DNA of 64,000 nucleotides from Cenococcum geophilum. Taxonomy: Eukaryota. Below are positions 1 through 64,000 of the stretch, piece after piece. Below the pieces are notes generated by a model that worked only from the letters and a program-made list of their open reading frames with translations, did not search any database and was not told the DNA's origin. Positions within the stretch are counted from its first letter, which is position 1. Each line of letters starts with the position of its first letter. The stretch spans positions 20,832,001 through 20,896,000 of the forward strand of contig CP158635.1 of NCBI GenBank assembly GCA_050273025.1. Reading direction: 5' to 3'. The position numbers and the translations under genes were made by a program.

Positions 1-32
1 TGACAAGACGTTGAACTGATTGAAATGAACAG

Positions 33-187
33 AGTCTAGGAAGCGAAAGCCATCCATAGATGGCGACGCATCGTTAGGTCAGAGCAAATGCCTCCGAGAA
101 GGCTTTGAAATCAGCGACCCGCTCGAAGATACCACTGCTGGGACGGTTAAGGTACGGCGTAGTACCCGACTGAGAGGAAAGTCATGA
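33..187 (+). CDS. Probable last exon of an un-RIPed gene of unknown function (…SRKRKPSIDGDASLGQSKCLREGFEISDPLEDTTAGTVKVRRSTRLRGKS*)
   Basis: Branch-like CTGAT at 16-20, acceptor CAG at 30-32, open frame to TGA at 185-187; normal CpA/TpG content; basic NLS-like stretches. Confidence 0.5.
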
Positions 188-296
188 CGGTCGTTATCTC
201 GTATCATCCTTTTGTCATTCGCTTAGTATAGGAGATATTTATTACACTTAAAAAACCATGGAATGGATATTAGCAATCTTTCCGACGATAAGTACT

Positions 297-499
297 TGTA
301 AGGGATATTATCACGGTCATCTCGGGAAACCCTCAGGGCAGCCCTCGGGTAGCCCTCGGATGGTCGTCGGTCACGTACCCGTAGTATATAGTCTCCTCGA
401 TCCCAGAGGCCTTATCTCCTTAAGGATTCGTCTCCTCCACAATCTATCTTGTTCCTACAATCGTGCCTTATAGCCCCCTGCCCACAAAGTCCCTTTACG
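297..499. mobile_element. Solo LTR (~203 bp)
   Basis: Begins TGTAAGGGA, ends TCCCTTTACG (short terminal IR); 5-bp TSD GTACT at 292-296 and 500-504; internal TATA-like GTATATAG. Confidence 0.75.
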
Positions 500-557
500 G
501 TACTATAACGGGTAATTTTAATAAATAAAATATTATTATTTATTTGTTCATTGCTTA

Positions 558-1192
558 ATGTCTAATACGGATCCTATGTGGCCCACGCAGACTACTCCGT
601 CACAGGGGGGAAAACTTGTGTATTTACAGGAAGAAAACCCCTGCAGTTGGGGGAGGAAAACCCCTATAAGCCACCTCAGTAGGATGAAAAACCCCGATTT
701 GCCATGTCCGCACGTAGCAGCGGCCCTGCGGGCCTACAGCTACGTCCCGCCTCCTTAGATGTTTTGGACTCCTTGGGAACCACTACTTCCTTTTCCAGCT
801 CATCCAAAGCTGGGCCTTACTACGTCCCAGCTAGGCCTTGCCGATCGATCGCCGTATCTTGTTGTTGTTGCTTCCCATGTTATTATAACCGTCCCCTGTG
901 TACTATCTCTTGTTGACCATTGCCATATACGCCTTGCCTCCCCCCCCTAAGGCCTATTAAAGGCGTAAGGGGGATTCACCCATTTTAATTACCATTTAAT
1001 ACCGAAAGGCGAGCGGGATGTGTATGTGTATGTGCTCTGGGTGTCTTTTATGCCTAGGCCCCGGTTGCTAGGCCCTCCCTATAGAGGCCAAGATATAAGG
1101 AGGAGACAGGGAAAACCGTAGGGGGTTGTTATCTAGGCTGCCAGGCAGTATTACGGCAGCAAAATGGCGAGTGAATGCTCCGCGGGCGATCG
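558..1192 (+). repeat. Left copy of a ~620-bp inverted repeat (partner 48187-48801); candidate long TIR
   Basis: TA|ATGTCTAATACGGATCCTATGTGGCCCACGCAGACTACTCCG… aligns collinearly with the reverse complement of 48187-48801 up to ATGCTCCGCGGGCGATCG. Confidence 0.9.
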
Positions 1193-1391
1193 GTGCCGGT
1201 TACGTTGCTTATGGAACTAAATCCTAGCGCGCATTTGTAATATGCTCGCCCCATAGTAATTTAGTACGTGCGCACCATCGCGCCCATAACGCGTCGGATG
1301 TTAAAACAATACCTTGCCCTCGCCATTAAACTTAAAGCTTTTGATCCTTATACAAATCCTCTATCGCGATTAAATCTTAGAGGAGTTTGCA

Positions 1392-3130
1392 ATGCCTTAT
1401 AGACGCACACCCGCTTCTACCCCCCCTACTACTACTAGCGGCAGCAGCGCTTACCTAATTCTTTATATACCTAACGATATTACTAATTAGAGGTATGCTT
1501 TCTTTACCCTCTAGCAGAACCTTTATTTAAGCGTTAAATAGTTTAACTAGCTCTAGCCTTATATAACAAACCAGTAGTCTAATTAGGGTAAAATATATAA
1601 TAAGTATTCTATTAACTATATTTTTAAATATTACTTCTAGTATAAGCAGCAGCTAAAAAGCAGAGGAGAAGGTATTTATTTACGCTTAATTTAAACCGCT
1701 AATTTATGCGGTATAGTATATAAGGTAGTGTAAGCTTTGCAGTGCGAAGAATTGAATGAACGACTTGATTGTGAATGTAGCTCTAGAGGCTCTATATATA
1801 CACGAAGAAGGTAGAAGTAATGGGGTAATAGATAGCTGAAATGGGAACGGTAATCTGCCACCAATATTGATCTGCAACCAATATATTGGGTGGCGTTGAC
1901 GCCGTCTTGGAGCCTTCCAAGCGGTGATCTTGTGTCTCAGCGTAGTGTCGGTAGTCGGTTACAGGTAGTATATAATTATCTAGCTAGGTAAGCAGAAGGT
2001 AGGGCGTTATTTTTAATTACTATTACTAAAATAAGGAAGTTGTGCTCCAAATATAATTATTCCTTAAAGGATATTAATACGTTTAAACGGCTAGAGGCTC
2101 TTATATAAGCTACTGCTACTAAGGTATTAAAAAACTATTAGTACTATAAGGTTGCTATTATAATTAAAGCACCCTATATACCTAAAGCTAAGCAGCGACT
2201 TTATAACGCTAAAGGCCTATATTTTAACTAGTAAGACGTTAAAAACGCTAGAAGACACTAGAAGAAGGCAAATCCAGATATATATTAGGTTAGTAACTTA
2301 TTTCCTATTAATATATAAGAGCTAGAGGCTTTTAACTAGCTTAATAATTAACCTAGTAAGTAGCTCTAGGGTTAGATTTAGTAAGCCTTAGTATACGGAA
2401 CTTGCCGAACTTCTTTATTTAAGTATATTATGTTAAAATCTAACTTTTAATAGAACAGTATATATCTGCTAAAATTACTATAAACTGTTCTTACGATAGT
2501 ATAGAGTTTTAGGGTATTATATTTACCTATCCTAATTAAGTTAAAACCCTCTAGCTACGTGGCCACCTTATACTTATAGATGCCACGCATAAGATAAACT
2601 GGCTTAAATAGCTACTCTATACTATTATAGTTTGTAATAAACATGGTTGCTAAGTACTAGGTAGATATTTTTTTACTAAAAAGGAAGATGGTAATATTGT
2701 AGTTAAAGCGTTAAAAGTGTTTAAGTAATAGTATTCGCTCTAGCAGATGCTAGTTAATATAGCAATTACTAATAAATAGTAATTAGGTATAGTGGGTATA
2801 GAGGCTAGTAACCTCACTATATACTTACTAACAACTCTACTACTAAGATAATAGCAGTTTAATAAGCCTTTAAGCCTTTTATAGACGCAGATCTTATTAT
2901 AGATTATCTACTTTATATAGTACACTTAAAACGGACGCTTAAATATAACTTTGCTAGTAAGAAGTACGCCAAAGTTCTATACTATATAATTATCGCCCTA
3001 AAGTTTTAATCAAGTATATATAAATATTACAATAGTTTAAGGGAGGCAATTAAGATTTTAGAGCGTAGGAAGGACTATAAGAAGTTTAACTATCTTATTA
3101 AGGAGTAGTGGGACTCTAGTAATACCTAGG
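1392..3130 (+). pseudogene. RIP-inactivated Mutator-like (MULE) DDE transposase, interrupted by a solo LTR and 3'-truncated
   Basis: De-RIPed motifs HDHSLEDIDAFKR (~2050), LMDATHKTNWLKWLLYTIMVRDEHG (~2573-2650), TDDSAxE (~2827), LCTVHSERT (~2911), YLIKEWWDS (~3090). Confidence 0.85.
1729..1963. mobile_element. Solo LTR (235 bp) inserted in the MULE transposase; little RIP
   Basis: TGTAA…TTACA ends; 5-bp TSD GGTAG at 1724-1728 and 1964-1968. Confidence 0.9.
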
Positions 3131-3540
3131 TGCCTAAAAGCATAGTTTTTTTTACAAGACTTTAGATGCTGCCAAAAATAGGGCAGTGCCCCTTTAACGG
3201 GGTAAGCTGGGTAAGTTAGGTAATGCAACACTAAGTATAGGTAACGATGCTTACTCTTGCTCACCCTCGCTTACTTATATGCAACTTATTATACAGTTAC
3301 TTACCTACTACCCACTTACCGTCACCTAGCCTTACCCTATAGCCCAAACCGACCTCCTTTTAAAGCGCTAATTTAGACTATAGAGGAAAGGATCCTAAGA
3401 AAGGGGGTCTGTAACTTTCCTATCTTTCCCCTCAAAATGTTACAAATAGCCTCCAGCTCCATTTGCTCCTCTCCATTACTTCCTACGCAATCTTTATTAA
3501 TAATCCTTTTACATTCTAGTTTGTGTTGCGTTATATAACT

Positions 3541-6500
3541 ATAGCCTTAGCTGTTTATAGCTAAATAGAAACCTACTACCTATAAACGCTAGGTACGCGC
3601 TACAGCTAATAGCTACTAAAGGGGAGCTTACCGAGAGAGGGATTCTGTAAAGGATAAAAACAAATATATTAAAGTAACCGAAGAACTTTAAGACTAGGCT
3701 TTAATCCTATATAAGGAGTAGGTAGACTATAAAACACATTTAAGAACTATGCTAACTTTAAGAAAATAGATAGATGGCAGCGGATAGTAATAATAAGGGG
3801 GAGTGCCTTGCTAAAGGAGCGTAAGCTCCCAACCTAGCGACCATTAAGGATTTTATTCGCTTCTATATTAAAACCTTAAAAAGATAAATCTCTCTTAACC
3901 CTATCTAATTATTAGTGTTAAATTTTGTGGAAAGATTTTTTAGTAGCTTTAAGCGGCTTATTAACACTAAAATTAATATATAGGATAGGAGTAATGTTTT
4001 CCATATAAGTGTCTCTCGTAGTATTTACAAAATAATATCGCTAACCTACAATACTGCTAGTGGATCTATAACACTCTTATTAAAAATAGCACTATTAAGT
4101 ATATAGAAAGGCCAAAACATAATTTTGTAAAGCAGAATCTTATTAACCTCCTTAACTCTATATAGGCTATAGATAATCCTAAATTTATCTATAAACGCTA
4201 TAGAGTTTAGCTTATATTCGCTATTTTAAGTTTCTATTTTTCTAGAGCAAGAATTAGCGCTTTTATTCCTAAGCCATTATAGAAAGATAGAGGCATACGC
4301 TATAAAGTAGGTAATATCTAGTATTAATTTTAAGCCATGTCTAACTTTTTAGGATATTAAAAATTTTCTTTAGTGCGTTCCGGACGGCTAGATTATAAGT
4401 TATTAACTTAACTAGCGTTTTATAAAAAACAATTAAAATCCGAAATTTATAAAGTACTATACTCCCTAGCTACTTTACTTATTTTGGCAAGCAAGCTAAT
4501 AATAGGGCTACTTAGGTTTGGAATTCCATTTATAAAGAACAAAGTCCTTAGATTTAACGCCGCGCTATTCCTTCTAGCACTCACATTTGCAAACAATATA
4601 CTCTTTAGGTATAATTCTTTAGCAAATTTATAGGAGTAAGAAATTATCTCTAGTAAGGATAAGGTAGTTCCTTAATAAAAAGAAGAGGCCTTAGAGAAAC
4701 CAGTAATGCGGATAATCTTTACAAATAGATATATTTCTAAAGACGCGCCGTTTAATAATATAGTCTTTTATAAGCTATTATAACTAGCCTTAGAGAACTT
4801 AGGGTTTTTTAGGCGTATTACTGTTTACTTAATATGTTAAGGTTTAGCAAATAAAGTTAATAGTAAGTTAATATCCAGTCAGATCCTTTCTTTTATTATA
4901 TTTACGCTAATTACCTACATTTAATTTACTAACTATTTCTTTAAAAACGGCAACTAAGGCTAAACAGTCACAGCTTTTAAATTAAAAAGACCCTAAAATT
5001 TATAGCTAGGCTTATATCGCTAATATTACGGCAGTAAATATAATAGTAATATATTTGGACAAGCTAGCTAAGACTCGGCATATTAAATATCTTTAGGGCC
5101 CTAGGAGGTACCAAGAATAAAGTCTTTTAATTATTCTGCTAGCTAAAATAGAAAAATCTATTTCGTATAATCTGGAACTTATAGGGCTAAAGAGAAAGGC
5201 CTAATAGCTAAAACTAAGCGGTGCTAATAAGAGCAAAATATCTAATATAAAATTGGAGCTTAGACTCCGTTATAAACAAATTAGGAAAAAAGCTTATTAT
5301 TAGTACCAACAGGACTAGGTATATAAGAGAAGGGATTAAAAGATTCTATCTTAAGGGAAAGAGCTTCTAAAAGATCCTACTAAGACCAATATTATTAGGG
5401 ATATCTTTAGAGTTATGCCAGAGCGTGCCCGTATCGCTAAAATATAAAAATCTACGAAAGCATTATTAAAGAAAGAGAAGCTAAGGGTAGTTAAAGATCT
5501 CCTTTCCTTATATAAGCAAGACCTATAAATTATCTACTAACTAGAAGAAGAGCCAATTAATAAAAAGTATCCAATTAAAGGTTGCGGTAAGCATATATAA
5601 AAGTTGCCACTATCTACTACCTAAAGCTCTACTATAATACTAATTAGTATAGTCTTTAAAAACCGCAACGAAGTAGTTATATCTATAGTTACTACCGTAG
5701 GGAACTTACTATAAGGCTTAGCCGAAAGGAATATAAGCTAATTTATTACTTCCTATACTTTAAATAGTTTAGTAATAAGTAAAAATAGAAAACGTACTAC
5801 TAAAATCATCTTACATCTATGGAGTCGTTTAGGTGTAAGATTACGACATATTAATATACCCTTATTCATACCGGGTACTATACCTTTTACCTCTATAATG
5901 CCGGACTTTTAGTATTATTAAGAATGCGGTAGTAAATAAGAAGTACTAAGTTATAGGATTATATAGAGATCTATATCAATAACTATACCTAGCCCTCTCC
6001 TTACCTGGATAATTGGTATAAAACCTTAAATAGTACAGCGTTATATCGCTATTATCTAAGCGATTTTTATAGTTTCTAGCGGTATATTTTAAACTGTTAC
6101 AAAAACAGAGATTATCTTAAAGAGGATAAGGTAGATGGCGACCTTAAAGATAAAATTAAGACAGCTTAGAAACGTAAGAGGAATAATATAAGTTAAGGCC
6201 TAAGTAAACGGAGGTTAGAATCCCCGGACAAAAAAAAGCAGATAAGAATAGATTCTATATATTTTATTAAGTGGCACCCTTTCTAGTTCAATAACCTGCG
6301 GAGTAAAAGTATAGGTCTATACCCCACTCTAGCGTTTAAGACCACCTCTATACCACCTTATAGTATAAGCGTTATAAGCAATAAGAGTTCTTAAAGTCTT
6401 CCTAGCTTAGACCTCTATAAATTAAATACAGCCTTTAAAACCAAGATTTTAGGAAATAAAGATGCGATTAATAAGGATAAGATTAATCTATATTTAAGAT

Positions 6501-6600
6501 AGTAGCCTATAAGCTCTATACCTAACCATCCTATTAGTTTATACGGTTATACTATACTAAAAGAGTATTTAACCTTAAAAGTTATAGATTTAATATTATT
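3541..6600 (+). pseudogene. RIP-inactivated DUF3435 tyrosine recombinase (Starship 'captain'-like), multi-exon, with C-terminal Cys/His fingers
   Basis: De-RIPed PDLATIKDFIRFY (~3828), NFAERFFSGF (~3920), RPKHNF (~4109), DDPKFIHERYRVQ…SGARIGA (~4172-4260), TVHSxRxGLANKVD (~4820), YGQAYIAN (~5001), CFLCFEW…HCQNHL and CHTLIxxGYCxFCL (~5745-5895); several GT…AG introns. Confidence 0.85.
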
Positions 6601-6610
6601 AGACTAATAA

Positions 6611-6737
6611 TGTGAGGTGATAAGCTCCGCACCACTCAGCCACACAAACCCACAAAAGGTAAACGAGTGACTGGCTTGATGCCAGACACGGCTGTGCGGA
6701 ACAATATATATAGGCGAGGTGACTTCGTCACCTGATA
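6611..6737. mobile_element. Small solo-LTR-like insertion (127 bp), largely un-RIPed
   Basis: TG start, …CCTGATA end (CA after reversing RIP), AATAA direct repeat on both sides; GC-richer than the flanks. Confidence 0.55.
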
Positions 6738-9219
6738 AATAAAGACCTATTTTTATATATTCTATTTTTATGGTTTTAGTTTATATAATATTCTATCTAT
6801 ATATTTATAATATAAGAGCTACCTTATATAGCTTATAAATTTTAGATAAAAGATCAGATATATAAAATATGTATATTAACTTATTATTTAATACCTATTT
6901 TAAAAATGGCACTATCCTTAGTACCCCATTAACTTCAGTATACCTAGCGGCCGCAGCTATCTTAAGTGCAAATTAGGTAGGTAAACTCCACCTATTAATA
7001 TTATTAAGAATTATAATAATAGTTATAGTATATCCAGTTACTATAGCTACCTCTAACATTTTTCCTAACTGCTAGGTTTAGGAGCCTATGTTCTAGCCCA
7101 TCTTATCTTTAAATATCCCACTAACAATCCCGCTATCGCGGCTATTATTAAAACTTCTCCTAACTCCTAAATCCGACCCTAGAAAGTATAGCCCTTAATA
7201 TTATTAAGAGAACTAGTAAGAGCTTAAAGACTTTTATAGGAGCCCGTTTTGCGGCTTAGCATATAACACTTTATCAGCTATTCTAATTAAGGTTTCTATA
7301 AAAAGCGGCCAATAAAAACCGCCACGTAAAAAAAACCCAATATAATGTAGTAATATAGCCACTTAAGATATAAATGAATTTAAGACTTATTCTATATACT
7401 TACTAAGCTATTACTATACTAACTTACACTTAATTTAGTATAAGAAATTAATCTAACCCTAGGCCTTACCAGTTAGGTAGGGGTATAAACTCTAACTTAG
7501 ACTTTACTTCCTATATAGCCTAGTAAGAGCTAATTACAAATTTTCTAAAATAATCTGCAATCTACGCCCAATCGTTTATTATCTGCTGTATTTATTAAAT
7601 ATTAGCTTAAGCTGCCTAGAGTACAGGTCTTAGTTTATTTACTTCCTCCTCTACATATCCTTTTAATTTAAACTCTTTAATTACCTAATCCCGCCAATAA
7701 TTAAGCTTAATAGTTAATCTACTATTCTCTACTTCTAATTTTTTAATCTTCCTTAAAAAGCTTACGTCTTCTTACTAAGAAGTATCCTTCTCTAAATAAT
7801 CTAAATAATATATAGATGTACTAGCAGGAACAGCTTTAAACGATATACCTATATTACGGCATAGTTCTATATACGCTCTAATTAAATACTTACTTATATG
7901 TTTTTTTTATAAATAAATACCACTTTTTAGGCAGAAATGTCTAATTATAAGGATTATCGGGACCTGTAATTAGACGGACTTATAATAGTTTAATTAAAAT
8001 CCCTAATTTACTAGCTTTAAGACTTAATTAGTAACTTAAGTCCGCTAGTTAAAAGTTCTATACCCTTATAAATATGTTTAGATAACTGTTGTTAATATTA
8101 AGCCCCCTACTTAGCACGCTTAAGGTTTGCTCTTTAAGGCAGAGCCATTTTAGGGTTAAATTTTTTATTTTGTTTATGTATAGGCCCCCCAAAATTTAAG
8201 TATCCCAAAATAGCTAGCGGCAAAATTGGCTTTAGCTAGAATCTACTAACTTCCTACTATACTAACTATAGAAGCGTATTTTATAAAGCAGAAGGGAGCC
8301 AGAATAAAGCCCTTCTAAAAATAGTAACTAGTTAACTCAAAATCACTTACTATACTACTTTAGCCGACCCCTTACTATAGACAACTAATGCTCTATTTCT
8401 GGTGCGTAGAATTTATAATAGTAACCGAGCACCAATAAGCAAAAGCTATAAAGCCTAGGTATACTCTAAATATATAATTACTTATAAAACTAGCTTTTGC
8501 CTTAACGCACCTAAGACTAGAGTTGTTATATTCTTAGTAAACGCTAGTGTTCTTATATGGATTATATTACCGTAGCCTAAGGTTACCTATTACTAAGTTA
8601 ACTAAAGCGCACAAAAAATCTTAACGCGGACTAAGCTCGCAATAATTATAGTCTAACTTTACAATACGGCCTAACTTATTATATAACATACGGCTATATC
8701 TACGTCGCAGAATTCTCTAAAAGAATATTATATTACACTACCTTTAAGCGTTATAGATGTAGATACGCCTTTAACGCCTCCGCTAACTAACAATAATTGT
8801 CTCGTTCCCAGACCTTCTTGCCAAGGCTTACCTTGCCAAGACGCTAGCCGCTTTTGGCAAGACCTTCGTTAGAAGGTCTGGTACACGGTTCGGATTTTTA
8901 TTAGTCCCGCGCGGGGTATTTAGGCCTATATACACCTACTTTAAGCCAAATTATCTCAACTCTTATAGCTCCCTAAGCTATTCCTAATAGCTAGAATTAC
9001 CAAAGCAAACCTGGCGAAGAAGACTACGTTGCCTGATTTGCCCGATTCTAATTCGTTATCTCGTTGTCGCGCCCGACGCCCCCAAGTCGTAGCAGCCCAC
9101 GACCACCGCCGCCCTCTTCCTACTGTAGCCAGAGTACCCAAACCGACGAGCCAGCTTTAAATAATAACTAAGGACTACTAGCAGGTATAGATTTGCTTTA
9201 TAGAAGGGGGTAAGCTTTA

Positions 9220-10082
9220 GGTAGAGCCTCGCGCAGAGCTTTAATAAAGCCTTATGTAGAGCTTTAGTAGAGGCTTACGCAGAGCCCTACGCAGAGCTCC
9301 GCGTAGAGCTTCGTGCAGAGCTTCTGCAGAGCTTCGTGCAGAGCTTCGTGCAGAGCTTTGTGCAGAGCTTTATGCAGAGCCTCCGTACGCAGAGCTTCGT
9401 GCAGAGCTTCATGCAGAGCTTTATGCAGAGCCTCCGTACGCAGAGCTTCGTGCAGAGCTTCATGCAGAGCTTTATGCAGAGCCTCCGTACGCAGAGCTTC
9501 GTGCAGAGCCTCCGTACGCAGAGCTTCGTGCAGAGCCTCCGTACGCAGAGCTTCGTGCAGAGCCTCCGTACGCAGAGCTTCGTGCAGAGCCTCCGTACGC
9601 AGAGCTTCGTGCAGAGCCTCCGTACGCAGAGCTTCGTGCAGAGCCTCCGTACGCAGAGCTTCGTGCAGAGCTTCGTGCAGAGCTTCGTGCAGAGCTTCGT
9701 GCAGAGCTTCGTGCAGAGCTTCGTGCAGAGCCTCGTGCAGAGCCTCGTGCAGAGCCTCTGCAGAGCTTCCTGCAGAGCTTCGAGCAGAACTTCGAGCAGA
9801 GCTTCGTGCAGAGCCCCGTGCAGAGCTTCGTGCAGAGCCTCATACAGAGCTTCGTGCAGAGCCTCGTGCAGAGCTTTGAGCAGAGCCTTATGTAGAGCTT
9901 TAAAGAGCTTTAAGCAGAGCTTTAAGCAGAGCTTCGAGTAGAGCTTTAAGTAGAGCTTTAAGCGGAGCTTTATATAGAGCCTTGTATAGAGCTTTATATA
10001 GAGTCTTATATAGAACTTTATATAGAGCCTTATATAGAGCCTTATATAGAGCTTTATATAGAGCTTTATATAGAGCTTTATA
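9220..10082 (+). repeat. 12-bp-based minisatellite (CAGAGCTTCGTG with CAGAGCCTCCGTACG variants)
   Basis: Directly visible tandem array; edge units are RIPed to TAGAGCTTTATA. Confidence 0.95.
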
Positions 10083-10189
10083 TAAATATATAGGCGTATA
10101 GATATATATTTTTATACTAGTAATTAATTATAAAATTTATAGAAATATTTATATAGAAAATTATATAGATATTTATTTATTTATTTATA

Positions 10190-11285
10190 GTAAGGCTAAT
10201 AATACTATACGGCTCCTAGATCTAGGGCCCAGGACTAGGTAGTAAGGTATTAATAAAAAGTTCCTTAGCGCTATTAGCTAAGCTATAAAACTAGTACCTA
10301 TATAGAACTATAAGGGTTTATAAGAGAACACTACGCGCCATACTAGAATATAAAGTAGTAGTTTTACTAGTAGACTTATATTAATATAACTACTATATAG
10401 AGAATAGTTATAGTATAAGGCTACCTAGTAAAAGAAAATATATACTAAATACTAAAACGTATATAAGGAATAAGACGTATATAAGGATCGAAGGCCCCTT
10501 AAAGAGGCAATACGCCTAAATATACTAGCTAGGAAGCTCTCTACCTATAGGTAGTAAAGAGAGAAAAGAAAATATAAAAACTATTAGCTTACTAGGCGGA
10601 GACCTAGCGCCGTATTAATAGAGTACTACTATAGTAATAGAGGATAAGAGGCTATTAGTATAGATAGAGATCTACCATACTTATTATAAAATAGGTAGAC
10701 CTTAAATAGAAGGAGGTAGTGAAAATATAAGACGTAGCTATATAGAATACCCTATAGTTAATACTAATACTCCTCCTATATAAAGGACTAATAAAGGTAA
10801 AATCTATAGCCGCTTTCCTACTATAGATAGAGATTTTAAGCCTAAATATATAGCTAGTAAGTATTTATATTCTAAATATTATACCTTAATACACTTATAG
10901 ATAGCCTATTTAGTTAGTATACTATATACTACTTTTCTATAGCTACTACTTACTAAGGTATTAGCTATTTACTAGTATAGGTATAAATAATATTACTTAT
11001 ACTCTCTATAAGTAGGGGCCTATAAGTAGTATTAAAATAGCTTATAGGCTAAGGAGTTTTTAGTAGTTCTAAATAGTATATAAGATTTAATAGGAGGACA
11101 CTAAAGGATATACCCCTTTTAGCCCCTTAGAGACTAAATACCGCTGCTTAGCTATAAGTAGTATGCTAATAAATTACCAAATACTTCTACTGCCCCCTCT
11201 AGATCTTCTAATATACCTAAAAAGTATAGTATATAAGGTAGACCTAAAGATATAAAGATATATTAGTTTAGTAAAGGTAGAATAT
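10190..11285 (+). mobile_element. RIPed Tad1-like LINE fragment (ORF2 C-terminal part)
   Basis: De-RIPed VRPTMLYGSQIWG…LAKLQNQCLRRTMGAYKRTP…; homologous to the three other copies in 11288-16893. Confidence 0.8.
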
Positions 11286-11287
11286 AT

Positions 11288-12750
11288 AAAACTAATATAT
11301 TTTTATATCTTTAGGTCTGCCTTATATACTATATTTTTTAGGTATATTAGAAGATTTAGGGGGGGTAGTAGAAGTATCTAGTAATTCGCTAGCGTACTAC
11401 CTACTACTAGGTAGGGGTATTTAGTCTTTAAGGGGCTAAAAAAGGGCGTACCCTTTAGTATCCTTCTATTAGATCTTATATACTATTTAGAACTATTAAA
11501 GAACTTTTTAGCCTATAAGCTATCTTATTACTACCTATATACCTTTACTTATAGAGAGTATTTAGGTAATATTGTTTATACCTATACTAGTAAGTAGCTA
11601 GTCCCTTACTAAGCGGTAACTATAGAATAGTAATATATAGCGTACTAACTAAATAGGCCACCCATATATATTAAGGTAAGGTATTTAAAATATGGATGCT
11701 TATTAGTTATATATTTAGGCCTAAACCCTTTATCTATAGTAGAAAGGCGACTATAGATTTTATCTTTATTAGTATTAACTATAGGGTGTTCTTTATAGCT
11801 GCGTCTTATATTTTTACTACCTTCTTCTATTATTGCTTTTATTTAAGATCTGCCTATCTTATAATTAGTATAGTAGATTTCTATCTATATTAGTAACCTT
11901 TTATCCTTTATTACCATTATAGCGCTCTACTAGTATTGTATTAGGTCTTTGCCTAGTAAGCTAATAGTTTCTATATTTCCTTTTCTCTCTTTACTACTTA
12001 TAAGTAGTAGGCTTCCTAGCTAGTATATTTAGGCGTATTACCTCTTTAAGGGGCTATCGCTCCTTATATATATTTTAGTATTTAGTATATATTTTCTTCT
12101 ACTAGGTAGCCTTATACTATAACTACTCTCTATATAGTAGTTAAGTTACTATATAAGTCTAGTAGTAGAACTACTACTTCGCGTTCTAGTATAGCGCGTA
12201 ATATTCTTTTATAGGCCCTTATAGTTCTATATAGGTACTAGTTTTATAGCTTAGCTAGTAGCGCTAAGGAGCTTTTTACTAGTACCTTACCGCCTAGTCC
12301 TAAGCCCTAGATTTAGGAGCCGTATAGCATTATTAGCCTTACTACTACTATATATAGTAGACGTATATATTTAAAAGAGGGTCCTTATATTAAAGTAGTA
12401 ATTTATAATACTACTAAAAATACTACTACTTCTCTATAAGTCGCCTATATAATATACTTGTTTTAGTTTAACCTAGAGTCTATCTAAACCCCTAAAACCT
12501 TAAGGGTAGCTTCTAGTTTTACTTCGCAGCTCTAGATATTTACTATTAAGGCTAGGTCGCTACTTACCCTTTTTTCCCTTATAAAGTAAATAAGCTAGTA
12601 ATTATTTAGTACGAATTTAGCGCTATATTGTTTTGCCTATATAATATACCTATTATATACCTAGTTTAGCCTAGTATTGTTTTCTACTACTATATTTCCC
12701 TATATAATTAAGCTTATATTATCTATATATTTTAGGACTATTATATCCTA
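11288..12750 (-). mobile_element. RIPed LINE fragment (late RT to C-terminal region), inverted relative to 10190-11285
   Basis: Minus strand WARQHGAKFAP…LKVLGVQMDSRLNW…ITASTWGPSF…LLYTAVVRP. Confidence 0.8.
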
Positions 12751-12751
12751 G

Positions 12752-13850
12752 CTATTATTATTATTATTTATTTATTCTATTTATTGCCCGATTTAGTCCC
12801 TTTACTAAGTCTATATAGGCTTCTACCTTCTATTTATAGGAAAAATCCCTAATAAGGGAAAAACCTAGGTGTTTCCTTTTAGCTAATCTTATGCGCTCCG
12901 CCTATACCTAGCCTATTTACCTTTTATACTATACTTCTAAGGTATCTTAGAAGGTCTAGGGGGTAGTAGGAGGGTCTAGTAAGTCGCCTATAAGCTGCCT
13001 TTAACTTAGTAGGGTTATTTAGTCCCTAAGGGGCTAAAAAGGGGCCTATCCCTTATATCCTCTTATTAGATCTTATACGCTATCTAAAACTACTAGAGGA
13101 CTTCTTAACCTATAAACTATTATACTGTTTTATATAGGCCCCTACTTATAAATAGTATTTATATAATATTATTTATGCCCACCCTAGTAAATAGCTAGTC
13201 TTTTACTATATAGTAGTTATAGAAGAGTATTATATAGCGTACTAACTATATAGGCTATTTATACGTATAGTATAGTATAGTATTTAGGATATAGATACTT
13301 ACTAGATATACGTTTAGCCCTAAGACCTCTATCTATAATAGAAAGGCGGCTATAAATTCTACCTTTATCTATCCTTTATATAGAGAGAAAGTTAATATTA
13401 TTTATAGGGTGCTCCACGTAGTTCCTCTCTACGCTTTTACCGCCTTCTTTTAACATCGTTTTCACTTAATATCTACCTATCTTGCGATATATATAGTAGA
13501 TCTCCACTTATACTAGTGGCCCCCTATCCTTTACTATTACTATAGTGCTCTACTAGCGTGGCGCTAAGTGTTATAGTAGCTTTTATATTTCCTATTCTCT
13601 TTCTACTACTTATAGATAGAGGGCTTTTTAACTTATAAGCTTAGGCGTAATGCTTCTTTATAGGGCCCTTGCTCCTTATATACGCTCTACTATTTAGTAT
13701 ATCTTCTTCTTTACTAGGTGGCCTTATACTATGGATGCCCTCTATATAGCAGTTGCTTCTATATATACGTCTAGTAGTAGTAGTACTACTTTACGTTCTA
13801 TTACGGTATATAGTGTCCTTTTATAGGCCCCTATAGTTCTATATAGCTAT
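12752..13850 (-). mobile_element. RIPed 5'-truncated LINE copy with (TAA)n-like 3' tail
   Basis: Tail read as TATTATTATTATTATTTT at ~12753-12775; homologous to 15560-16893. Confidence 0.8.
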
Positions 13851-13859
13851 TATTTTAGC

Positions 13860-15190
13860 TATTATTATATATCTCTAGTAGTTTAAATATAAAGAAAAGA
13901 ATTAGAATTAGAAATAGGGGTAATCCCTATATAATACCTATAGGTATTAGTATTAATTCGCTTTTATAGCCCTTAATTATAATTTTTATAGTACGCCCTA
14001 TTAGAAAGGCTTAGATAAAGTTAATTATCTAGTTTAGTAGGCCTTTATTTCTTAGGATTTATAAAAGTCTCTTATATAATATATTATTAAATATTCCGCT
14101 TAGGTCTAGACTTAGTATAGATATAATATACCTTAGGTAAGCTTACTATACCGCTTAAATACTAGATGTAATTAGAAAGAGAGCTAAAAGGGTTAATATT
14201 TTCTTTCTTACGCTTATTTATATCTACGGTAGTAGCTTTTATGCTTCTGCCGCTTCTTATATACATTTTATAACTATCTTTTTTAAAAGCCTTTTTAGGG
14301 TTAGTAGCTTTCTAAAATAGAGTAGTCTTTTTTTATACCTTTTATAAGACGACTATAGTTATTACTTTAAAGTATTTAAGTAGTTCGCCTCTCTAAAGGT
14401 AGGTAGTTACGACGTTAGCAAATTATATTACTACTACTTTTACTACAGCTTTAATTGCCTTATTTAGGGTCTTATTTAGCCTTAACGCTTTACTAGTAAG
14501 GAGCTTTTATATAGCGTCCTTTATTTCTTTTACTAATATTATATAACTTATATTAATAGATAAGGGGTAAAATTAGCTACTAATATTCTATAGGTCTGTT
14601 TAGCCCGCGCCTAAAAAGAACCTCTACTAATATTTTAATATTTTCCTTGTTATTATTTATATACTAGTTTTATTTTATCTAGTAAAGTATAAATAGGTAA
14701 AAGTCCCCTAGCGTCTCTTTAGCAGCTTACCTACTTTACTTTAATATACGCTAGAGTCCCTTATTATATAGTTTAGTAAAATCTAAGGTAATTTCTTCTA
14801 GGAATTAGCGCTAGCTATTTCTATCCTTCTTTATATTATCTTCTTAGGCGTATTCTTTAGGGCCTTATAGCTCTATTAGTAGTAGGCTTTATTAATTACG
14901 CTATACTATTACCTTACCCTTTTTACGCCTATAAGTAGTTAGGCCATTTCTAGCGACTATTTACGGTAGACGTATTTTCTAGGCTAGGCCTTTAGGTAGT
15001 ATTTTTTTAAGTAGTTACTTATAATCCTTTAGATATTCTCTAGTAATACCTAAGGTATAGCTACTAGCCTATTAGTAACTTTCTATGTATACTTTTTTAA
15101 GTTAAATTTCTTAGTAATATGTCTTTAGCGGGTTTATTATGCTAATGTGGCGATATTAAGTATTATCCGTATAGGTATATAGTCTAAGAT
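13860..15190 (-). mobile_element. RIPed LINE reverse-transcriptase core fragment
   Basis: Minus strand SMLSLDLSGAFDNVSHERLLWILRNKGLPNW…FLTGRTT and GIxQGxPLSPILxLFF. Confidence 0.8.
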
Positions 15191-16893
15191 AATTACTAGC
15201 TTATCTACTTTATAAGGAAAAGGAGGGTAAGTAGTAACCTAGCCTTAATAGTAAATATCTAAGGCTATAAAGAAAAACTAGAAGCTACCCTTAAGGTCCT
15301 AGGGGTTTAGATAGACTCTAGGTTAAATTAAAATAAGTATATTATATAGACTACTTATAAAAGAGGAGTAGTACTTTTAGCAGTATTATAAATAACTACC
15401 TTAATATAAGGACCCTCTTTTAAATATATACGCCTACTATATATAGTAGTAATAAGGTTAATAATACTATACAGCTCCTAAATTAAGGGCCTAAGACTAA
15501 ATAGCAAGGTATTAATAAAAAGCTCTTTAGCGCTACTAGCTAAGCTATAAAACTAGTACCTATATAGAACTATAAGGGCCTATAGAAGAATACTACGCGC
15601 TATACTAGAATATAAAGCATTAGTTCTACTACTAGACTTATATATTATTAAACAGTTAATTAAGGATAAGAACTCTGTCTATTAAAGAGGGCTCTAGAAG
15701 CTCTTTATATATATTAGGTAGGTCTAGATAAGTAAGTTAAAATAGGTAATAGAAATAGGTAATAAGATATTTAATAAGACATTTAGTTATAAGTTAAGAG
15801 ATAACTAAGATATAGTTCGTATAGACGATCTAGGTCGTTAGATAGTAGTATAATAGTAGTAAGGAAAGTCCGATCTAGGTCGATATATATTAACTTAACT
15901 ACTATATAGAGAGTAGTTATAGTATAAGACTACCTAGTAGAAGAAAATATATAATATATACTAAAATATATATAAGGAACGAGATATATATATAAAGCAA
16001 TAGCCCCTTAAAGGGGCGATACGCCTAAATATACTAGTTAGGAAGCCCTCTACCTATAAGTAATAGAAAGAGATAAAGAATATAGGAACTATTAACTTAC
16101 TAAGTAAAGACCTAGCGCTATACTAGTAGAGCGCTATAATAGTAATAGAGGATAGGGGGTTACTAATATAGATAAGATAGGCAGATCTTAAATAGAAGCA
16201 ATAATAGAAGAAGGTAGTAAAAATATATAACGCAGCTATATAGAATACCCTATAGTTAATACTAACTCTCTCCCTATATAAAGGACTAATAAAGGTAAAA
16301 TCTATAGCCGCCTTTCTACTATAGATAAAGGTCTTAAGTCTAAATATATAGCTAATATCTATATTCTAAATATCTTACCTTAATATATATACGGGTGGCC
16401 TATTTAATTAGTATACTATATACTACTATTCTATAGTTACCGCTTAGTAAGGAACTAGCTACTTACTAATATAGGTATAAATAATATTACTTAGATACTC
16501 TTTATAAGTAGAGGCTTATAGGTAGTAGTAAAATGGCTTATAGGTAAAGGAATTCTTTAGTAGTTTTAAATAGCATATAAGATCTAATAGGAGGACACTA
16601 AATAATACGCCCTATTCTAGCCCCTTAAGGACTAGATACCCCCGCCTAGCTATAGGCGGCTTACTAGCAAATTGCTAAACCCTTTTACTACCCCCTTTAG
16701 ATCTTCTAATATACCTAGAAAGTATAGTATATAAGGTAGGCTAGAAGATATAAAGATATACTAGCTAGGTAGAGATGGAACGAGTAGGACTAGCTAAAAG
16801 GAAATACTTAGGGTTTTCCCCTTATAGGGCTTTTTCCTATATAGACTTAAAAAGGGACCAAATTGGGTAATAAATAGAATTAATAATAATAAT
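15190..16893 (+). mobile_element. RIPed LINE 3' portion with (TAA)n tail, carrying a solo LTR
   Basis: Starts at YQLIHFTRKR; ends AATAGAATTAATAATAATAAT. Confidence 0.8.
15646..15885. mobile_element. RIPed solo LTR (~240 bp) inside a LINE
   Basis: Insertion relative to the sister LINE copies; TA…TA ends (TG…CA before RIP); TATAT direct repeat on both sides. Confidence 0.7.
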
Positions 16894-16949
16894 TATATAG
16901 GCGGTTATATAGCTAATTATAGAACCTTCCTAGTATATTAGTGCTGTGT

Positions 16950-18187
16950 GTTAGTAGAGCTTTAAAGCTCTATATAAGGTTTTGAGCAGAGCTTCAAGTA
17001 GAGCCTTGTGCAGAGCTTCGAGCAGAGCCTTGTGCAGAGCTTTGAGCAGAGCCTCGTGCAGAGCTTCGTGTAGAGCTTCGTGTAGAGCTTCGACCAGAGC
17101 TTTGACCAGAGCCTCGACCAGAGCCTCGACTAGAGCTTCGACCAGAGCTTCAACCAGAGCTTCGACCAGAGCTTCAAGCAGACCCTCGAGCAGAGCTTCA
17201 AGCAGACCCTCGACCAGAGCTTCGAGCAGGCCCTCGACCAGAGCTTCGACCAGAGCTTCGACCAGAGCTTCAACCAGAGCTTCAAGCAGACCCTCGACCA
17301 GAGCTTCGACCAGACCCTCGACCAGAGCTTCGACCAGAGCTTCAAGCAGACCCTCGACCAGAGCTTCGAGCAGGCCCTCGACCAGAGCTTCGACCAGAGC
17401 TTCAAGCAAACCCTCGACCAGAGCTTCAAGCAGACCCTCGAGCAGAGCTTCGAGCAGGCCCTCGACCAGAGCTTCGACCAGAGCTTCAAGCAGAGCCTCG
17501 ACCAGAGCTTCGAGCAGGCCCTCGACCAGAGCTTCGAGCAGGCCCTCGACCAGAGCTTCGAGCAGGCCCTCGACCAGAGCTTCGAGCAGGCCCTCGACTA
17601 GAGCTTCGACCAGAGCTTCGACCAGAGCTTCGACCAGAGCTTCGACCAGAGCTTCGACCAGAGCTTCGACCAGAGCTTCAGGCAGACCCTCGACCAGAGC
17701 TTCGACCAGAGCTTCGACCAGACCCTCGACCAGAGCTTCGACCAGAGCTTCGACCAGACCCTCGACCAGAGCTTCGAGCAGAGCTTCGAGCAGACCCTCG
17801 ACCAGAGCTTCGACCGGAGCTTCGAGCAGACCCTCGACCAGAGCTTCAACCGGAGCTTCGACCAGAGCTTCAACCAGACCCTCGACCAGAGCTTCGAGCA
17901 GACCCTCGACCAGAGCTTCGAGCAGACCCTCGACCAGAGCTTCGACCAGAGCTTCGACCCTCGAGCAGAGCTTCAACCAGAGCTTCGACCGGAGCTTCAA
18001 GCAGACCCTCGACCAGACCCTCGACCAGACCCTCGACCAGACCTTCAATCAGACCTTCGACCAGACCTTCGACCAGAGCTTCAGGCAGAGCCTCGTGCAG
18101 AGCTTTATATAGAGCTTTGTATAGGCGTTCGTGCAGGCGTTCGTGCAGGCGTTTGTGCAGGCTTTTGTGTAGGCGTTTGTGCAGGCA
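16950..18187 (+). repeat. 12-bp minisatellite (CAGAGCTTCGAC / CAGACCCTCGAC variants)
   Basis: Directly visible tandem array; explains the overlapping 365-376 aa ORFs on both strands. Confidence 0.95.
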
Positions 18188-19194
18188 GCGGAGGAGCAAT
18201 AGAGCAGGTAATAAGGCCTAGAGTTAGTCTAGATACAATACATTAGCTATTTAGGTGTTTATCTACTATAAATATTAATATAGGAGGTCAAATGTTAAGA
18301 GTTAGTGGCTCTGGCTAAATGTTTACTGTTTTGGTGTTAATTTGGTGGCAATATTTTAGGCGAAACGTAGCGGTAACCACCAGGCCGTTTGTAATAATTT
18401 TGGCGGCGTTAGAGTCGCCCTGCAAAGCTCTAGAACGTAACGTTAGCCGATTATTTATAAAGGCGTTGGTTCGTTGTTGATTGATGGCTAAAAAATTAGT
18501 ATGGCGCGCGAGTTTGTATGAGAATTACATACAAATTGGCGCGAGGGACTAACAAATTTCCGAACCGTGTACCAGACGACAACAACATAAGATGATTAAT
18601 CTGTTATGTAAGCAGCTTATGATTGGTTGATCGTCTGGGACCGAGATAAAACAATAAAGCCTTTACTAAAGCTTACTAAGTTATTACACTTTTTAAACAT
18701 ATTAAAGCCGGAAGACACTTTAGGCATTACCTATAGACACTCTTTTAGCTTACGCTAGGGGAATATAATAAGATAGAGCACCAGCTTACGCGAGATAAGT
18801 CGCTATTAGTTATATAAAGGACAAGATACGGTATATAGGCTTAAGGGATAATAGAGCGGCTAGCTAATAATGGAAATTAGATAGATATAACTATAATAAA
18901 AGAAATTATTAACTTACTGTTCGGATACCGACTGGTATACATAAAATATTTATCGCTAGTATTAAGGATGCAATTTACAGCTAGCTAAAACTAATTCGTA
19001 ATAGGTTAGACAGGCAGCTTTATTTATATAAAGGGTGCGCCTAGGGTATATAGGCATCACCGTACCAGAAAGAGGCGTCTGGCTTATATTTCAACTTTAT
19101 ATTAGGTAGAGCGTCATTAACTAAAAAATACATCGGGAAAATATTCGCAGGATGAGATTTAAGTAGACTTTGATTTTCGTGTTTCGCGTAATTG

Positions 19195-19440
19195 ACATGC
19201 AATTTAACTAACTCGATACGTAATTAACCAACTTAATACGCATTTAACTAACTTAACACGTAATTTAACCAACTTAACACGCAATTAACTAACTTAACAC
19301 GCAATTTAACCAACTTAATACGCAATTAACTAACTTAACACGTAATTCGACCAACTTAATACGTAATTAACTAACTTAATATGTAATTTAATTAACTTAA
19401 TACGCAATTAATATGTAATTAACTAACTTAATATATTTAA
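19195..19440. repeat. 20-21-bp tandem repeat (CAATTTAACCAACTTAACACG-like)
   Basis: Visible tandem units, roughly a dozen. Confidence 0.9.
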
Positions 19441-19589
19441 AAGTTAAATAATACGCAGTTAACCTACTTAGCAACTTTAAAAGGTAACTATATATTTCTT
19501 AACATACAATTAAGGTAAAGTTGTATGCTATATATTTAACTATTATATATTATCTAATATAATCTTATACAATCTTATATAGTCTTATT

Positions 19590-19922
19590 ACTTAAAGGCT
19601 CTGCACGAGGCTCTGCACGAGGCTCTACACGAAGCTCTACACGAAGCTCTGCGTACAGAGGCTCTGCACGAAGCTCTGCGCATAGAGGCTCTGCACGAAG
19701 CTCTGCACGAAGCTCTGCACGAGGCTCTGCGCGAAGCTCTGCGTACGGAGGCTCTACACAAAGCTCTGCACGAGGCTCTGCGCGAAGCTCTGCATACGGA
19801 GGCTCTACACGAAGCTCTACACGAAGCTCTATACGAAGCTCTACGTACAGAGGCTCTACACAAGGCTCTGCGCGAAGCTCTGCGTGAAGCTCTGCGTACG
19901 GAGGCTCTACACGAAGCTCTGC
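19590..19922 (-). repeat. Reverse-strand copy of the CAGAGCTTCGTG/CAGAGCCTCCGTACG minisatellite
   Basis: GCTCTGCACGAA and GCTCTGCGTACGGAG units are the reverse complement of the 9220-10082 units. Confidence 0.95.
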
Positions 19923-20049
19923 ATCGGGTCCCCGCTATATTCCCGATAGCGTCTACACGTGTCTCTACCTATGTAGCCGCCTTATTTTTTACCCTTCCTT
20001 CCTTCCTTACATCCTCCCTACCTAGGGAGGCACTAGAACGGCAGCCAGC

Positions 20050-20520
20050 AGAGGACCGTTGCTAGAACTAGATAACTATCGCTAGAATCAGACGACCGTC
20101 GCCAGAACCAGACGACCGTTACCAGAACCAGACGACCGTTACCAGAACCAGACGACCGTCGCCAGAGCTAGACGACCGTCGCCAGAACTAGACGACCGTC
20201 GTCAGAGCCAGACGACTATCGCCAGAGCCAGACAACTGTCGCTAGAACCAGACGACCGTCGCCAGAACTAGACGACCGTCGCCAGAACCAGACGACCGTC
20301 GCCAGAACCAGACGACCGTCGCCAGAACCAGACGACCGTCGCCAGAACCAGATGACTGTCGCCAGAACCAGACAACCGTCGCCAGAACCAGACAACTATC
20401 GCCAGAGCCAGACAACTGTCGCTAGAACCAGACGACCGTCGCCAGAACCAGACGACCGTCTCCAAAGTCAGACGACCATCGCTAGAACCAGACGACTGTC
20501 GCCAGAGCCAGACGACAACG
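20050..20520. repeat. 20-bp tandem repeat GCCAGAACCAGACGACCGTC
   Basis: Exact 20-bp periodicity over more than 20 units. Confidence 0.95.
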
Positions 20521-20569
20521 ACTAGCCAGCGAACACTATAAACGATTCGATCAATTAATCGAATTAAGG

Positions 20570-20930
20570 TAGCATAGACAGGTAGGCACAAACAGGGATG
20601 CTGACGGGTAGGCAAATATAGACAGGTAGGCAGATACAGACAGGTAAGCAGATGCAGACAGGTAAGCAGATGCAGACAGGTAGGCAGATGCTAACGGGTA
20701 GGCAGATATAGACAGGTAGGCAGATGCAAATAGGTAGGCGATGCAGACAGGTAGGCAATGCAGACAGGTAGGCAATGTAGATAGGTAGGCAATGCAAACA
20801 GGTAGGCAATATAGACAGGTAGGCAATGCAGATAGGTAGGCAATATAGATAGGTAGGTAATGTAGATAGGTAGGCAATGCAGATAGGTAGGTAGATAGGT
20901 AGGTAGGTAAGTTAATAGGTAGATAGGTAG
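20570..20930. repeat. 16-18-bp tandem repeat (GATGCAGACAGGTAGGCA)
   Basis: Visible tandem units decaying to (GGTA)n. Confidence 0.9.
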
Positions 20931-22239
20931 AAGAGAACTATCGCTATATTATATTAAATTATCTAAAATAATATTTATTTTGCTAGCCTTATAAATAGCT
21001 TTAAAATAGCTTTTATTTATTTAAAATATGCTATTAGTATAAAAGAGGTAAATATAATTATGGTTGCCAAATACGCAGATTGCTGGCAGGTTGCGCGCAG
21101 GCTGCGCGCAGGCTGCGTGTCAAAAAAACATGACATAGGCTAGTCGGTTGAGTTGCCAAATGACCTCAACTGCGCGCTAATTGCGTCAACCACCAGCCAT
21201 TGAGGCCATTAAAAGGGTACCATATTTTCCCGATGTAAATCTTAGTAGAACGGGCTAGAATATATTAAACTAAAAGTATAAGCTTATAAAACTTTTATTT
21301 AGAAAAGATAATAAGATATAGAGAGTAACGTCCGTCCCTAGGTCGCGAAAAACCCACCATACCAAAAAATATAAGGGGTACTTTGACTTTAAGCAACTTA
21401 AACTCTGCGTATATATTAATATTTACTATAGTTCTATATAAGTCATATGCTATAGCTACTTTTAAACATTTAGGACCCCTTCCACCTATAAATTATATTC
21501 GCATTATCGCCTTTACGCCTAATTCGCAGAGAGCCTCCTTTTATAGCATAACAGAGTTCCTTCCCTACAGCACTACCGTTAAGCTCTTACCACTCTATAA
21601 TACTTATAAACGGTCTTATCTAAGCCTTAGAGCTTTACTACAATGCTAGAAAGTCATCATTAGCCTTATACCTACTATAGCGCGCAAATTTATGTAAGGT
21701 TACTACGCGCGTTAGTACTTCCAATTAAAGCAATTACCGATCCCGGCTAGTGCAAAACAACGCCACATATCCTATATAATTATCACCGTGTAATTTACTT
21801 ATATTATCTAGTTAGTAAGCTAAGCTTATGGCTGTTAGGCTTATAGCTATACAGACGCTTAGAATATAAAGATTTAACTCCAAAGTAGTTAGCAAATAAT
21901 ACTAATAACCGCTTAACACATCCTAAAGTAGCATCCGCTTTATTAAAACGTTATCCTCTCTTCCTAACTTATTACTTTAAAGTTATTATTATTGTTTATA
22001 TAGTAGAGCGTACTACTTACTAAAAAACGCGACTAAAAGCGCTCAGACCCTCTTTAAGGCTTTTACTATATAGTAAGAAGGCAGCAGCGGTCCTAGTACC
22101 TTAAAAGAGCAGAGGGCTGCGTATTTACGCTTCCTTCACTCGCCCCTCTCAAAGCGCTTAACTCCTATTATCCTTAAAGGCACCATAAAGGGTAAAGATT
22201 CTTTATTTTTCGCTGTATTTTTAAATCTAACGGTCCGCA

Positions 22240-22950
22240 AGGTGGTTCTCGCTCTTTAATCCATCACTATTAAATCACTATTAAGATTAGTACTATTAAA
22301 GAGAAAGCGCATTATAGACAGTTTCTTATCGCCGCACTAGTATAAGAGCTTAGCTCTTATACAGCACAATCTAAGTCAGAATAAAGTGTTTTGCTTATTC
22401 TACTTACTATAAGAGCTTTGTAACCGAATCTATAAATATATAATAATCCAACTTAAACCTATAGGTATCCTACTAGACTAGGAGCTTATAAGTCCTTTCC
22501 TTACTAATTAGCAGATATATAATAAAGCGAGTAGGATTTACTACCTTAAAAATAAGATACGTATTAATCTAAACGGGTAGTAAACACTTAACCTTTTTCT
22601 TCTAAGACCGGAATAAAATTCGCGCTAAATACTAATTTATAGAAATATTAAAGACAACAAACTGTATATAAAGTAATTTAAATAGACTGCTTTTGGAAAT
22701 TGTTTGCTAATAGTATTAAATAATATAACAATAATTGGGTTTAACGATCTCTATAATCTTATAATTTTCATTTACGCCTATAACTAAAATATCCTTATTA
22801 ATTTTCTTTCTAGGCTTACTACAGCCTAGAAGGATAGGGGTAATAGAGAAATTATCGTCTATATTAATAACTGCTGTGATAAGTGTTTCCCTACTATAGA
22901 TTTTAAGTTTAATCTCTAGAAGTTAATAGATGTTATTCCACCTATATAGA
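22240..22950 (+). pseudogene. RIPed gene with an F-box-like (2EXR/DUF7730-type) motif, inside the pogo element
   Basis: De-RIPed LFHLxQELRDRIYEYM…FLTNQQMHDEASRIYY (~22395-22545). Confidence 0.5.
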
Positions 22951-25900
22951 CGTAAACGTAGGCAAATAAGCATTATAAAGGAGCTACCAGTTATTCTATA
23001 TTTTTGCTATAGTGGCATAAGTAACTATATTAGTTTTCCCGTATCGACTACTATTTTCTTAAGTTCCTCCATCTATATTATTTCGAGGCGCTTCTAAATA
23101 GATAGCTAAGTCTATCTCTAAGTCTAAATGCCTACACCCGCTTACGGCCACGACCTAAGGAATATAGCTGCCATAGCCGTCTTACGCCTACCTAGACCGC
23201 CACTAGCTTATAGAGCTATCTTATACGCCAAACTGGCACCTATTTACCTATTAATAATATACTAAAATAAGAACAGAGCCGAAAACGGCTCTGGCAGTTT
23301 ACTACGTTAAAACTCCTATTACTAGTAAAGAAATAAGCTATAAAAAATGCCGACCTTAAAACACAGGCTAAGTCATTATATTACTCTTATTATGCATAAA
23401 GTAAAGCGTCTAAAACTTTACTTTTTGCCTCTATCGCCTAACAGATCTCTAATACCTACAGCGGTTAATAAAGATATTACCTAGGGTAGAGGCTTATTAG
23501 TAGCAATTAAAAAATCTAATAAAAGACTATAAGCTTTTAAAAAGATAGGAACTCCTAGCCTTTTACAGATTATTAAGTAGAGGACTTTAAAAAATAGCTA
23601 GCTTAATATTACTTTAATAACACTATCCTAATATATCCGCGCCACTAGGGCCCTCTATAGCGCTACTAGGGCCTTTATTAACTCTAGCACTTTACTTATC
23701 CGCGCCACTTTAGCCTTTAGCTCTAGCGAACCCACCTCTAACATAGGACTCTTGCGCTTATAACCACGTTTTCTTTTACCCTTACCTATAGTAGCTTTCT
23801 CTTTTATAGCACGTTTTACTTATACCTCCTTAAGGTCCTTATAGCTTATTACCTTCGCCTTCCCTAAGACCACTAATCTGGTCAATTAGCGAACTTTAAC
23901 TTCATTGTTTATCTTAAACAAAAATTAATTTTAATCCTAAAGGAGGGCTCATTTGGCAAAGGATATTTAGGCGGCACTTATAAGTTTCTATACGTGCCTC
24001 TATAGACACTATTTGCTTATTATATTAAGCGTATAAGTATCCTATTTAATCAGATTATACAATAACGTAAGAGCCTTTATTATTACTAGCGTTACAAACA
24101 TTATAGGTATATATAGTATTTAGTCTTACGGATAAGATTCTACCTTATTAGCTTTCGGAACGGTAAGTTTAGCTAGGGGCTTTAGTATATCTCTTAGTAC
24201 TCTTTTTAGGTTAAACAGAAACAAACCAGTTACAGCCTACCCGGCTATAATATTCCTCTTTATTAACGCCCTTTCCCTTATAGGTCTATATAGAGAGGTA
24301 AAATACTCCTTACCAACTATATCTACGCCTCCTTAATTTAGTTATTTAACCTAGTCGCGATAGGCTGTCTTTAAGGGCGCGAAGACTCTAACATTATAGG
24401 GCTGGAGCTTATAGGAGGTATAAAAGGGGAAACGATATAGGATAATGTTATTTTCAAAGCAATACTCTAGGATCTTAAGCGTCTTGTATATCCTAAACCT
24501 ATTATAAATTAGTACTTATAGTTTCTAGTTAGCCCATTCTTTAGTTTAGGGATTAAATATACGCTTAAGCCACTTTAAGCTAATCTTAGAGTCATTATAT
24601 CCGTTCTTAGAATGCGCGTAATACCATCCTAGGGTTAGGTACGTGGTCCAGTTACTTTAGTAGGTTAAAGCTGGCCAGATTATAAGAGGTGGTAGTAACC
24701 TATCACGGCACCGTTACAGACCCTAGTTAGGGGCTCGCTTGGAGACTTGGCGCCTATATATAGATATATCCTTTCCTTAACCTTCTTCTGCTCCTTAGCT
24801 TAGTATCTTTATAATATAGCATTCTATAAGCTTCGGTTCAGAGGCATTTATACAAGCCGTAACATTATACTAAGTTTACCTACCTAGGGGGGACTTTATT
24901 TGTTTTGAAGCTCCCTCTTTACCTCGCCTGGGAAGGCCTAGATAATCTCCTACCCCTATTCCGCGTGTTCTAAGGGGACACGCGTTAAACACCCCTAGCT
25001 GCGCATTATCGACGCGTTAAGTCGCTATTATTGATACTAGGAGCCGGTATTTAAGCAGCTAGAAGGTCTCCTATAGATAAAGACGACTGCCTAAAAAGGT
25101 AATAATATCTTACCCCTCTAACCTTTTCGACTAATACGGAGTTGTATAAGCTACAGAGACGACCCTAGTTAAGACTTAGCCTAGGGCTATAAGAAATAAA
25201 AAGTAATCCTATTACTAAGCCTGGAACTAATCCTATGGTGTTAGCTAAGATAAGCTAAAACATAACCCGCGCCGTGCTATTAGGCGGTAAGTATATGTTA
25301 TCCGCGAAGTCCTCTAGTATGCATTAGGTTCGGGCCGACGGCCAAGATAAGCTAACTTATAACCCGAGCCATGCCATTGGGCGGTAGGTACATATTATCC
25401 GCGAAGTCCTTTAGAACGAATCCCACCCGTTGTTCTCTAGCTACTACTGCTATAATAACTACCCCAATTAATACTAAGCCGTACAAGGAGAGACGAAATC
25501 GATTAGGAAGGACTTGCTGGCACTATACTGCCACCCTAAACCCCAAACCCGATAACCTGTTGTGCCGATATACCTGCGACACCACAAACTAGACCACGGC
25601 TGTGCCGATACGCCTACAGTCCCACTAACCGAACGATCGCGCCGATACGCCTGCGACACGCCTACGATTCAAATGCGGCCCGAATGGGATTCGAAAGCAA
25701 ACCCGATAACCTGTCGCGCCGATATGCCTGCGATATGACTCTCCGACTTATCTATAAACGCCTTATAGACACACGTCGAGTTCTTATTAACAACCACCGT
25801 ACCTGATCGACCTGAACCTTACTATCAACCTAGACAGTCCCTTAATCTTACGGTTGAATACATCTATAAAGCATTACAATCCTACGTATAGGGGTACTAG

Positions 25901-26609
25901 GAACCTAGGGGAGAATTTAAGTAATTCATGGCACTCTTGATTAGGAGAACAGATTAGGAGAATTATTTCGATTTATGGCACTCTTTAATAGCCCTACAGA
26001 TGAGCCTATTTATCTCTACGACCTCTTATAAACTATCGACGCGTTTCTCTTAATAGCTATCCGTACGACCTTCTACGAATGAGACAGCCTACCGTTATAA
26101 AAGCATGTCTTGCTAGTTGTAACAAGAATTGAAATATCGACACGTACGCTATCAATACGTACGCTCTTGATACTATTCGTTAACTACCCTTAAACTGCCT
26201 ACTACTCAACGGCAGCCCTCTTTGAACGATAATATGTGAATCTGCTCTCTAATAGCATCTCATTAAGTCGAACGCTATATGACAGCTTACCCTCGTATGA
26301 CTATACTTGAATATCGAAGCGCACTTTTTCTTTAATACCTTCGACCCTTTAACCAGAATTGAAATATCGACTTGTACCTTCTTAATACCTCTTTTAATAC
26401 CTCTCTAACAACGATTTGATATGCTAAATCACAACGGCATTCCTATAAGTCCTTAATTGATCCTAGATACCTACTACTTAGAACGATATCCTCGATTGAA
26501 TATAAGTATTTAAATACGCCTGTCGACTCTATAGCGTACCTTCGAATATCTTAATAGTACTTAAACACGTCTACTATATTACGACGACCTATTCTAAGAA
26601 TCACGAGAA

Positions 26610-29600
26610 CAGTGTAAGAGATGAATGGATTGGATCTAGATCTAAATCCAAATCCATTAAATCTATCGGATCTGGATCGAGATCCAAACTTTATCTATTC
26701 TTAATAGGTTGCCTAGGGCCTAGGCTTTAATTTTGCCGTATATTAAGCTAATTCTGGCGATTTTTGCTACTTACATTATATAATGGCCTAGTGTGGTTTT
26801 TATTATAATCTTTAAGTTATATAACTATAGCTATTTGCTAAGCTTTACCGCAGCTGTCCACTGAGTTCCACTATAACTGTCCATTAAGTTCTACTGTCCA
26901 CTAAGTTCCACCATAACTGTCTACTAAGTCCCACCGCAACTATCCACTGAGTTCTACCGCAACTGTCTACCGATTTCCACCGCAACTATCCACCAAGTTC
27001 CGCCGCAACTGTCTATTAAATTCCACCGTAACTGTCTACCAAATTCCACCGTAACTATCTACTAAGTGAAACCGTAACTGTCTACTAAGTTCTACTATAA
27101 CCTGCGGACCCTAGCTTCTACTAACCAATTAGGATTTTCCATACCCGGTATAGAAAATTGCTATTAGCTTACTTACCACTAGCGCCTTGGCGGCACTCGC
27201 GAGGATTACTTAAATTAATAACCTCTGCCTCTTAGACCTAATTAACTTTAGAGAAGTTAACTTTATAGGCTTAAGTGGAGTTATATTAAGTCTTAAATTA
27301 ATAATCTTATTCTTATCCCAGGAGTAAAGATATAAAGTTACCTAGATCGTACTCTACTTAAGGTAGTTACGGCGTTTTATAACCATCTAGCTAAGACGGC
27401 TAAAGATACGTTCTAGCTTATCGCTTATAGCTAGAATTAATAGGAGATTAATAGCCATTTAAGCAAGGTGCGGGTACTGTTCGCGGCCGATAGTTCTCTA
27501 CTACTTAATTAGGGTCTCACAATCTTTAACTTAATTCTGTATACAATAGCGATTATATTTATCCTACACGGCAGCAGAACGACGTTAATAGCCGCTTTTT
27601 TGAAGACCTTTCATCCTATAGGCCTCTATAATATTAAGCTTACGCCTAGGCTTCTTCTTCTCTAGGGATAGAGCTTTTAAGATAGGCTGTTGCTTATAGT
27701 CTATAAGCTATAGATATTTAACTAATTTACGGGTAGACGTAATTTAAGTCTTCTTATGCTCCCACTAAGCTTTTATATACTGCCAATTATATCTAGGATG
27801 GAGAACGACTGCGGCGATATAGGCTACTAACTTATTAATCTTTATATAGTACCGTTAAGCCTTATTAAGTACGAACTTAATTTATATAGCAAAATGCCAT
27901 TCTCCTTTAATTAACAAGGGCGGTGTAGATTTAAAGCGTTTATATACAGAGGTAAGTTCTTTAGTAATACATTCAATATCCTACTAAATATTAACTAGCC
28001 TATATAACTTGCCATCGCCTAGTTAGCCTTATAGGTCTATAGTTATAACCCAGCATAGTTTAAGTAAATTTTTGTACTATATTAGAACCTCCTAATTATT
28101 CATAGTAAGTATATCTTTAAAGATTATATTCTAAGCGTTATCCTAGTCTTCTAGCTAAGTAAATTCTGGCCTCTCTTTTAGTTATCTTATACGTTACTGC
28201 TCTAACTATATAAAGTCTTTAAATGGCGCGCGAAGCTAATTTAGTGTACAGAATTCCTTATAAGTACTATTTTAGCGGGTAACGTTAGATCGGGAGAGGT
28301 CTTGGGTTATTATTATGTCCTATTAATCCTTTAGGAGGATGCTTTAAAGATACGTCTTCTAGCCTAATAATTTATTAGCACTATTAACTAATTCGTACTT
28401 TTAGAACTACTTACTTTTATACCACTAATATCTTCTCTAAGGGCTCGTATATACCCATATAATTAAGTTATAAGCTTTACTAACTAGTCCTCACTTCCTC
28501 TACGTTTATAACTACGCTTTTATATCTTTAAGTACCACATCCTCCGCTTTAAATAAATCTGGGTTATAGCCGTATAAGAGGTAGTAGGCAATAATATTAA
28601 TAATATAGCCTAAATAACGTAGCCGGCGCTTAATTAGATTAAAGTTAAACTCCTTTATAATGGCCGTTATTGCCATATTATTATTAGTCGCGTTATCTAG
28701 TATAAAATACCTAATCTGCTTATTCTTAATGCCAAAGTCTTTAATTACGGCAATTATGCCTTTTGCGATATTAACGCTAGTATACGAGCCAGTCTGCTTT
28801 AGAATAGCAAAAAGAGTTACTTAAGGCTTAAAATCTTTATTAAGAAAGTAGGCAATAACACTATTAAGTAAAAGAAGGTTGCCCGATGTTTATAGGTTAA
28901 AAGATAAATAGATCTTACTAACTGCGCGTTATAGCTCTCTCTTTACTGCCGCCTTATAGTAAGTATAGCCCTTAATAATCTAAGATCTGACTAACTATCT
29001 ACTAGGCATACATTCTACTGCTTAAGGCGATAGATATTTAATAAACTCGCGAAAAACCGGCCTATTAACTTGCCTAAAAAACACGTTATTATAAATAATC
29101 TATTAAAGAAGAAGTCGCCTAAACGTCTTCTTATTAAACGCACGCGCTAACTTATTAAGAACCTGCTGCTCCTAGGGATTATTTATATCGAGACCTTTAA
29201 GTATAGAGATTAACTTTAACGCGTACGGCACCTCCTTACCCTTTTTATTAAATGTATAACTATAGACCACTCGAATATACTTTATAATATTAAAGCTTCC
29301 TTTATAGGTATTCTAGGAGTAGGCCTTAATACTATACTTGCAATAATACTCCTTATAAAGCTACCACCGGTCGCTAGTCTTATAGTTCTTTATTAGTACG
29401 CCTAGCCGCCAGATTAGAAAGGAGAGCTTACCGTTACCTTTAGAGATTAGGATAATATAGCTAAGTAATCTGTTCTAGTTAACCCAAGACTAATTAAACT
29501 AACTCTTATCTTTAGGAGGAGCCTCGCTAGCGCGCGCTTTAGCAGACTAATTAGCGCTAAACGTATTAGACGTTAGAGCTGTTATAAGAGTTAAGATTTT

Positions 29601-30102
29601 AGGTATATCGGGATTAGGCGTTAGCGTTGTTTAAATTATAATAGATTAATTAGGCTTAGTTATATTAGAGACTTAATCTTCTGGCCTTACTACTATGTCT
29701 GATAAGTTAGGAGACTAGGTAGTATAGCGGTAAGGCTGCTAGGTAGGGCCATCTTGTGGCTAGAGGTGTGGAGGTACGTTTAAGGGAGGTAGTGGTGGTA
29801 GAGGTAGTAAAGGTGGTTTAGCAACAGCCTTCTTCTTTCTTAGCTTTAGAGGCATAGTTAATGGTAATAATAAGAATAAGAGGTAAGAGACTTTATTATT
29901 TTTGCTACTATCTTACCAGCTTACCCCTTTTACGCCATCTAATGGTTAGTATAGTAATTAATACATTACGGCGTTGCCTTAATAACGCCATAAATGGATA
30001 ACTATTGGATCTAGATCCATATCCACGCCACTAATGGATTAGGCGTGGATTAGTGGATTGATGGATACCGATCCAATCTCGATCCATCCATCTCTTACAC
30101 TG
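26610..30102 (-). mobile_element. Full-length hAT transposon with RIPed transposase (~27170-29855, minus strand)
   Basis: TIR CAGTGTAAGAGATG(A/G)ATGGAT; 8-bp TSD CACGAGAA at 26602-26609 and 30103-30110; motifs HLSFDLWTS, LDNATNND, YIAAVVLHP, YPHLAQMAIDLLSIPAMS. Confidence 0.95.
26845..27100. repeat. ~21-bp tandem repeat (CCGCAACTGTCCACTGAGTTCCA-like) in the hAT subterminal region
   Basis: Visible tandem units. Confidence 0.85.
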
Positions 30103-33100
30103 CACGAGAATATTGACAGACCATATACTGATACCCTAATTGATTCCTGTTAAATTATTGAATATACTATAATCGACAGTATACTTCGACTAATTAATAC
30201 CTTAACGAGAATTAACCTATCGGCGCGTCTCCCTTAATACCCTACTCGTATAATAACTGGTTAAATGTGCTACAATTAACAGTATACCTTAAACCAATGA
30301 ATTAACTATGGCTAGTAGTACGATAGCATATCAATTGATTGAATAATCGATAACGTCTCAAACTACCTACCAATCGACGGTAGACCTTGAGAAACCGACA
30401 GACGGATTGTGCCGTTACGCCTGCGATCCGAATGCGATCCGAATGCGATCCGAACGCGACCCGAACGCGATTCAAATGCGAACCCGACCGACCGTCGTGC
30501 CGATATGCCTGCGACACGAACTACGACTTTGACAACGACCGTATGAGTTCATCAACGATCGACTGCTCCCTTACTGATTCGATTGTTTTCTTCTCAACCT
30601 ACAATAATCCTTTTCGACTGACACTAAGCTACGCATACTGGGGAACGACTACGGTTAATACTGAGTTATACAAGCTTACCTCAGGCATTTGTACACTTCG
30701 ACAACGAGGTTAATACTAAGCTGTGTAAGCTTCGATAACGAAATCGATTTAGACGAACTGGATAATAATCGCGCCGTTATGCCTGTAATCCGAATGCGAT
30801 TTAAACGCGATTCAAATACAAACCGATTAACTAATTGTGCCGTTATGCCTGCGATTAATCGACCAATAATAGCGCCGATACGCCTGCTATCTATTATCAG
30901 ACGCTAGCACCGTACTGCTACCGAACAGACAAGAGCTCGTGCCGATACGCATGCGAGCTATATTTCTTTTTTTATGGCTCGGGGCGCGCCATATTAAAGG
31001 AGGGGGCAGAGAGCTAGGAGGTACTAAGTTCTAAGAGAAGGAACGACAACCACGAAGGACTTCTAGCGATATACACCTCTCACAGCAGCAGGATGGCTGT
31101 ATGCCCTACGCTAACCTAACAACGACTGTGCTACTACGCCTATAGCCTAACCAACAGACCGATCGTGCCGATACGCCTGCAATTTACTAGCCAACTAATA
31201 GATCGAGCTTCGAACGTTCGACTACTGTCACTACCTAACGCTTGCACCGTACTGCTATCACGATCGACCCTTGCTGCTCTGCCTGCAGCTGATCCCGATT
31301 TGACCATCGCTGCTCTGCCTATAGCACCACTACCGACTTCTACTGCCCTGCTTGTAGTAACAACTGTATATAAGGTGGAGCTTTGCCCCTTATATAACCC
31401 TGCCGCTTGCACCATACTGCTACCCCAAATAGATAACTGATTGTGCCGTTATGCCTATGATCTACCGACCGAATGATAGCGCCGATACGCCTGCTATTAT
31501 AATAGACGCCTGCTGCTCTGCCTGCGGCTGACTAACCCTCGCTGCTTTGCCTGCAGCCAACTAACACCTGCTGCTCCGCCTGCAGCTAAACGATCAGACC
31601 ATCGCTGCTCTGCCTATAGCACTATAACTAACTTCTACTGCTTCGCCTGCAGTAATAACTGTATATAAGGTAGAGCATTGCTTCTTAGGTATACCCAGCC
31701 AGATAGAGCATAGCTCTCTAGAAGGCAACCCCGTCGCTAGCACCGTACTGCTACCTAAATTAATAAGCTCCGCGCTGATATGCCTATGGAACTATAACCT
31801 ATTAATAAGACTTTGTGCCAATATGCCTGCGAATATGACCCCGTCGCTAGTACCGTACTACTATTAGACCTCTGCTGCTCTGCCTGCAGCTAATTGACCT
31901 TTACTGCTCTACCTGCAGCTAAATATAATACCTTGCTACGTTACTGTAGCCAACCAACACCTGCTGCTCTGCCTGCAGCACTATAACCGACTTATACTGC
32001 TCTGCCTGTAGTAGTAACTGTATATAAGGTAGCTCTGCTCCTTAGAATACACCTTGTCGCTAGCATTATACTGCTAGAACTAGATAAGTTACTGCGCTAA
32101 TACGCCTGCGGAATAGATAAGATCTCGTGCCGATATATATGCGAGCTACATTTCCCTAACCCTCCCACCCTTATTTTCGCCTGCCTTTTTATAAGAGGGG
32201 GAGTAGGGGGGTTTTCTTTTTTTTATAGCTCGGGGCGCGCCATATTAAAGGAGGGGGTAGAGAGCTAGGAGGTACCGGAGTTCTAGGAAGTCTTAGAAGG
32301 AGGAACGACAACTAACGGAGGGCTCCTAGCGATATACCTCCCGCAGTAGCAGGAGCTGTAGGATGGCTGCCTGCCCTAAGTATAACAAGGTATAGCGATA
32401 TACCCCCGCAGTAGTAGGAGCTATAGGACTGCTGTAAGTCCTATGTTAACCAGCATCGCGATTGAGCGCCAAATACTAGATTTTTTTTTCTTTTTCTTTT
32501 CTTTCTCTTTCTTTTCTATAAGGGGATAAAGCCTGAGGGCAGGCTTTCTTAAAGGAGGGGGTGATGTTACGGCACCGTTACAGACCCTAGTTAGGGGCTC
32601 GCTTGGAGACTTGGCGCCTGTATATAGACATGTCCTTTCCTTGACCTTCTTCTGCTCCTTAGCTTAGTATCTTCGTAATACAGCATTCTATAAGCTTCGG
32701 TTCAGAGGCATTTATACGAGCCGTAACACAACCTACTATTAGCGCTAATGCACTTAATAGCAGTTACTATTGTCCGCTTAACACCCGCGCCTCTATAGTC
32801 TTATAGATCGTCCTTACCTATAAAAACTTTAACGGAGCTGAGCATACTTAGTATAACTCCGGTCTTATCTATATTATAAATATTTTCTAGTAAAATAGCC
32901 AGATTCTATAGTACCTTTCTAATTACCTTAAACCACTCTTTAATCTTATTATATATATTATTCCTATAATGTTTTTAGTTAATTGCCCTGACTCTTCTCG
33001 CATTAAGTTTAGAATAGCGTTTCTTAAAGACCTAAGGCCAGTTCTTACCTAGAGGCTTAATTGGTTTATTTATAAACCACTAGCAGCCGACACTAAAAGC

Positions 33101-33185
33101 TAGCGAAGGTATAAACTTAATTCGTATAAGTTGCCTAAAATTAAATATTAGTAATAAAAACTTAATAATAGCTTTCTCCTCCTCT

Positions 33186-33378
33186 AGTAACGGCTCGAAC
33201 CATCGAACAAATGTCTCAACAGAGACTTAAACGAATGCTTGCAAGATCAAGCGAACGAATGCTGTATTATGAAGATATTAAGCTAAGGAGCAAGAGAAGG
33301 TGGTGAGGCGACGTCTATATACATATGCCAAGTCCTAAGCGAACCCCTGACTAGGTGACGCGCTCCAGCGCCGTCACA
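33186..33378 (-). mobile_element. Solo LTR related to the 24701/32565 LTR family
   Basis: TSD CCTCT at 33181-33185 and 33379-33383; shares the reverse complement of GCTCCTTAGCTTA…ATACAGCATTC. Confidence 0.85.
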
Positions 33379-34469
33379 CCTCTTAGGTAAGGTATTGCTG
33401 GCTTTAGGCCTATTCCTCTCTTAAGCGTTATCCGTAACTACAATAGTAGAGGGTAGAGAGAGGAATATCGCCCTATTTTAATAGGGCAGTATATATTCTA
33501 GGCACATCTATAGGAAGGCCTTTTACTAGCACCTGGCTAGCTCGGTCTATATTAGCAATTATAGTAATAGGAAAGAAATAAGTAAAAGGCTAACAATAAC
33601 CCCATACACTTAACTTCTAAAAATAGCCAGCACATAACCACTTAAGGAAGGAAGCTTCTAGAAGAGCGCCACACTTTACATTATTTTAGCATAGTGTAGA
33701 GTATAATATAACTAGCTAGATATACAATATATCACTATATAAGCGCGCTAAATCTACACGCCAAGCTGCAGAGCATACCTCCGCATAGAGAAACTTAAAA
33801 GTGCATACTTTTTAAGAGCTAAGCGTCTTCAAATCTTAGAGGTATTCTTTTTTCTTAATAGAATTATTGTCTTAAGGCTCCAAAATCTAACAATACGTAG
33901 ATAGTTATAGTAGAGTAGGGGTACAAAGCTGATATAGTTCTAGATGCTGTAAACGGAATAATTAACAGCATAACTAAGACTGTTGTATTTTTCTCGCTAT
34001 AGATTGGTGTCGGAAGGAGAAATATCTAAAGAATAATAATATATTAATTATAACTTTATAGACTTACAAGGTAAAGACTTAAGGTGCCTAAATAATAAAT
34101 TTATTTCAGCGTGGGGGGTTTTTCGCCCCTTAGGGAGGGACGTTACTAATGTATTATATCTATCTTCTGCTTAACTCCTAGTTATAATGCTAGTACAGCA
34201 GCGAACTTTATATACCAAAATACTCGTCCGTTAAGTTTCTTTATTAATTTAATATTAAGTCACGTAGATAATATGGAAGTCTATATTATAGCCCAATCTA
34301 TATAATAAAGAGTTTCTAACTCCAGTTTAAAGTATCCAGCTCGCACACGCCTATGCACTCACCCGTACTACAAAGGCATTCTTTCTACTAAATTATGTTT
34401 TTATATATTGTGTTTTTATATTTATTGTTAAGCAAAAGCTTTAGGCTAAGACTAAATAGGACCTTTATT

Positions 34470-37400
34470 GGCTTATACGTGAATAAAGTTAATAGGCTAC
34501 TTTTGCGTCAGATCGGCTCACTATTGTAAATAACTATATCCTATGTAATAATGCCAAATTCTAAAGGGTCTACCTTAATAACCTCAAATTCAACTTGCTC
34601 TATGCCGTTATAAGCTATAAAGTTATTACCTTAGTATACTGGCCGGTATGCCCCCTAAAAGTAGAAAATAAGAAAGTTATTAAATAGTAAATTAGTAATA
34701 CTGCTTTAAATAGGACGAACAGCAATACGCTTAGCCTAAATATAGTTAGTATTATTATTAAATCGATAGAAATACCTACCGGTTTAATATCCAGATATAG
34801 ATATATCTAAATGCTATTACCACTCGCGACTTAAAGATTATTACGAATAATATAATCTACTTAAGCGATACTATCTTCTAGCTTATTATTCTTTAATATA
34901 ATTAGGACTATACTTTTTCCTACTTAACCTTTAACTAATATAATGTTCCTATAAGAAAACTTAGAGGTATTTATAGTATTATTTAAAAGGGCGATAATAG
35001 AGCTGTTAGTGCTAATAGTTTTAGCAACGCTGTTATTAATTAACTTAGTAAATATTTAAAGCTTTATAATAATGCTTAGACACTTATATTAAAGAATTTA
35101 CTCTGCTCTTTTTATAATTAATAGATATTATCTTATCCTACGAGAATGTTAGATAAAAAGGATATATAAGTAGTTAAGCGTATATTAGGAGAATATATTT
35201 TTTAATAACCTCCACACTAAAGATCTTATTTATTCCACGTTTTAGTTATAGCCAAAGTTCTATAAAAATGATTTTCTGGGGGAAGAGACCGTTCTATATA
35301 CTAAAATTATATAAAAATCGATTTAGGTAAAGTTTTAACACCCTTATAGAAACCGTTTCCGGAGTTATATAGGCACACTTTACATACTAAAAATAGCGCG
35401 TCCTATCTTAGGGTCTAGATTAACAGTTTTCTTCTCCTTTTATATTTATTGATAAAACTAGTTATATATATTACGTCAGACAGCTTTAAGGAATTAAAAA
35501 GTCACTTTCCTAAACATTTTAATATCCTAGGATATTAAAAGGCCTGTGGGTTATATATATATACTAGTATTTAAAGCAAACCCTAGCTTATTTAGCATTA
35601 ACTAAACCCACATAGTGTTCCTGTTAGAACTCGTGTTAGGATTATATTAATAAGGATCTAAGCTATTTATATAGGGGGGAGGGACCCCCTATAGAACCCT
35701 AAACTAGGTCCTATTTAGCTTTTAATAGTTTTATATTTTAGTAGCTAGGCTTAAATATTATACTCCTATTATCTAAGAGATTTAAGGATTAGCTAATCGA
35801 GACCCTAGTCTTATAGTTAATATTATTATAATATAGTAGCGAAGGTTCTTTAATTGGAATATAAGAGCTACTTAGTTCTAATTTATAGCCTAAATTAAAA
35901 AACCAATAAGAGACGCGAGCGAGATAGAGTTTTAGACAACTGCGGTAGGATAATCTTATAGGGCATGTAGGCCTTAATAGGCGTATAATAGAGATAAAAT
36001 CGTTTATACTGTATATCCTTTTAATAGTAGACAAGAGGGCTGCCATAGGTAGATTTATATTACAAACTTTCTTAAATAATATCATTTTCTAAATATAGTA
36101 GAGTATAAGAACCTTTTCTAGGGCCTTTTTATTTTTAGTAATTAAGAGCTAGCGACAATATATATAAGTATAGGGTCTCCTTTTAACCTTTTAAAGGGAT
36201 TTAAATTAAAAACTATATTATAAGTAATAAGGTAAGTCAAACCCTATAGCAGAGATGCGTATACTAACAAAAAAGTAGTAATAAGATTCTTAATAGTTAA
36301 CAAAAAGTCTCTAACTATAAGTCTTTAGGTAGTGGCAGAGTTGTAAGTATTACAGTAGCTATTTTCGTATTTATTATTATAGTAAATGCCCTCTATATAT
36401 ATTTGCGTAGGCGGAAGCGCCCAATATGGGTTAGAAATTTTAAAATCCGTTCTAGCCCGGCTATATTACAACCTTAGCTAAATAGAGTAGCAATATTAGA
36501 GTAACAAAGTAGCAAATTTAAGTTAATATTAGAGCCTACACTTAAGATTAGTAACTAGCTTATTTAAAAGGCCTACGTTACTTTTATAATATTCGAAAAA
36601 CCTAATATATCTACTATTTATTATAATACTCTAAAGGCGGACATACTTAATACTAAGATAAAGAATTATATATCTATAAACTTGCTAAGGTTATAAAGTT
36701 TTACATTTATTAAAGTTAAAGCTTTAAGTAAATCTTTAAATAGTTATAGGGTAGTTTTAAGACCTTAATAACCTATCGTGCACCTAAATATAGTTAACTC
36801 TTATAGCTGCTTAGAACTAATATTTTCTAATATACCCATAATAGCACTCCAATTACCCGGTTTAAATGCTTTAATAAATAACAATAGAGTTTTAAGGTTT
36901 AATAAGTAATATATAAACTAAAAAGAACTATCTACCTACGGCTACGAAAATCTGCTAAGCATAACTATAAGATTTAGGAGTTTTATATACTTAAGAATTA
37001 ATAAGTATTTATCTAAATTGCGAAGGTTTTTAGACCTTATATTTTCTAGTTAGAGTTTAAGGGGTCTATTTTACAAAGCTTTTACTATTACTAATAATGT
37101 AATCGCGAGTTTGTATTCGTCTCTATATTTATAGCGGTAAGGAATATTACAATATATAATTGTAATGAAATTCTTTATAACCCTTAAGCTTTTAATAAGG
37201 AGAGAGGTAAGAGGGCTTAATAATAGCTAACGTCCACGCCAGTCTAGTAAGGTTATATTAAGAGTAATTTCTTTAATATAATAATAGGGCTTGCGCTTTA
37301 GAAATTCTTTAAACTCTACTAAGCTTTTTAGCGATATATTAACTTTTACTTTACAATAACACTTCTACTAAAAAGTATTTAGGCCTATAAAATAAAGTTG

Positions 37401-39480
37401 TTAAAAGCTACGTATTACGTTGCGGATGTCTTAAATAGGCAAGTAGTTAAGGATGTGCTTAAAGAGTTCTACTAGTAAGAAGAGCAGAGGTAAATATATT
37501 ATTTATAATATAGTCAGAGGCTATATAGTTTAAGAAAGTCTAAATAGATAAAGATATAACGTTTTAAAGCTTAGTTAGTGCTTACAAGGCCTTTTAAAGA
37601 AGAAGATTAACTTAAAGTAGTAAAGGCTCCATTTCTAGACTCTCTAAATACCATTTTTAGCTCTTAGGCTTATATAGCTAAAGGCACCCTTTTAAATTTA
37701 GAGGTTCTAAAACTAGTTCTAGATCACTCTTCGCCAGCTTTTTAGGTCTCTTATTACTAATAAAGCGAAGTCTATAAGCAATATAGCCTAGGCGTATAGC
37801 TTAGCTATATTAATTAAGAATTATAGCGCCTAACCTTTCCCCTTTTATTAAACGCCTAATTAGCCTAAAAAAACCGGTCCTTTAGCGAAGCTAAATAGGA
37901 CGTATTTTATAGTTTAATACCTTTCCTTATATAAATAGGAGTCGCTATTTATACATGCACCCATTTTTACCTCATTAAATCGTACTTAAGTAGTATAGAC
38001 TTAGAGGTTTAGATGCTACTAGACCCACTAATAAGCTAATTTAAAAAAATTATACATTCTTCTATATAACTAACTTCAGTAGGAAATTCTACTCTTATAT
38101 TATTTAACTTAATATAATAAGGCTAGCGGAAGGCTTATACGGATATAAATACTACTGTAGCGAGATAGATACTTATACGTAACGAGTTTAAATTTTTAAG
38201 AGGGTAAAGTTGGCTATAAATAAAGCTAATAAAGTAACTAAAATCTAATTTACTAAAATATTAAATAATTGCGCCATCTATATCCTATACTAAGCTCTTC
38301 TTTTTAAAATAATAACTTTATAAAATCCTCTATAATATCCCCCTAGGATAATAGCATAATAACTAGTCCTACCATTATTGCAAGAGTTAGGTTATTAATA
38401 TTATTAGGCTATTAAACTATTATTACTACGAAAGCCGCTCCGTTTATTTCTTATAGTATATATATAGTCCCCTTTCCTTTTACGGTTAAATTTAGTAGTT
38501 TATAGATAGGCTTATTTAGCTAGTTAACCCATTTAATTAATAGTTGCTTGCCAGCTTTAGCAACAAAAGGCATTTATATTAGGTCCTATATAAACTCTTA
38601 CTCTACCAGCCTTCTGGTGCTATTTAAATATTTAGCACTAGCTAGTTATATAACCGTTAGTATTAATAGAATAGGTACTAGGACTTTAACTAGGTATAAT
38701 CTAGGGACTGTAAATAAAAGAGTAAGATTGTAAGCCTATATACTACTAATTTTAGTATTAAATGGAGCCGGGTTAGGTACTTCACCCTAAATATAATAAA
38801 AGAAGGCGTCGTATCGTGATTTAACTATAAGTATTAATGATACCGCACCCATAAGCAGAGGATTAGTAGCTACTATACGTTAGGAGAGTCTAATAGTAGC
38901 GCTAATACCTATAGACGTTATAAGATTAGCAAGTGCAAAGAATTTAGGAGTTAAGTTTATAGGGAATAAATAATTGCAAGGAGGAATTAAAACTATATTA
39001 TAGTTTATAAGGAGGTTTACAAGGCTTTTAAAGTAGACCTCTTCTTGCTATAAACGTATTAGTTAGTATATAGCACATAGCACAAAGAGGGACACCTATA
39101 GCAGCGATTTTGCTAACAATTTCAATAGTGTTATTAGCGTATTCATTAGTGCCCCATCTTCCAATATTTATTAGGCTGTTATTAAAAAACAAAACCTCTA
39201 AATTTTTAAGAAATTGCGCTAACTGGAGCTCCGCGATTGTACTTATAGATATTATAGTCAGTATCCCGCTATTTAGCGAACTACCTTCTACTATATCTAT
39301 TATCTCTAGACAAATTAATATAGCAGTAGTAAGGCTTCCTAAAGTAAGGGAGAATATATAAATAAGGGTATAAATATCCTAAAGGAGTTACATAGCTGCG
39401 GTTAAAAACTAAATAATAAAAGTAAAGTGTAATTTACAGCCCCAAATATATGGATTTATAGAATATATAGTAGAATATCT
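34470..39480 (-). pseudogene. Long RIPed gene (or adjacent genes) with an internal F-box, a leucine-rich region and a C-terminal Cdc48/p97 N-domain
   Basis: F-box-like LPVELFEHILDYLPIQDI (~37430-37490); Cdc48-N-like SSIIALSNDTM…RKSTVLIVLKDD…IRDNLRV…HPCLDIK|AKRIAV…AYRPVHQGD…QVEFEVIKVDPLEFGIITQDTVI (34520-35040). Confidence 0.65.
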
Positions 39481-40099
39481 ATTAGTATTTCTAATAAACC
39501 CTTACTAGTTTAAGAGGAAGGTTTCTATTTTAGGCCCTTAAACTAAGTAAGGGCTTAGTAAAAAATTCTTTTTTAGGTTCCTCTATATATAAACAGTTTT
39601 ACCCTCTTATTACCTAACAAGATTATATTATGCCGAGGCCTTACTAGAATCTTATTATAGCTTATAAGTCGCCAAAAAGCCTCTAAATAGGATTAGGACA
39701 TAAATCGTCTTTCTAGGATACGTTAGTAAACAAAACTGTAAATACTTTAGAGCAAGAAACCTACCTTTATAGCTATTTTAGTTATAAAAGGAAACCCTTA
39801 TTAGGCTAAATTAAGCCTAAACAGGATAAAAGAGTCTTAAATTAGCTCCTTTTAGAGCTAACTATACTAGGATTAGCTTCTAGTTAGTAATTAGTATTTA
39901 AGTATAAAACTCTCTTCCAATTATATACTCTTAAGAATTTTAATCTCTTAACCTCTTACTAGAAACTTCTATAGCCTTTTTAAGTAATCTTATTATCTAA
40001 AGACATTTAATCTCTATTTATTATGCTAAAGGGAAAGTACTTAGAAGAAACCGTATAATAACTCTATTAGTTAAACACCTAAGGAAGTACTTACAAACC

Positions 40100-41217
40100 G
40101 CCTAAGAACTACGCTATACTTAAAAAAAATCCACTATTAAGCCCAACTAGCTAATATAGTAGAGTTATTATAACTAGCGAATATAGTGGCTAAAAACACG
40201 ATAACTAATAGGTAAAGTTTGGTATATTAATTATTTTCTTTACTGCTGCTATCTACTGTGCAGTATTTAGGCTTCTGGTATTATTTAAACCAGAATTTAA
40301 GGATATAGGTATTATAACATTAAACGTAAGTAAATAGATTTATTTAATACCATCTTTAGTGCTCTTAAACTTATACCTAGTTATAGGTAAATTTAATAAA
40401 CTTTACTCTATTAATGGGGTTGTCCTATAAGCCGCAGGCTATAAGTAATATTTTCCAGCCTATTCCTAGCTAGGTTTAGAGTCTTATAGGCAGTAGTACT
40501 ACCTTAGTAGAGAGCGCGATTGGGGGTCCTACTACAGCTGCTCTAAGCGCTAGAAATATAGCCGCTTTAGTAATTAAGAGCGGTGTAAATATAGCTACGT
40601 TAGTAATTAAGAGCGGTGCGAATATAGCTACGTTAGCAATTAAAAGTAGTATAAATACTATTACTATAGCAGCTTAGAATATAGCAAATAACTTTATTAA
40701 TAAAAACATCCCTAGGAATCTATTAGTAGGGATAAAAAAGCTCTATCTTAAGTATGCTAACAGCATACAGGACTGCCATATATTACCTTTAAATATTTCC
40801 AATATTATACTAAAAGTTATTCTAGACTTACTGGGCGACGAAATCCAAACCCTTTAAAATTTAGAAGACTCTTTAGTAAACGCTGCCCTAGAAAACACCT
40901 AATACTCATTAATTATAAGACTTATATTTATATTTATTACCGCGGTAGCTTTATATTATTTAACTAGTTATCTTTAAAATCTTAGTATCTTAGTAAGACT
41001 AATAATTGGTTTGCTATCCGGTTTAGTATATTTTATTTCCTTTTTAGTGTTTACTATTATTTTATTTATCCTTTAGTCAAAGTTCCGGGCAATAATTAAG
41101 AAAGATTTGCCTTTAATTTTTAAAGTAGAGGTAGGTAAAGTAAGCAGGTATTATTTAGGAGCTCTTTACTATACTTTTATAATATTATTAACTAGTGCAT
41201 TAACGGCATTTGTTTAA
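40100..41217 (+). pseudogene. RIPed putative membrane protein gene with an internal 33-bp tandem repeat (~40555-40690)
   Basis: De-RIPed IPRNLSVGTKKLCLEY…DCHMLPLNIS followed by several hydrophobic segments. Confidence 0.45.
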
Positions 41218-41227
41218 GGTTTATATA

Positions 41228-41290
41228 ACGTCCGTCTCTAGGTTAAAAGACGCACCCTATTAAAAAAACAAATTTGCAGTTTTAACCTCT
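41228..41290 (+). mobile_element. Orphan pogo-type terminus
   Basis: TA|ACGTCCGTCTCTAGGT… resembles the 21328 TIR. Confidence 0.55.
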
Positions 41291-41863
41291 AAAGTCTCTT
41301 ACTTAGGAGTTAATAAAGTCATACTTAATGTCTTCTTATTCTTCGGCTATTTCTTTATATAGAAACCACTCTATAGCGAGAACATAACTGTAGTTGGTTA
41401 TACTATTAATCGTCCTATTAGTAGCGTTAAAAGCTACTTTAGCTATTCCCCCCTGCTCTATTATAACTATAGGCCTAAGTATAAATTTTAGAATCCTAGA
41501 TTAATAGCTCTATTAAAAAAAATATAATTTAAAAGTTTTAAGACACTCTACTTTTATAAACATATATTTGGGGAATTTCGCTAAGCGGAGGAGGGGTATC
41601 TACTAAGGCGTAATAATTTAGTACGTATTAATATGCATTAGCATGCTTATATTAAACTATATTTTTATAGTATTAATTTTAACACCATCCTATTTTTAGA
41701 ATATATTTTAGCATTATTATAGCGTACGCAATCTCTTCCCCGCTTCCTATTATGAAATATTTTAAATATTAACCACTACCTTAAACCCTTCTAAGACGTT
41801 TATAAATATTTATTAAATATATTGCAAGAGCATAGCAAACAAGATATACCACTATATATCTTT

Positions 41864-44800
41864 TGTAACGAAGCCTTATAGCAAGTACTACGATAGGCTC
41901 GTTAATGGGCTAGGTGTGTAGGTATTATAAGCAAGTTAATAACGTAATAACAACTAGTAGAGTGGTTGCCTAACAGATTAACTCTAATTATATTCTAAGA
42001 ATTACTACAAGGAAAGAACTATCTAGAGTAGGGACTATAGTCCTTTAAATACATAACCGTACTTTTAGAAAACCCTCCTTATACGTAAGGTATGCGTACT
42101 CTATTTACTTTATCGCAAATTATATAGATTATACAGATTATATAGATTATATTATATAACTTAGTTACCATTCCTTATTATATAGTTTTACCGGCTCTAT
42201 TTTAGACCGTACCTATATTAACTAACTAGCTTCTTCTAACTCCTCTCTAAGTAGTTATAATATTATACTTAAAGCGTCCGTAATACTATCTCCCTCCTCT
42301 TTATCTTCGTCCTTAAAGATTTTAAATATCTCTAAGTTATTTACTAAAGGTATAATATCCATCTAATTAATTTAGTTAATATTGTTACTTATTATACCTA
42401 AAGTAATTTCTTTTTCTTCTATAGTTTAACGTACTCGCACTATTACTGCTATACTATTACTAGGTAAAATAATACTATCTTTATATTCTCGTTATATAAA
42501 AAAGGGGTTAGTTTACGTTGCGCTAGTAAGCCCTTTATTTTAGTAACCTTCCTTTTATTTAGAGTGTACTAAAGCAAATATTTATTTATCCTATAACGTT
42601 TACTCTATTTCTAACGCTAAGTATATACGTTTTATAACTTTTAATAGTCTCTAAGTTCTCTAAGTAATTTATTATGGGGTTTTATATTTAATTTACTACT
42701 ATAAAGCTTAATAGTAAGCTCTTAAGCGCTCTTAATAAATTATATTAATCGCGAAAGGCGGAATAAAAGGCTATGGCTGCTTAATAGCGTGCCCTTAAAA
42801 CTCGTCTTCTAGCCTTTACTTATTTTCTACGTCTTAAACGGGTTTGTAAAAAGGTTTATTTTAAGAAGTAGAAACTTATAAAATAAGGTCTGCAGGAACT
42901 GGGTAATAAGAGAACTAACTCTCTTCCTATAAAGGGAATAACTCTAAGTAGTTCGGCAGTCGCTCTTCCTAGGTCCCCCTTAGGTAACTTATTTTTTAGC
43001 GATCCTTCTTTATTAATATTACCTAACCTATTTTCTTCCGATACTCTCCTATACCTTTCCTATAGCGTTCTTTAAATTTTTTAGTAGCTCCTAGGTAGTC
43101 TTGTTATAGCCTATCCACTTTACCTTATACTATATTTTATCATTAACGTCCTTATAACTAACGATCTTTAAAACTTACTATTTGTCTTCTTTTCGCCCTT
43201 TATACGTGTCTGCTTTATAAACTAGTAGCTTAATATTTCTATATACTGGCTTTAGCATTACAATATACTATATAGGGTAGATTCTTATTCTAGCTGGTAA
43301 GTTTAACTTAAATATAACTGGTAAAATCCTTTAAATAATTTTAAAAGGTCCTAGTCTAATATAGTCTAACTTCTTACTTAGTCGTTAACTCTTGAAATTT
43401 TTGTGTAGTAGCTATACTTTATCTCCCTCCTTAAGATCTAGTCCCTTAGATCTCTTAGCGTTATAGTATTTTTTTTATCCTTTACTATACTACTTTTGCT
43501 ATTTCCGTAAAGTTCTTATAAAGATTTATTAATATCTCTATTCTTTACTTTACTATACTACTTATCTTTTTTACTTAATATAGTGATAATAATGTCCTTA
43601 GCTCGTATCTATAATTCGCCTTAAATAGTAAAGTACCTATTCCTTTTTAAGGTATTATATTGTATATAAACTATATAATTAGTAATAGTAATACCTAATT
43701 ATTTTATACGTAATTAATATAGTGCCTTAGATACTACTCTAGTATCTAATTTAGTCTTTCTATTTAACTATCTATCTGCAGATAATATGCGGTAAAAGTT
43801 ACTGCTCTAACTCCTTACTCCGCTAAGAATACCTCCTAAAATACTGCTATAAATTTTAGATCTCTATCTAATATAATTTTACTTAATACTCTATATCTTA
43901 TAAATACTTCTTTAATATAGATTTTAGCGACATCTTCTGCTAATATTTCTTCTATATACGCTATAAAGTATCCCTACTTTATAAACTTGTCCACTATTAC
44001 TAAGATTATGTTATAATTTTACCCTATAATAGGATCTCTTAATTTTAGTAACTTAATAATAAAGTCCTATAATATAACCTCCTATAGTCTTTTTAGTATT
44101 TTAATAGGTTATAGCCCTCTATATAGCTTATGCCTTATTAGTTTATTCCTTTAGCAATTTAGATACTCTTTAATGACCTTCCTAGCTATCCTTTAGATTC
44201 CATTAATAATATACTCCTCTTAAAGTCTTAATACTAAGCCCGTAGCTCTATTATATCCTTAAGTTAGTTCCTTATAGAAATCTTCTATAAAGTGCTTTAC
44301 TATACTTCTTAGGATATACTTTACTTCTTAGTTTTCGTATATATCCGTTTATAGATCTTTTAGCTATATTTTTAGAATTTTCTATACCTAAAAGCTTTCT
44401 AGTAACTTATAAATTCTATTTAACTTATTTTCCTAAGTTACTGCGATCTTTAAATAATTGTATTTAATTAACCTATCTATATCTTTTTGCAGTAAAGCCC
44501 CTAATGGCTTTTTATTATTTTGTAGTTTAGCCTTTTAACTTAACACATTGGCCCGTATATTGTCTATACCCGTAATATACTAAATCTTAAAATAATATTC
44601 TATAAGCATCTCTGCCTATTTAACCTATCTTTAGTTAAGTTCCTTTATTATTAGGAATCCTATTAGGTTTTAATAATCCATTTTAACTATAAATAGTTTC
44701 TCCGTGCCTTATAAAAATGCTCTCTATTTCTTTAATACTATAACTATACCTAATAACTCCTTATTATAGATGTTATAGTTTAACTCTAGTAGTATTATTT

Positions 44801-46265
44801 TTTAACTATAGTATACTACTAGGTGCTATTTATCTAGATACTTTTATATAAAATATACCCCTAGTATAAAGTCTAATATATCTATTTCTATAACTATCTT
44901 TAGTCCTAATTAATAGATCTTAAGAACTAGCTCCTAGGTAAACAACTCTTTAACTCTCTTAAATAGTTTTTATTATTCCTTCCCCTATACCTACGGTTCT
45001 TCTTTTTTTGTTAGTTGTATAAATAGCTTAATATTCTTTAATTATTGCGCTATAAACCTTCTACAGTAATTGCAAAACCCTAAAAATAATCTTAACTGTA
45101 TAACATTCTCTAGTTCTTACTAATTTACTATAGCCTTAATCTTCCTTAGATCTATACTAAATTAGCTTAGTTTAATAATAAATCTAATAAAATTGGTCTT
45201 CCTAGTAAAGAACTCGCATTTTTTAATTGCTACTAGTATCTATTCTTCTTATAGTCTCTTTAAAACCCATTTAACGTGTTCTCCATATTCTTCCTTAGTT
45301 ATTAAATAGATAATAATATCGTTAAGGTATACCATAATAAATTTATCCAAGTATTCTCCTAATACATTATTAATTTGCTTTTAGAACATTGCTAACGCGT
45401 TTATAAGCCTAAATTATATAACCAATAGTTTATATAGTCCTTTTTTTAACTTAAAAGCTGCCTTCTATTTATCGCCTTTCTTACTCCTAATCTAATAGTA
45501 CGCCTATCTTAGATCTATCTTTATAAAGATTTGCATATTACCTATCCTATCTTAAATTTTGCTAATTAAGGGTAAAGGATACCTATCCTTTCTAGTAATG
45601 CTATTTAACTATTTATAGTTAATATACAGCCTTAGTTTGCCATTCTTCTTTAGTATAAATAGTACTGGATAACCCGCTAATAATTGTAATAGTCTAATAT
45701 ATTCCTTTTATAAGTTCTCCTAAATAAACTCTTTAAGTACTTTACCTTCTTTTTTAGTAAGCTTATAGATTGGAAAGAACCTTAAACTTATTCCTAGTTT
45801 TAATTCTATCTTATAGTCCTATATTATATACTTTAATAGCTTTTTACTTTCTAGTAACTATAGTTTCTTACTATACTTATAGTATCTCTTTAGTATATAG
45901 CTTAGCCCTTTTTCTGTTTCTTTATAGGTCGCTCCTACTTAGTACTATACTATCTTAGCTTGTTATTACATCCTACGGCGTTAAGTATTCTTAATATTAA
46001 CCTGACCTATAACCTAATTAATCTTTAGATTATATTCCTATAATTAAGGCATTCCTAATACTGCCTTATTATTCCCTAATAGTAATATATTAAAAGATAT
46101 CTTAATTTATCTTCCTTTAATGGTTAACTAAATAGGTCCTGTTTTAAGATTAATAATACCTCCTTTATAGGCTATTAAATCTCCTAAAATTGTTACTAAT
46201 AGGTAAGGATATTCCTTTTTCCTATATAGTAACCCTATTTTTTTTAACTACTATTAGCGAGATAT
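41864..46265 (-). mobile_element. 5'-truncated Ty3/Gypsy chromovirus: protease remnant, RT, RNase H, integrase, chromodomain and 3' LTR (41864-42285)
   Basis: VYLDDI (~45320), LGPFKI (~43345), YEVKWIGY…TWEP chromodomain (~43090-43125), PPT next to the LTR; LTR is the reverse complement of 54667-55088. Confidence 0.95.
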
Positions 46266-46479
46266 GATACCTTAACCCTTACGGCGCTTTATAGAAAGTT
46301 AATTAGGTTCTTCCCCTTAGTTTTAACTTCTCTATTCTTCTCCTTCTTCCTTATAAAGCACCCTCTTAGTCTTATAAACTTCTAATAAATATCTTCTAAC
46401 CTTAATGTTTTACTTTTGGTACTTATATATACCTCACCTTCCTAACTATAGTCCTATTCAGCAAGCCTGCCATAGATAC

Positions 46480-48060
46480 GTTATTTACTTATTATAATAA
46501 CTAAGTATCTTATAGAGCGGACGGGTTATTTTATTAACCATATATAAACAATTGTGGATATTTGCTAACGAGTAAAAGGATAATATTTATGTAAGTAAGC
46601 AAATGCTCTTAGTTAAAACCTTATCTAATTTATTATTAAGGGAGTATCTTAATATACACTATAAGCCCTATAAATGCGGGGGCTGTAAGTATAGCTTTTT
46701 AAGGTTATTTTATCTTAAAAAGCACCAAAACGGGCATCCTAAGTAGCATTTTAGTTGCTAATATAAGAGATATAAGTGCCTAAGGATAAAGCGCGTTAAG
46801 GGGTACCGCCATAATTTATTAGCTCCTACTACCTATAGCGCCTAAAGACGTTCTTAGAAGAAATTAAGTTCTAGAACACCAGTACTAGAAATAAAAGGTT
46901 TTGACACTAATACTATAAGTTAGGTAGATCTGCACTCCTATATTACCTTTAGTATCTATATAAATAGCTAATAATAGTTATAACAGTTAAGCCCAAAGCC
47001 CTCTATCTTACCCCTTCCCTATATAAAGAGCGCTCTTAGACCTTAAAAATTGATAATTTATATAGTATGGCCCTTTAGAGAGAGTATAAAGGTAACTAAG
47101 TCTGTATTAGACCTCCTAATACTACTACTAGCTTAATAAGTCTAATCTCCTTTCTAGAAATACCTAGTACTACCTATTAAAGCCCTAGTATAGAGACTAC
47201 CGCATAATAGTATAACTACAGGTATATACAATGCACGGCCTAATATAAAAGTTCCGTAAATTATAATTAATAGGGTGGCAAGTTTTCTACCTTCGCCGTT
47301 CCTCTTAGTGTATAGTTTATAAATAATAGCCGAATATAAAGTCTTATACTAGAATTACTTCCATTCTTAGGTACCAATTTTATATAAAAATAGCTTTAAC
47401 CTAGCTATATACCTACACCTACTATAACTCGCAGTAAGGATAATAAGTATATCTTACTATCTAGAAAGCCCTTTACCAGAAGTTACTTAGGCTTATTATT
47501 TATTCGCGGAATTTCTAGCTAAAGACCTAAGAAAAAAACTAGATAAAGTTCCTAAACAAGCTATAGACCTATAGGTAGCCTTAATACTCCTCTATTTAGA
47601 AATTTTTAAAAAAAGTTACTTAATCTACGCATTCTAGGAGCGTTCTACAGCTTATCTAGCGCTAAACTAGGTTATTAAAATAGCGATCAAGGCTATAGAT
47701 ACAATACCCACTTTTAAGAGTAATAATTTAGATAAGTAATAGAACTAATAGATTATAAAAGAATCAGCTTCTTAACTAGTCTTTAGGGCCTTTATATTTA
47801 ACTCCGCGGCCATTAAAAACGGACTCTGCACCTATACGTGGTGACGGCTACAAACCTAAGTCTTTAAAGTTTAGACTTAGAGCTAACGCAAAGACGTCAT
47901 ATAGCGTGCGATACGACCTAGTAGTAGTAGTGGGTATTATAGGCAGTGGTGAAAAGTTTTTACATAGGATGGTGAGATCTTAAAAACTACTACTAAGTGC
48001 CCCTTACGAATAACAGCAACACTATTCTTCTATTAAGGTACCTATACAATCTAATATAGA
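46480..48060 (+). pseudogene. RIPed C2H2 zinc-finger + fungal-specific transcription factor domain gene
   Basis: REHLNTHYKPYKCGGCEHSFSR…LKKHQNGH (~46640-46740); YFHSQVPILHKNSF (~47355); WNQWIMKES…LVFRAFIFD (~47740-47800). Confidence 0.65.
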
Positions 48061-48186
48061 TACGCGGCATTCAATAACATCCCCCGACCCCTAGTAAAGA
48101 GTATTAACGACCTCTTATGTTAATAAACGAGCGATTGTAAATAAACGAGCAATAAGCAAATATACGGCCCCTCCTAACCCTTAGGG

Positions 48187-48801
48187 CGATCGCCCGCGGA
48201 GCATACGGTTACTTACTACTAACTATTAAATACTACCTAGCAGCCTAGATAATACCGTACAGTTTTCCTATCTCCTCTTAAGGAGTGGTAACCCTTAGCG
48301 AGGGCCTAGTAACTAGGGCCTAGGTATAAAAGATACTTAGGCACACACGTCCCGCTCGCCTTTTAGTATAGTGGTAGTTTATAAATAAATCCCCCTTACG
48401 CCTTCAATAGGCCTTAGGGGGGGGAAGGCATGGCGTATATAGTAATAGTTAATAAGAGATAGCATATAGGGGGTGGTTAAAATACGGAACATAACCATAA
48501 GTATATAGTAATTAAACGGCAAGGCCTAGCTAGGATGTAGTAAACCCTAGCTAGGATAAGCTAGAGAAGGAAGCAGTAGTTTTTAAGAAGTTCGAACATC
48601 TAAGGAGGACAGGACGTAGCCGTAGGCCCGTAGGGCCGCCGCTATAGACGGACATGGCAAACCGGGGTTTTTTTATCCTACTAAGGTGGCTTATAGGGTT
48701 TTTCCTCCTTTAAACTGCAGGGTTTTCTTCCTATAAATTATAAGTTTTCCCCCTATAACGGAGTAGTCTGCGTGGGCCTAGATAGGATCCGTATCAGACG
48801 T
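48187..48801 (-). repeat. Right copy of the ~620-bp inverted repeat (partner 558-1192)
   Basis: …GGATCCGTATCAGACGT|TAA; collinear reverse-complement match with RIP changes and small indels. Confidence 0.9.
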
Positions 48802-51559
48802 TAATTAAGAATTACTACTATTTAACTCCGCCAACGCTATTATATTTAATTATCCTACTATTATACGTTACGATTACTTATGTTTAGGGGGACTACCGCT
48901 TCCTAATAATAGACTTTAGCTTATAATAAACAGTTTGGAGTTTATAAAGAGACGTATATTACCTTCCAACATCCATCCTATATTATTTTAGGGGGGTTTT
49001 TAAAACTTATTTAATAGTAAACCTATCACCATATAGTACTTTAGCTATATAATTTTAATAGTCAGCCTTTTTAGCAAAGGTAGGTTTAATAGCCAATACA
49101 ACTCTAAGCTTAGGCTCGCCTTAAACTCTTAGAATCGTTTTATCCAGTCTATCCCTAAATTAAAAAACTTATATAGCGTATAAGTATTACTTACTCTATA
49201 TTACATAGCTTAGATAGATATATATTTAACACTCTACCGCCCTTATACAACCTTTTACGCTTTAAAATTCTTAGTTAGTATATTTTAGCGGTCCTTTACT
49301 CTAGCTTACACCCTAAAAGATAATTTTTTACTTAACCGACTATTGGGACTTTATATAGCAGTGTTAATTACACGGACATTTATGTCTGCCCTTAAAAAGC
49401 TAGTTATAATTATAATAATTAAGAATAAAGAAGACCAAATTTAGGAATTTTTTAAATAGGTAGGTAGTATTAAGGATCTAGATAAGTTATAGTAAGCTAA
49501 TTAGAACGCATATCTCTAAATACTAAATTTAGTATCTAGCGGTACATAATAAAATCTGCTATATTTATAGCTTAACCCTCTGAAACTATGCCTAATAGTT
49601 ATAAAGTACCATTTACCCGGAAGGTATATAATAGGAAACCCTTATAAATGTTGCTTAATTAAGGGTTTTCCTTATTAGAGGAAGAAGTATTTATTAAGGC
49701 TAAGCTTCCTAGTTGTTGCTATAGCTAGAGATTAAAGTAGGCATCTAGATGTTAGTAACGGAGTTATAAAAGGGTAATATATAATTATAATTTACCTACT
49801 TTATAAGATACTGGAGCAATAGTTTACAATTTAAGTTAAGAAAATTAGGACTTGCTTTCTTCTATAGATAGGTCTATTTATAGGCCCCCTATACACCAAT
49901 GCTCTATAATTATTACAACTTCTAAACAACTATAATTTGTGTTTAGATTTACTGTTATATCTATTTATTTCTTAAGATACTTTTACAATTCCGTAATAAC
50001 TACACAGTAAGCCTAAGATTAGTAGCGCTAATATTATTCACTAAAGTAACCCTCGTGTGGGGTTAACGCAGTACTACATACTTTAAACTTCTTATATAAA
50101 TTAATAGGTACACACATCCTTTTTTAAAGCGCCTTTAAAAATACGGTTAGAACCTAGTAAAAAGAGGAAGTAAAGTTAAATAGAGCGATTTTATACAGGG
50201 ATAAGGAAACGCCATTACTATAGTAATAATGCGTTAGCGGAAATGTAGCATAGTTAACTCTAACGCTATCTCTTAGTACACCCTTTTAAATCTACTTATC
50301 CTAGCCTTTCCCTTTGTCCTTAATAATATATAATGCAGATTCCGTAGGGTAACCCTAATCTATACTACAGCTGCAGTCTTTATAAACTTTAACTGTCTAT
50401 TATATACCTGCCTATTTTATACTAATAGATCTTGTAGTCAATTTACGTATATACTATTTTATAGTCCTCTTATTAGAGCACAGCGGCCTATTTTATCGCA
50501 ATATCCTACTTCTTCATTTTACTATTATACTATATATAATTACACCCAGGTTTACTATAAGTGTACATACGGTAAGAGCTTAATGTATAAAGTACTACGA
50601 GACGTAAAAAAGATACCTAGTAAATATAGTTGCAATATAAGGAAAGCTATTATTATGTTATATATAGCTAACACTCTATTCTAGCAAATACCAGCTTAAT
50701 AAAAACTGCGGTAAGTTAACTATCTACTTTAAAGACTAAGGCTAATATAATAATTTCTAAGTAATTATAAAGACACGCCCTTAAAATTAAAGCCATAGGA
50801 GGGTTAAGTTGGTAGTTTGGGAATTAAGGGACGTTTATCTATTATTAAAATATAAAAGGTATATACGTATTTACCTAATATAGAAAAAGATATTATAAAC
50901 ATTTGGAGTAAGTTATATATTATTAGTATTCGTCTGTTTAATATTAGCATTCAATATAGCTTAGAGGGATTAAGAGCTATAGTGGCGTAGCTTTAATGTA
51001 GGCGAAGGGGTTAGATAACTAGTGGTGGCGAAGACCTTAGCTAAGCCTAGCTTAAATCCCGCGGCTTTTAGCGTACTAGGATCTATATTAAGCTGCCTTA
51101 TTATTAGGTTAAAAGGCATATAAAGACTAAAAGCTAGTATTAGAGAAAGGGGGTCTGTAGGATTAAAGTATTATAATCTTCGCTAGTATATCGTACTAGT
51201 TATGCCTTTATAAAGCCCGTATTAAATAGCAGTAGGTTAATTAAGGCCATAATAGCGTAGATTTTAGGATAGATAAACCCAGACAGTATAATCTAGAAGA
51301 CATAATCTTTACCTCCTAAGCAATATAAGGTAAATTTGCGTAAAGTCTCTAGGTCCTAATTAACTCGACTAATAAAGGTAATATAGGCCTAAAGAGGCGG
51401 ATTAACCTACTAGAGTTAGGTATTAATGGCCCTATAGATAATACCTTACTTTAAACAAATAATATATAATTAGGATAAATCTAAAATTATTAGTCCCGCC
51501 GATTATAGTTTAGCGTATAAGGGCGCTAGCCGGCTTAGCGTTCTATTAGTTATATTCCG

Positions 51560-53350
51560 CCATTTCGCTTCTAACCTAGCGGCTATATAAATAAGCTATA
51601 AGCCCCTTTAATTTCACTAACTATAGCTAGCCGCTAAAAACCTATAGGCGCCTAAAGAAGACTACGGTCTTTAGCATAATAAGATAAAGGTACGCTCCCT
51701 TTACTAGTTTATAGTAGCAGTCCAATCTAATCCTTTATAGAAAAACGGCCTTAAGGCATTAAGAAAGAAGAACTATAACGAGTCTAAAGAAGCGTACGCC
51801 TTAAAGGCATCTTATAGCTTTAAAAAAGTAAGAATAAAAAGCCTATATAGAAATACTCATCCTTTTTAACAGAGGAGGTACGTCTATATTTGTTTAGTAA
51901 ACTACTACTTAAGGCTAACTTAACCGCCTGGTTATAGAATTACCCGCCTCCCCTACTATTATAGGGCTAAAAACAACCCCAAGAAGCGGAAACCCTAGAA
52001 AATTATATCTTAGTTAAGCGGCCTTAAAAACGTCCTCAATCTTTGCCCGTAGGCCCTTCTTTTAGGTAAATATTTAGTTAAAAGGTAGCTAGCGCTATTA
52101 ACGCATCTAAGAGAAGTTATATTAGATATTAAGTAAGGAAGATATTTGGCTAAAGGAGTTCTTCTAGTAAGACGATTAAAATAACAGTATATTATACTTA
52201 TTTGCGAGGAAAACACCTTTTCTTCGCCGTAAATAGTTAGACTCTAGCTTTATTATTTTTACAACTTTAAGCAACTAAAGGCTAAGAGAGAAAAAAAGTA
52301 CTATATATAACAATCTAGGCTATAAAACTATGCTTTAGACCCTAGGCGGGTTTTATATAAATAATTATAAGCTAGGTATCTTGGATAAAAGTAAGAGCCT
52401 CTATTATAAATTACTTAAAAAGAAGTATATACTTCTAGAAAATATGGTATTCTACTATAGGGCATTTAATAAAGCTTATTAGAAACTGCGAGGCAAGAAT
52501 AAAGTAAGGATTATTTAAGATATTAGTTAACTGCTTATTCCCTCTATAGAAACCCTTACTACACTTAGCAATAAACGCTTTAACATTTTAGCCAAAAGTA
52601 TTAATAAGGGCTAGAACAATTCTATACCTATAATAAAACCTTAGCTATAGCTAGATTACACTACTGGCTTCGGGCGATCTACCTTCTTAAATAACTATTT
52701 TAGCAAACTTTAACCTATATTAGGCAATCCTTTATACGTATTATATTTTATAGCCACTTACTATATACACTTTCTATTTCTAATAAGTGAAGTAAAATAT
52801 AGCACTACGGGACTTAAGATTGTAGATTAATAAAACGTATATAGCATAAAACTTATAATAAGAGGTATTATTAAACTTTTTAAATTAGTAAAGAGGGAGA
52901 ATAAACTCTATAGGGAAATTTTAACTTTTTTAATTTCTTATAATTACCGAACAGTACGGCTATATAGCTACTACCCTATTATTAATAGAATTAAGTTTAT
53001 AACTTACTGTCATCTAATTTACACCTTTAATATCTTACTACTTAGCAGTAAGGAGAGATGGACAAAATATAATTTCACGGTAAAGGCTTATATTAAGTCG
53101 CTTACTCTTCTAAAGAAGATCTATTCCGTTATTAATAAGTTACCATCTAACTTTAATCTTAAATACTCTTAATAATTTAAGCTACAACCATCGGAGCACT
53201 TTAGACTTTCGCAGCAATCTAAAAACCAGATCTTAATACTAGGAAAATAAAATAGTAAGTTAAGCTACGCTAACTTATAACTAATTACTCTGGAAATATT
53301 AACATAAATAGCCTCTAAAAAGCAGAAGAAGGGACCTAATACTACAGCTA
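51560..53350 (+). pseudogene. RIPed DUF7924-like (PD-(D/E)XK-fold) fungal protein gene
   Basis: PQLDYTAGFGRSTF (~52650), FPFLTSEVKCG…IADRQNAHSM…ELFKLVKRENELHREILTFSISHD…VRLYGHYPII (~52770-52985). Confidence 0.75.
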
Positions 53351-53556
53351 GAAGATTAGTAGGATAAAGCTTTAGAATAGAGGGCAAAGCTATTATATAA
53401 GTTGCGTCTCCTAAACAGCGCTTAAGGGGGTCTATTTCGGGCCACCTTTATCTAGTAACTATAAAAAGCTAAGGGCGGTAAGGAAGGTAATAATGTTAAT
53501 AAAACGCTGTGCCATAAGCCTGTAGTAGTAGAATTAACCTCGGTAGGGAAGCCCTA

Positions 53557-53806
53557 ATATCCCTCCCTATGTTATAAGACACCCTCTATACCAAGATATA
53601 TAAGGGGTACTTTAACTTTAAGCAACTTAGTTTTTTCACATATATTAATATTTGCCATAGTTCTATAGTTATAAGTTATATACTATAGCTATTTATAAAT
53701 ATCTAAGACCCCTCCTACCTAAAAATTACGTTTATATTATTACCTTTACGCTTAAGTTATAAAGAACCTTTTTTTCGCGTATAATAGTGTTCCTTCGCTG
53801 CAGCAC
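53557..53806 (+). mobile_element. Second copy of the left end of the pogo element (matches 21328-21575)
   Basis: TA|ATATCCCTCCCTA… (ACGT after reversing transitions) then ATAAGGGGTACTTT(G/A)ACTTTAAGCAACTTA… up to GTTCCTTC…CAGCACT. Confidence 0.8.
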
Positions 53807-54666
53807 TTATACTGTTTTGGCTATATAATTACCTACTACCACCTTTAAAATTATCTAGAAACCGTTAGCTAAGATAGGAAAAAGATAACGCCACTAGTTA
53901 AAAGAGGATTAGTAGTATATACAGTGCGGAATTTAAAGTTAGAAATAGCGGCAGTTTGGGGCTCCTACTAAGGAAGGGGGTTTAATAGCCCCCCCTAGAT
54001 AGGGCTGGTAATAACATTAAGGTTAGAGCAGGTTATATAGTACTTATCTTTCCCATTAGGCAACCCTAGAACACCTAGCTTTGTTAGCCACTACTATACC
54101 TAGTATAATATATACGTAAAACCTGTCTCTAAATCCGTAGAGATAATAAGGTTGGTCTTATACCACTATTTATTAGCAGACTTAGGCTAGCCAGGAACAG
54201 AGTTAGGAAACTTATTTTAGCGTACGGTAGAGATAGTGCTACTATTAATTTAATAGCATCTATTATCGTTAAAGTTCTAAGCGGTTAAGAGTCTCCCTCT
54301 TTAGTTACTGCTAGTGCTATCTACAGTCCACTATAAAACGTCTATTAATATTTTATAATTTCTTAGCTAGGTAGTTCCAAAAACAAAGACCGTACTAGCC
54401 GCTCTTAGCTTACCCGGCTAGTTTTACGGTAGCGTAATATAGCCGTTTTTAAGATATTTTATAGCGACGTAAGCCCCTAATATAACCTAAAGTTATAAAA
54501 AATTCGCCGTTTAGTTGGCGGTCCTCTATATTAGAGTATATAAAAGATCTAAACCATCTACTTTAATCCTATTTAAGGCTAATAGTAGTAAGAGATAAGT
54601 TATTATATTATTATTAAAACCAGAAATAGTGCGAGAGACATATCTATAAGGGTAACTATTAGTCCC

Positions 54667-57600
54667 TATTACGGACGCTTTAAGTACAATATTACGACTA
54701 CTTAGAGAAGAGTTAGAAGAAGCTAGTTAGTTAATACAGGCACGGTCCAGAATAGAGCCGGTAGAACTATATAATGAGGAATAGTAACTAAGTCACGTAA
54801 TATAATCTATATAATGTATACAATTTATATAATCCGTAATAGAGTAGATAGAGTATACGTACCTTATATACAAGGAGGGTTTCCTAGAAGTACGGTTGTG
54901 TATTTAAAGGACCACAGTCCCTACTCTAGATAGTTCTTTCCTTATAGTAATTCTTAGAATATAATTGGAGTTAATCTATTAGGCAACCACTCCACTAGTT
55001 ATTATTATGTTATTAACTTACTTATAATACCTATATACCTAGCCCAATAATAAGCCTATTGTAGTTCTTACTATAAGGTTCCATTACACAATTACTACCT
55101 AGTTATAGTTTTAATAAGTCGAATAATATACTACCAAAAGCAGCCACTATAACGCCATCGACGGCGGCAACTACTTTAAGGTTAGGAGGCGACACTAGTA
55201 TAGCAGATACTAACTCGCAATAACCTATAACGGTTAAATAACTATAAGAGATAGTTAACTAGTTAATAGAGAATAATACGACGCTTAAATAAAGGATTAA
55301 TAGAATAGGAGCAGCAAAGGTTAAGTTACTATTAATTAAAAGATTCTTAGGAAAGAGATTAAAGCTTAAAGGATTCCTTATATAAATACACTTTAAGGTT
55401 ATATAGGAAGGAGTAAAGCTAGTAATACCTATAGATCGAATATCCTATATAGGACTATTCCTATTAGGAAGAGCACTTAAATAGTTTAAGCTTTACCTTA
55501 TAGAAATATAGGTAAATAAAATAACGACTACTAACTAAGAGGTATAGTAAGTTAGGAAGAATTTATAGAGCGACTTATATAAATATTCGGAGATCTAGAG
55601 GCAGTAACTATAGCGGAAAGAAAACTCTAAGATATTACGTAATAAACTTTAGCAATTAAGTATACAATATAGTTCTAAACGCTAGCTATATAAGTTAAGT
55701 GGAATAATAAGGCGCTTATAGTACAGTATAAATAGGGACTTAAGGCTAAAGTCTAGGACGTAATTATTCTAATAGAAGATGCGGATACCCTAAGGAAGTT
55801 AATAGATTAAGTAATAAAGATTAATAATAGGATCTACTAAAGGGAACAGACTAAGAGAGGTTAGGATAGAGTTCTATAATTATATAAGACGTAGAGTACG
55901 CAATAACTAAAGCTAAGTTAAAAACTATAGTATAGCGTAAAGCTAATAGACCTAAGTGGTACTAAAGAAACCTATAAGAGATAGAGTAAGAAATTATAAA
56001 AACCTAAAGGTTAAGGATTTAGTAATTACAGGACTAAGGAGTAAAGGCTAAACTAGGGATCTTAGCAGTAGAAGACGTTTAGGTGGACTCTATAGCAAAG
56101 TTAATAGTTTAAAAACGGAGCTTATATAAATTATAGAAAACAAGATCACTTTATAAGGGATTGTAAAAATGGTTAGAGTTACTATATAATAAAGGGAACC
56201 AGACTAATAGTAGATAATATATATATATAGAGAAATAATAGTATACTATAAGGAACAAAAGAGTGTTTAATTAGAAGTTTTGCGTTTTATTATAATAACG
56301 CATACTAAATTTATAAAGACGCTAAATATAGCGTAAGCTATCAGCCATAAAAGCTAGAGTTAAGAGGACTTAGAAGAACTAGAGAGTTAGATAAAAAAAT
56401 AAAATTAACTTTATAAGCTAAATTAGAATATTACAGTAACATGCAGACAATAATTAGTAATAATAATAATAGAATTAGAGTATTTATTAATTAATAGTAA
56501 TAAGGATAATAAAGAAACTAATTAGGGGTATCTAAACCTTAATAACGTAATTATAGAAGTAAAGACTAAGACCGCTATAGAGTAAGGTTTAATAACGGGC
56601 ATTATAACGCCATTAGATACGGCATCTATTACTTTATAAGATAGAAGGAGAAGTATTTAAAAGGGATTAAGCAAGTAGACGGCTGCTAGTACTAGCTTAC
56701 CACTTAATAAAGGCAAAAGGCCAAAGGCTTAAGATTCTTAAGATAAGATAAGAGAAATCTAAGATTCTAAAAATAGGATAGGAACAGCTTAAGGACCTAT
56801 AACGGATAATAACTAATAGAGTAGAGCAGTAGCTTAGTTTAAAGATATACGAATAAGCTTAGGATAGAGATTTCTAGAGGTATAAGATTCTTAAAACGAG
56901 ATAAGTAAGATTTAAGACTCTTAAGATAAGATAAGAATACTACGGACGCCTAGTTAGACTAAGGCGGGAGTAAAGCTTAAGTTAGAAGCGAGTTTAGGAT
57001 TAAAGAATTTAAGGGACTAGGAATTTAGAGTATAAATAAGGACACCTATAAATAGGAAGCGTAAAGCTTTATTATAGATTAGAGAATCTACAATATAAAT
57101 AGCAGTTAAACTAGGAGATAAATATATAGACTTAGAGGACCTACTAAGTAAACTAGGGGTTTAGCTTAAAGATTAAAAGTTTAATACGTAGATTAAGAAG
57201 TAGGAAGACTTTAAGGATCTACTTATAAGATGTAAAAAGAGAGAAACTATAGTAGAATTTAGAGTAAGAATTGCTGTATGGCAAGAATAGAAACTAGATA
57301 AGAGATTTAGTATATTAGGACGTATAAGGGACAAAGCACCTATATAAAGAGTTACTAATAGACCTAAGATAGGCACACTAAGAGCTAAGTGGCTTATTAA
57401 ACTAGAATAAGAAGAGGATTTAGGGATTTTAACTAGATTTAAGGAGTAATATATAAAGGGCTATTACAATACAGTAATAAGAAGATACTTCCTTACGGAT
57501 AAGCTATATATACTTAAAGGGCTGTACTAAAAGTGGTATAGGCAACGATATAACGATAAGTAGGAAGATTTCTATATATAGTTAGATAAAAAAGTTATCC

Positions 57601-58867
57601 AGAACTACCTAATTATAGAAAAGGCTATAACCCATATTAAAGGAGCCTTAATTATAACGTTAAAGGATTTAGAGGAGTAATTAGAGGACTAGAGAAGTAA
57701 AAGATAAATTTTAGTACCTGCAAATAAAGTCGCAACGCTTAGATTAATACAAAAAAGGTTTAAACTTAAGAATAAAGACGAGCTAAAAGTTAACTTAAGA
57801 TACTAAGTATATTATATACTATTATAGATAGTATATATAGATAATACGTGTAATATATATAGAGCACTAAAAGACAAAAACCAGAAATATCTAGTGAGGA
57901 TATATTAGTTAGCAGATAAGGCGAAATATTAAAACGCTAAGTATATATATGGTTAGTACTTAATAGAAGTTTAAAAATAAGGGGACTTAATACTTTAACT
58001 AGGAAGATTCCTTACGGAAGAATGCCTAGATAAATAACAATAGTAGGAATGTCTAGAGAATACCTATCTATAGTATATTAAAGATAAAAAGCGAACTAAG
58101 TATTAGCCTAAAATAGACTAAGTATAAATAGGATCTAGTAGCTAATAGTTAGGAAAAGTAGAGGCCTATAGGACTAGAGGGAACCAGTAATAGAGCCTTA
58201 AACCCTTAAAGGAATTTAAAAACAACACCTAAATTTATAAATTAAGTGGCAAAATTAACAGTTTAAGGCATTAATAGATAGTGGAGTAATAAAGAACTAT
58301 ATCTCGCTAATAGTAGTTAAAAGAATAGGGTTACTACATAGGAAAAAGGAATGTTCTTACCTATTAATAATAATTTTAGGAGATCTGATAGCCTATAGGG
58401 AAGGTATTATTAATCTTAAAATAGGACCTATTTAGTTAACTATTAAAGGGAGATAAGTTAAAATGTCTTTTAATATATTACTATTAGGGAATAATAAGGC
58501 AGTATTAGGAATGCCTTAGTTACAGGAATATAATCTAAAGATTAATTAGGTTATAGGTTAGGTTAATATTAAAAATACTTAACGCTATAAGATACGATAA
58601 TAAGCTAAGTTAGTATAGTACTAAGTAGGAGCAACCTATAAGGAAATAGAAAAAGGACTAAGTTATATACTAAAGAGATACCACAAATACGGTAAAAAAC
58701 TATAGTCGCTAGAAAGCGAAAAGCTATTAAAATATATAGTATAGGACTATAAGATAGAATTAGAACTAGAAATAAGTCTAAGGTTCTTTCTAATCTATAA
58801 GCTTACCAAAGAAGAAGGTAGAGTACTTAAAGAGTTTATTTAGAAGAACTTATAAAAGGGATATATT
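54667..58867 (+). mobile_element. Ty3/Gypsy element (same family as 41864-46265): 5' LTR 54667-55088, gag, protease and start of RT, interrupted by Copia
   Basis: 422-bp LTR ending TTACA; gag ERSKLKGFL…GRALEWF; zinc knuckle CxxCxxxxHxxxxC (~56123-56164); ALIDSGA protease (~58268). Confidence 0.95.
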
Positions 58868-61800
58868 TGTTAGGAATAAAGGCAAGTGGTCACTATATAA
58901 GGCATATTGCCACCACGTGTGGCAAGTTGCCGTTACGTGCGGCAAGTTGCCGTCACGTACCGCCGCGGCACTAGCGTGGTAAGGAACCTTAAGTTCCTCA
59001 CCCCTTTCTTTAACGAATTAAAAAAAAAATTTATTATTATACTATCTACAAACCGTAGCTACGTAATATCACCTTGTGTAACCTACACTGATTAGTAGTT
59101 AACTTTACTGTTATACTATAGAATAGCAAGGTATTCCACCGAGAAGAGACAAGCCACTATACTAGTGCTACTTATGCTAGAGGAAGCTGTCTTTTAAGGT
59201 TAGAACTAGTCCTAAACCTTAAATAGAACTCTTCCACAAATCTAAGGATCTAAAGGCCAGAACTAGTCCTAAGCCTTTCTAAAATTACGGATTCTTGCGT
59301 CCATTACGTAGAACAACACGCTTTATAAGTCTTCGCGATTTAAGGCCAGAACTAGTCCTAAGCCCTATAATCGCAAATATACGTCCAAACGCGTACCAAA
59401 TAACAAACGCGTACTAAACGACAATCCCTATACTAATAATACTTCCCTCCCTCCAAAAATATAGCTACGCCTACTTTAAATAACTAGAAAGACTTCTTAC
59501 TACTAGGGGTAGCTAAGTACGCGAAACTTATTAATAAAGATTAGGACGAATTCGCCTTTAATATAACAACTTATACCGCAAAACAAGTTAACGGCTTTCT
59601 CCTACACTATATTATATTCTACTAAAATAGATACTATACCGATTTATAACTATGGGAGTATTTTAGGGAGGATTTTATAGGATAGACTGCTAATACCTAG
59701 GCACTTGGCAACGTTAATATTGTTTAGAATTTTTAAGACTTCCTTTATAGGAATGGGGTATACATTACTAAGAATAGTAACCCAATTGCTAGCAATATTT
59801 AGGCCGTTATTACTAGTATAGAAGAACCAATATAGACAGAAGCTAAGATTATACGTTAACTATAGAAACCTAAAAATAACCTATATTCTTTAGAAGGTAA
59901 CTTTAATTTGTATTAAAACCCCTAGAACGCTAACCCCCTACCTAGAGCTGCTCTCCTACCTAGAGGTGCCCTTCTACTTAGAGTTGCTCCGCCTCTACCT
60001 CCTCTACTCTAGCTAACTAGTAAGCCTTTACTATAAGAAGTTATGAATCTAATAAAGGTATATTTAGACGAAGAAAAAAAGTTTAAAGGAAAACTATATA
60101 ATATACTTAGAGCAAAACTATAGGTCTTCTATAACTGTTACAATAAGGTTAGAATTTAACGCCACTAGTACTACTACGCTTTCTCCATTATATTAAAGGG
60201 ATAGGTAGTAATATTCTATTACGACTATATTACGGGTAAAAACTATAGCTTTAATATAATGCTTTAGCTTACTAGAGCCCACTTTAAGACTAATAAGAAT
60301 TGCTAGCTTTATATATCCGAATGGCAGGAGACTACGCTTTAAAGAGTTATCGCTTCTAACCTAATAAAGACTTATTTAGAGTGCCTTTAACTACTCTTTA
60401 ATAAACTCCAAAAAATCTAACGTAGCCTTATTAAAACTTACTAAAATAAGAACAGCCTAAGGGACTAGGTTATCTTAGCATGCCATAGCATTCCTAAGTG
60501 CAATTTGGCGCTATATAAACCTATAGATACGTTTAAAGGAGTATATGCTAAGCTACGCTCTGCTATAGGTACTACAATATAAACATAAAAATCTTAATAG
60601 TTCTATACCAAAAACCCTACCTAACTAAGTATTCCCGACTAATATAATTATAACTAGACTAATCGAATATATAGTGGCCGTAGTAGGGAATATAGAAGAG
60701 GGTACGATTAATATTAACTATAAGGCAACCATAGAGGTCCTAGTAGAGGTTTATTTTAAAGTAATTACTAAAAAAAGTATTACGTTTGTAAGAAGCTAAA
60801 TTACTAGTTAACTAGACACTCCCTTAATAAGCGAAAAGAGGTATATAATAAGTTCCGTTAGAGTATAAGAAATGTTAGAAATTATAAGGTTACTATAGCC
60901 TACTTTTAAAGCTTCCTAGTTTAATATAAAGGCGTAGAAGATTTTAAGGGCGAGGTTAATAAGGTTAAACAGCTCCTTATAGATATAGAAATTGAGGACT
61001 ACTCCCCTAACTAATACTTTACTAAGTATAGTAAGGTAGATGGCATATAAACCGTCGCTATTCTTAATAATTAATCTACGCTCTATTCTATTATAAAATT
61101 AGATATCTTTAATAAGCTAAAGGAGAGTTCCGCGTTTTCCTTTAATAATAAATACTCGGCGTACGTCTTTTATGGTATTATGCCGGATATAGGAGCCGTA
61201 GGAGTATCTATAGTAGGAGAACCTTAAGTTTAAGCTCTTTAGCAGCTTAATAGCTCTATTTAGATTGACCAATTAACGGCAGGCCAATATATAATTTGCT
61301 TTAGTAAAGGTACTATAATCTTTCTTAGCACAATTAGGGTCTAAACCCCCTTAGGATATATTACTTTCTATATTATTCCTATAAACACTCCATTTCTATT
61401 TTACATTAAAGATATAAATAAGTTAGGCGTTAGGCTTAACAACCTTAAGAATATACTTGTTTAGGGAGATAATTAAGTGCCTGTTATACGCAAGTAGGGT
61501 TACCCCTAGTTACTCCTTTATTAACTAGAAAAGAGTATTACTTAAAGCCACTTAACTAAGTTAGAATTACGCCAACTACACCATCATTTTGGCCACCCAT
61601 CCGTTTATTAATTACTTAGGGTTCTTTAGCGAGTAGGCTATAAAGTTAAGGTTAAGGTAATTAAGCATCTTATAAAGTACTGCTATTACTACTAAATAAA
61701 CCAGAAATCCCCTGGCCGATTTAAGTTCACCCTTAAAGATAACTATAACTTTAACTTCTGTATTATTGTTAACGTTATATATCTTAGCAGTAAGCCAGTA

Positions 61801-64000
61801 CTCTAAGTTATTAACTTCTTAACCTTTTTTTAAGCCGCACGATTTTTAAAGGATATATTAGCTAGGAACGTATAAGATACCCTTTAGTTATACTAGATTA
61901 ATGTCTACCTAGGACTCCCTAATTAAATCGTCCATAACGTAAGAAAGAACTTTTTATTTATAGAGTTCTGATAATAGATAAAGGCAATAGCAATTAAGGT
62001 TAAGGAAGTCCCCATTAAGGCGTATAATAGTATTAAAAAAGTAGAGCGATATTACGCGCCATTACGCCGCGTATATAAGATTATCTCTTTAGAACTAAAG
62101 GACGCTAGCGAAGAACTTACCTTGTAAATAGCTGTTAAAGCTATTAATAATTCCGCTGGCCCGGATAGACTCGTACTTATATTACTAGTCTTTAGCGCCT
62201 ACCCTTAAATAACTAATAATTCTTTACTATTTCCCTTTATTATATAATAAGCTAAGGCTATTCGCAAGGTAATAAAGGAGGTGCGACGTCTTTACGCTAT
62301 ACGCTAGGTTAATAACGCACTAGGAATAAGAAATGGCCTAAATACCTTAACTACGCTTAATCTGCCACTCTAGTCTAAAGTACGCATATAGCGTAAAAAG
62401 GGAGGATAGTTAGGCCTATATTAACTTATTGCAATTAATGGTTAAACTTATACTATTTAGATGCCTCACAGACCCACTTAATTCTGTTTAACTATTATTA
62501 AGCCTTACTATAAAGATAATAATTATAAGCCTTTATAGGATGCCCTAGAAGATGCCCTAGAAGAGAACTATAATTAACGTACTCTAGAAGACGACTACAA
62601 TCCCAATATAATTGTAGTAGATATGTTATAACCATAACGCGGTAGAGGTCGCCTAAAGGGATTATAAAATCGCTAATATCTTATTAATTTTAAAGAATAA
62701 TTTGTTGCCGCCATTAAGAATGGAGTTGAGTTATTAATGGCCTTTATAACAGCTAAAGAGAAGGCTAACTTTAAGCTCGTAAAACAGCTTTAAAAGGAAG
62801 GTCGTATTATAACCCTAGGAGCTCCTTTCCAAGCATCTGATAAGTAGGAGATTAACGGTCTTATTGCAAGAGGAGTCTTTAAATTTAAAAAGTATGACCC
62901 TACTAAGTTTAATAAAGTTTGCATCTTTAAGTTAAGAATGGTTAATGAGATTAAAGGCAAAGCTACTAACGCCCTATTTAAGAAATTAAGGCTTATTATT
63001 TAAGGTTATAACGATAATAGTAAGGAGGTAATTCTTACATAATCTCTTATAATTTAACGAGCTAGTTAGCAAGTTATTATTGCGCTAGCTCCCTCCTTAA
63101 TAAAGAATGGAATAGCGGTTTATTTATAAGATATTACTTAAGCCTACACCTAATTAGAGACGCACCTTTAGCGCTTAATATTGGCATACCTTCTGGAGCA
63201 AATTCGCCACTAGTATCCTGAAGATACAATTATAGTTGTGCTTAAGCTATTGTATAGAATTGTAGAGGTAGGAACTTACTAGTGGGCTACCTACAGTAAG
63301 CACTATAAAGAGAAGCTTTTAATAACTACTTCTATATTTAATTCCTGCTTCCTTATTATAACTATAGGAACTCTGTTTGGAATTATTGGTATATAAACTA
63401 ATAATACAATTATCTTAGGGGACGACTAATTCTTAGCTCTTAAAGAAGATAAGCTAGTAAAGGCAAATCTTATAGTAAAGCTAAAAGAAAAGCTTAATTT
63501 AATAACACTATTACTCTTTAATAGATGCATCCTCTCCCTAAATAAGGATTCTATTGCTTTACGCCAGAAGGGTTAAGGTAAGAAGATCGACGTTATTAAC
63601 GTTAATTCCCTAAAGTAAGGATATGTGGAGTAACGCGCTTATAGAGCTTATATTACTTCTATCTATTAACCTAAGGCTTTATTTAATCTCTCCGTTGCCG
63701 CCTAATACTAGGAACCAACTAAGGATGACGTTTTTACCCTAAATAAACGTCTTTTTTGGTAAATAAACCATCTTAATTGGGGACTACTCTACGTGCCTAT
63801 TAATCTTCCTACCGCTAAGCTCTTTATATTTATTAATAGATCGTTTATAAATAATAAAGATTTTAGCTCCTAGTTAGGATATAAGATTATTATCGCGAAC
63901 GAATTTACTAGAGAGAATAACTTTATAATCTATAGTAATCTTATCTATTAGAGCTTAACTAAAAGCAAGCGCGTTACCTAAAGTGTTTTAGCGTTAGAGA
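58868..64000 (+). mobile_element. Ty1/Copia-type retrotransposon (5' LTR ~58868-59196, gag, protease, integrase, RT), continuing beyond the window
   Basis: TGTTAG start; CYVCKK…C…H knuckle (~60780); GIMPDTGAAGVST (~61175); LRQLHxHFGHPS (~61567); VERYHAPLRR (~62041); integrase precedes the RT motifs KSRLIIQG, DITQAY, LKxLYG. Confidence 0.9.

What the first reader, a model, noticed from the sequence alone, without database searches (positions are those of the whole stretch)
3131..6600. RIP-killed Starship captain (DUF3435 tyrosine recombinase) directly after the break in the MULE transposase
Seen: the MULE frame ends abruptly at ~3130, and ~400 bp later a DUF3435-like gene begins, with recognisable R (SGARIG), HxxR and Y motifs. 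Known: captains sit at the 5' end of Starships, upstream of their cargo. Inference: a Starship begins near 3131-3340 and the dead genes downstream are its cargo. I did not find the rest of the MULE gene in the window, so this is either a Starship/MULE chimera or an insertion followed by deletion. The ORF track shows none of this.
Basis: partly seen in the sequence, partly recalled or inferred. Interest (0 to 1): 0.8.

Follow-up and report, generated by a model that had tools for sequence, protein, structure and literature searches.

The report
Dead Starship-type recombinase gene relic
This stretch holds a mutation-riddled, dead copy of the recombinase gene that drives giant fungal "Starship" transposons, lying at the edge of a gene-free block of decayed transposons; such relics are common, and whether a whole Starship lies behind it cannot be shown here.

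Summary
The core observation holds. Window 3557/3584-6124 (+) is a near full-length DUF3435 ("captain"-type) tyrosine-recombinase pseudogene. It is colinear with intact Aspergillus and Paecilomyces DUF3435 proteins (tblastn E 1e-29 to 3e-38; 48 shuffled or reversed controls gave at best E 0.26). It carries 40 in-frame TAA/TAG stops in 741 codons and shows classical CpA-targeted RIP.

The MULE relic upstream has only sub-threshold Pfam support. Its "abrupt end" and missing C-terminus could not be tested, because no intact homolog could be retrieved.

The Starship interpretation is only partly supported. No boundary, direct repeat, empty site or cargo gene was found. The 64 kb contain no intact gene; every recognisable relic is a transposon (MULE, pogo/Fot1-type DDE_1, hAT, Ty3-type integrase).

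A diverged metagenomic copy (L002) shares a backbone with the window from 3483 to at least 34579. It lacks the blocks that hold the DDE_1 and hAT relics, so these are later insertions or replacements, not demonstrated cargo.

Verdict: an ordinary derelict captain relic, a new member of a known kind. It is possibly the head of a decayed Starship.

The parts
1..307 (+). Unique, non-RIPed left flank. Bases 1-3 (TGA) are the stop codon of an intact 408-codon ORF that lies upstream of the window in contig L001.
   Evidence: L001 5591-14385 equals window 1-8796 at 99.8%. The ORF L001:4367-5590 ends at the window's first codon. X1 depth here is at the single-copy level, 48.
308..2149 (.). Short high-copy repeats (308-1228 and 1536-2149), less RIPed than their surroundings. 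555-1192 has an inverted copy at 48804-48187.
   Evidence: Summed contig depth is in the thousands, against about 48 for single copy. Self-blastn gives 76% identity. GC is 0.42-0.47.
2150..3130 (+). MULE-type transposase relic in frame 2, with the recognisable core at about 2561-2737. Heavily RIPed. Its extent and truncation are unverified.
   Evidence: PF21056 E 1e-5 (25.9 bits) and PF10551 E 7e-3 (17.2 bits), both below the gathering scores. CpA ratio 0.38.
3131..3556 (.). Spacer between the two relics. It is milder in RIP signature and higher in GC. It would hold the recombinase promoter and any 5' terminus of the element.
   Evidence: CpA observed/expected is 0.69 against 0.38 on both sides, and GC is 0.38-0.42. 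No TIR or DR was found.
3557..6124 (+). RIP-inactivated DUF3435 (captain-type) tyrosine-recombinase pseudogene. Homologous segments: 3599-3712 (f2), 3783-4031 (f3), 4061-4306 (f2), 4391-4891 (f2), 4944-5591 (f3), 5660-6124 (f2). The likely start codon is now ATA at 3557.
   Evidence: There are 40 stops in 741 codons, 23 TAA and 17 TAG and no TGA.
4250..4252 (+). Codon AGA, aligned with the Arg of the homolog's SGARIG box (first catalytic Arg of the RKHRY pentad). Retained.
   Evidence: The pentad is as described in PMC10104507 (passages read).
4826..4840 (+). H-x-x-R-R site of the homolog (IHTLRRG), which now reads Y-L-I-C-stop (TAC ... TGT TAA). The second catalytic Arg is lost by a C-to-T change.
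   Evidence: Copy L002 reads YLIRRG and fragment P0005 reads YLIYYG.
5013..5015 (+). Codon TAT, aligned with the presumed nucleophile Tyr (homolog GRSYI). It lies 35 residues after the H site in P0006, the same spacing as Y381/Y416 in HhpA.
   Evidence: PMC10104507 passages.
4307..4390 (+). An 84-nt insertion relative to the homologs. It begins with GTAGGT and contains CTAAC, so it is probably a former intron. Further frame changes at 3712/3783, 4031/4061, 4891/4944 and 5591/5660 are introns or indels.
   Evidence: The assignment as an intron is an inference.
6125..8796 (.). Backbone of unknown content that follows the gene. It is shared with the diverged copy L002 and is a low-copy repeat in the runs. 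It contains a high-copy segment at about 6448-6754 and a 125-bp indel (6611-6735).
   Evidence: L002 is colinear at 84-89%. For depth and the 6605->6738 joint. No Pfam hit on either strand.
18658..19044 (.). Continuation of the shared backbone after the 9.85-kb insertion.
   Evidence: L002 5720-6116 and L001 14378-14862 join it directly to 8796.
34147..34579 (.). The furthest backbone block shared with L002, whose contig ends here.
   Evidence: L002 6742-7174 at 89%.

Best explanation
Window 3557-6124 is a dead, near full-length copy of a captain-type (DUF3435) tyrosine-recombinase gene. In life, such an enzyme cuts and rejoins DNA through an R-K-H/Y-R-Y active site and so excises and integrates the Starship element that carries it. 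This copy belongs to a low-copy repeat family. Because it was duplicated, the fungal genome defence RIP (C-to-T at CpA in repeated DNA before meiosis) riddled it with stop codons and removed a catalytic arginine, so it can do nothing now. It lies about 3.5 kb inside the left edge of a gene-free, RIPed transposon block of more than 60 kb that starts just after a normal gene. It heads an old sequence backbone that a second, diverged copy shares out to at least window 34579. Into that backbone other transposons were inserted later. Shown: the homology, the inactivation, the RIP signature, the multi-copy status, the backbone colinearity and the nested insertions. Inferred (my odds about 0.45): that this is the 5' head of a derelict Starship-type element whose left end lies somewhere between 3.1 and 3.5 kb.
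For: Homology: phmmer gave 63 hits. Of the 34 I scanned, 18 are PF11917 proteins. tblastn is colinear over residues 15-602 of 624 in P0006 and out to about residue 750 of the 1092-1109 aa homologs; controls were negative. Inactivation: 40 TAA/TAG stops in 741 codons and at least 4 frame changes; the catalytic site reads Y-L-I-C-stop. RIP: TpA/ApT is 1.6-1.9 and (CpA+TpG)/(ApC+GpT) is 0.47-0.48. CpA is depleted to 0.38 while CpC, CpT and CpG are not. Multi-copy family: contigs 90-95% alike in four runs differ from the window almost only by transitions (X1 491 of 524; X6 702 of 736). L002 differs by 304 transitions in 326 substitutions and is also dead, with 37 stops in its P0006-aligned segments. 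RIP-like fragments 74-82% identical occur in other metagenome contigs. Position: the upstream flank in L001 has normal GC, no RIP signature and long ORFs. Backbone: L002 is colinear with 3483-8796, 18651-19044 and 34147-34579. Literature: captains are the first gene, the 5' boundary is usually within 2 kb of the captain, RIP inactivates Starships, and such copies are called 'derelict' (PMC10104507 and PMC11162782, passages read).
Against: No Pfam hit of the relic itself to PF11917, even at E<=10; membership rests on transitive homology. For the Starship part: no boundary, DR/TIR or empty site was found. L002's contig stops at window-equivalent 3483, so the 5' end is unseen. None of the conserved Starship accessory families (DUF3723, ferric reductase, patatin, NLR) and no other non-transposon gene relic was found in the 62% of the six-frame space scanned, though Pfam is clearly insensitive on this DNA. 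A MULE relic and high-copy repeats lie between the gene and the block's edge. L002 could be the orthologous locus of a related fungus, in which case the colinearity says nothing about a mobile unit. Only 597 bounded elements were recovered from 10,771 predicted YR genes in the starfish survey (PMC11162782, passage), so a captain-type gene alone does not imply a ship.
Confidence: 0.85

Rival explanations
1. A Starship inserted into a MULE transposase gene at about 3131-3340, cutting off its C-terminus, and the dead genes further downstream are the Starship's cargo.
For: The MULE-like frame loses recognisable similarity before 3130, and the captain-type gene starts about 430 bp later, pointing away from it. 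Some Starship families prefer AT-rich, RIPed transposon sequence as a target (PMC11162782, passage). The spacer 3131-3556 differs in GC and CpA depletion from both neighbours.
Against: The MULE hit covers only model positions 2-50 of 99 and is below threshold. The relic begins only about 410 bp before that core, next to a high-copy repeat, so it may be cut at both ends like any fragment in a transposon graveyard. No second MULE piece was seen in the scanned part of the window. The DDE_1 and hAT relics lie in a block where L002 has different sequence. Two other blocks are bona fide TIR/TSD insertions absent from L001.
Confidence: 0.12
2. A compact DUF3435 element of modest size that carries little or no cargo. 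On this view the unit is a Crypton-sized or 'mini-Starship' transposon that multiplied to a few copies and was then RIPed.
For: The family is multi-copy in several genomes. No cargo gene is recognisable behind the gene. DUF3435 repeats were at first annotated as Cryptons (PMC9156397, passage).
Against: L002's homology does not stop after the gene. It runs through 8796, 18651-19044 and 34147-34579 to the end of its 7.3-kb contig, so the shared unit is at least 7.3 kb and limited only by the contig.
Confidence: 0.1
3. There is no definable ship. This is an old captain-gene fragment inherited vertically or copied by segmental duplication within a RIPed repeat block, and L002 is simply the orthologous locus of a related fungus.
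For: L002 and the window share many of the same stop positions and the same 'empty' junction at 8796/18651. The whole 64 kb is a mosaic of transposon relics.
Against: Shared stops are expected from independent RIP at the same CpA sites. Up to three to five distinct contig variants of parts of the relic occur within single runs of organism B, which fits a dispersed repeat better than a single orthologous locus.
Confidence: 0.3

Closest known systems
Starship captains: DUF3435 (PF11917) tyrosine recombinases such as HhpA of Hephaestus and Kirc of Enterprise (PMC10104507, PMC9156397; passages read)
   Same: The relic is homologous along almost the whole length of DUF3435 proteins. The positions of the first Arg, the H/Y-x-x-R site and the Tyr nucleophile align, with the same 35-residue H-to-Y spacing in the closest intact homolog as in HhpA. 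The gene points into a large AT-rich block near its edge.
   Different: It is dead: 40 stops, frame changes and the second catalytic Arg lost. It was not compared with HhpA or Kirc themselves or with the starfish captain HMMs, which are not available here. No element boundaries are known.
'Derelict' or 'degraded' Starships inactivated by RIP (term recommended in PMC11162782; RIP of Hephaestus shown experimentally in PMC10104507)
   Same: A multi-copy captain-bearing sequence mutated by CpA-targeted C-to-T transitions, with differences between copies 93-95% transitions.
   Different: Published derelicts are recognised as copies of a delimited element. Here the element itself is not delimited and no cargo is recognisable.
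THC92169.1, hypothetical protein EYZ11_008356 of Aspergillus tanneri (P0006), and the cluster of KAK6810460.1 / XP_028485085.1 / KAH1841333.1 (Aspergillus parasiticus, Paecilomyces variotii, A. fumigatus)
   Same: These are the best intact relatives, 28-45% identical per segment and colinear. All carry PF11917.
   Different: They are intact ORFs in Eurotiomycetes. I found no paper naming these accessions in the full-text library, so whether they are captains of delimited Starships is unknown to me.
Crypton DNA transposons (tyrosine-recombinase elements of fungi)
   Same: A tyrosine-recombinase-encoding repeat with no obvious TIRs.
   Different: DUF3435 recombinases form a clade separate from Crypton recombinases according to PMC9156397 (passage). 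Not tested here.

Membership tests
DUF3435 / captain-type tyrosine recombinase (PF11917) | Significant match to the Pfam model PF11917 | tested here: not met
   No hit at E<=1 on three-frame read-throughs of 1-7000, and none at E<=10 on 12 pieces of 400-420 aa. RIP has shifted the composition too far.
DUF3435 / captain-type tyrosine recombinase (PF11917) | Sequence homology to verified family members over the domain | tested here: met
   phmmer gave 63 hits. Of 34 scanned, 18 carry PF11917. tblastn is colinear over residues 15-602 of 624, E 2e-29 to 3e-38. 48 control queries reach at best E 0.26.
DUF3435 / captain-type tyrosine recombinase (PF11917) | Catalytic pentad R-K-H(Y)-R-Y | tested here: inconclusive
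   R1 is kept (AGA at 4250). The H site is Tyr (TAC at 4826; also Y in L002 and P0005, H in P0006 and P0011). R2 is Cys (TGT at 4835), and the next Arg is a stop. The Tyr nucleophile is kept (TAT at 5013). Lys was not assigned.
DUF3435 / captain-type tyrosine recombinase (PF11917) | Open reading frame able to give a protein | tested here: not met
   40 stops in 741 homologous codons and at least 4 frame changes. No ORF of 90 aa or more.
Starship (giant cargo-carrying element) | DUF3435 gene at the 5' end, reading inward, as the first gene (PMC9156397, PMC10104507) | tested here: inconclusive
   The gene reads into the AT block and starts about 3.5 kb from the last unique flank base. A MULE relic and high-copy repeats lie in between, and the element's end is not located.
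Starship (giant cargo-carrying element) | Boundaries defined by direct repeats/TSD (with or without TIRs) against an empty site | tested here: not met
   No convincing DR or TIR in 2100-9200. L001 has the same arrangement, and L002's contig ends at 3483. No joint in the laid contigs removes the block; one weak joint (479->6691, 35 letters on the shorter side) was set aside. No whole genome is held.
Starship (giant cargo-carrying element) | Large size (published screens keep 15 kb or more) with cargo genes | tested here: inconclusive
   The backbone shared with L002 spans window 3483-34579, but only about 6-7 kb of it is shared sequence and it is limited by the contig. No non-transposon gene was recognised and there is no intact ORF in the 64 kb.
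Starship-like region (PMC9156397) | Colocalised DUF3723, ferric reductase, patatin-like or NLR genes | tested here: not met
   None found at E<=0.01 in the roughly 62% of the six-frame space scanned with Pfam. Sensitivity is low on RIPed DNA. Not scanned: 44.5-54.5 kb on both strands; the minus strand of 3.6-6.0, 9.2-21 and 54.5-64 kb; one plus frame of 21-34.5 kb.
MULE (Mutator-like) transposase | MULE transposase domain PF10551 | tested here: inconclusive
   17.2 bits against a cutoff of 27.6, covering model positions 2-50 of 99. The related PF21056 gives 25.9 bits against 27.2, E 1e-5.
MULE (Mutator-like) transposase | Full-length colinearity with an intact MULE, needed to place the break | not testable with these tools
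   Three word-index searches found no homolog. The ESM Atlas does not accept read-through translations.

The most novel reading that the evidence does not exclude
The relic heads an old Starship whose backbone can still be traced across at least 31 kb of the window (3.5 to 34.6 kb). The ship has since been filled with nested transposons. Two of these (a 9.85-kb TIR element and a 2.1-kb TA-target element) are recent enough to be absent from a 99.8% identical genome. If so, this locus would be a datable record of how a giant cargo transposon decays into a gene-free AT-rich isochore next to normal genes.
Probability: 0.3. Interest if true: 0.45.

Novelty: new member of a known kind. Interest (0 to 1): 0.22.

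Why it matters
It matters modestly. RIP-killed captain genes are an expected and already described fate of Starships, and this scan has met several. The value here is for annotation. The relic explains part of an otherwise unreadable AT-rich block, shows that the block starts directly after a normal gene, and provides a marker for asking whether such blocks begin as Starship insertions. The comparison with two metagenomic contigs also shows which parts of the block are later transposon insertions. That argues against reading every dead gene behind a captain as cargo.

Tried and rejected
- **Direct Pfam detection of DUF3435.** Three frames of 1-7000 and 12 shorter pieces gave nothing.
- **MULE homolog retrieval.** Three word-index searches found no candidate, even with max_evalue 10 on the last one.
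- **Whole genome.** None is held.
- **Earlier notes.** There are none on this genome or on P0006.
- **Laid contigs, not used as evidence:**
  - organism-B runs X6 and X7 show next to no cover of the unique flank 1-307;
  - X6 has no cover at 3294;
  - contigs of X6 and X7 begin at 3434 and 3444, and L002 begins at 3483, which might hint at a repeat boundary near 3.43-3.48 kb, but contig ends and holes prove nothing;
  - one joint in X6 (479->6691) rests on 35 letters at 90% likeness between two high-copy repeats.
- **TIR/DR search in 2100-9200.** Only short matches at the level of chance.
- **Target-site RNA genes (5S rRNA, tRNA).** None in the window. One Rfam hit at E 0.6 is noise.
- **Stop-codon density as a guide to hidden coding relics.** Not discriminating.
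- **Literature search for the homologs' accessions.** No paper found.
- **Pfam on 54.5-64 kb (+).** Nothing, although frame 2 there looks to me, by recall only, like a retroelement polyprotein. I take this as a measure of Pfam's insensitivity on this DNA and not as absence.
- **Weak Pfam rows.** DUF445, Filament and DUF4938 (E 0.01-0.07, far below their cutoffs) were set aside as chance.
Full report
**Setting.** The window is AT-rich throughout (GC mostly 0.26-0.36) and carries the dinucleotide signature of repeat-induced point mutation (RIP). In 2001-6000, TpA/ApT is 1.58-1.86 and (CpA+TpG)/(ApC+GpT) is 0.47-0.48. The thresholds usually quoted for RIP (above 0.89 and below 1.03) are recalled, not taken from a call. 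CpA/TpG is depleted to 0.38 of expectation in both the MULE-like stretch and the recombinase stretch, and to 0.13 at 10.1-16.9 kb. CpC, CpT and CpG are not depleted, so this is the classical CpA-targeted kind. The window has no ORF of 90 codons or more apart from minisatellite artefacts, one stretch at 28515-28820 (-) that looks hAT-like to me by recall, and some dozen short frames (95-116 codons) that I did not look into. No whole genome is held.

**The recombinase relic.** Pfam does not see it, neither in three frames of 1-7000 nor in 12 pieces at E<=10.

- An exhaustive phmmer search with the frame-2 read-through of 3842-5101 (stops as X) against 1.84 billion representatives gave 63 hits at E<=1e-3, of which 9 were at E<=1e-10.
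- I scanned 34 of the 63 with Pfam. 18 carry PF11917 DUF3435 (17 above the gathering score), one is an unrelated trypsin-like protein, and 15 short fragments have no family.
- The best intact relatives are hypothetical proteins of Aspergillus tanneri (P0006, 624 aa), A. spectabilis and A. parasiticus, the last in a cluster that includes Paecilomyces variotii and A. fumigatus, plus one of Lecanora helva.
- tblastn puts P0006 residues 15-52, 60-141, 134-377 and 365-602 on 3599-3712 (frame 2), 3783-4031 (frame 3), 4061-4891 (frame 2) and 4944-5582 (frame 3). The 1092-1109 aa homologs extend the match to 6124 (about residue 750). Their last 340 or so residues find nothing.
- All HSPs of the 63 hits fall between 3000 and 7000, so there is no second copy in the window.
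- 48 reversed or shuffled versions of 8 homologs reach at best E 0.26 and 25.4 bits, against 54-88 bits for the real segments.

**Inactivation.** The homologous segments hold 40 in-frame stops in 741 codons: 23 TAA, 17 TAG and no TGA. At least four frame changes occur. One of them (4307-4390) starts with GTAGGT and contains CTAAC, so it is probably a former intron; that is my inference.

| Homolog (P0006) | Window | Position | State |
|---|---|---|---|
| SGARIG | SRARIS | 4241-4258 | Arg codon AGA kept at 4250 |
| IHTLRRG | VYLIC*G | 4823-4843 | TAC, TGT, TAA |
| GRSYI | S*AYI | Tyr at 5013 | Tyr (TAT) kept |

The H and Y of P0006 are 35 residues apart, the same spacing as Y381 and Y416 of HhpA. 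According to passages of PMC10104507, captains carry an RKHRY pentad whose His is a Tyr in a large part of the family. The H site is Tyr in all three RIPed copies I saw: the window, L002 (YLIRRG) and fragment P0005 (YLIYYG). It is His in the intact P0006 and P0011. I cannot say whether Tyr is ancestral here or a C-to-T product. The Lys of the pentad was not assigned.

**A multi-copy family, which explains RIP.** 20 of the 24 listed runs hold at least part of 1-10000, and 5 hold three quarters of its sampled words. I laid four runs on 1-9200 at 90% likeness. They show that 2150-6447 and 6755-8596 are covered at roughly one to five times the single-copy level by contigs 90-95% alike. The differences from the window are almost all transitions: X1 491 of 524, X6 702 of 736. 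By contrast, 308-1228, 1536-2149, 6448-6754 and 8597-9200 are high-copy, with summed depth in the thousands. Contig depth is only a rough guide, as the tool warns.

**Two metagenomic contigs.** A search of JGI metagenome contigs used an alignment of the stop-free window ORF 4412-4633 with fragments P0004 and P0010. Two of 595 pattern matches were confirmed.

- *L001* is 99.8% identical and reads window 1-8796, then 18650-19134, then 21236-26600. It also adds 5.6 kb upstream of the window. That upstream DNA has GC 0.42-0.55, no RIP signature except weakly at L001 2001-3000, and long ORFs. One ORF has a weak Sina-type zinc-finger match, and another on the opposite strand has a weak alpha/beta-hydrolase match. 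A 408-codon ORF ends with the window's first codon, TGA. So the RIPed block begins about 0.3 kb after a normal gene, and the recombinase relic lies about 3.5 kb inside it.
- *L002* is a whole 7278-nt contig, 84-89% identical, and a second, diverged copy. It is colinear with window 3483-6610, 6736-8796, 18651-19044 and 34147-34579, and has three short stretches of its own. Between the window and L002, 304 of 326 substitutions in the gene region are transitions, running in both directions. L002's gene is dead too, with 37 stops in its P0006-aligned segments.

**What the comparison says about 'cargo'.** Window 8797-18649 (9853 bp) is bounded by an 8-bp duplication (AACAATAA) and 15/17 inverted termini, and is absent from both L001 and L002. 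Window 19131-21235 (2105 bp) has perfect 14-bp inverted termini and a TA duplication, and is absent from L001. Window 19045-34146 corresponds to 625 unrelated bases in L002. This block holds the only two clear protein relics of that region: a pogo/Fot1-type DDE_1 domain (E 4.6e-15, about 24348-24701, minus strand) and a hAT dimerisation domain (E 1.2e-3, about 27318-27482, minus strand). A Ty3-type integrase SH3 domain lies at about 43244-43426 on the minus strand (E 1.2e-6, just under the cutoff). The stretch 41.9-46.3 kb is an inverted copy of 54.7-58.9 kb, and 10-17 kb is built from several copies of one 1-2 kb repeat. Every recognisable relic is therefore a transposon, and at least part of what follows the recombinase gene arrived later. 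I scanned about 62% of the six-frame space with Pfam and found none of the families that typify Starship-like regions (DUF3723, ferric reductase, patatin, NLR; definition from PMC9156397, passages). Pfam is plainly insensitive on this DNA, so this negative result is weak.

**The MULE and the junction.** Frame 2 at about 2561-2737 matches PF21056 (E 1e-5, 25.9 bits against a cutoff of 27.2) and PF10551 MULE (E 7e-3, 17.2 against 27.6), over model positions 2-50 of 99. This is better than chance but below the curated thresholds. I could not retrieve an intact homolog. So I could establish neither the place of the break nor the whereabouts of a missing C-terminus. The recognisable core starts only about 410 bp after a high-copy repeat ends at 2149, so the relic may be cut on both sides. 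The 3131-3556 spacer is milder in RIP signature (CpA ratio 0.69; GC about 0.40) than both neighbours. No direct or inverted repeat of note, and no tRNA or 5S gene, marks the spot.

**Comparison with what is known.** By the published definition, a Starship is a region bounded by target-site repeats with a DUF3435 gene at its 5' end (PMC9156397, passages). The captain is always the first gene, and the boundary usually lies within 2 kb of it (PMC10104507 and PMC11162782, passages). Starships are experimentally known to be inactivated by RIP, and such copies are to be called derelict or degraded. Some families prefer AT-rich, RIPed transposon DNA as a target. Only 597 bounded elements came out of 10,771 predicted recombinase genes, and candidates under 15 kb were discarded. 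The relic here meets the homology and orientation criteria, fails the intact-gene criterion, and could not be tested for boundaries. I read only the passages shown by these calls and saw no supplements, which may list the homologs' accessions (none was found in main texts). Earlier notes of this scan, unchecked, describe several similar dead captain relics in other genomes.

**Verdict.** This is a real, ordinary, RIP-killed captain-type recombinase gene of a low-copy family at the edge of a transposon graveyard. It may well be the head of a derelict Starship (my odds about 0.45), because a diverged copy shares sequence far beyond the gene. The specific claims are not supported by what could be tested: a boundary at 3131-3340, a MULE split by the insertion, and downstream dead genes as cargo.

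Noticed in passing
window 8797-18649: A 9853-bp element with 15/17 inverted termini (TTGTCTCGTTCCCAGAC...) and an 8-bp target duplication (AACAATAA). It is absent from the 99.8% identical contig L001 and from L002. It carries minisatellite arrays near both ends (9.2-10.1 and 17-18.2 kb) and several copies of a 1-2 kb repeat, and it is the most heavily RIPed part of the window (CpA ratio 0.13). A very recent insertion of a very decayed element would need explaining: mobilisation in trans, or RIP after arrival.
   Followed up: partly
window 19131-21235: A 2105-bp element with perfect 14-bp inverted termini (CATCGGGAAAATAT) and a TA duplication, absent from L001. It looks like a Tc1/mariner/pogo-style non-autonomous element and holds minisatellite arrays (19.6-20.9 kb).
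   Followed up: partly
window 1-3 and L001:1-5590: The window's first codon is the stop of an intact 408-codon ORF in the metagenomic contig. The 5.6 kb upstream are normal-GC, largely non-RIPed DNA with long ORFs (weak Sina zinc-finger and alpha/beta-hydrolase matches). The RIPed block therefore begins about 0.3 kb after a normal gene.
   Followed up: partly
window 555-1192 and 48187-48804: An inverted pair, 76% identical, belonging to a very high-copy family (summed contig depth in the thousands). GC is about 0.47 and the sequence is little RIPed. The pieces may be too short for RIP (recalled length threshold).
   Followed up: partly
window 24348-24701 (-), 27318-27482 (-), 28515-28820 (-): A pogo/Fot1-type DDE_1 transposase relic (E 4.6e-15), a hAT C-terminal dimerisation domain (E 1.2e-3), and a 102-codon open stretch that looks hAT-like to me by recall.
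   Followed up: partly
window 43244-43426 (-); 41861-46274 against 54667-58867: A Tf2/Ty3-type integrase SH3 domain (28.9 bits against a cutoff of 30). The 41.9-46.3 kb element has an inverted copy at 54.7-58.9 kb (87-90% at the ends), with mirror-image GC and AT skews.
   Followed up: no
window 6611-6735: A 125-bp stretch missing in L002 and skipped by one contig each in runs X1, X6 and X7 (joint 6605->6738). It is an indel polymorphism inside a high-copy segment.
   Followed up: no
window 59000-64000 (+), frame 2: By eye and recall this frame resembles a retroelement integrase/reverse-transcriptase polyprotein, yet Pfam reports nothing at E<=0.01. This is a warning that negative domain scans on this DNA carry little weight.
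   Followed up: partly

Follow-up and report, generated by a model that had tools for sequence, protein, structure and literature searches.

The element at positions 8797-18649 of the window, the whole 64,000-nucleotide stretch analysed here, derives from a helicase-encoding Academ transposon (family A) and is itself non-autonomous, and integration of this family is aimed: a bZIP-type word is found on one side, exactly 15 bp away from the edge of the target site duplication (TSD), in either orientation of the element. We regard this explanation as a whole as very probable, its tethering and hairpin components being graded separately below.

Examination of the termini reveals that the element is bounded by an exact 8-bp TSD, AACAATAA, with plus-strand copies at 8789-8796 and 18650-18657. 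The left end (plus strand) comprises a 17-bp outer terminal inverted repeat (TIR; 8797-8813), a hairpin with end-specific arms closed by CCAGAC/GTCTGG (8808-8881) and an inner inverted repeat (8882-8908). The right end (minus strand) comprises the outer TIR (18633-18649), a hairpin of subfamily R1 (18572-18638) and the inner inverted repeat (18545-18571). The two TIRs are identical at 15 of 17 positions, and the inner motif shared by both ends has 261 matches genome-wide. Both hairpins fold better than all of 200 shuffled versions on both strands (z -4.2 and -5.8 for the left, -4.3 and -6.4 for the right). The first-pass annotation had described an exact 8-bp TSD, a distinct hairpin at each terminus and the order of outer TIR, hairpin and inner repeat, all of which are borne out. 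The letters that it gave for the ends are corrected at two points: the 3' arm of the left stem, a perfect 11-bp stem, ends in GGT rather than GGG, and the third position of the right TIR is A, as in the right ends listed, so that the consensus begins with TTR.

The interior begins with a left leader common to the autonomous 17-kb copies (8797-9175, plus strand; 90% over 389 bp versus the copy G000:C1:485582-502043), followed by a minisatellite with a 12-bp unit that is missing from the autonomous copy (9213-10084, no strand assigned), RIP-mutated LINE-like pieces in both orientations (10178-16950), a further minisatellite with a 12-bp unit (16951-18186, no strand assigned) and a right leader likewise common to the autonomous copies (18179-18649, minus strand; 85% over 481 bp). 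From either end of the 17-kb master, this copy retains about 400-470 bp. The LINE call is based on reverse transcriptase (RT) motifs recognised by eye and a weak alignment to the L1 ORF2p RT (E 0.54); an RT-like frame lies at 13870-14151 on the minus strand, and a Pfam scan of the LINE frames gave no match. In 7 of the 14 other fetched copies these pieces occur collinearly, at 91-96%, and hence they are not private insertions; they make up the constant body of a non-autonomous subfamily of 8-10 kb. Without the LINE part the element measures 3,080 bp, 2,108 bp of it minisatellite, matching the earlier estimate of about 3 kb of mostly minisatellite. The RIP-mutated host frame (8300-8796 before and 18658-19100 after the insertion, plus strand) continues in frame through the empty site, and the interrupted gene does resume after the TSD as had been claimed; a Pfam scan of this frame named no family. 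The region of the element is heavily RIP-mutated.

Genome-wide searches with the end patterns recovered 157 left and 157 right ends of family A, against 0 and 1 control matches, respectively. An exact 8-bp TSD flanks 46 of 88 nearest left-right pairs and a 9-bp TSD three of them, and none of the 88 has a TSD of 4-7 or 10-12 bp. Among the family-A pairs with a TSD, 8 bp predominates (61 of 64), the three 9-bp cases all belonging to the R2 subfamily. Apart from the self-site described below, no TSD consensus was found in family A. Four 17-kb copies, among 14 fetched, have the identical end type and encode a DUF6589 transposase (E 5.9e-33 in a master copy), which we take to be the Academ transposase, along with a convergent RecQ-like helicase. 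All four of these masters are RIP-broken. The master helicase frame is 29-30% identical to the intact helicases of sister families B and C (E 1e-41 to 1e-46), which have DEAD and Helicase_C matches over the cut-off; the Helicase_C match of the broken master frame falls below it (E 4.9e-4). A family-A master also contains a duplicated 4.4-kb segment whose coding is unassigned, and a Pfam scan of this segment gave no match.

Comparison of insertion sites showed a word, TKA-N1-2-TMA, at a constant distance from the TSD. This set of words consists largely of Yap response elements, to which stress-response transcription factors are known to bind. Of 52 non-redundant family-A sites (64 sites minus 12 that repeat a hot spot), 38 have the word starting at exactly 15 bp, and at any other distance between 0 and 49 it occurs in three or fewer. 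The published list of Yap response elements alone accounts for 26 of the 52 sites at 15 bp, and for at most one elsewhere. The word set covers half-site spacings of 7 and 8 bp, with the near edge staying fixed. Fourteen sites are devoid of the strict word, two of them having an ACAAA variant and several others being one or two transitions off. The window copy itself follows the rule, with TTACTAA, a word of the Yap response element type, at 18673-18679 (plus strand). Unpaired ends, which were not used for discovery of the rule, have the word at offset 8+15 in 15 of 60 cases, as against 4 at the next most frequent offset; this rate is lower than the 36% that one side of 73% would predict. The orientation of the element is not strict, the right end adjoining the word in 40 of 63 cases, and hot spots are struck repeatedly. 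A later insertion of family D used the word-proximal TSD copy. This fixed-distance motif had been overlooked by the first-pass annotation.

Hairpin ends recur in four sister families. Family B is represented by seven near-identical intact copies of 6,443 bp with two genes, is transcribed, and is absent at one site in another run. Families B, C and D all have 9-bp TSDs (30 of 30 in family B). In family B the E-box CACGTG lies 15-16 bp from the TSD in 17 of 29 sites; it is found at the rule distance in 9 of 13 pairs fetched afterwards, and 5 of 17 single family-B ends on metagenome contigs follow the same rule. The flank ATCAC goes mostly with a spacing of 16 or more and GTCAC mostly with 15, a post hoc comparison of small numbers (p 0.04) that gives a hint of a tie between E-box flank and spacing. 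Family D shares the word of family A in 8 of 23 ends, five of the eight being the same self-site, and counts of fixed-position words in 31 ends of family C, which is kin to B and D, yielded neither the bZIP-type word nor CACGTG. Family A is only 28% identical to family B, and a quick tree of relatives sets it apart from the B/C/D group, with D placed closer to B than to A. A model of an intact sister transposase has an RNase H-type DDE fold with a large helical insertion and is closest to the P element and to Hermes, at Z 9.9 with an rmsd of 5.5-5.7 over 301-354 aligned positions, its likeness to Hermes being at a level shared with the P element. A Foldseek search with the full transposase model gave no match at E 0.001, and a protein atlas search returned only unnamed eukaryotic clusters.

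In terms of classification, family A has the TIRs and fixed-length TSD of the Academ superfamily, an Academ-type DDE transposase (DUF6589) in its autonomous partner, and the RecQ-like SF2 helicase gene of AcademH in its masters. The 9- or 10-bp TSD reported for AcademH (PMC10045372) is seen in family B, whereas in family A only the three R2 pairs have 9 bp; given its 8-bp TSD, we classify family A as a variant of Academ that resembles AcademH, outside AcademH in the strict sense. As far as the accounts of AcademH extend (PMC10045372, PMC10799480), the present families resemble it in the Academ-type DDE transposase, the DEAD/Helicase_C RecQ-like helicase and the ascomycete host, and sister families B, C and D also in their 9-bp TSDs (PMC10045372); family A differs from those accounts in its 8-bp TSDs, high copy number, short TIR followed by hairpin and inner repeat, and fixed-distance target word. 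AcademX, for which a 3-4-bp TSD and a nuclease instead of the helicase are reported (PMC10045372), is ruled out for family A by the 8-bp TSD and the helicase. An 8-bp TSD is also made by Zisupton, Dileera and most hAT families (PMC12730594), which share TIRs with family A and could thus suggest a KDZ/Zisupton or hAT element. However, DUF6589 and a helicase are what the long copies with these ends encode, whereas those groups have another transposase family and no helicase; the partner's catalytic frame matches DUF6589 only and not the KDZ transposase (PF18758), and the transposase frames scanned have no Pfam match to hAT, a transposase with a dimerisation domain. Such an identity is extremely improbable. 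Thus, the first-pass proposal of a non-autonomous member of an unusual superfamily is upheld, with Academ retained and KDZ/Zisupton discarded from its two candidates.

One could attribute the word enrichment to RIP, which yields TA-rich words, or to a few insertions copied within larger repeats, given the heavy mutation of the region and the sites that repeat a hot spot. Against this, the signal is confined to one distance and is stronger in low-RIP sites (24 of 30 versus 14 of 22 in the remainder), duplicates were removed, hot spots were struck in opposite orientations, and RIP destroys rather than creates CACGTG; we give such an artefact almost no credence. A further explanation invokes recognition of hairpins or cruciforms by the transposase, both at the donor and as targets at the foot of the right-end stem. 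It draws on the self-site of family A, positions 73-80 of the right end, which overlaps the closing stem, and on the arm scores across ten termini given below. The self-site is occupied 18 times genome-wide versus 0 at the left-end equivalent, and right ends are interrupted in 23 cases and intact in 68, as against 1 and 97 for left ends (p 1.7e-7); both counts favour the fixed-distance rule. In the window this site is vacant (18570-18577, minus strand), and in other copies it serves as TSD. Yet the left end, with an identical closing stem and the same 8 bases, has no family-A insertions, one right end was hit at +80 even though its 3' arm is destroyed, and ordinary targets share the word. Hairpin-guided self-insertion was therefore dropped, and the broader proposal, already contradicted as a target rule, is very unlikely. 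Copies pile up at positions 73-80 because the right end holds a bZIP-type word at positions 51-57 (in the window TGATTAA, within the right hairpin at 18593-18599, plus strand, 15 bp from the self-site). Fitting the rule, R2 right ends, in which the word is 16 bp away, were hit in 0 of 13 cases (p 0.067).

Both bZIP-type words and the E-box are textbook sites of dimeric basic-region factors. Because of this, because half-site spacings of 7 and 8 bp occur with the near edge fixed, because A and D share a word despite their distance while D's closer relative B differs, and because neither of the only two proteins encoded by family B has a bZIP or HLH Pfam match, we favour host tethering, and give an even chance to host bZIP or bHLH factors being the readers of the word. 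The transpososome would be tethered by host basic-region dimers on the word, about two helical turns from the cut, the candidate partners being Yap/AP-1/ATF-type bZIPs in families A and D and bHLH factors in B. The near cut is set by the word, and the far cut falls 8 bp further along, an interval that is 9 bp in families B and D and in some R2 copies. It is about as likely as not that helicase-carrying Academ transposons are naturally tethered by transcription factors, with a conserved docking geometry that places the cut at 15 bp from the bound basic-region dimer and a partner class that has switched between sister families (bZIP for A and D, bHLH for B). Alternatively, the transposase or helicase might read the word via a DNA-binding domain of its own, in the manner of TnsD in Tn7, a possible though somewhat doubtful reading. 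An element-encoded reader could reside in the N-terminal part of the transposase, which has a weak HTH-like three-helix unit (Z up to 5.4) and a variable region at 100-180 modelled with low confidence, or in the unassigned duplicated master segment; fold searches with the N-terminal model gave nothing above noise. Moreover, family termini begin with TTA/TTG-N2-TCA-like words, and Dada has been argued to read primary sequence (PMC8869645). However, the family-B target CACGTG is unlike the family-B terminus, and a single domain would have to take both half-site spacings and the ACAAA variant while matching the published Yap list; the word-sharing pattern of A, D and B and the lack of Pfam matches also speak against it. 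Prediction of a complex between a host Cbf1-like bHLH dimer and the N-terminal part from family B, with no alignment used, scored 0.00 and speaks neither for nor against tethering.

The hairpins would belong to the donor step and not to target choice. Across ten termini they are conserved and covarying, with arms scoring 7.8 with their own partners versus 1.9 in cross pairs. We tentatively propose, at somewhat less than even chance, that the helicase opens the ends and the stems extrude, presenting an 11-15-nt tip for cleavage. Against a role for the hairpins, including the recognition of cruciform ends put forward in the first-pass annotation, stands a 108-bp copy with an 8-bp TSD that is devoid of both full hairpins and of the inner repeat, although it may be a deletion that followed insertion.

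Tn7 with TnsD and the CRISPR-associated transposons, which are prokaryotic and use an element-encoded adaptor and an AAA+ ATPase, insert at a set distance from the site of a bound protein, the cut itself being sequence-free. Family A likewise inserts at a fixed distance beside its word with no sequence need at the cut, but the Academ-like families have two genes only and no strict orientation. A base-precise distance from a factor word is also in line with host-tethered integration, as in Ty3, positioned by TFIIIB/TFIIIC, and Tf1, positioned by Sap1/Atf1, whose integrase binds the bZIP Atf1 (PMC5371812). As presented there, those are integrases of LTR retrotransposons positioned by a DNA-bound host factor; families A and B, for which such a tether is proposed, are instead cut-and-paste DNA transposons, and their factor classes would differ between sisters. 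Target specificity is described as little known for eukaryotic DNA transposons, the examples given being Pokey, CryptonV and Dada, with non-random targets in particular multicopy genes or microsatellites (PMC8869645); unlike these, as they are portrayed there, family A has a TSD without consensus and a dispersed determinant 15 bp away.

What appears new is the target rule, a base-precise aiming at regulator words, which we have not found described for such transposons in the literature at hand, AcademH being known through citing papers. A dispersed rule of this sort, with transcription-factor words as its reference point, would add a further kind of target specificity, and it provides the little-studied Academ group with a mechanism open to testing, for which the intact transcribed copies of family B are a ready test system. 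If the docking geometry is indeed conserved, each family would record the binding sites of one regulon and steer itself to promoters or to its own termini. Aiming by host factors would mean a non-random rewiring of stress and metabolic regulons by these elements, which might then be put to use as steerable tools for integration or as natural recorders of binding sites.

The window element (8797-18649) is flanked on both sides by an exact 8-bp repeat, AACAATAA, and each of its ends combines an outer TIR of 17 bp with an inner inverted repeat and, between them, a stem-loop closed by CCAGAC/GTCTGG. Folding of the hairpins beats 200 of 200 dinucleotide shuffles at both ends and on both strands (z -4.2 to -6.4), confirming the self-contained hairpin termini described in the first-pass annotation; of the stems drawn there only the last base of the left 3' arm is wrong, and the outer TIR given there has to be corrected for the right end, where position 3 is A. 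RIP mutation is strong in the surrounding DNA, and the flanking frame runs on across the rebuilt empty site, in agreement with the earlier statement that the interrupted frame resumes after the TSD. Elsewhere in the window, a minisatellite cluster with units of 20, 12, 20 and 17 bp lies at 19199-21117; its 12-bp unit is the reverse complement of the element's own minisatellite unit and may mark another repeat element. Long inverted pairs (78-90%; 555-1152 with 48229-48804, 45696-46265 with 58299-58867, 41861-42285 with 54667-55091) may bound other nested elements.

Searched with RIP-tolerant patterns, the genome (178 Mb, seven contigs) contains 157 left and 157 right ends of the abundant family to which this element belongs (family A), and 225 ends, drawn from most of the ends among the matches listed (first 100 per side), were analyzed. 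The genome-wide tabulation of TSD lengths suggested at first reading gave exactly 8 bp in 46 of 88 nearest left-right pairs, 9 bp in three and no other length. Transposition in this family is TIR-bounded, with a fixed TSD. Of 14 further copies obtained at full or almost full length, 7 have the window copy's LINE-like body in collinear form at 91-96%, so the body is a subfamily property. The long transposase-bearing copy that the annotation had proposed to look for is represented by four "masters" of 16.5-17.1 kb with the same ends. At their left end lies a DUF6589 transposase (E 5.9e-33) and at their right end a RecQ-like helicase, each reading inward; every one of the four is RIP-broken. Of the master ends the window copy retains 389 bp and 481 bp, which upholds its proposed status as a non-autonomous element of Academ type. 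All four masters also contain a 4.4-kb segment duplicated in tandem (L070:3558-7880 and a second copy further along the same element, 75% identical); it has a long frame broken by RIP, gave no match in a Pfam search and is possibly cargo or a third gene. At G000:C3:4729510-4749245 one whole copy and a second copy, separated by an 8-bp spacer and 80 bp of right end, lie within a single TSD; the outer ends of the two elements have moved them together as a composite. In PMC10045372, AcademH is described with a helicase and 9-10-bp TSDs, and AcademX with a nuclease and 3-4-bp TSDs. Family A works like that AcademH, with which it shares the helicase, but departs from it in its 8-bp TSD, and hence is filed as an 8-bp variant of the helicase-carrying Academ.

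A DUF6589 search of the genome returned 102 matches, including seven intact copies, 99.9-100% identical, of a 6,443-bp sister family with 9-bp TSDs (family B), whose two long frames encode a transposase and a helicase. RNA-library contigs from two runs cover family B with GT-AG joints (these contigs give neither strand nor level); in a third run one contig joins both flanks without the element, and a fourth has almost no reads within it. The transposase model (pLDDT 80) has a DDE RNase H fold with a large helical insertion, its nearest structures being the P element and Hermes, tied at Z 9.9. The sole joint seen inside the transposase frame (L306:2482-2530) removes 49 nt and leads to an immediate stop, leaving an N-terminal product of about 320 aa in place of the 939 aa over which the frame stays open when unspliced; at the matching place in families A, C and D the C-terminal part is not in frame with the N-terminal part, and many database relatives begin there. 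Production of the transposase as two polypeptides is one possibility, regulation by splicing another. Six plus-strand GT-AG joints over or beside the minus-strand helicase frame (L306:4399-6852) suggest spliced read-through or an antisense transcript. At L344:1688-1691 a right and a left tip of family B meet across a 2-bp spacer, the arrangement that an excised circle or a tandem dimer would give.

Hairpin ends also occur in the sister families C, D and E (z -4.3 to -10.1; one further end only -2.3). The covariation check envisaged earlier for the stems gave a positive result: across ten termini, kinship among them ignored, a 5' arm matches its own 3' arm at 7.8 as against 1.9 for another's. 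Together these observations argue, at the level of sequence, that the hairpins are a maintained trait of the lineage.

For analysis of the targets of family A, 64 empty sites were rebuilt (from 71 pairs, 10 self-site rows and one duplicate were removed, and three pairs with 9-bp TSDs and one distant pair were added), and dropping 12 that repeat a hot spot left 52 non-redundant sites. In 38 of these, the word T[TG]A-N1-2-T[AC]A lies to one side of the TSD, its start exactly 15 bp from the edge, while every other distance from 0 to 49 has at most three sites; among little-RIP sites the proportion is 24 of 30. In the window copy the word is TTACTAA (18673-18679). The rule was derived from the 52-site set itself; in a separate set of 60 unpaired, non-self ends it holds for 15 (offset 8+15), the next highest count being 4. 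Of three family A insertions with 9-bp TSDs, two keep the near edge 15 bp from the word and the third has lost it. The rebuilt sites show that insertion is aimed, the target lying at a constant distance from a word. Among the words observed are TTACTAA, TGACTAA, TGACTCA, TTACGTAA, TTAATAA and TTACAAA. When a published Yap list, supplemented with the AP-1 word, was used for scoring, 26 of the 52 sites matched at 15 bp and at most one at any other distance. The Yap response elements in that list are TGACTAA, TTAGTCA, TTACTAA, T(T/G)ACAAA and TTACGTAA, with TGATTAATAATCA for Yap8 (PMC6545440).

The same geometry recurs within the elements. Ends lie exactly 80 bp inside right ends in 14 cases among 195 ends. 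Among fetched ends of the right-end subfamily R1, this self-site (positions 73-80) is interrupted in 23 (18 by family A, five by a C/D-type element) and intact in 68, whereas the same eight bases at the left stem foot are interrupted once and intact in 97, a tally that omits ends altered in other ways (10 right, 13 left). The single left-end hit seen (L104, G000:C1:31065852) belongs to a further family whose terminus is related and which sits at the stem foot. Junction patterns genome-wide give 18 occupied self-sites on the right versus none on the left. R1 right ends carry TGATTAA 15 bp from the self-site, and left ends lack such a word; in the R2 subfamily the word is at 16 bp and none of 13 ends is hit. 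Destruction of the stem did not spare one right end, which was nevertheless hit at +80. The order of insertion is clear in one stack, where a family D element took the word-proximal TSD copy and duplicated the first base of the older insert.

Family B has a 9-bp TSD at all 30 sites and CACGTG 15-16 bp away in 17 of 29 non-redundant ones, with the bZIP-type word (TKA-N1-2-TMA) at one of 30; nine of the 13 pairs that were completed only once the rule stood conform to it (for one of these 13, one flank was already known). Word centre and TSD centre are 22.5-23.5 bp apart in families A and B alike. The bZIP-type word occurs at 8 of 23 family D ends, five of them the self-site, and neither word was found at 31 family C ends. 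In metagenome contigs, which represent close relatives and not distant taxa, 5 of 17 single B-type ends follow the CACGTG rule, about the rate expected from one side, and a D-type element has TTACTAA at 15 bp. Window 58907-58970 is an empty relative of the repeat site that carries a family B insertion in metagenome locus L365.

CACGTG is the E-box, a standard site of dimeric basic-region factors. With evenly balanced confidence, we favor tethering of the integration by host basic-region factors, because both words are standard sites of such dimers, the family A word set covers both half-site spacings, the host genome has 11 HLH matches, neither of the two family B proteins gives a bZIP or HLH match, and transposase kinship in a quick tree does not predict word preference. 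That an element-encoded protein itself reads the word draws support from an HTH-like unit, and we regard it as possible, if somewhat improbable. Tethered integration is known for Ty3 and Tf1 (PMC5371812), and the target-specific eukaryotic DNA transposons listed in PMC8869645 are Pokey, CryptonV and Dada; further papers served for comparison (PMC10799480, PMC5751038, PMC12730594, PMC10294476, PMC4455052). In the literature listings searched, outside which lie Kojima 2020, Repbase and supplements, we found no report of motif-directed Academ insertion, and an earlier mention is possible.

The hairpins would most likely act at the donor ends, together with the helicase; alternatively, they could be inverted binding sites, with template switching having perfected the arms. 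A 108-bp element (L145, G000:C3:4257831-4257938) consists of two half-ends with an 8-bp TSD and without full hairpins, which argues against a strict need for them if that copy moved as it is now. The feature in the window is real and its superfamily already known; the targeting behavior, which has strong sequence support, would be new, and the mechanism offered for it is a proposal.

Follow-up and report, generated by a model that had tools for sequence, protein, structure and literature searches.

Within the 64,000-nucleotide stretch of Cenococcum geophilum DNA analysed here (the window; contig CP158635.1, positions 20,832,001 to 20,896,000, forward strand), the minus strand carries a ferritin-like gene, a stand-alone F-box gene, a spacer and a piece of cdc48 comprising both halves of the Cdc48 N-domain. 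All three coding segments are riddled with in-frame stops of the kind left by repeat-induced point mutation (RIP), and a pair of inverted arms lies outside them (Table 1).

Table 1 Features of the locus, in window coordinates
Feature	Position	Strand	Basis and remarks
Inverted repeat, left arm, 368 bp	33778..34145	.	blastn E 3.75e-34; partner 41226-41591, 64% identical
Cdc48 N-domain second half (beta-clam), pseudogene exon	34499..34735	-	phmmer vs PDB; 5 in-frame stops
Intron-like gap, 44 nt	34736..34779	-	GTAGGT 5' site, ACTAAC branch site, TTTAG 3' site; frame shifts
Cdc48 N-domain first half (double-psi barrel), pseudogene exon	34780..35028	-	phmmer vs PDB; 4 in-frame stops
Spacer, F-box gene to Cdc48 homology, ~1.46 kb	35029..36499	-	no Pfam match in any frame
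Stand-alone F-box gene, RIP-killed	~36500..37493	-	phmmer homologs; 19 stops in 333 codons
Ferritin-like (Ferritin_2) gene, full length, RIP-killed	38346..39387	-	exons 39387-39070 and 39047-38346; 12 in-frame stops
Inverted repeat, right arm	41226..41591	.	partner of 33778-34145

The original prediction placed both subdomains of the Cdc48 N-terminus at ~34520-35040, and phmmer searches of the PDB bear this out. Minus-strand 35028-34783 aligns with residues 44-125 of Chaetomium thermophilum Cdc48 (chain 6chs_H; E 5e-9) and likewise with yeast Cdc48 (E 1.5e-8), while 34735-34499 aligns with residues 127-209 of the same Chaetomium chain (E 1.1e-15). Counted by hand from the phmmer alignments, identity to Chaetomium Cdc48 is 29/82 aligned positions in the first half and 40/79 in the second, where two gaps (3 aa and 1 aa) are both in frame. 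The second half matches 69 PDB sequences at E<=1, and all 60 of those listed are Cdc48/p97-type N-domains. One of these 60 bears the title ‘vesicle-fusing ATPase’. The corresponding Pfam families were recovered in part: CDC48_N matches the piece below its cut-off (E 0.0028; 18.3 bits against 35.1), and CDC48_2 does not match it.

The two halves lie in different reading frames, and the gap between them carries splice-like signals and the frame shift at exactly the place where a short intron had been proposed. The retention of this intron argues that the piece was copied as genomic DNA. The homology ends at ~34499, in the linker between the N-domain and the first ATPase domain (D1), and the proposal that the piece stops before D1 likewise holds: three minus-strand frames of 32141-34540 contain nothing Cdc48-like, and searches of the PDB (E<=0.1) and of Pfam (E<=0.5) matched nothing there. 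A RIP-tolerant Walker-A pattern finds a single match in the whole window, at 62697, in an unrelated context. A word-index search for longer proteins containing the second N-domain half returned 26 candidates, none of them significant.

Upstream of this piece, the region described as containing an F-box does hold such a gene, judging by its homologs. Eight library proteins of 117-350 aa match it by phmmer, a count that leaves aside P0017 and P0039, which are short, 80%-identical fragments of the gene from other copies. Six of the eight (P0048, P0063, P0103, P0115, P0132 and P0147; 283-350 aa) are collinear end to end with 37499-36480, starting from residue 1-5. Pfam recognises the F-box above cut-off in P0048 (24.4 bits), below cut-off in P0063 and not at all in the other six. 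The window's own frames give no Pfam F-box match, and their N-terminus aligns with the F-box region of the homologs. The leucine-rich repeats attributed to this protein did not materialise: no LRR family appears in the window frames (minus 35041-39540, plus 33001-42002) at E<=0.5, nor in the eight homologs at E<=0.01.

The coding-like sequence that was thought to run from the F-box region into the Cdc48 homology is interrupted by the ~1.46-kb spacer, in which the frame changes several times and every frame holds many stops. Inside it, a 99-codon stop-free stretch (36088-35792) belongs to no family recognised by Pfam and is unrelated to Cdc48. A single F-box/Cdc48-N fusion gene, spanning ~37493 to 34499, would be suggested by the shared strand and order of its two parts and by this stop-poor stretch between them. 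We nevertheless give the fusion next to no credence, since homologs of the F-box part stop at ~36500 and reach at most 350 aa, the spacer switches frame with stops throughout, and a CDC48 family match occurs in 0/8 scanned homologs. The F-box gene and the Cdc48 piece are separate, an outcome named beforehand as one that would overturn the fusion reading.

The third gene, upstream of the F-box gene across a spacer of ~0.85 kb, is ferritin-like. Its phmmer matches reach E 8.7e-50, Ferritin_2 is found by Pfam in 7/7 scanned homologs, and the gene is complete, with tblastn spanning residues 2-345 of P0013. Pfam run on stop-masked frames returned no match in minus 35041-39540 or plus 33001-42002. 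The same procedure overlooked the Ferritin_2 and F-box genes found by phmmer, so that its blanks in the spacer are weak evidence; it did find an RT_RNaseH domain (E 3.6e-13), and blanks therefore exclude well-conserved domains only.

All three segments are wrecked by RIP. In-frame stops number 9 in 165 codons of the Cdc48 piece (counted over 34783-35037 and 34496-34735), 19/333 in the F-box gene and 12/340 in the ferritin-like gene, and all nine in the Cdc48 piece are of types that RIP can make from sense codons. Across 34470-39400, TA/AT is 1.49-1.72, (CA+TG)/(AC+GT) is 0.34-0.54 and the GC fraction is 0.27-0.32; the thresholds for the two RIP indices lie at ~0.89 and ~1.03, respectively. The locus also appears to be silent where it could be followed. 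In one RNA raw-read run from one condition (X18), 9.29 million records, or ~12% of the run, placed six reads, all partial and all within 37740-38093, and zero reads in this scanned share fell on 34200-37739, which holds the Cdc48 piece and the F-box gene.

The substitutions in the second N-domain half allow its source to be considered. We hand-sorted its differences from Chaetomium Cdc48 using the phmmer alignment against the window codons: 39 of the 79 positions differ; C>T or G>A changes suffice to explain 24 of these, leaving 15 that such changes cannot produce. The 40 identities together with the 24 RIP-type differences would fit an ordinary cdc48 source plus RIP, judging from the alignment. 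The 15 remaining differences and the two in-frame gaps could point to an older or more divergent source.

These observations also bear on whether the piece was once a gene in its own right. Before RIP, it might have been a working stand-alone gene within a repeated unit, with a truncated product that sequestered UBX or Ufd1-Npl4 cofactors. The break exactly at the domain boundary, the intact intron signals, the in-frame character of both gaps and the RIP-creatable nature of all nine stops would agree with such a gene. We consider it highly unlikely, however: no intact copy was found, 5/5 public ORFs covering the piece being 73-91 aa long; run X18 placed no reads on it; neither a start codon nor a promoter can be assigned; and a pair of in-frame gaps would arise by chance about 1 time in 9, which does not suffice to show selection. 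Moreover, once RIP is allowed for, up to 64/79 positions of the second half could match Chaetomium Cdc48, the level to be expected of a plain copy. A more elaborate version, in which the block before RIP was cargo of an active mobile element whose expressed N-domain-only protein competed with host Cdc48 for UBX/Ufd1-Npl4 cofactors, strikes us as very improbable; if true, a selfish element would have meddled in the protein-extraction machinery of its host. The idea of a captured host domain stands in one part, a cdc48 fragment within repeated DNA being a fair description. Its supposed role as a decoy or recruiting module is unsupported, given 9 stops in 165 codons, zero RNA reads from the scanned share of X18 and public ORFs, five in all, of only 73-91 aa.

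The whole stretch 34200-39500 is present in several diverged variants, as DNA runs X2 and X6 show. They yielded 281 and 286 contigs on it, covering 30/30 bins; at identities of >=99, 95-99, 90-95 and <90%, the contigs number 66, 56, 103 and 56 in X2 and 17, 67, 123 and 79 in X6. Contig depths added together do not give a copy number, and other strains, not other copies, may be the source of some public variants. The differences between these contigs and the window are mostly transitions. Transitions also prevail in a metagenome contig, L001, which aligns with 34486-35691 at 87.3% identity: they number 141, against 7 transversions and 5 gap columns. Its reading frame breaks, and its Cdc48 homology ends, where those of the window do. 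Besides this RIP-mutated copy, a metagenome scan for native cdc48 returned only the locus itself (L002, 99.77% identical over 30193-37268). The open stretch at 36088-35792 is covered by six public ORFs (125-164 aa, 76-86% identity), and Pfam found no credible family in the four of these that were scanned.

The presence of these variants weighs on a further explanation, in which the only native cdc48 gene lost its 5' end, the present piece, to transposon insertions, and RIP spreading from neighbouring repeats mutated that piece. The kept intron and the ordinary look of the neighbouring genes would be expected of a native locus. We regard this explanation as barely conceivable: the piece occurs in several diverged variants, no ATPase remnant lies downstream, and an intact copy must exist elsewhere because cdc48 is essential in yeast.

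How the block was multiplied is a separate matter, on which the flanks provide some evidence. It could have been passenger DNA of a transposon, carried either by a Starship or by a TIR element with the 368-bp arms as its ends, an origin that would be compatible with a dead relic today. The variants take in two whole genes over a length of at least 5.3 kb, the inverted arms bracket a 7.8-kb unit, a retrotransposon pol flanks this unit on the right (the RT_RNaseH match noted above), and a pogo/Fot-like transposase remnant, read by eye, flanks it on the left. The arms are a possible bound of the block, and their alignment (222 identical columns, 71 transitions, 64 transversions and 8 gap columns) is set apart from eight control alignments with 140-160 identical and 58-122 gap columns. 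However, because they are far more diverged than the block copies are from one another, with 64 transversions in 357 columns versus 7 in 1206, they resemble two old members of a different repeat family, not working ends. In addition, neither a transposase nor a captain could be tied to the block, and Pfam DUF3435, relevant to a Starship, is absent at E<=0.1 from the six frames of 2701-6900. We therefore hold the transposon origin to be possible but doubtful.

A 16-nt motif at 34449 (+), 35706 (-) and 37888 (+) was also considered as a candidate for element ends and was rejected as not significant. It has 8 matches in the window at <=3 mismatches versus 3.4 expected, a number reached by 3 of 100 shuffles, and the similarity between the 35706 and 37888 sites extends for just ~60 nt. 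Its blastn-short E values are 0.016-0.064.

In sum, the locus is very probably a dead, RIP-mutated relic, one of the copies of a duplicated gene block whose end lies within cdc48. According to this explanation, an ordinary stretch of fungal genomic DNA would have been copied several times, either as transposon cargo or through segmental duplication. The copied strand would have held the ferritin-like gene, the F-box gene, the open stretch of no recognised family and some 210 codons from the start of cdc48, interrupted by one intron, and we infer that this last part derives from the cdc48 locus of the host itself. At one of its ends, the copied block would have broken off in the linker between the N-domain and the first ATPase domain, and this would explain why the fragment resembles a neat module consisting of the N-domain only. 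RIP would then have hit every copy, because the block was repeated, leaving C-to-T and G-to-A changes and stops across all three genes; duplication followed by RIP is the probable order of events. The three genes are distinct units, each with a start of its own and set apart by spacers; nothing in the block is fused, and nothing would be expressed or translated.

The locus matters little in itself: it is another case of duplicated host genes ruined by RIP in a repeat-rich fungal region, and amounts to ordinary genomic debris. It does carry a warning for annotators, in that a tidy ‘domain-only’ module beside another gene, where RIP has been at work, can mark the place at which a duplication broke off, with no designed fusion involved. 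The multi-gene block might also be used as a marker to follow large-segment copying in this genome. Among the publications found that join repeat-induced point mutation and Cdc48, none is on this topic as far as titles and abstract openings tell.

Compared with Cdc48/p97/VCP, for which 6chs provides the closest solved chain, both N-domain halves are recognisable here, whereas the D1 and D2 ATPases are missing, and nine in-frame stops and two small in-frame gaps are present; the piece is not a functional member of this family. Gene-fragment capture by Pack-MULEs and Helitrons (fungal Helitrons are the subject of PMC5148889) likewise places a host fragment with an intron inside multi-copy DNA. 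The present block, in contrast, consists of whole genes with normal spacers and not of a small fragment between tight terminal repeats, and convincing ends or a transposase were not found. As in Starships (PMC8092012), the ordinary-looking host genes here could be cargo, but Pfam did not confirm a captain in the six frames of 2701-6900. RIP-mutated duplicates in AT-rich blocks of filamentous ascomycetes share with this locus low GC, high TA/AT and depletion of CA and TG, as well as transition-only-like differences between copies, frames filled with TAA and TAG, and a lack of transcripts. Duplicated genes of this sort, mutated by RIP within AT-rich repeat blocks, are known from Neurospora crassa and from the isochores of Leptosphaeria maculans. 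The block described here does not differ from such duplicates in kind; it carries two whole genes and, with them, a piece of cdc48 that stops at a domain boundary.

The original prediction, a Cdc48 piece that comprises the N-domain alone and is split by an intron, is borne out by matches to two PDB segments and by intron signals between them. When the minus strand was translated with X at stop codons and compared with the PDB, the two N-domain halves were found in different frames, one on either side of a 44-nt gap (see table). The first half additionally matches yeast Cdc48 (1.5e-8) and p97 (about 1e-3), while the second matches 69 PDB sequences at E≤1, of which the 60 listed are N-domains of the Cdc48/p97 type (one bears the title 'vesicle-fusing ATPase'). 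Counted by hand from the alignments, identities to 6chs_H, a Chaetomium thermophilum Cdc48 chain, are 29/82 and 40/79. Pfam detects CDC48_N below threshold (E 0.0028; 18.3 bits, cut-off 35.1) and yields no CDC48_2 match in the piece. Judging from its sequence, the gap is plausibly a short fungal intron, located where one had been predicted; its retention would indicate that the template of the copy was genomic DNA rather than mRNA. Nine in-frame stops interrupt the 165 codons of the piece, and the five public ORFs overlapping its first half are only 73-91 aa long.

Features in and around the block
Feature	Position	Strand	Evidence
Putative pogo/Fot-type transposase remnant, left of block	~33250-32740	-	Translation resembles HTH and early DDE part
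368-bp inverted repeat	33778-34145 vs 41591-41226		E 3.75e-34
Cdc48 N-domain, second half	34735-34499	-	Residues 127-209 of 6chs_H, E 1.1e-15 (PDB)
Intron-like gap, 44 nt	34779-34736	-	Coding strand GTAGGT...ACTAAC...TTTAG
Cdc48 N-domain, first half	35028-34783	-	Residues 44-125 of 6chs_H, E 5e-9 (PDB)
Stop-free 99-codon stretch	36088-35792	-	Single striking feature of the spacer, amid heavily RIP-mutated DNA
Ferritin-like (Ferritin_2) gene	39387-39070 + 39047-38346	-	tblastn: residues 2-345 of database protein P0013
LTR-retrotransposon pol relic, right of block	~42900-45000	-	Pfam RT_RNaseH E 3.6e-13; RT_RNaseH + RT_RNaseH_2 E about 1e-13

The Cdc48 homology stops at ~34499, in the N-D1 linker. 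In the next 2.4 kb, the three minus frames of 32141-34540 matched neither a PDB chain (E≤0.1) nor a Pfam family (E≤0.5); the same PDB comparison readily found the less conserved N-domain. A RIP-tolerant Walker-A pattern has one match in the whole window, at 62697 in an unrelated context. The end of the block happens to coincide with a boundary between Cdc48 domains.

The proposed fusion of this domain to an upstream F-box/leucine-rich protein does not hold: homologs show two separate units, an F-box gene and a Cdc48 fragment, the outcome that had been named in advance as refuting the fusion. A phmmer search with the minus frame of 39539-36300 against 1.84 billion representatives (E≤0.001) returned 157 matches, which fall into two separate groups. 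The first (query 144-398) consists of related proteins of about 330-345 aa, with Pfam Ferritin_2 in 7/7 members scanned; the corresponding gene in the window is complete, with two exons, and RIP-killed, with 12 in-frame stops. Its nearest intact relative is P0011, a hypothetical protein of Acephala macrosclerotiorum (52% identity). The second group (query 684-974) comprises 8 proteins of 117-350 aa, together with the short fragments P0017 and P0039, which share 80% identity with the window and differ from it by RIP-type changes. Pfam places an F-box above cut-off in P0048 (residues 6-42) and weakly in P0063, and finds none in the other six; neither an LRR nor a CDC48 family occurs in any of the 8, which leaves the leucine-rich part of the prediction without support. 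A joint alignment shows the members of this family to be collinear with 37499-36480 from the initial residues through to their ends, and the F-box gene is therefore self-contained, with 19 in-frame stops in about 333 codons.

About 1.46 kb separates the end of the F-box gene from the start of Cdc48 homology. This spacer has stops in all frames, and its frame preference switches several times. Its stop-free stretch has six variant ORFs in public metagenome assemblies (76-86% identical, 125-164 aa), four of which were scanned and gave no credible Pfam family, the single weak match (E 0.034) lying below cut-off. Other copies of this ORF have about 10 extra codons (RLLDSGKYIF) that are absent from the window copy.

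An ordinary cdc48 gene would suffice as the source of the piece. Classified by hand against Chaetomium, 40 of the 79 second-half positions are identical, 24 are explicable by C>T or G>A alone and 15 are not; the alignment has two in-frame gaps, of 3 aa and 1 aa. Once RIP (repeat-induced point mutation) is taken into account, up to 64/79 positions could match by this manual estimate. Such agreement is judged to be ordinary divergence between orders of fungi, and a special paralog thus seems unnecessary.

The block is repeated, and all copies seen are damaged. Two DNA runs matched to 34200-39500 at ≥80% likeness gave 281 and 286 contigs, with 30/30 bins covered. In identity classes of ≥99, 95-99, 90-95 and <90%, these number 66/56/103/56 and 17/67/123/79, respectively, and the overwhelming majority of their differences are A<>G or C<>T. 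Summed depths do not equal copy numbers, but up to 11 distinct contigs per position show several variants of the block. With a pattern that was derived from the Cdc48 piece and made purine/pyrimidine-tolerant, two metagenome contigs were retrieved. One of them, L001, represents a further copy, with 87.3% identity across 34486-35691 (141 transitions, 7 transversions, 5 gap columns), and shares with the window copy both the frame break and the end of Cdc48 homology. The other, L002, is the window's own locus, 99.77% identical over 30193-37268 before diverging within the F-box gene; this departure is either a chimeric assembly or, in another strain, a true insertion or rearrangement. Beyond window 37268, within the F-box gene, L002 continues (7077-10726) with an unrelated 3.65-kb sequence that is RIP-mutated in part.

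In an RNA raw-read run, of which 9.29 million records (about 12%) were covered, 6 partial reads fell on 37740-38093 and zero on 34200-37739. Summed depth rises above its surroundings at 35622-35721 and 37881-37950, the sole places matched by RNA or 'RNA?' records; a palindrome, TATAGGGGGGAGGGACCCCCTATA, lies within the former at 35670-35693. A 14-16-nt word common to both places (inverted), and also present at 34449-34464, was discarded because the similarity is not statistically significant.

Most of the window is AT-rich (GC 0.26-0.35), with a few GC-richer islands, and long open frames are nearly absent except in repetitive arrays. The stretch under study has GC 0.27-0.32, TA/AT 1.49-1.72 and (CA+TG)/(AC+GT) 0.34-0.54, a RIP signature by the customary dinucleotide-index thresholds. 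We note that four GC-richer tandem arrays (9213-10111, 16951-18246, 19583-20065 and 20049-20937) have several frames open across both strands, share 70-86% identity with one another and are minisatellite-like in appearance; a 33-nt unit is also repeated three times in tandem at 40546-40644, within a stop-poor stretch (40480-40674).

It is possible that the block multiplied as transposon cargo, given the retrotransposon pol to its right and the putative pogo/Fot-type remnant, itself without Pfam or PDB match, to its left. Pfam did not confirm a candidate dead Starship captain gene at 3131-6600. Inverted arms do bracket a 7.8-kb unit holding all three genes, but their identity is only 64%, and transversions are as numerous as transitions. 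They are therefore far older than the block copies and are read as a pair of old copies of a different repeat rather than as working element ends. By eye, integrase-like and chromodomain-like sequence follows the pol relic, and a strong negative GC skew over 42000-46400 matches the relic. The pogo/Fot-type remnant lies between 80-nt inverted repeats (32608-32688 and 33257-33334; 79-91% complementary).

In sum, the suggested decoy function is not supported. The feature is one copy of a duplicated block of several genes, killed by RIP and silent, and adds a new case to a familiar class of fungal genomic debris.
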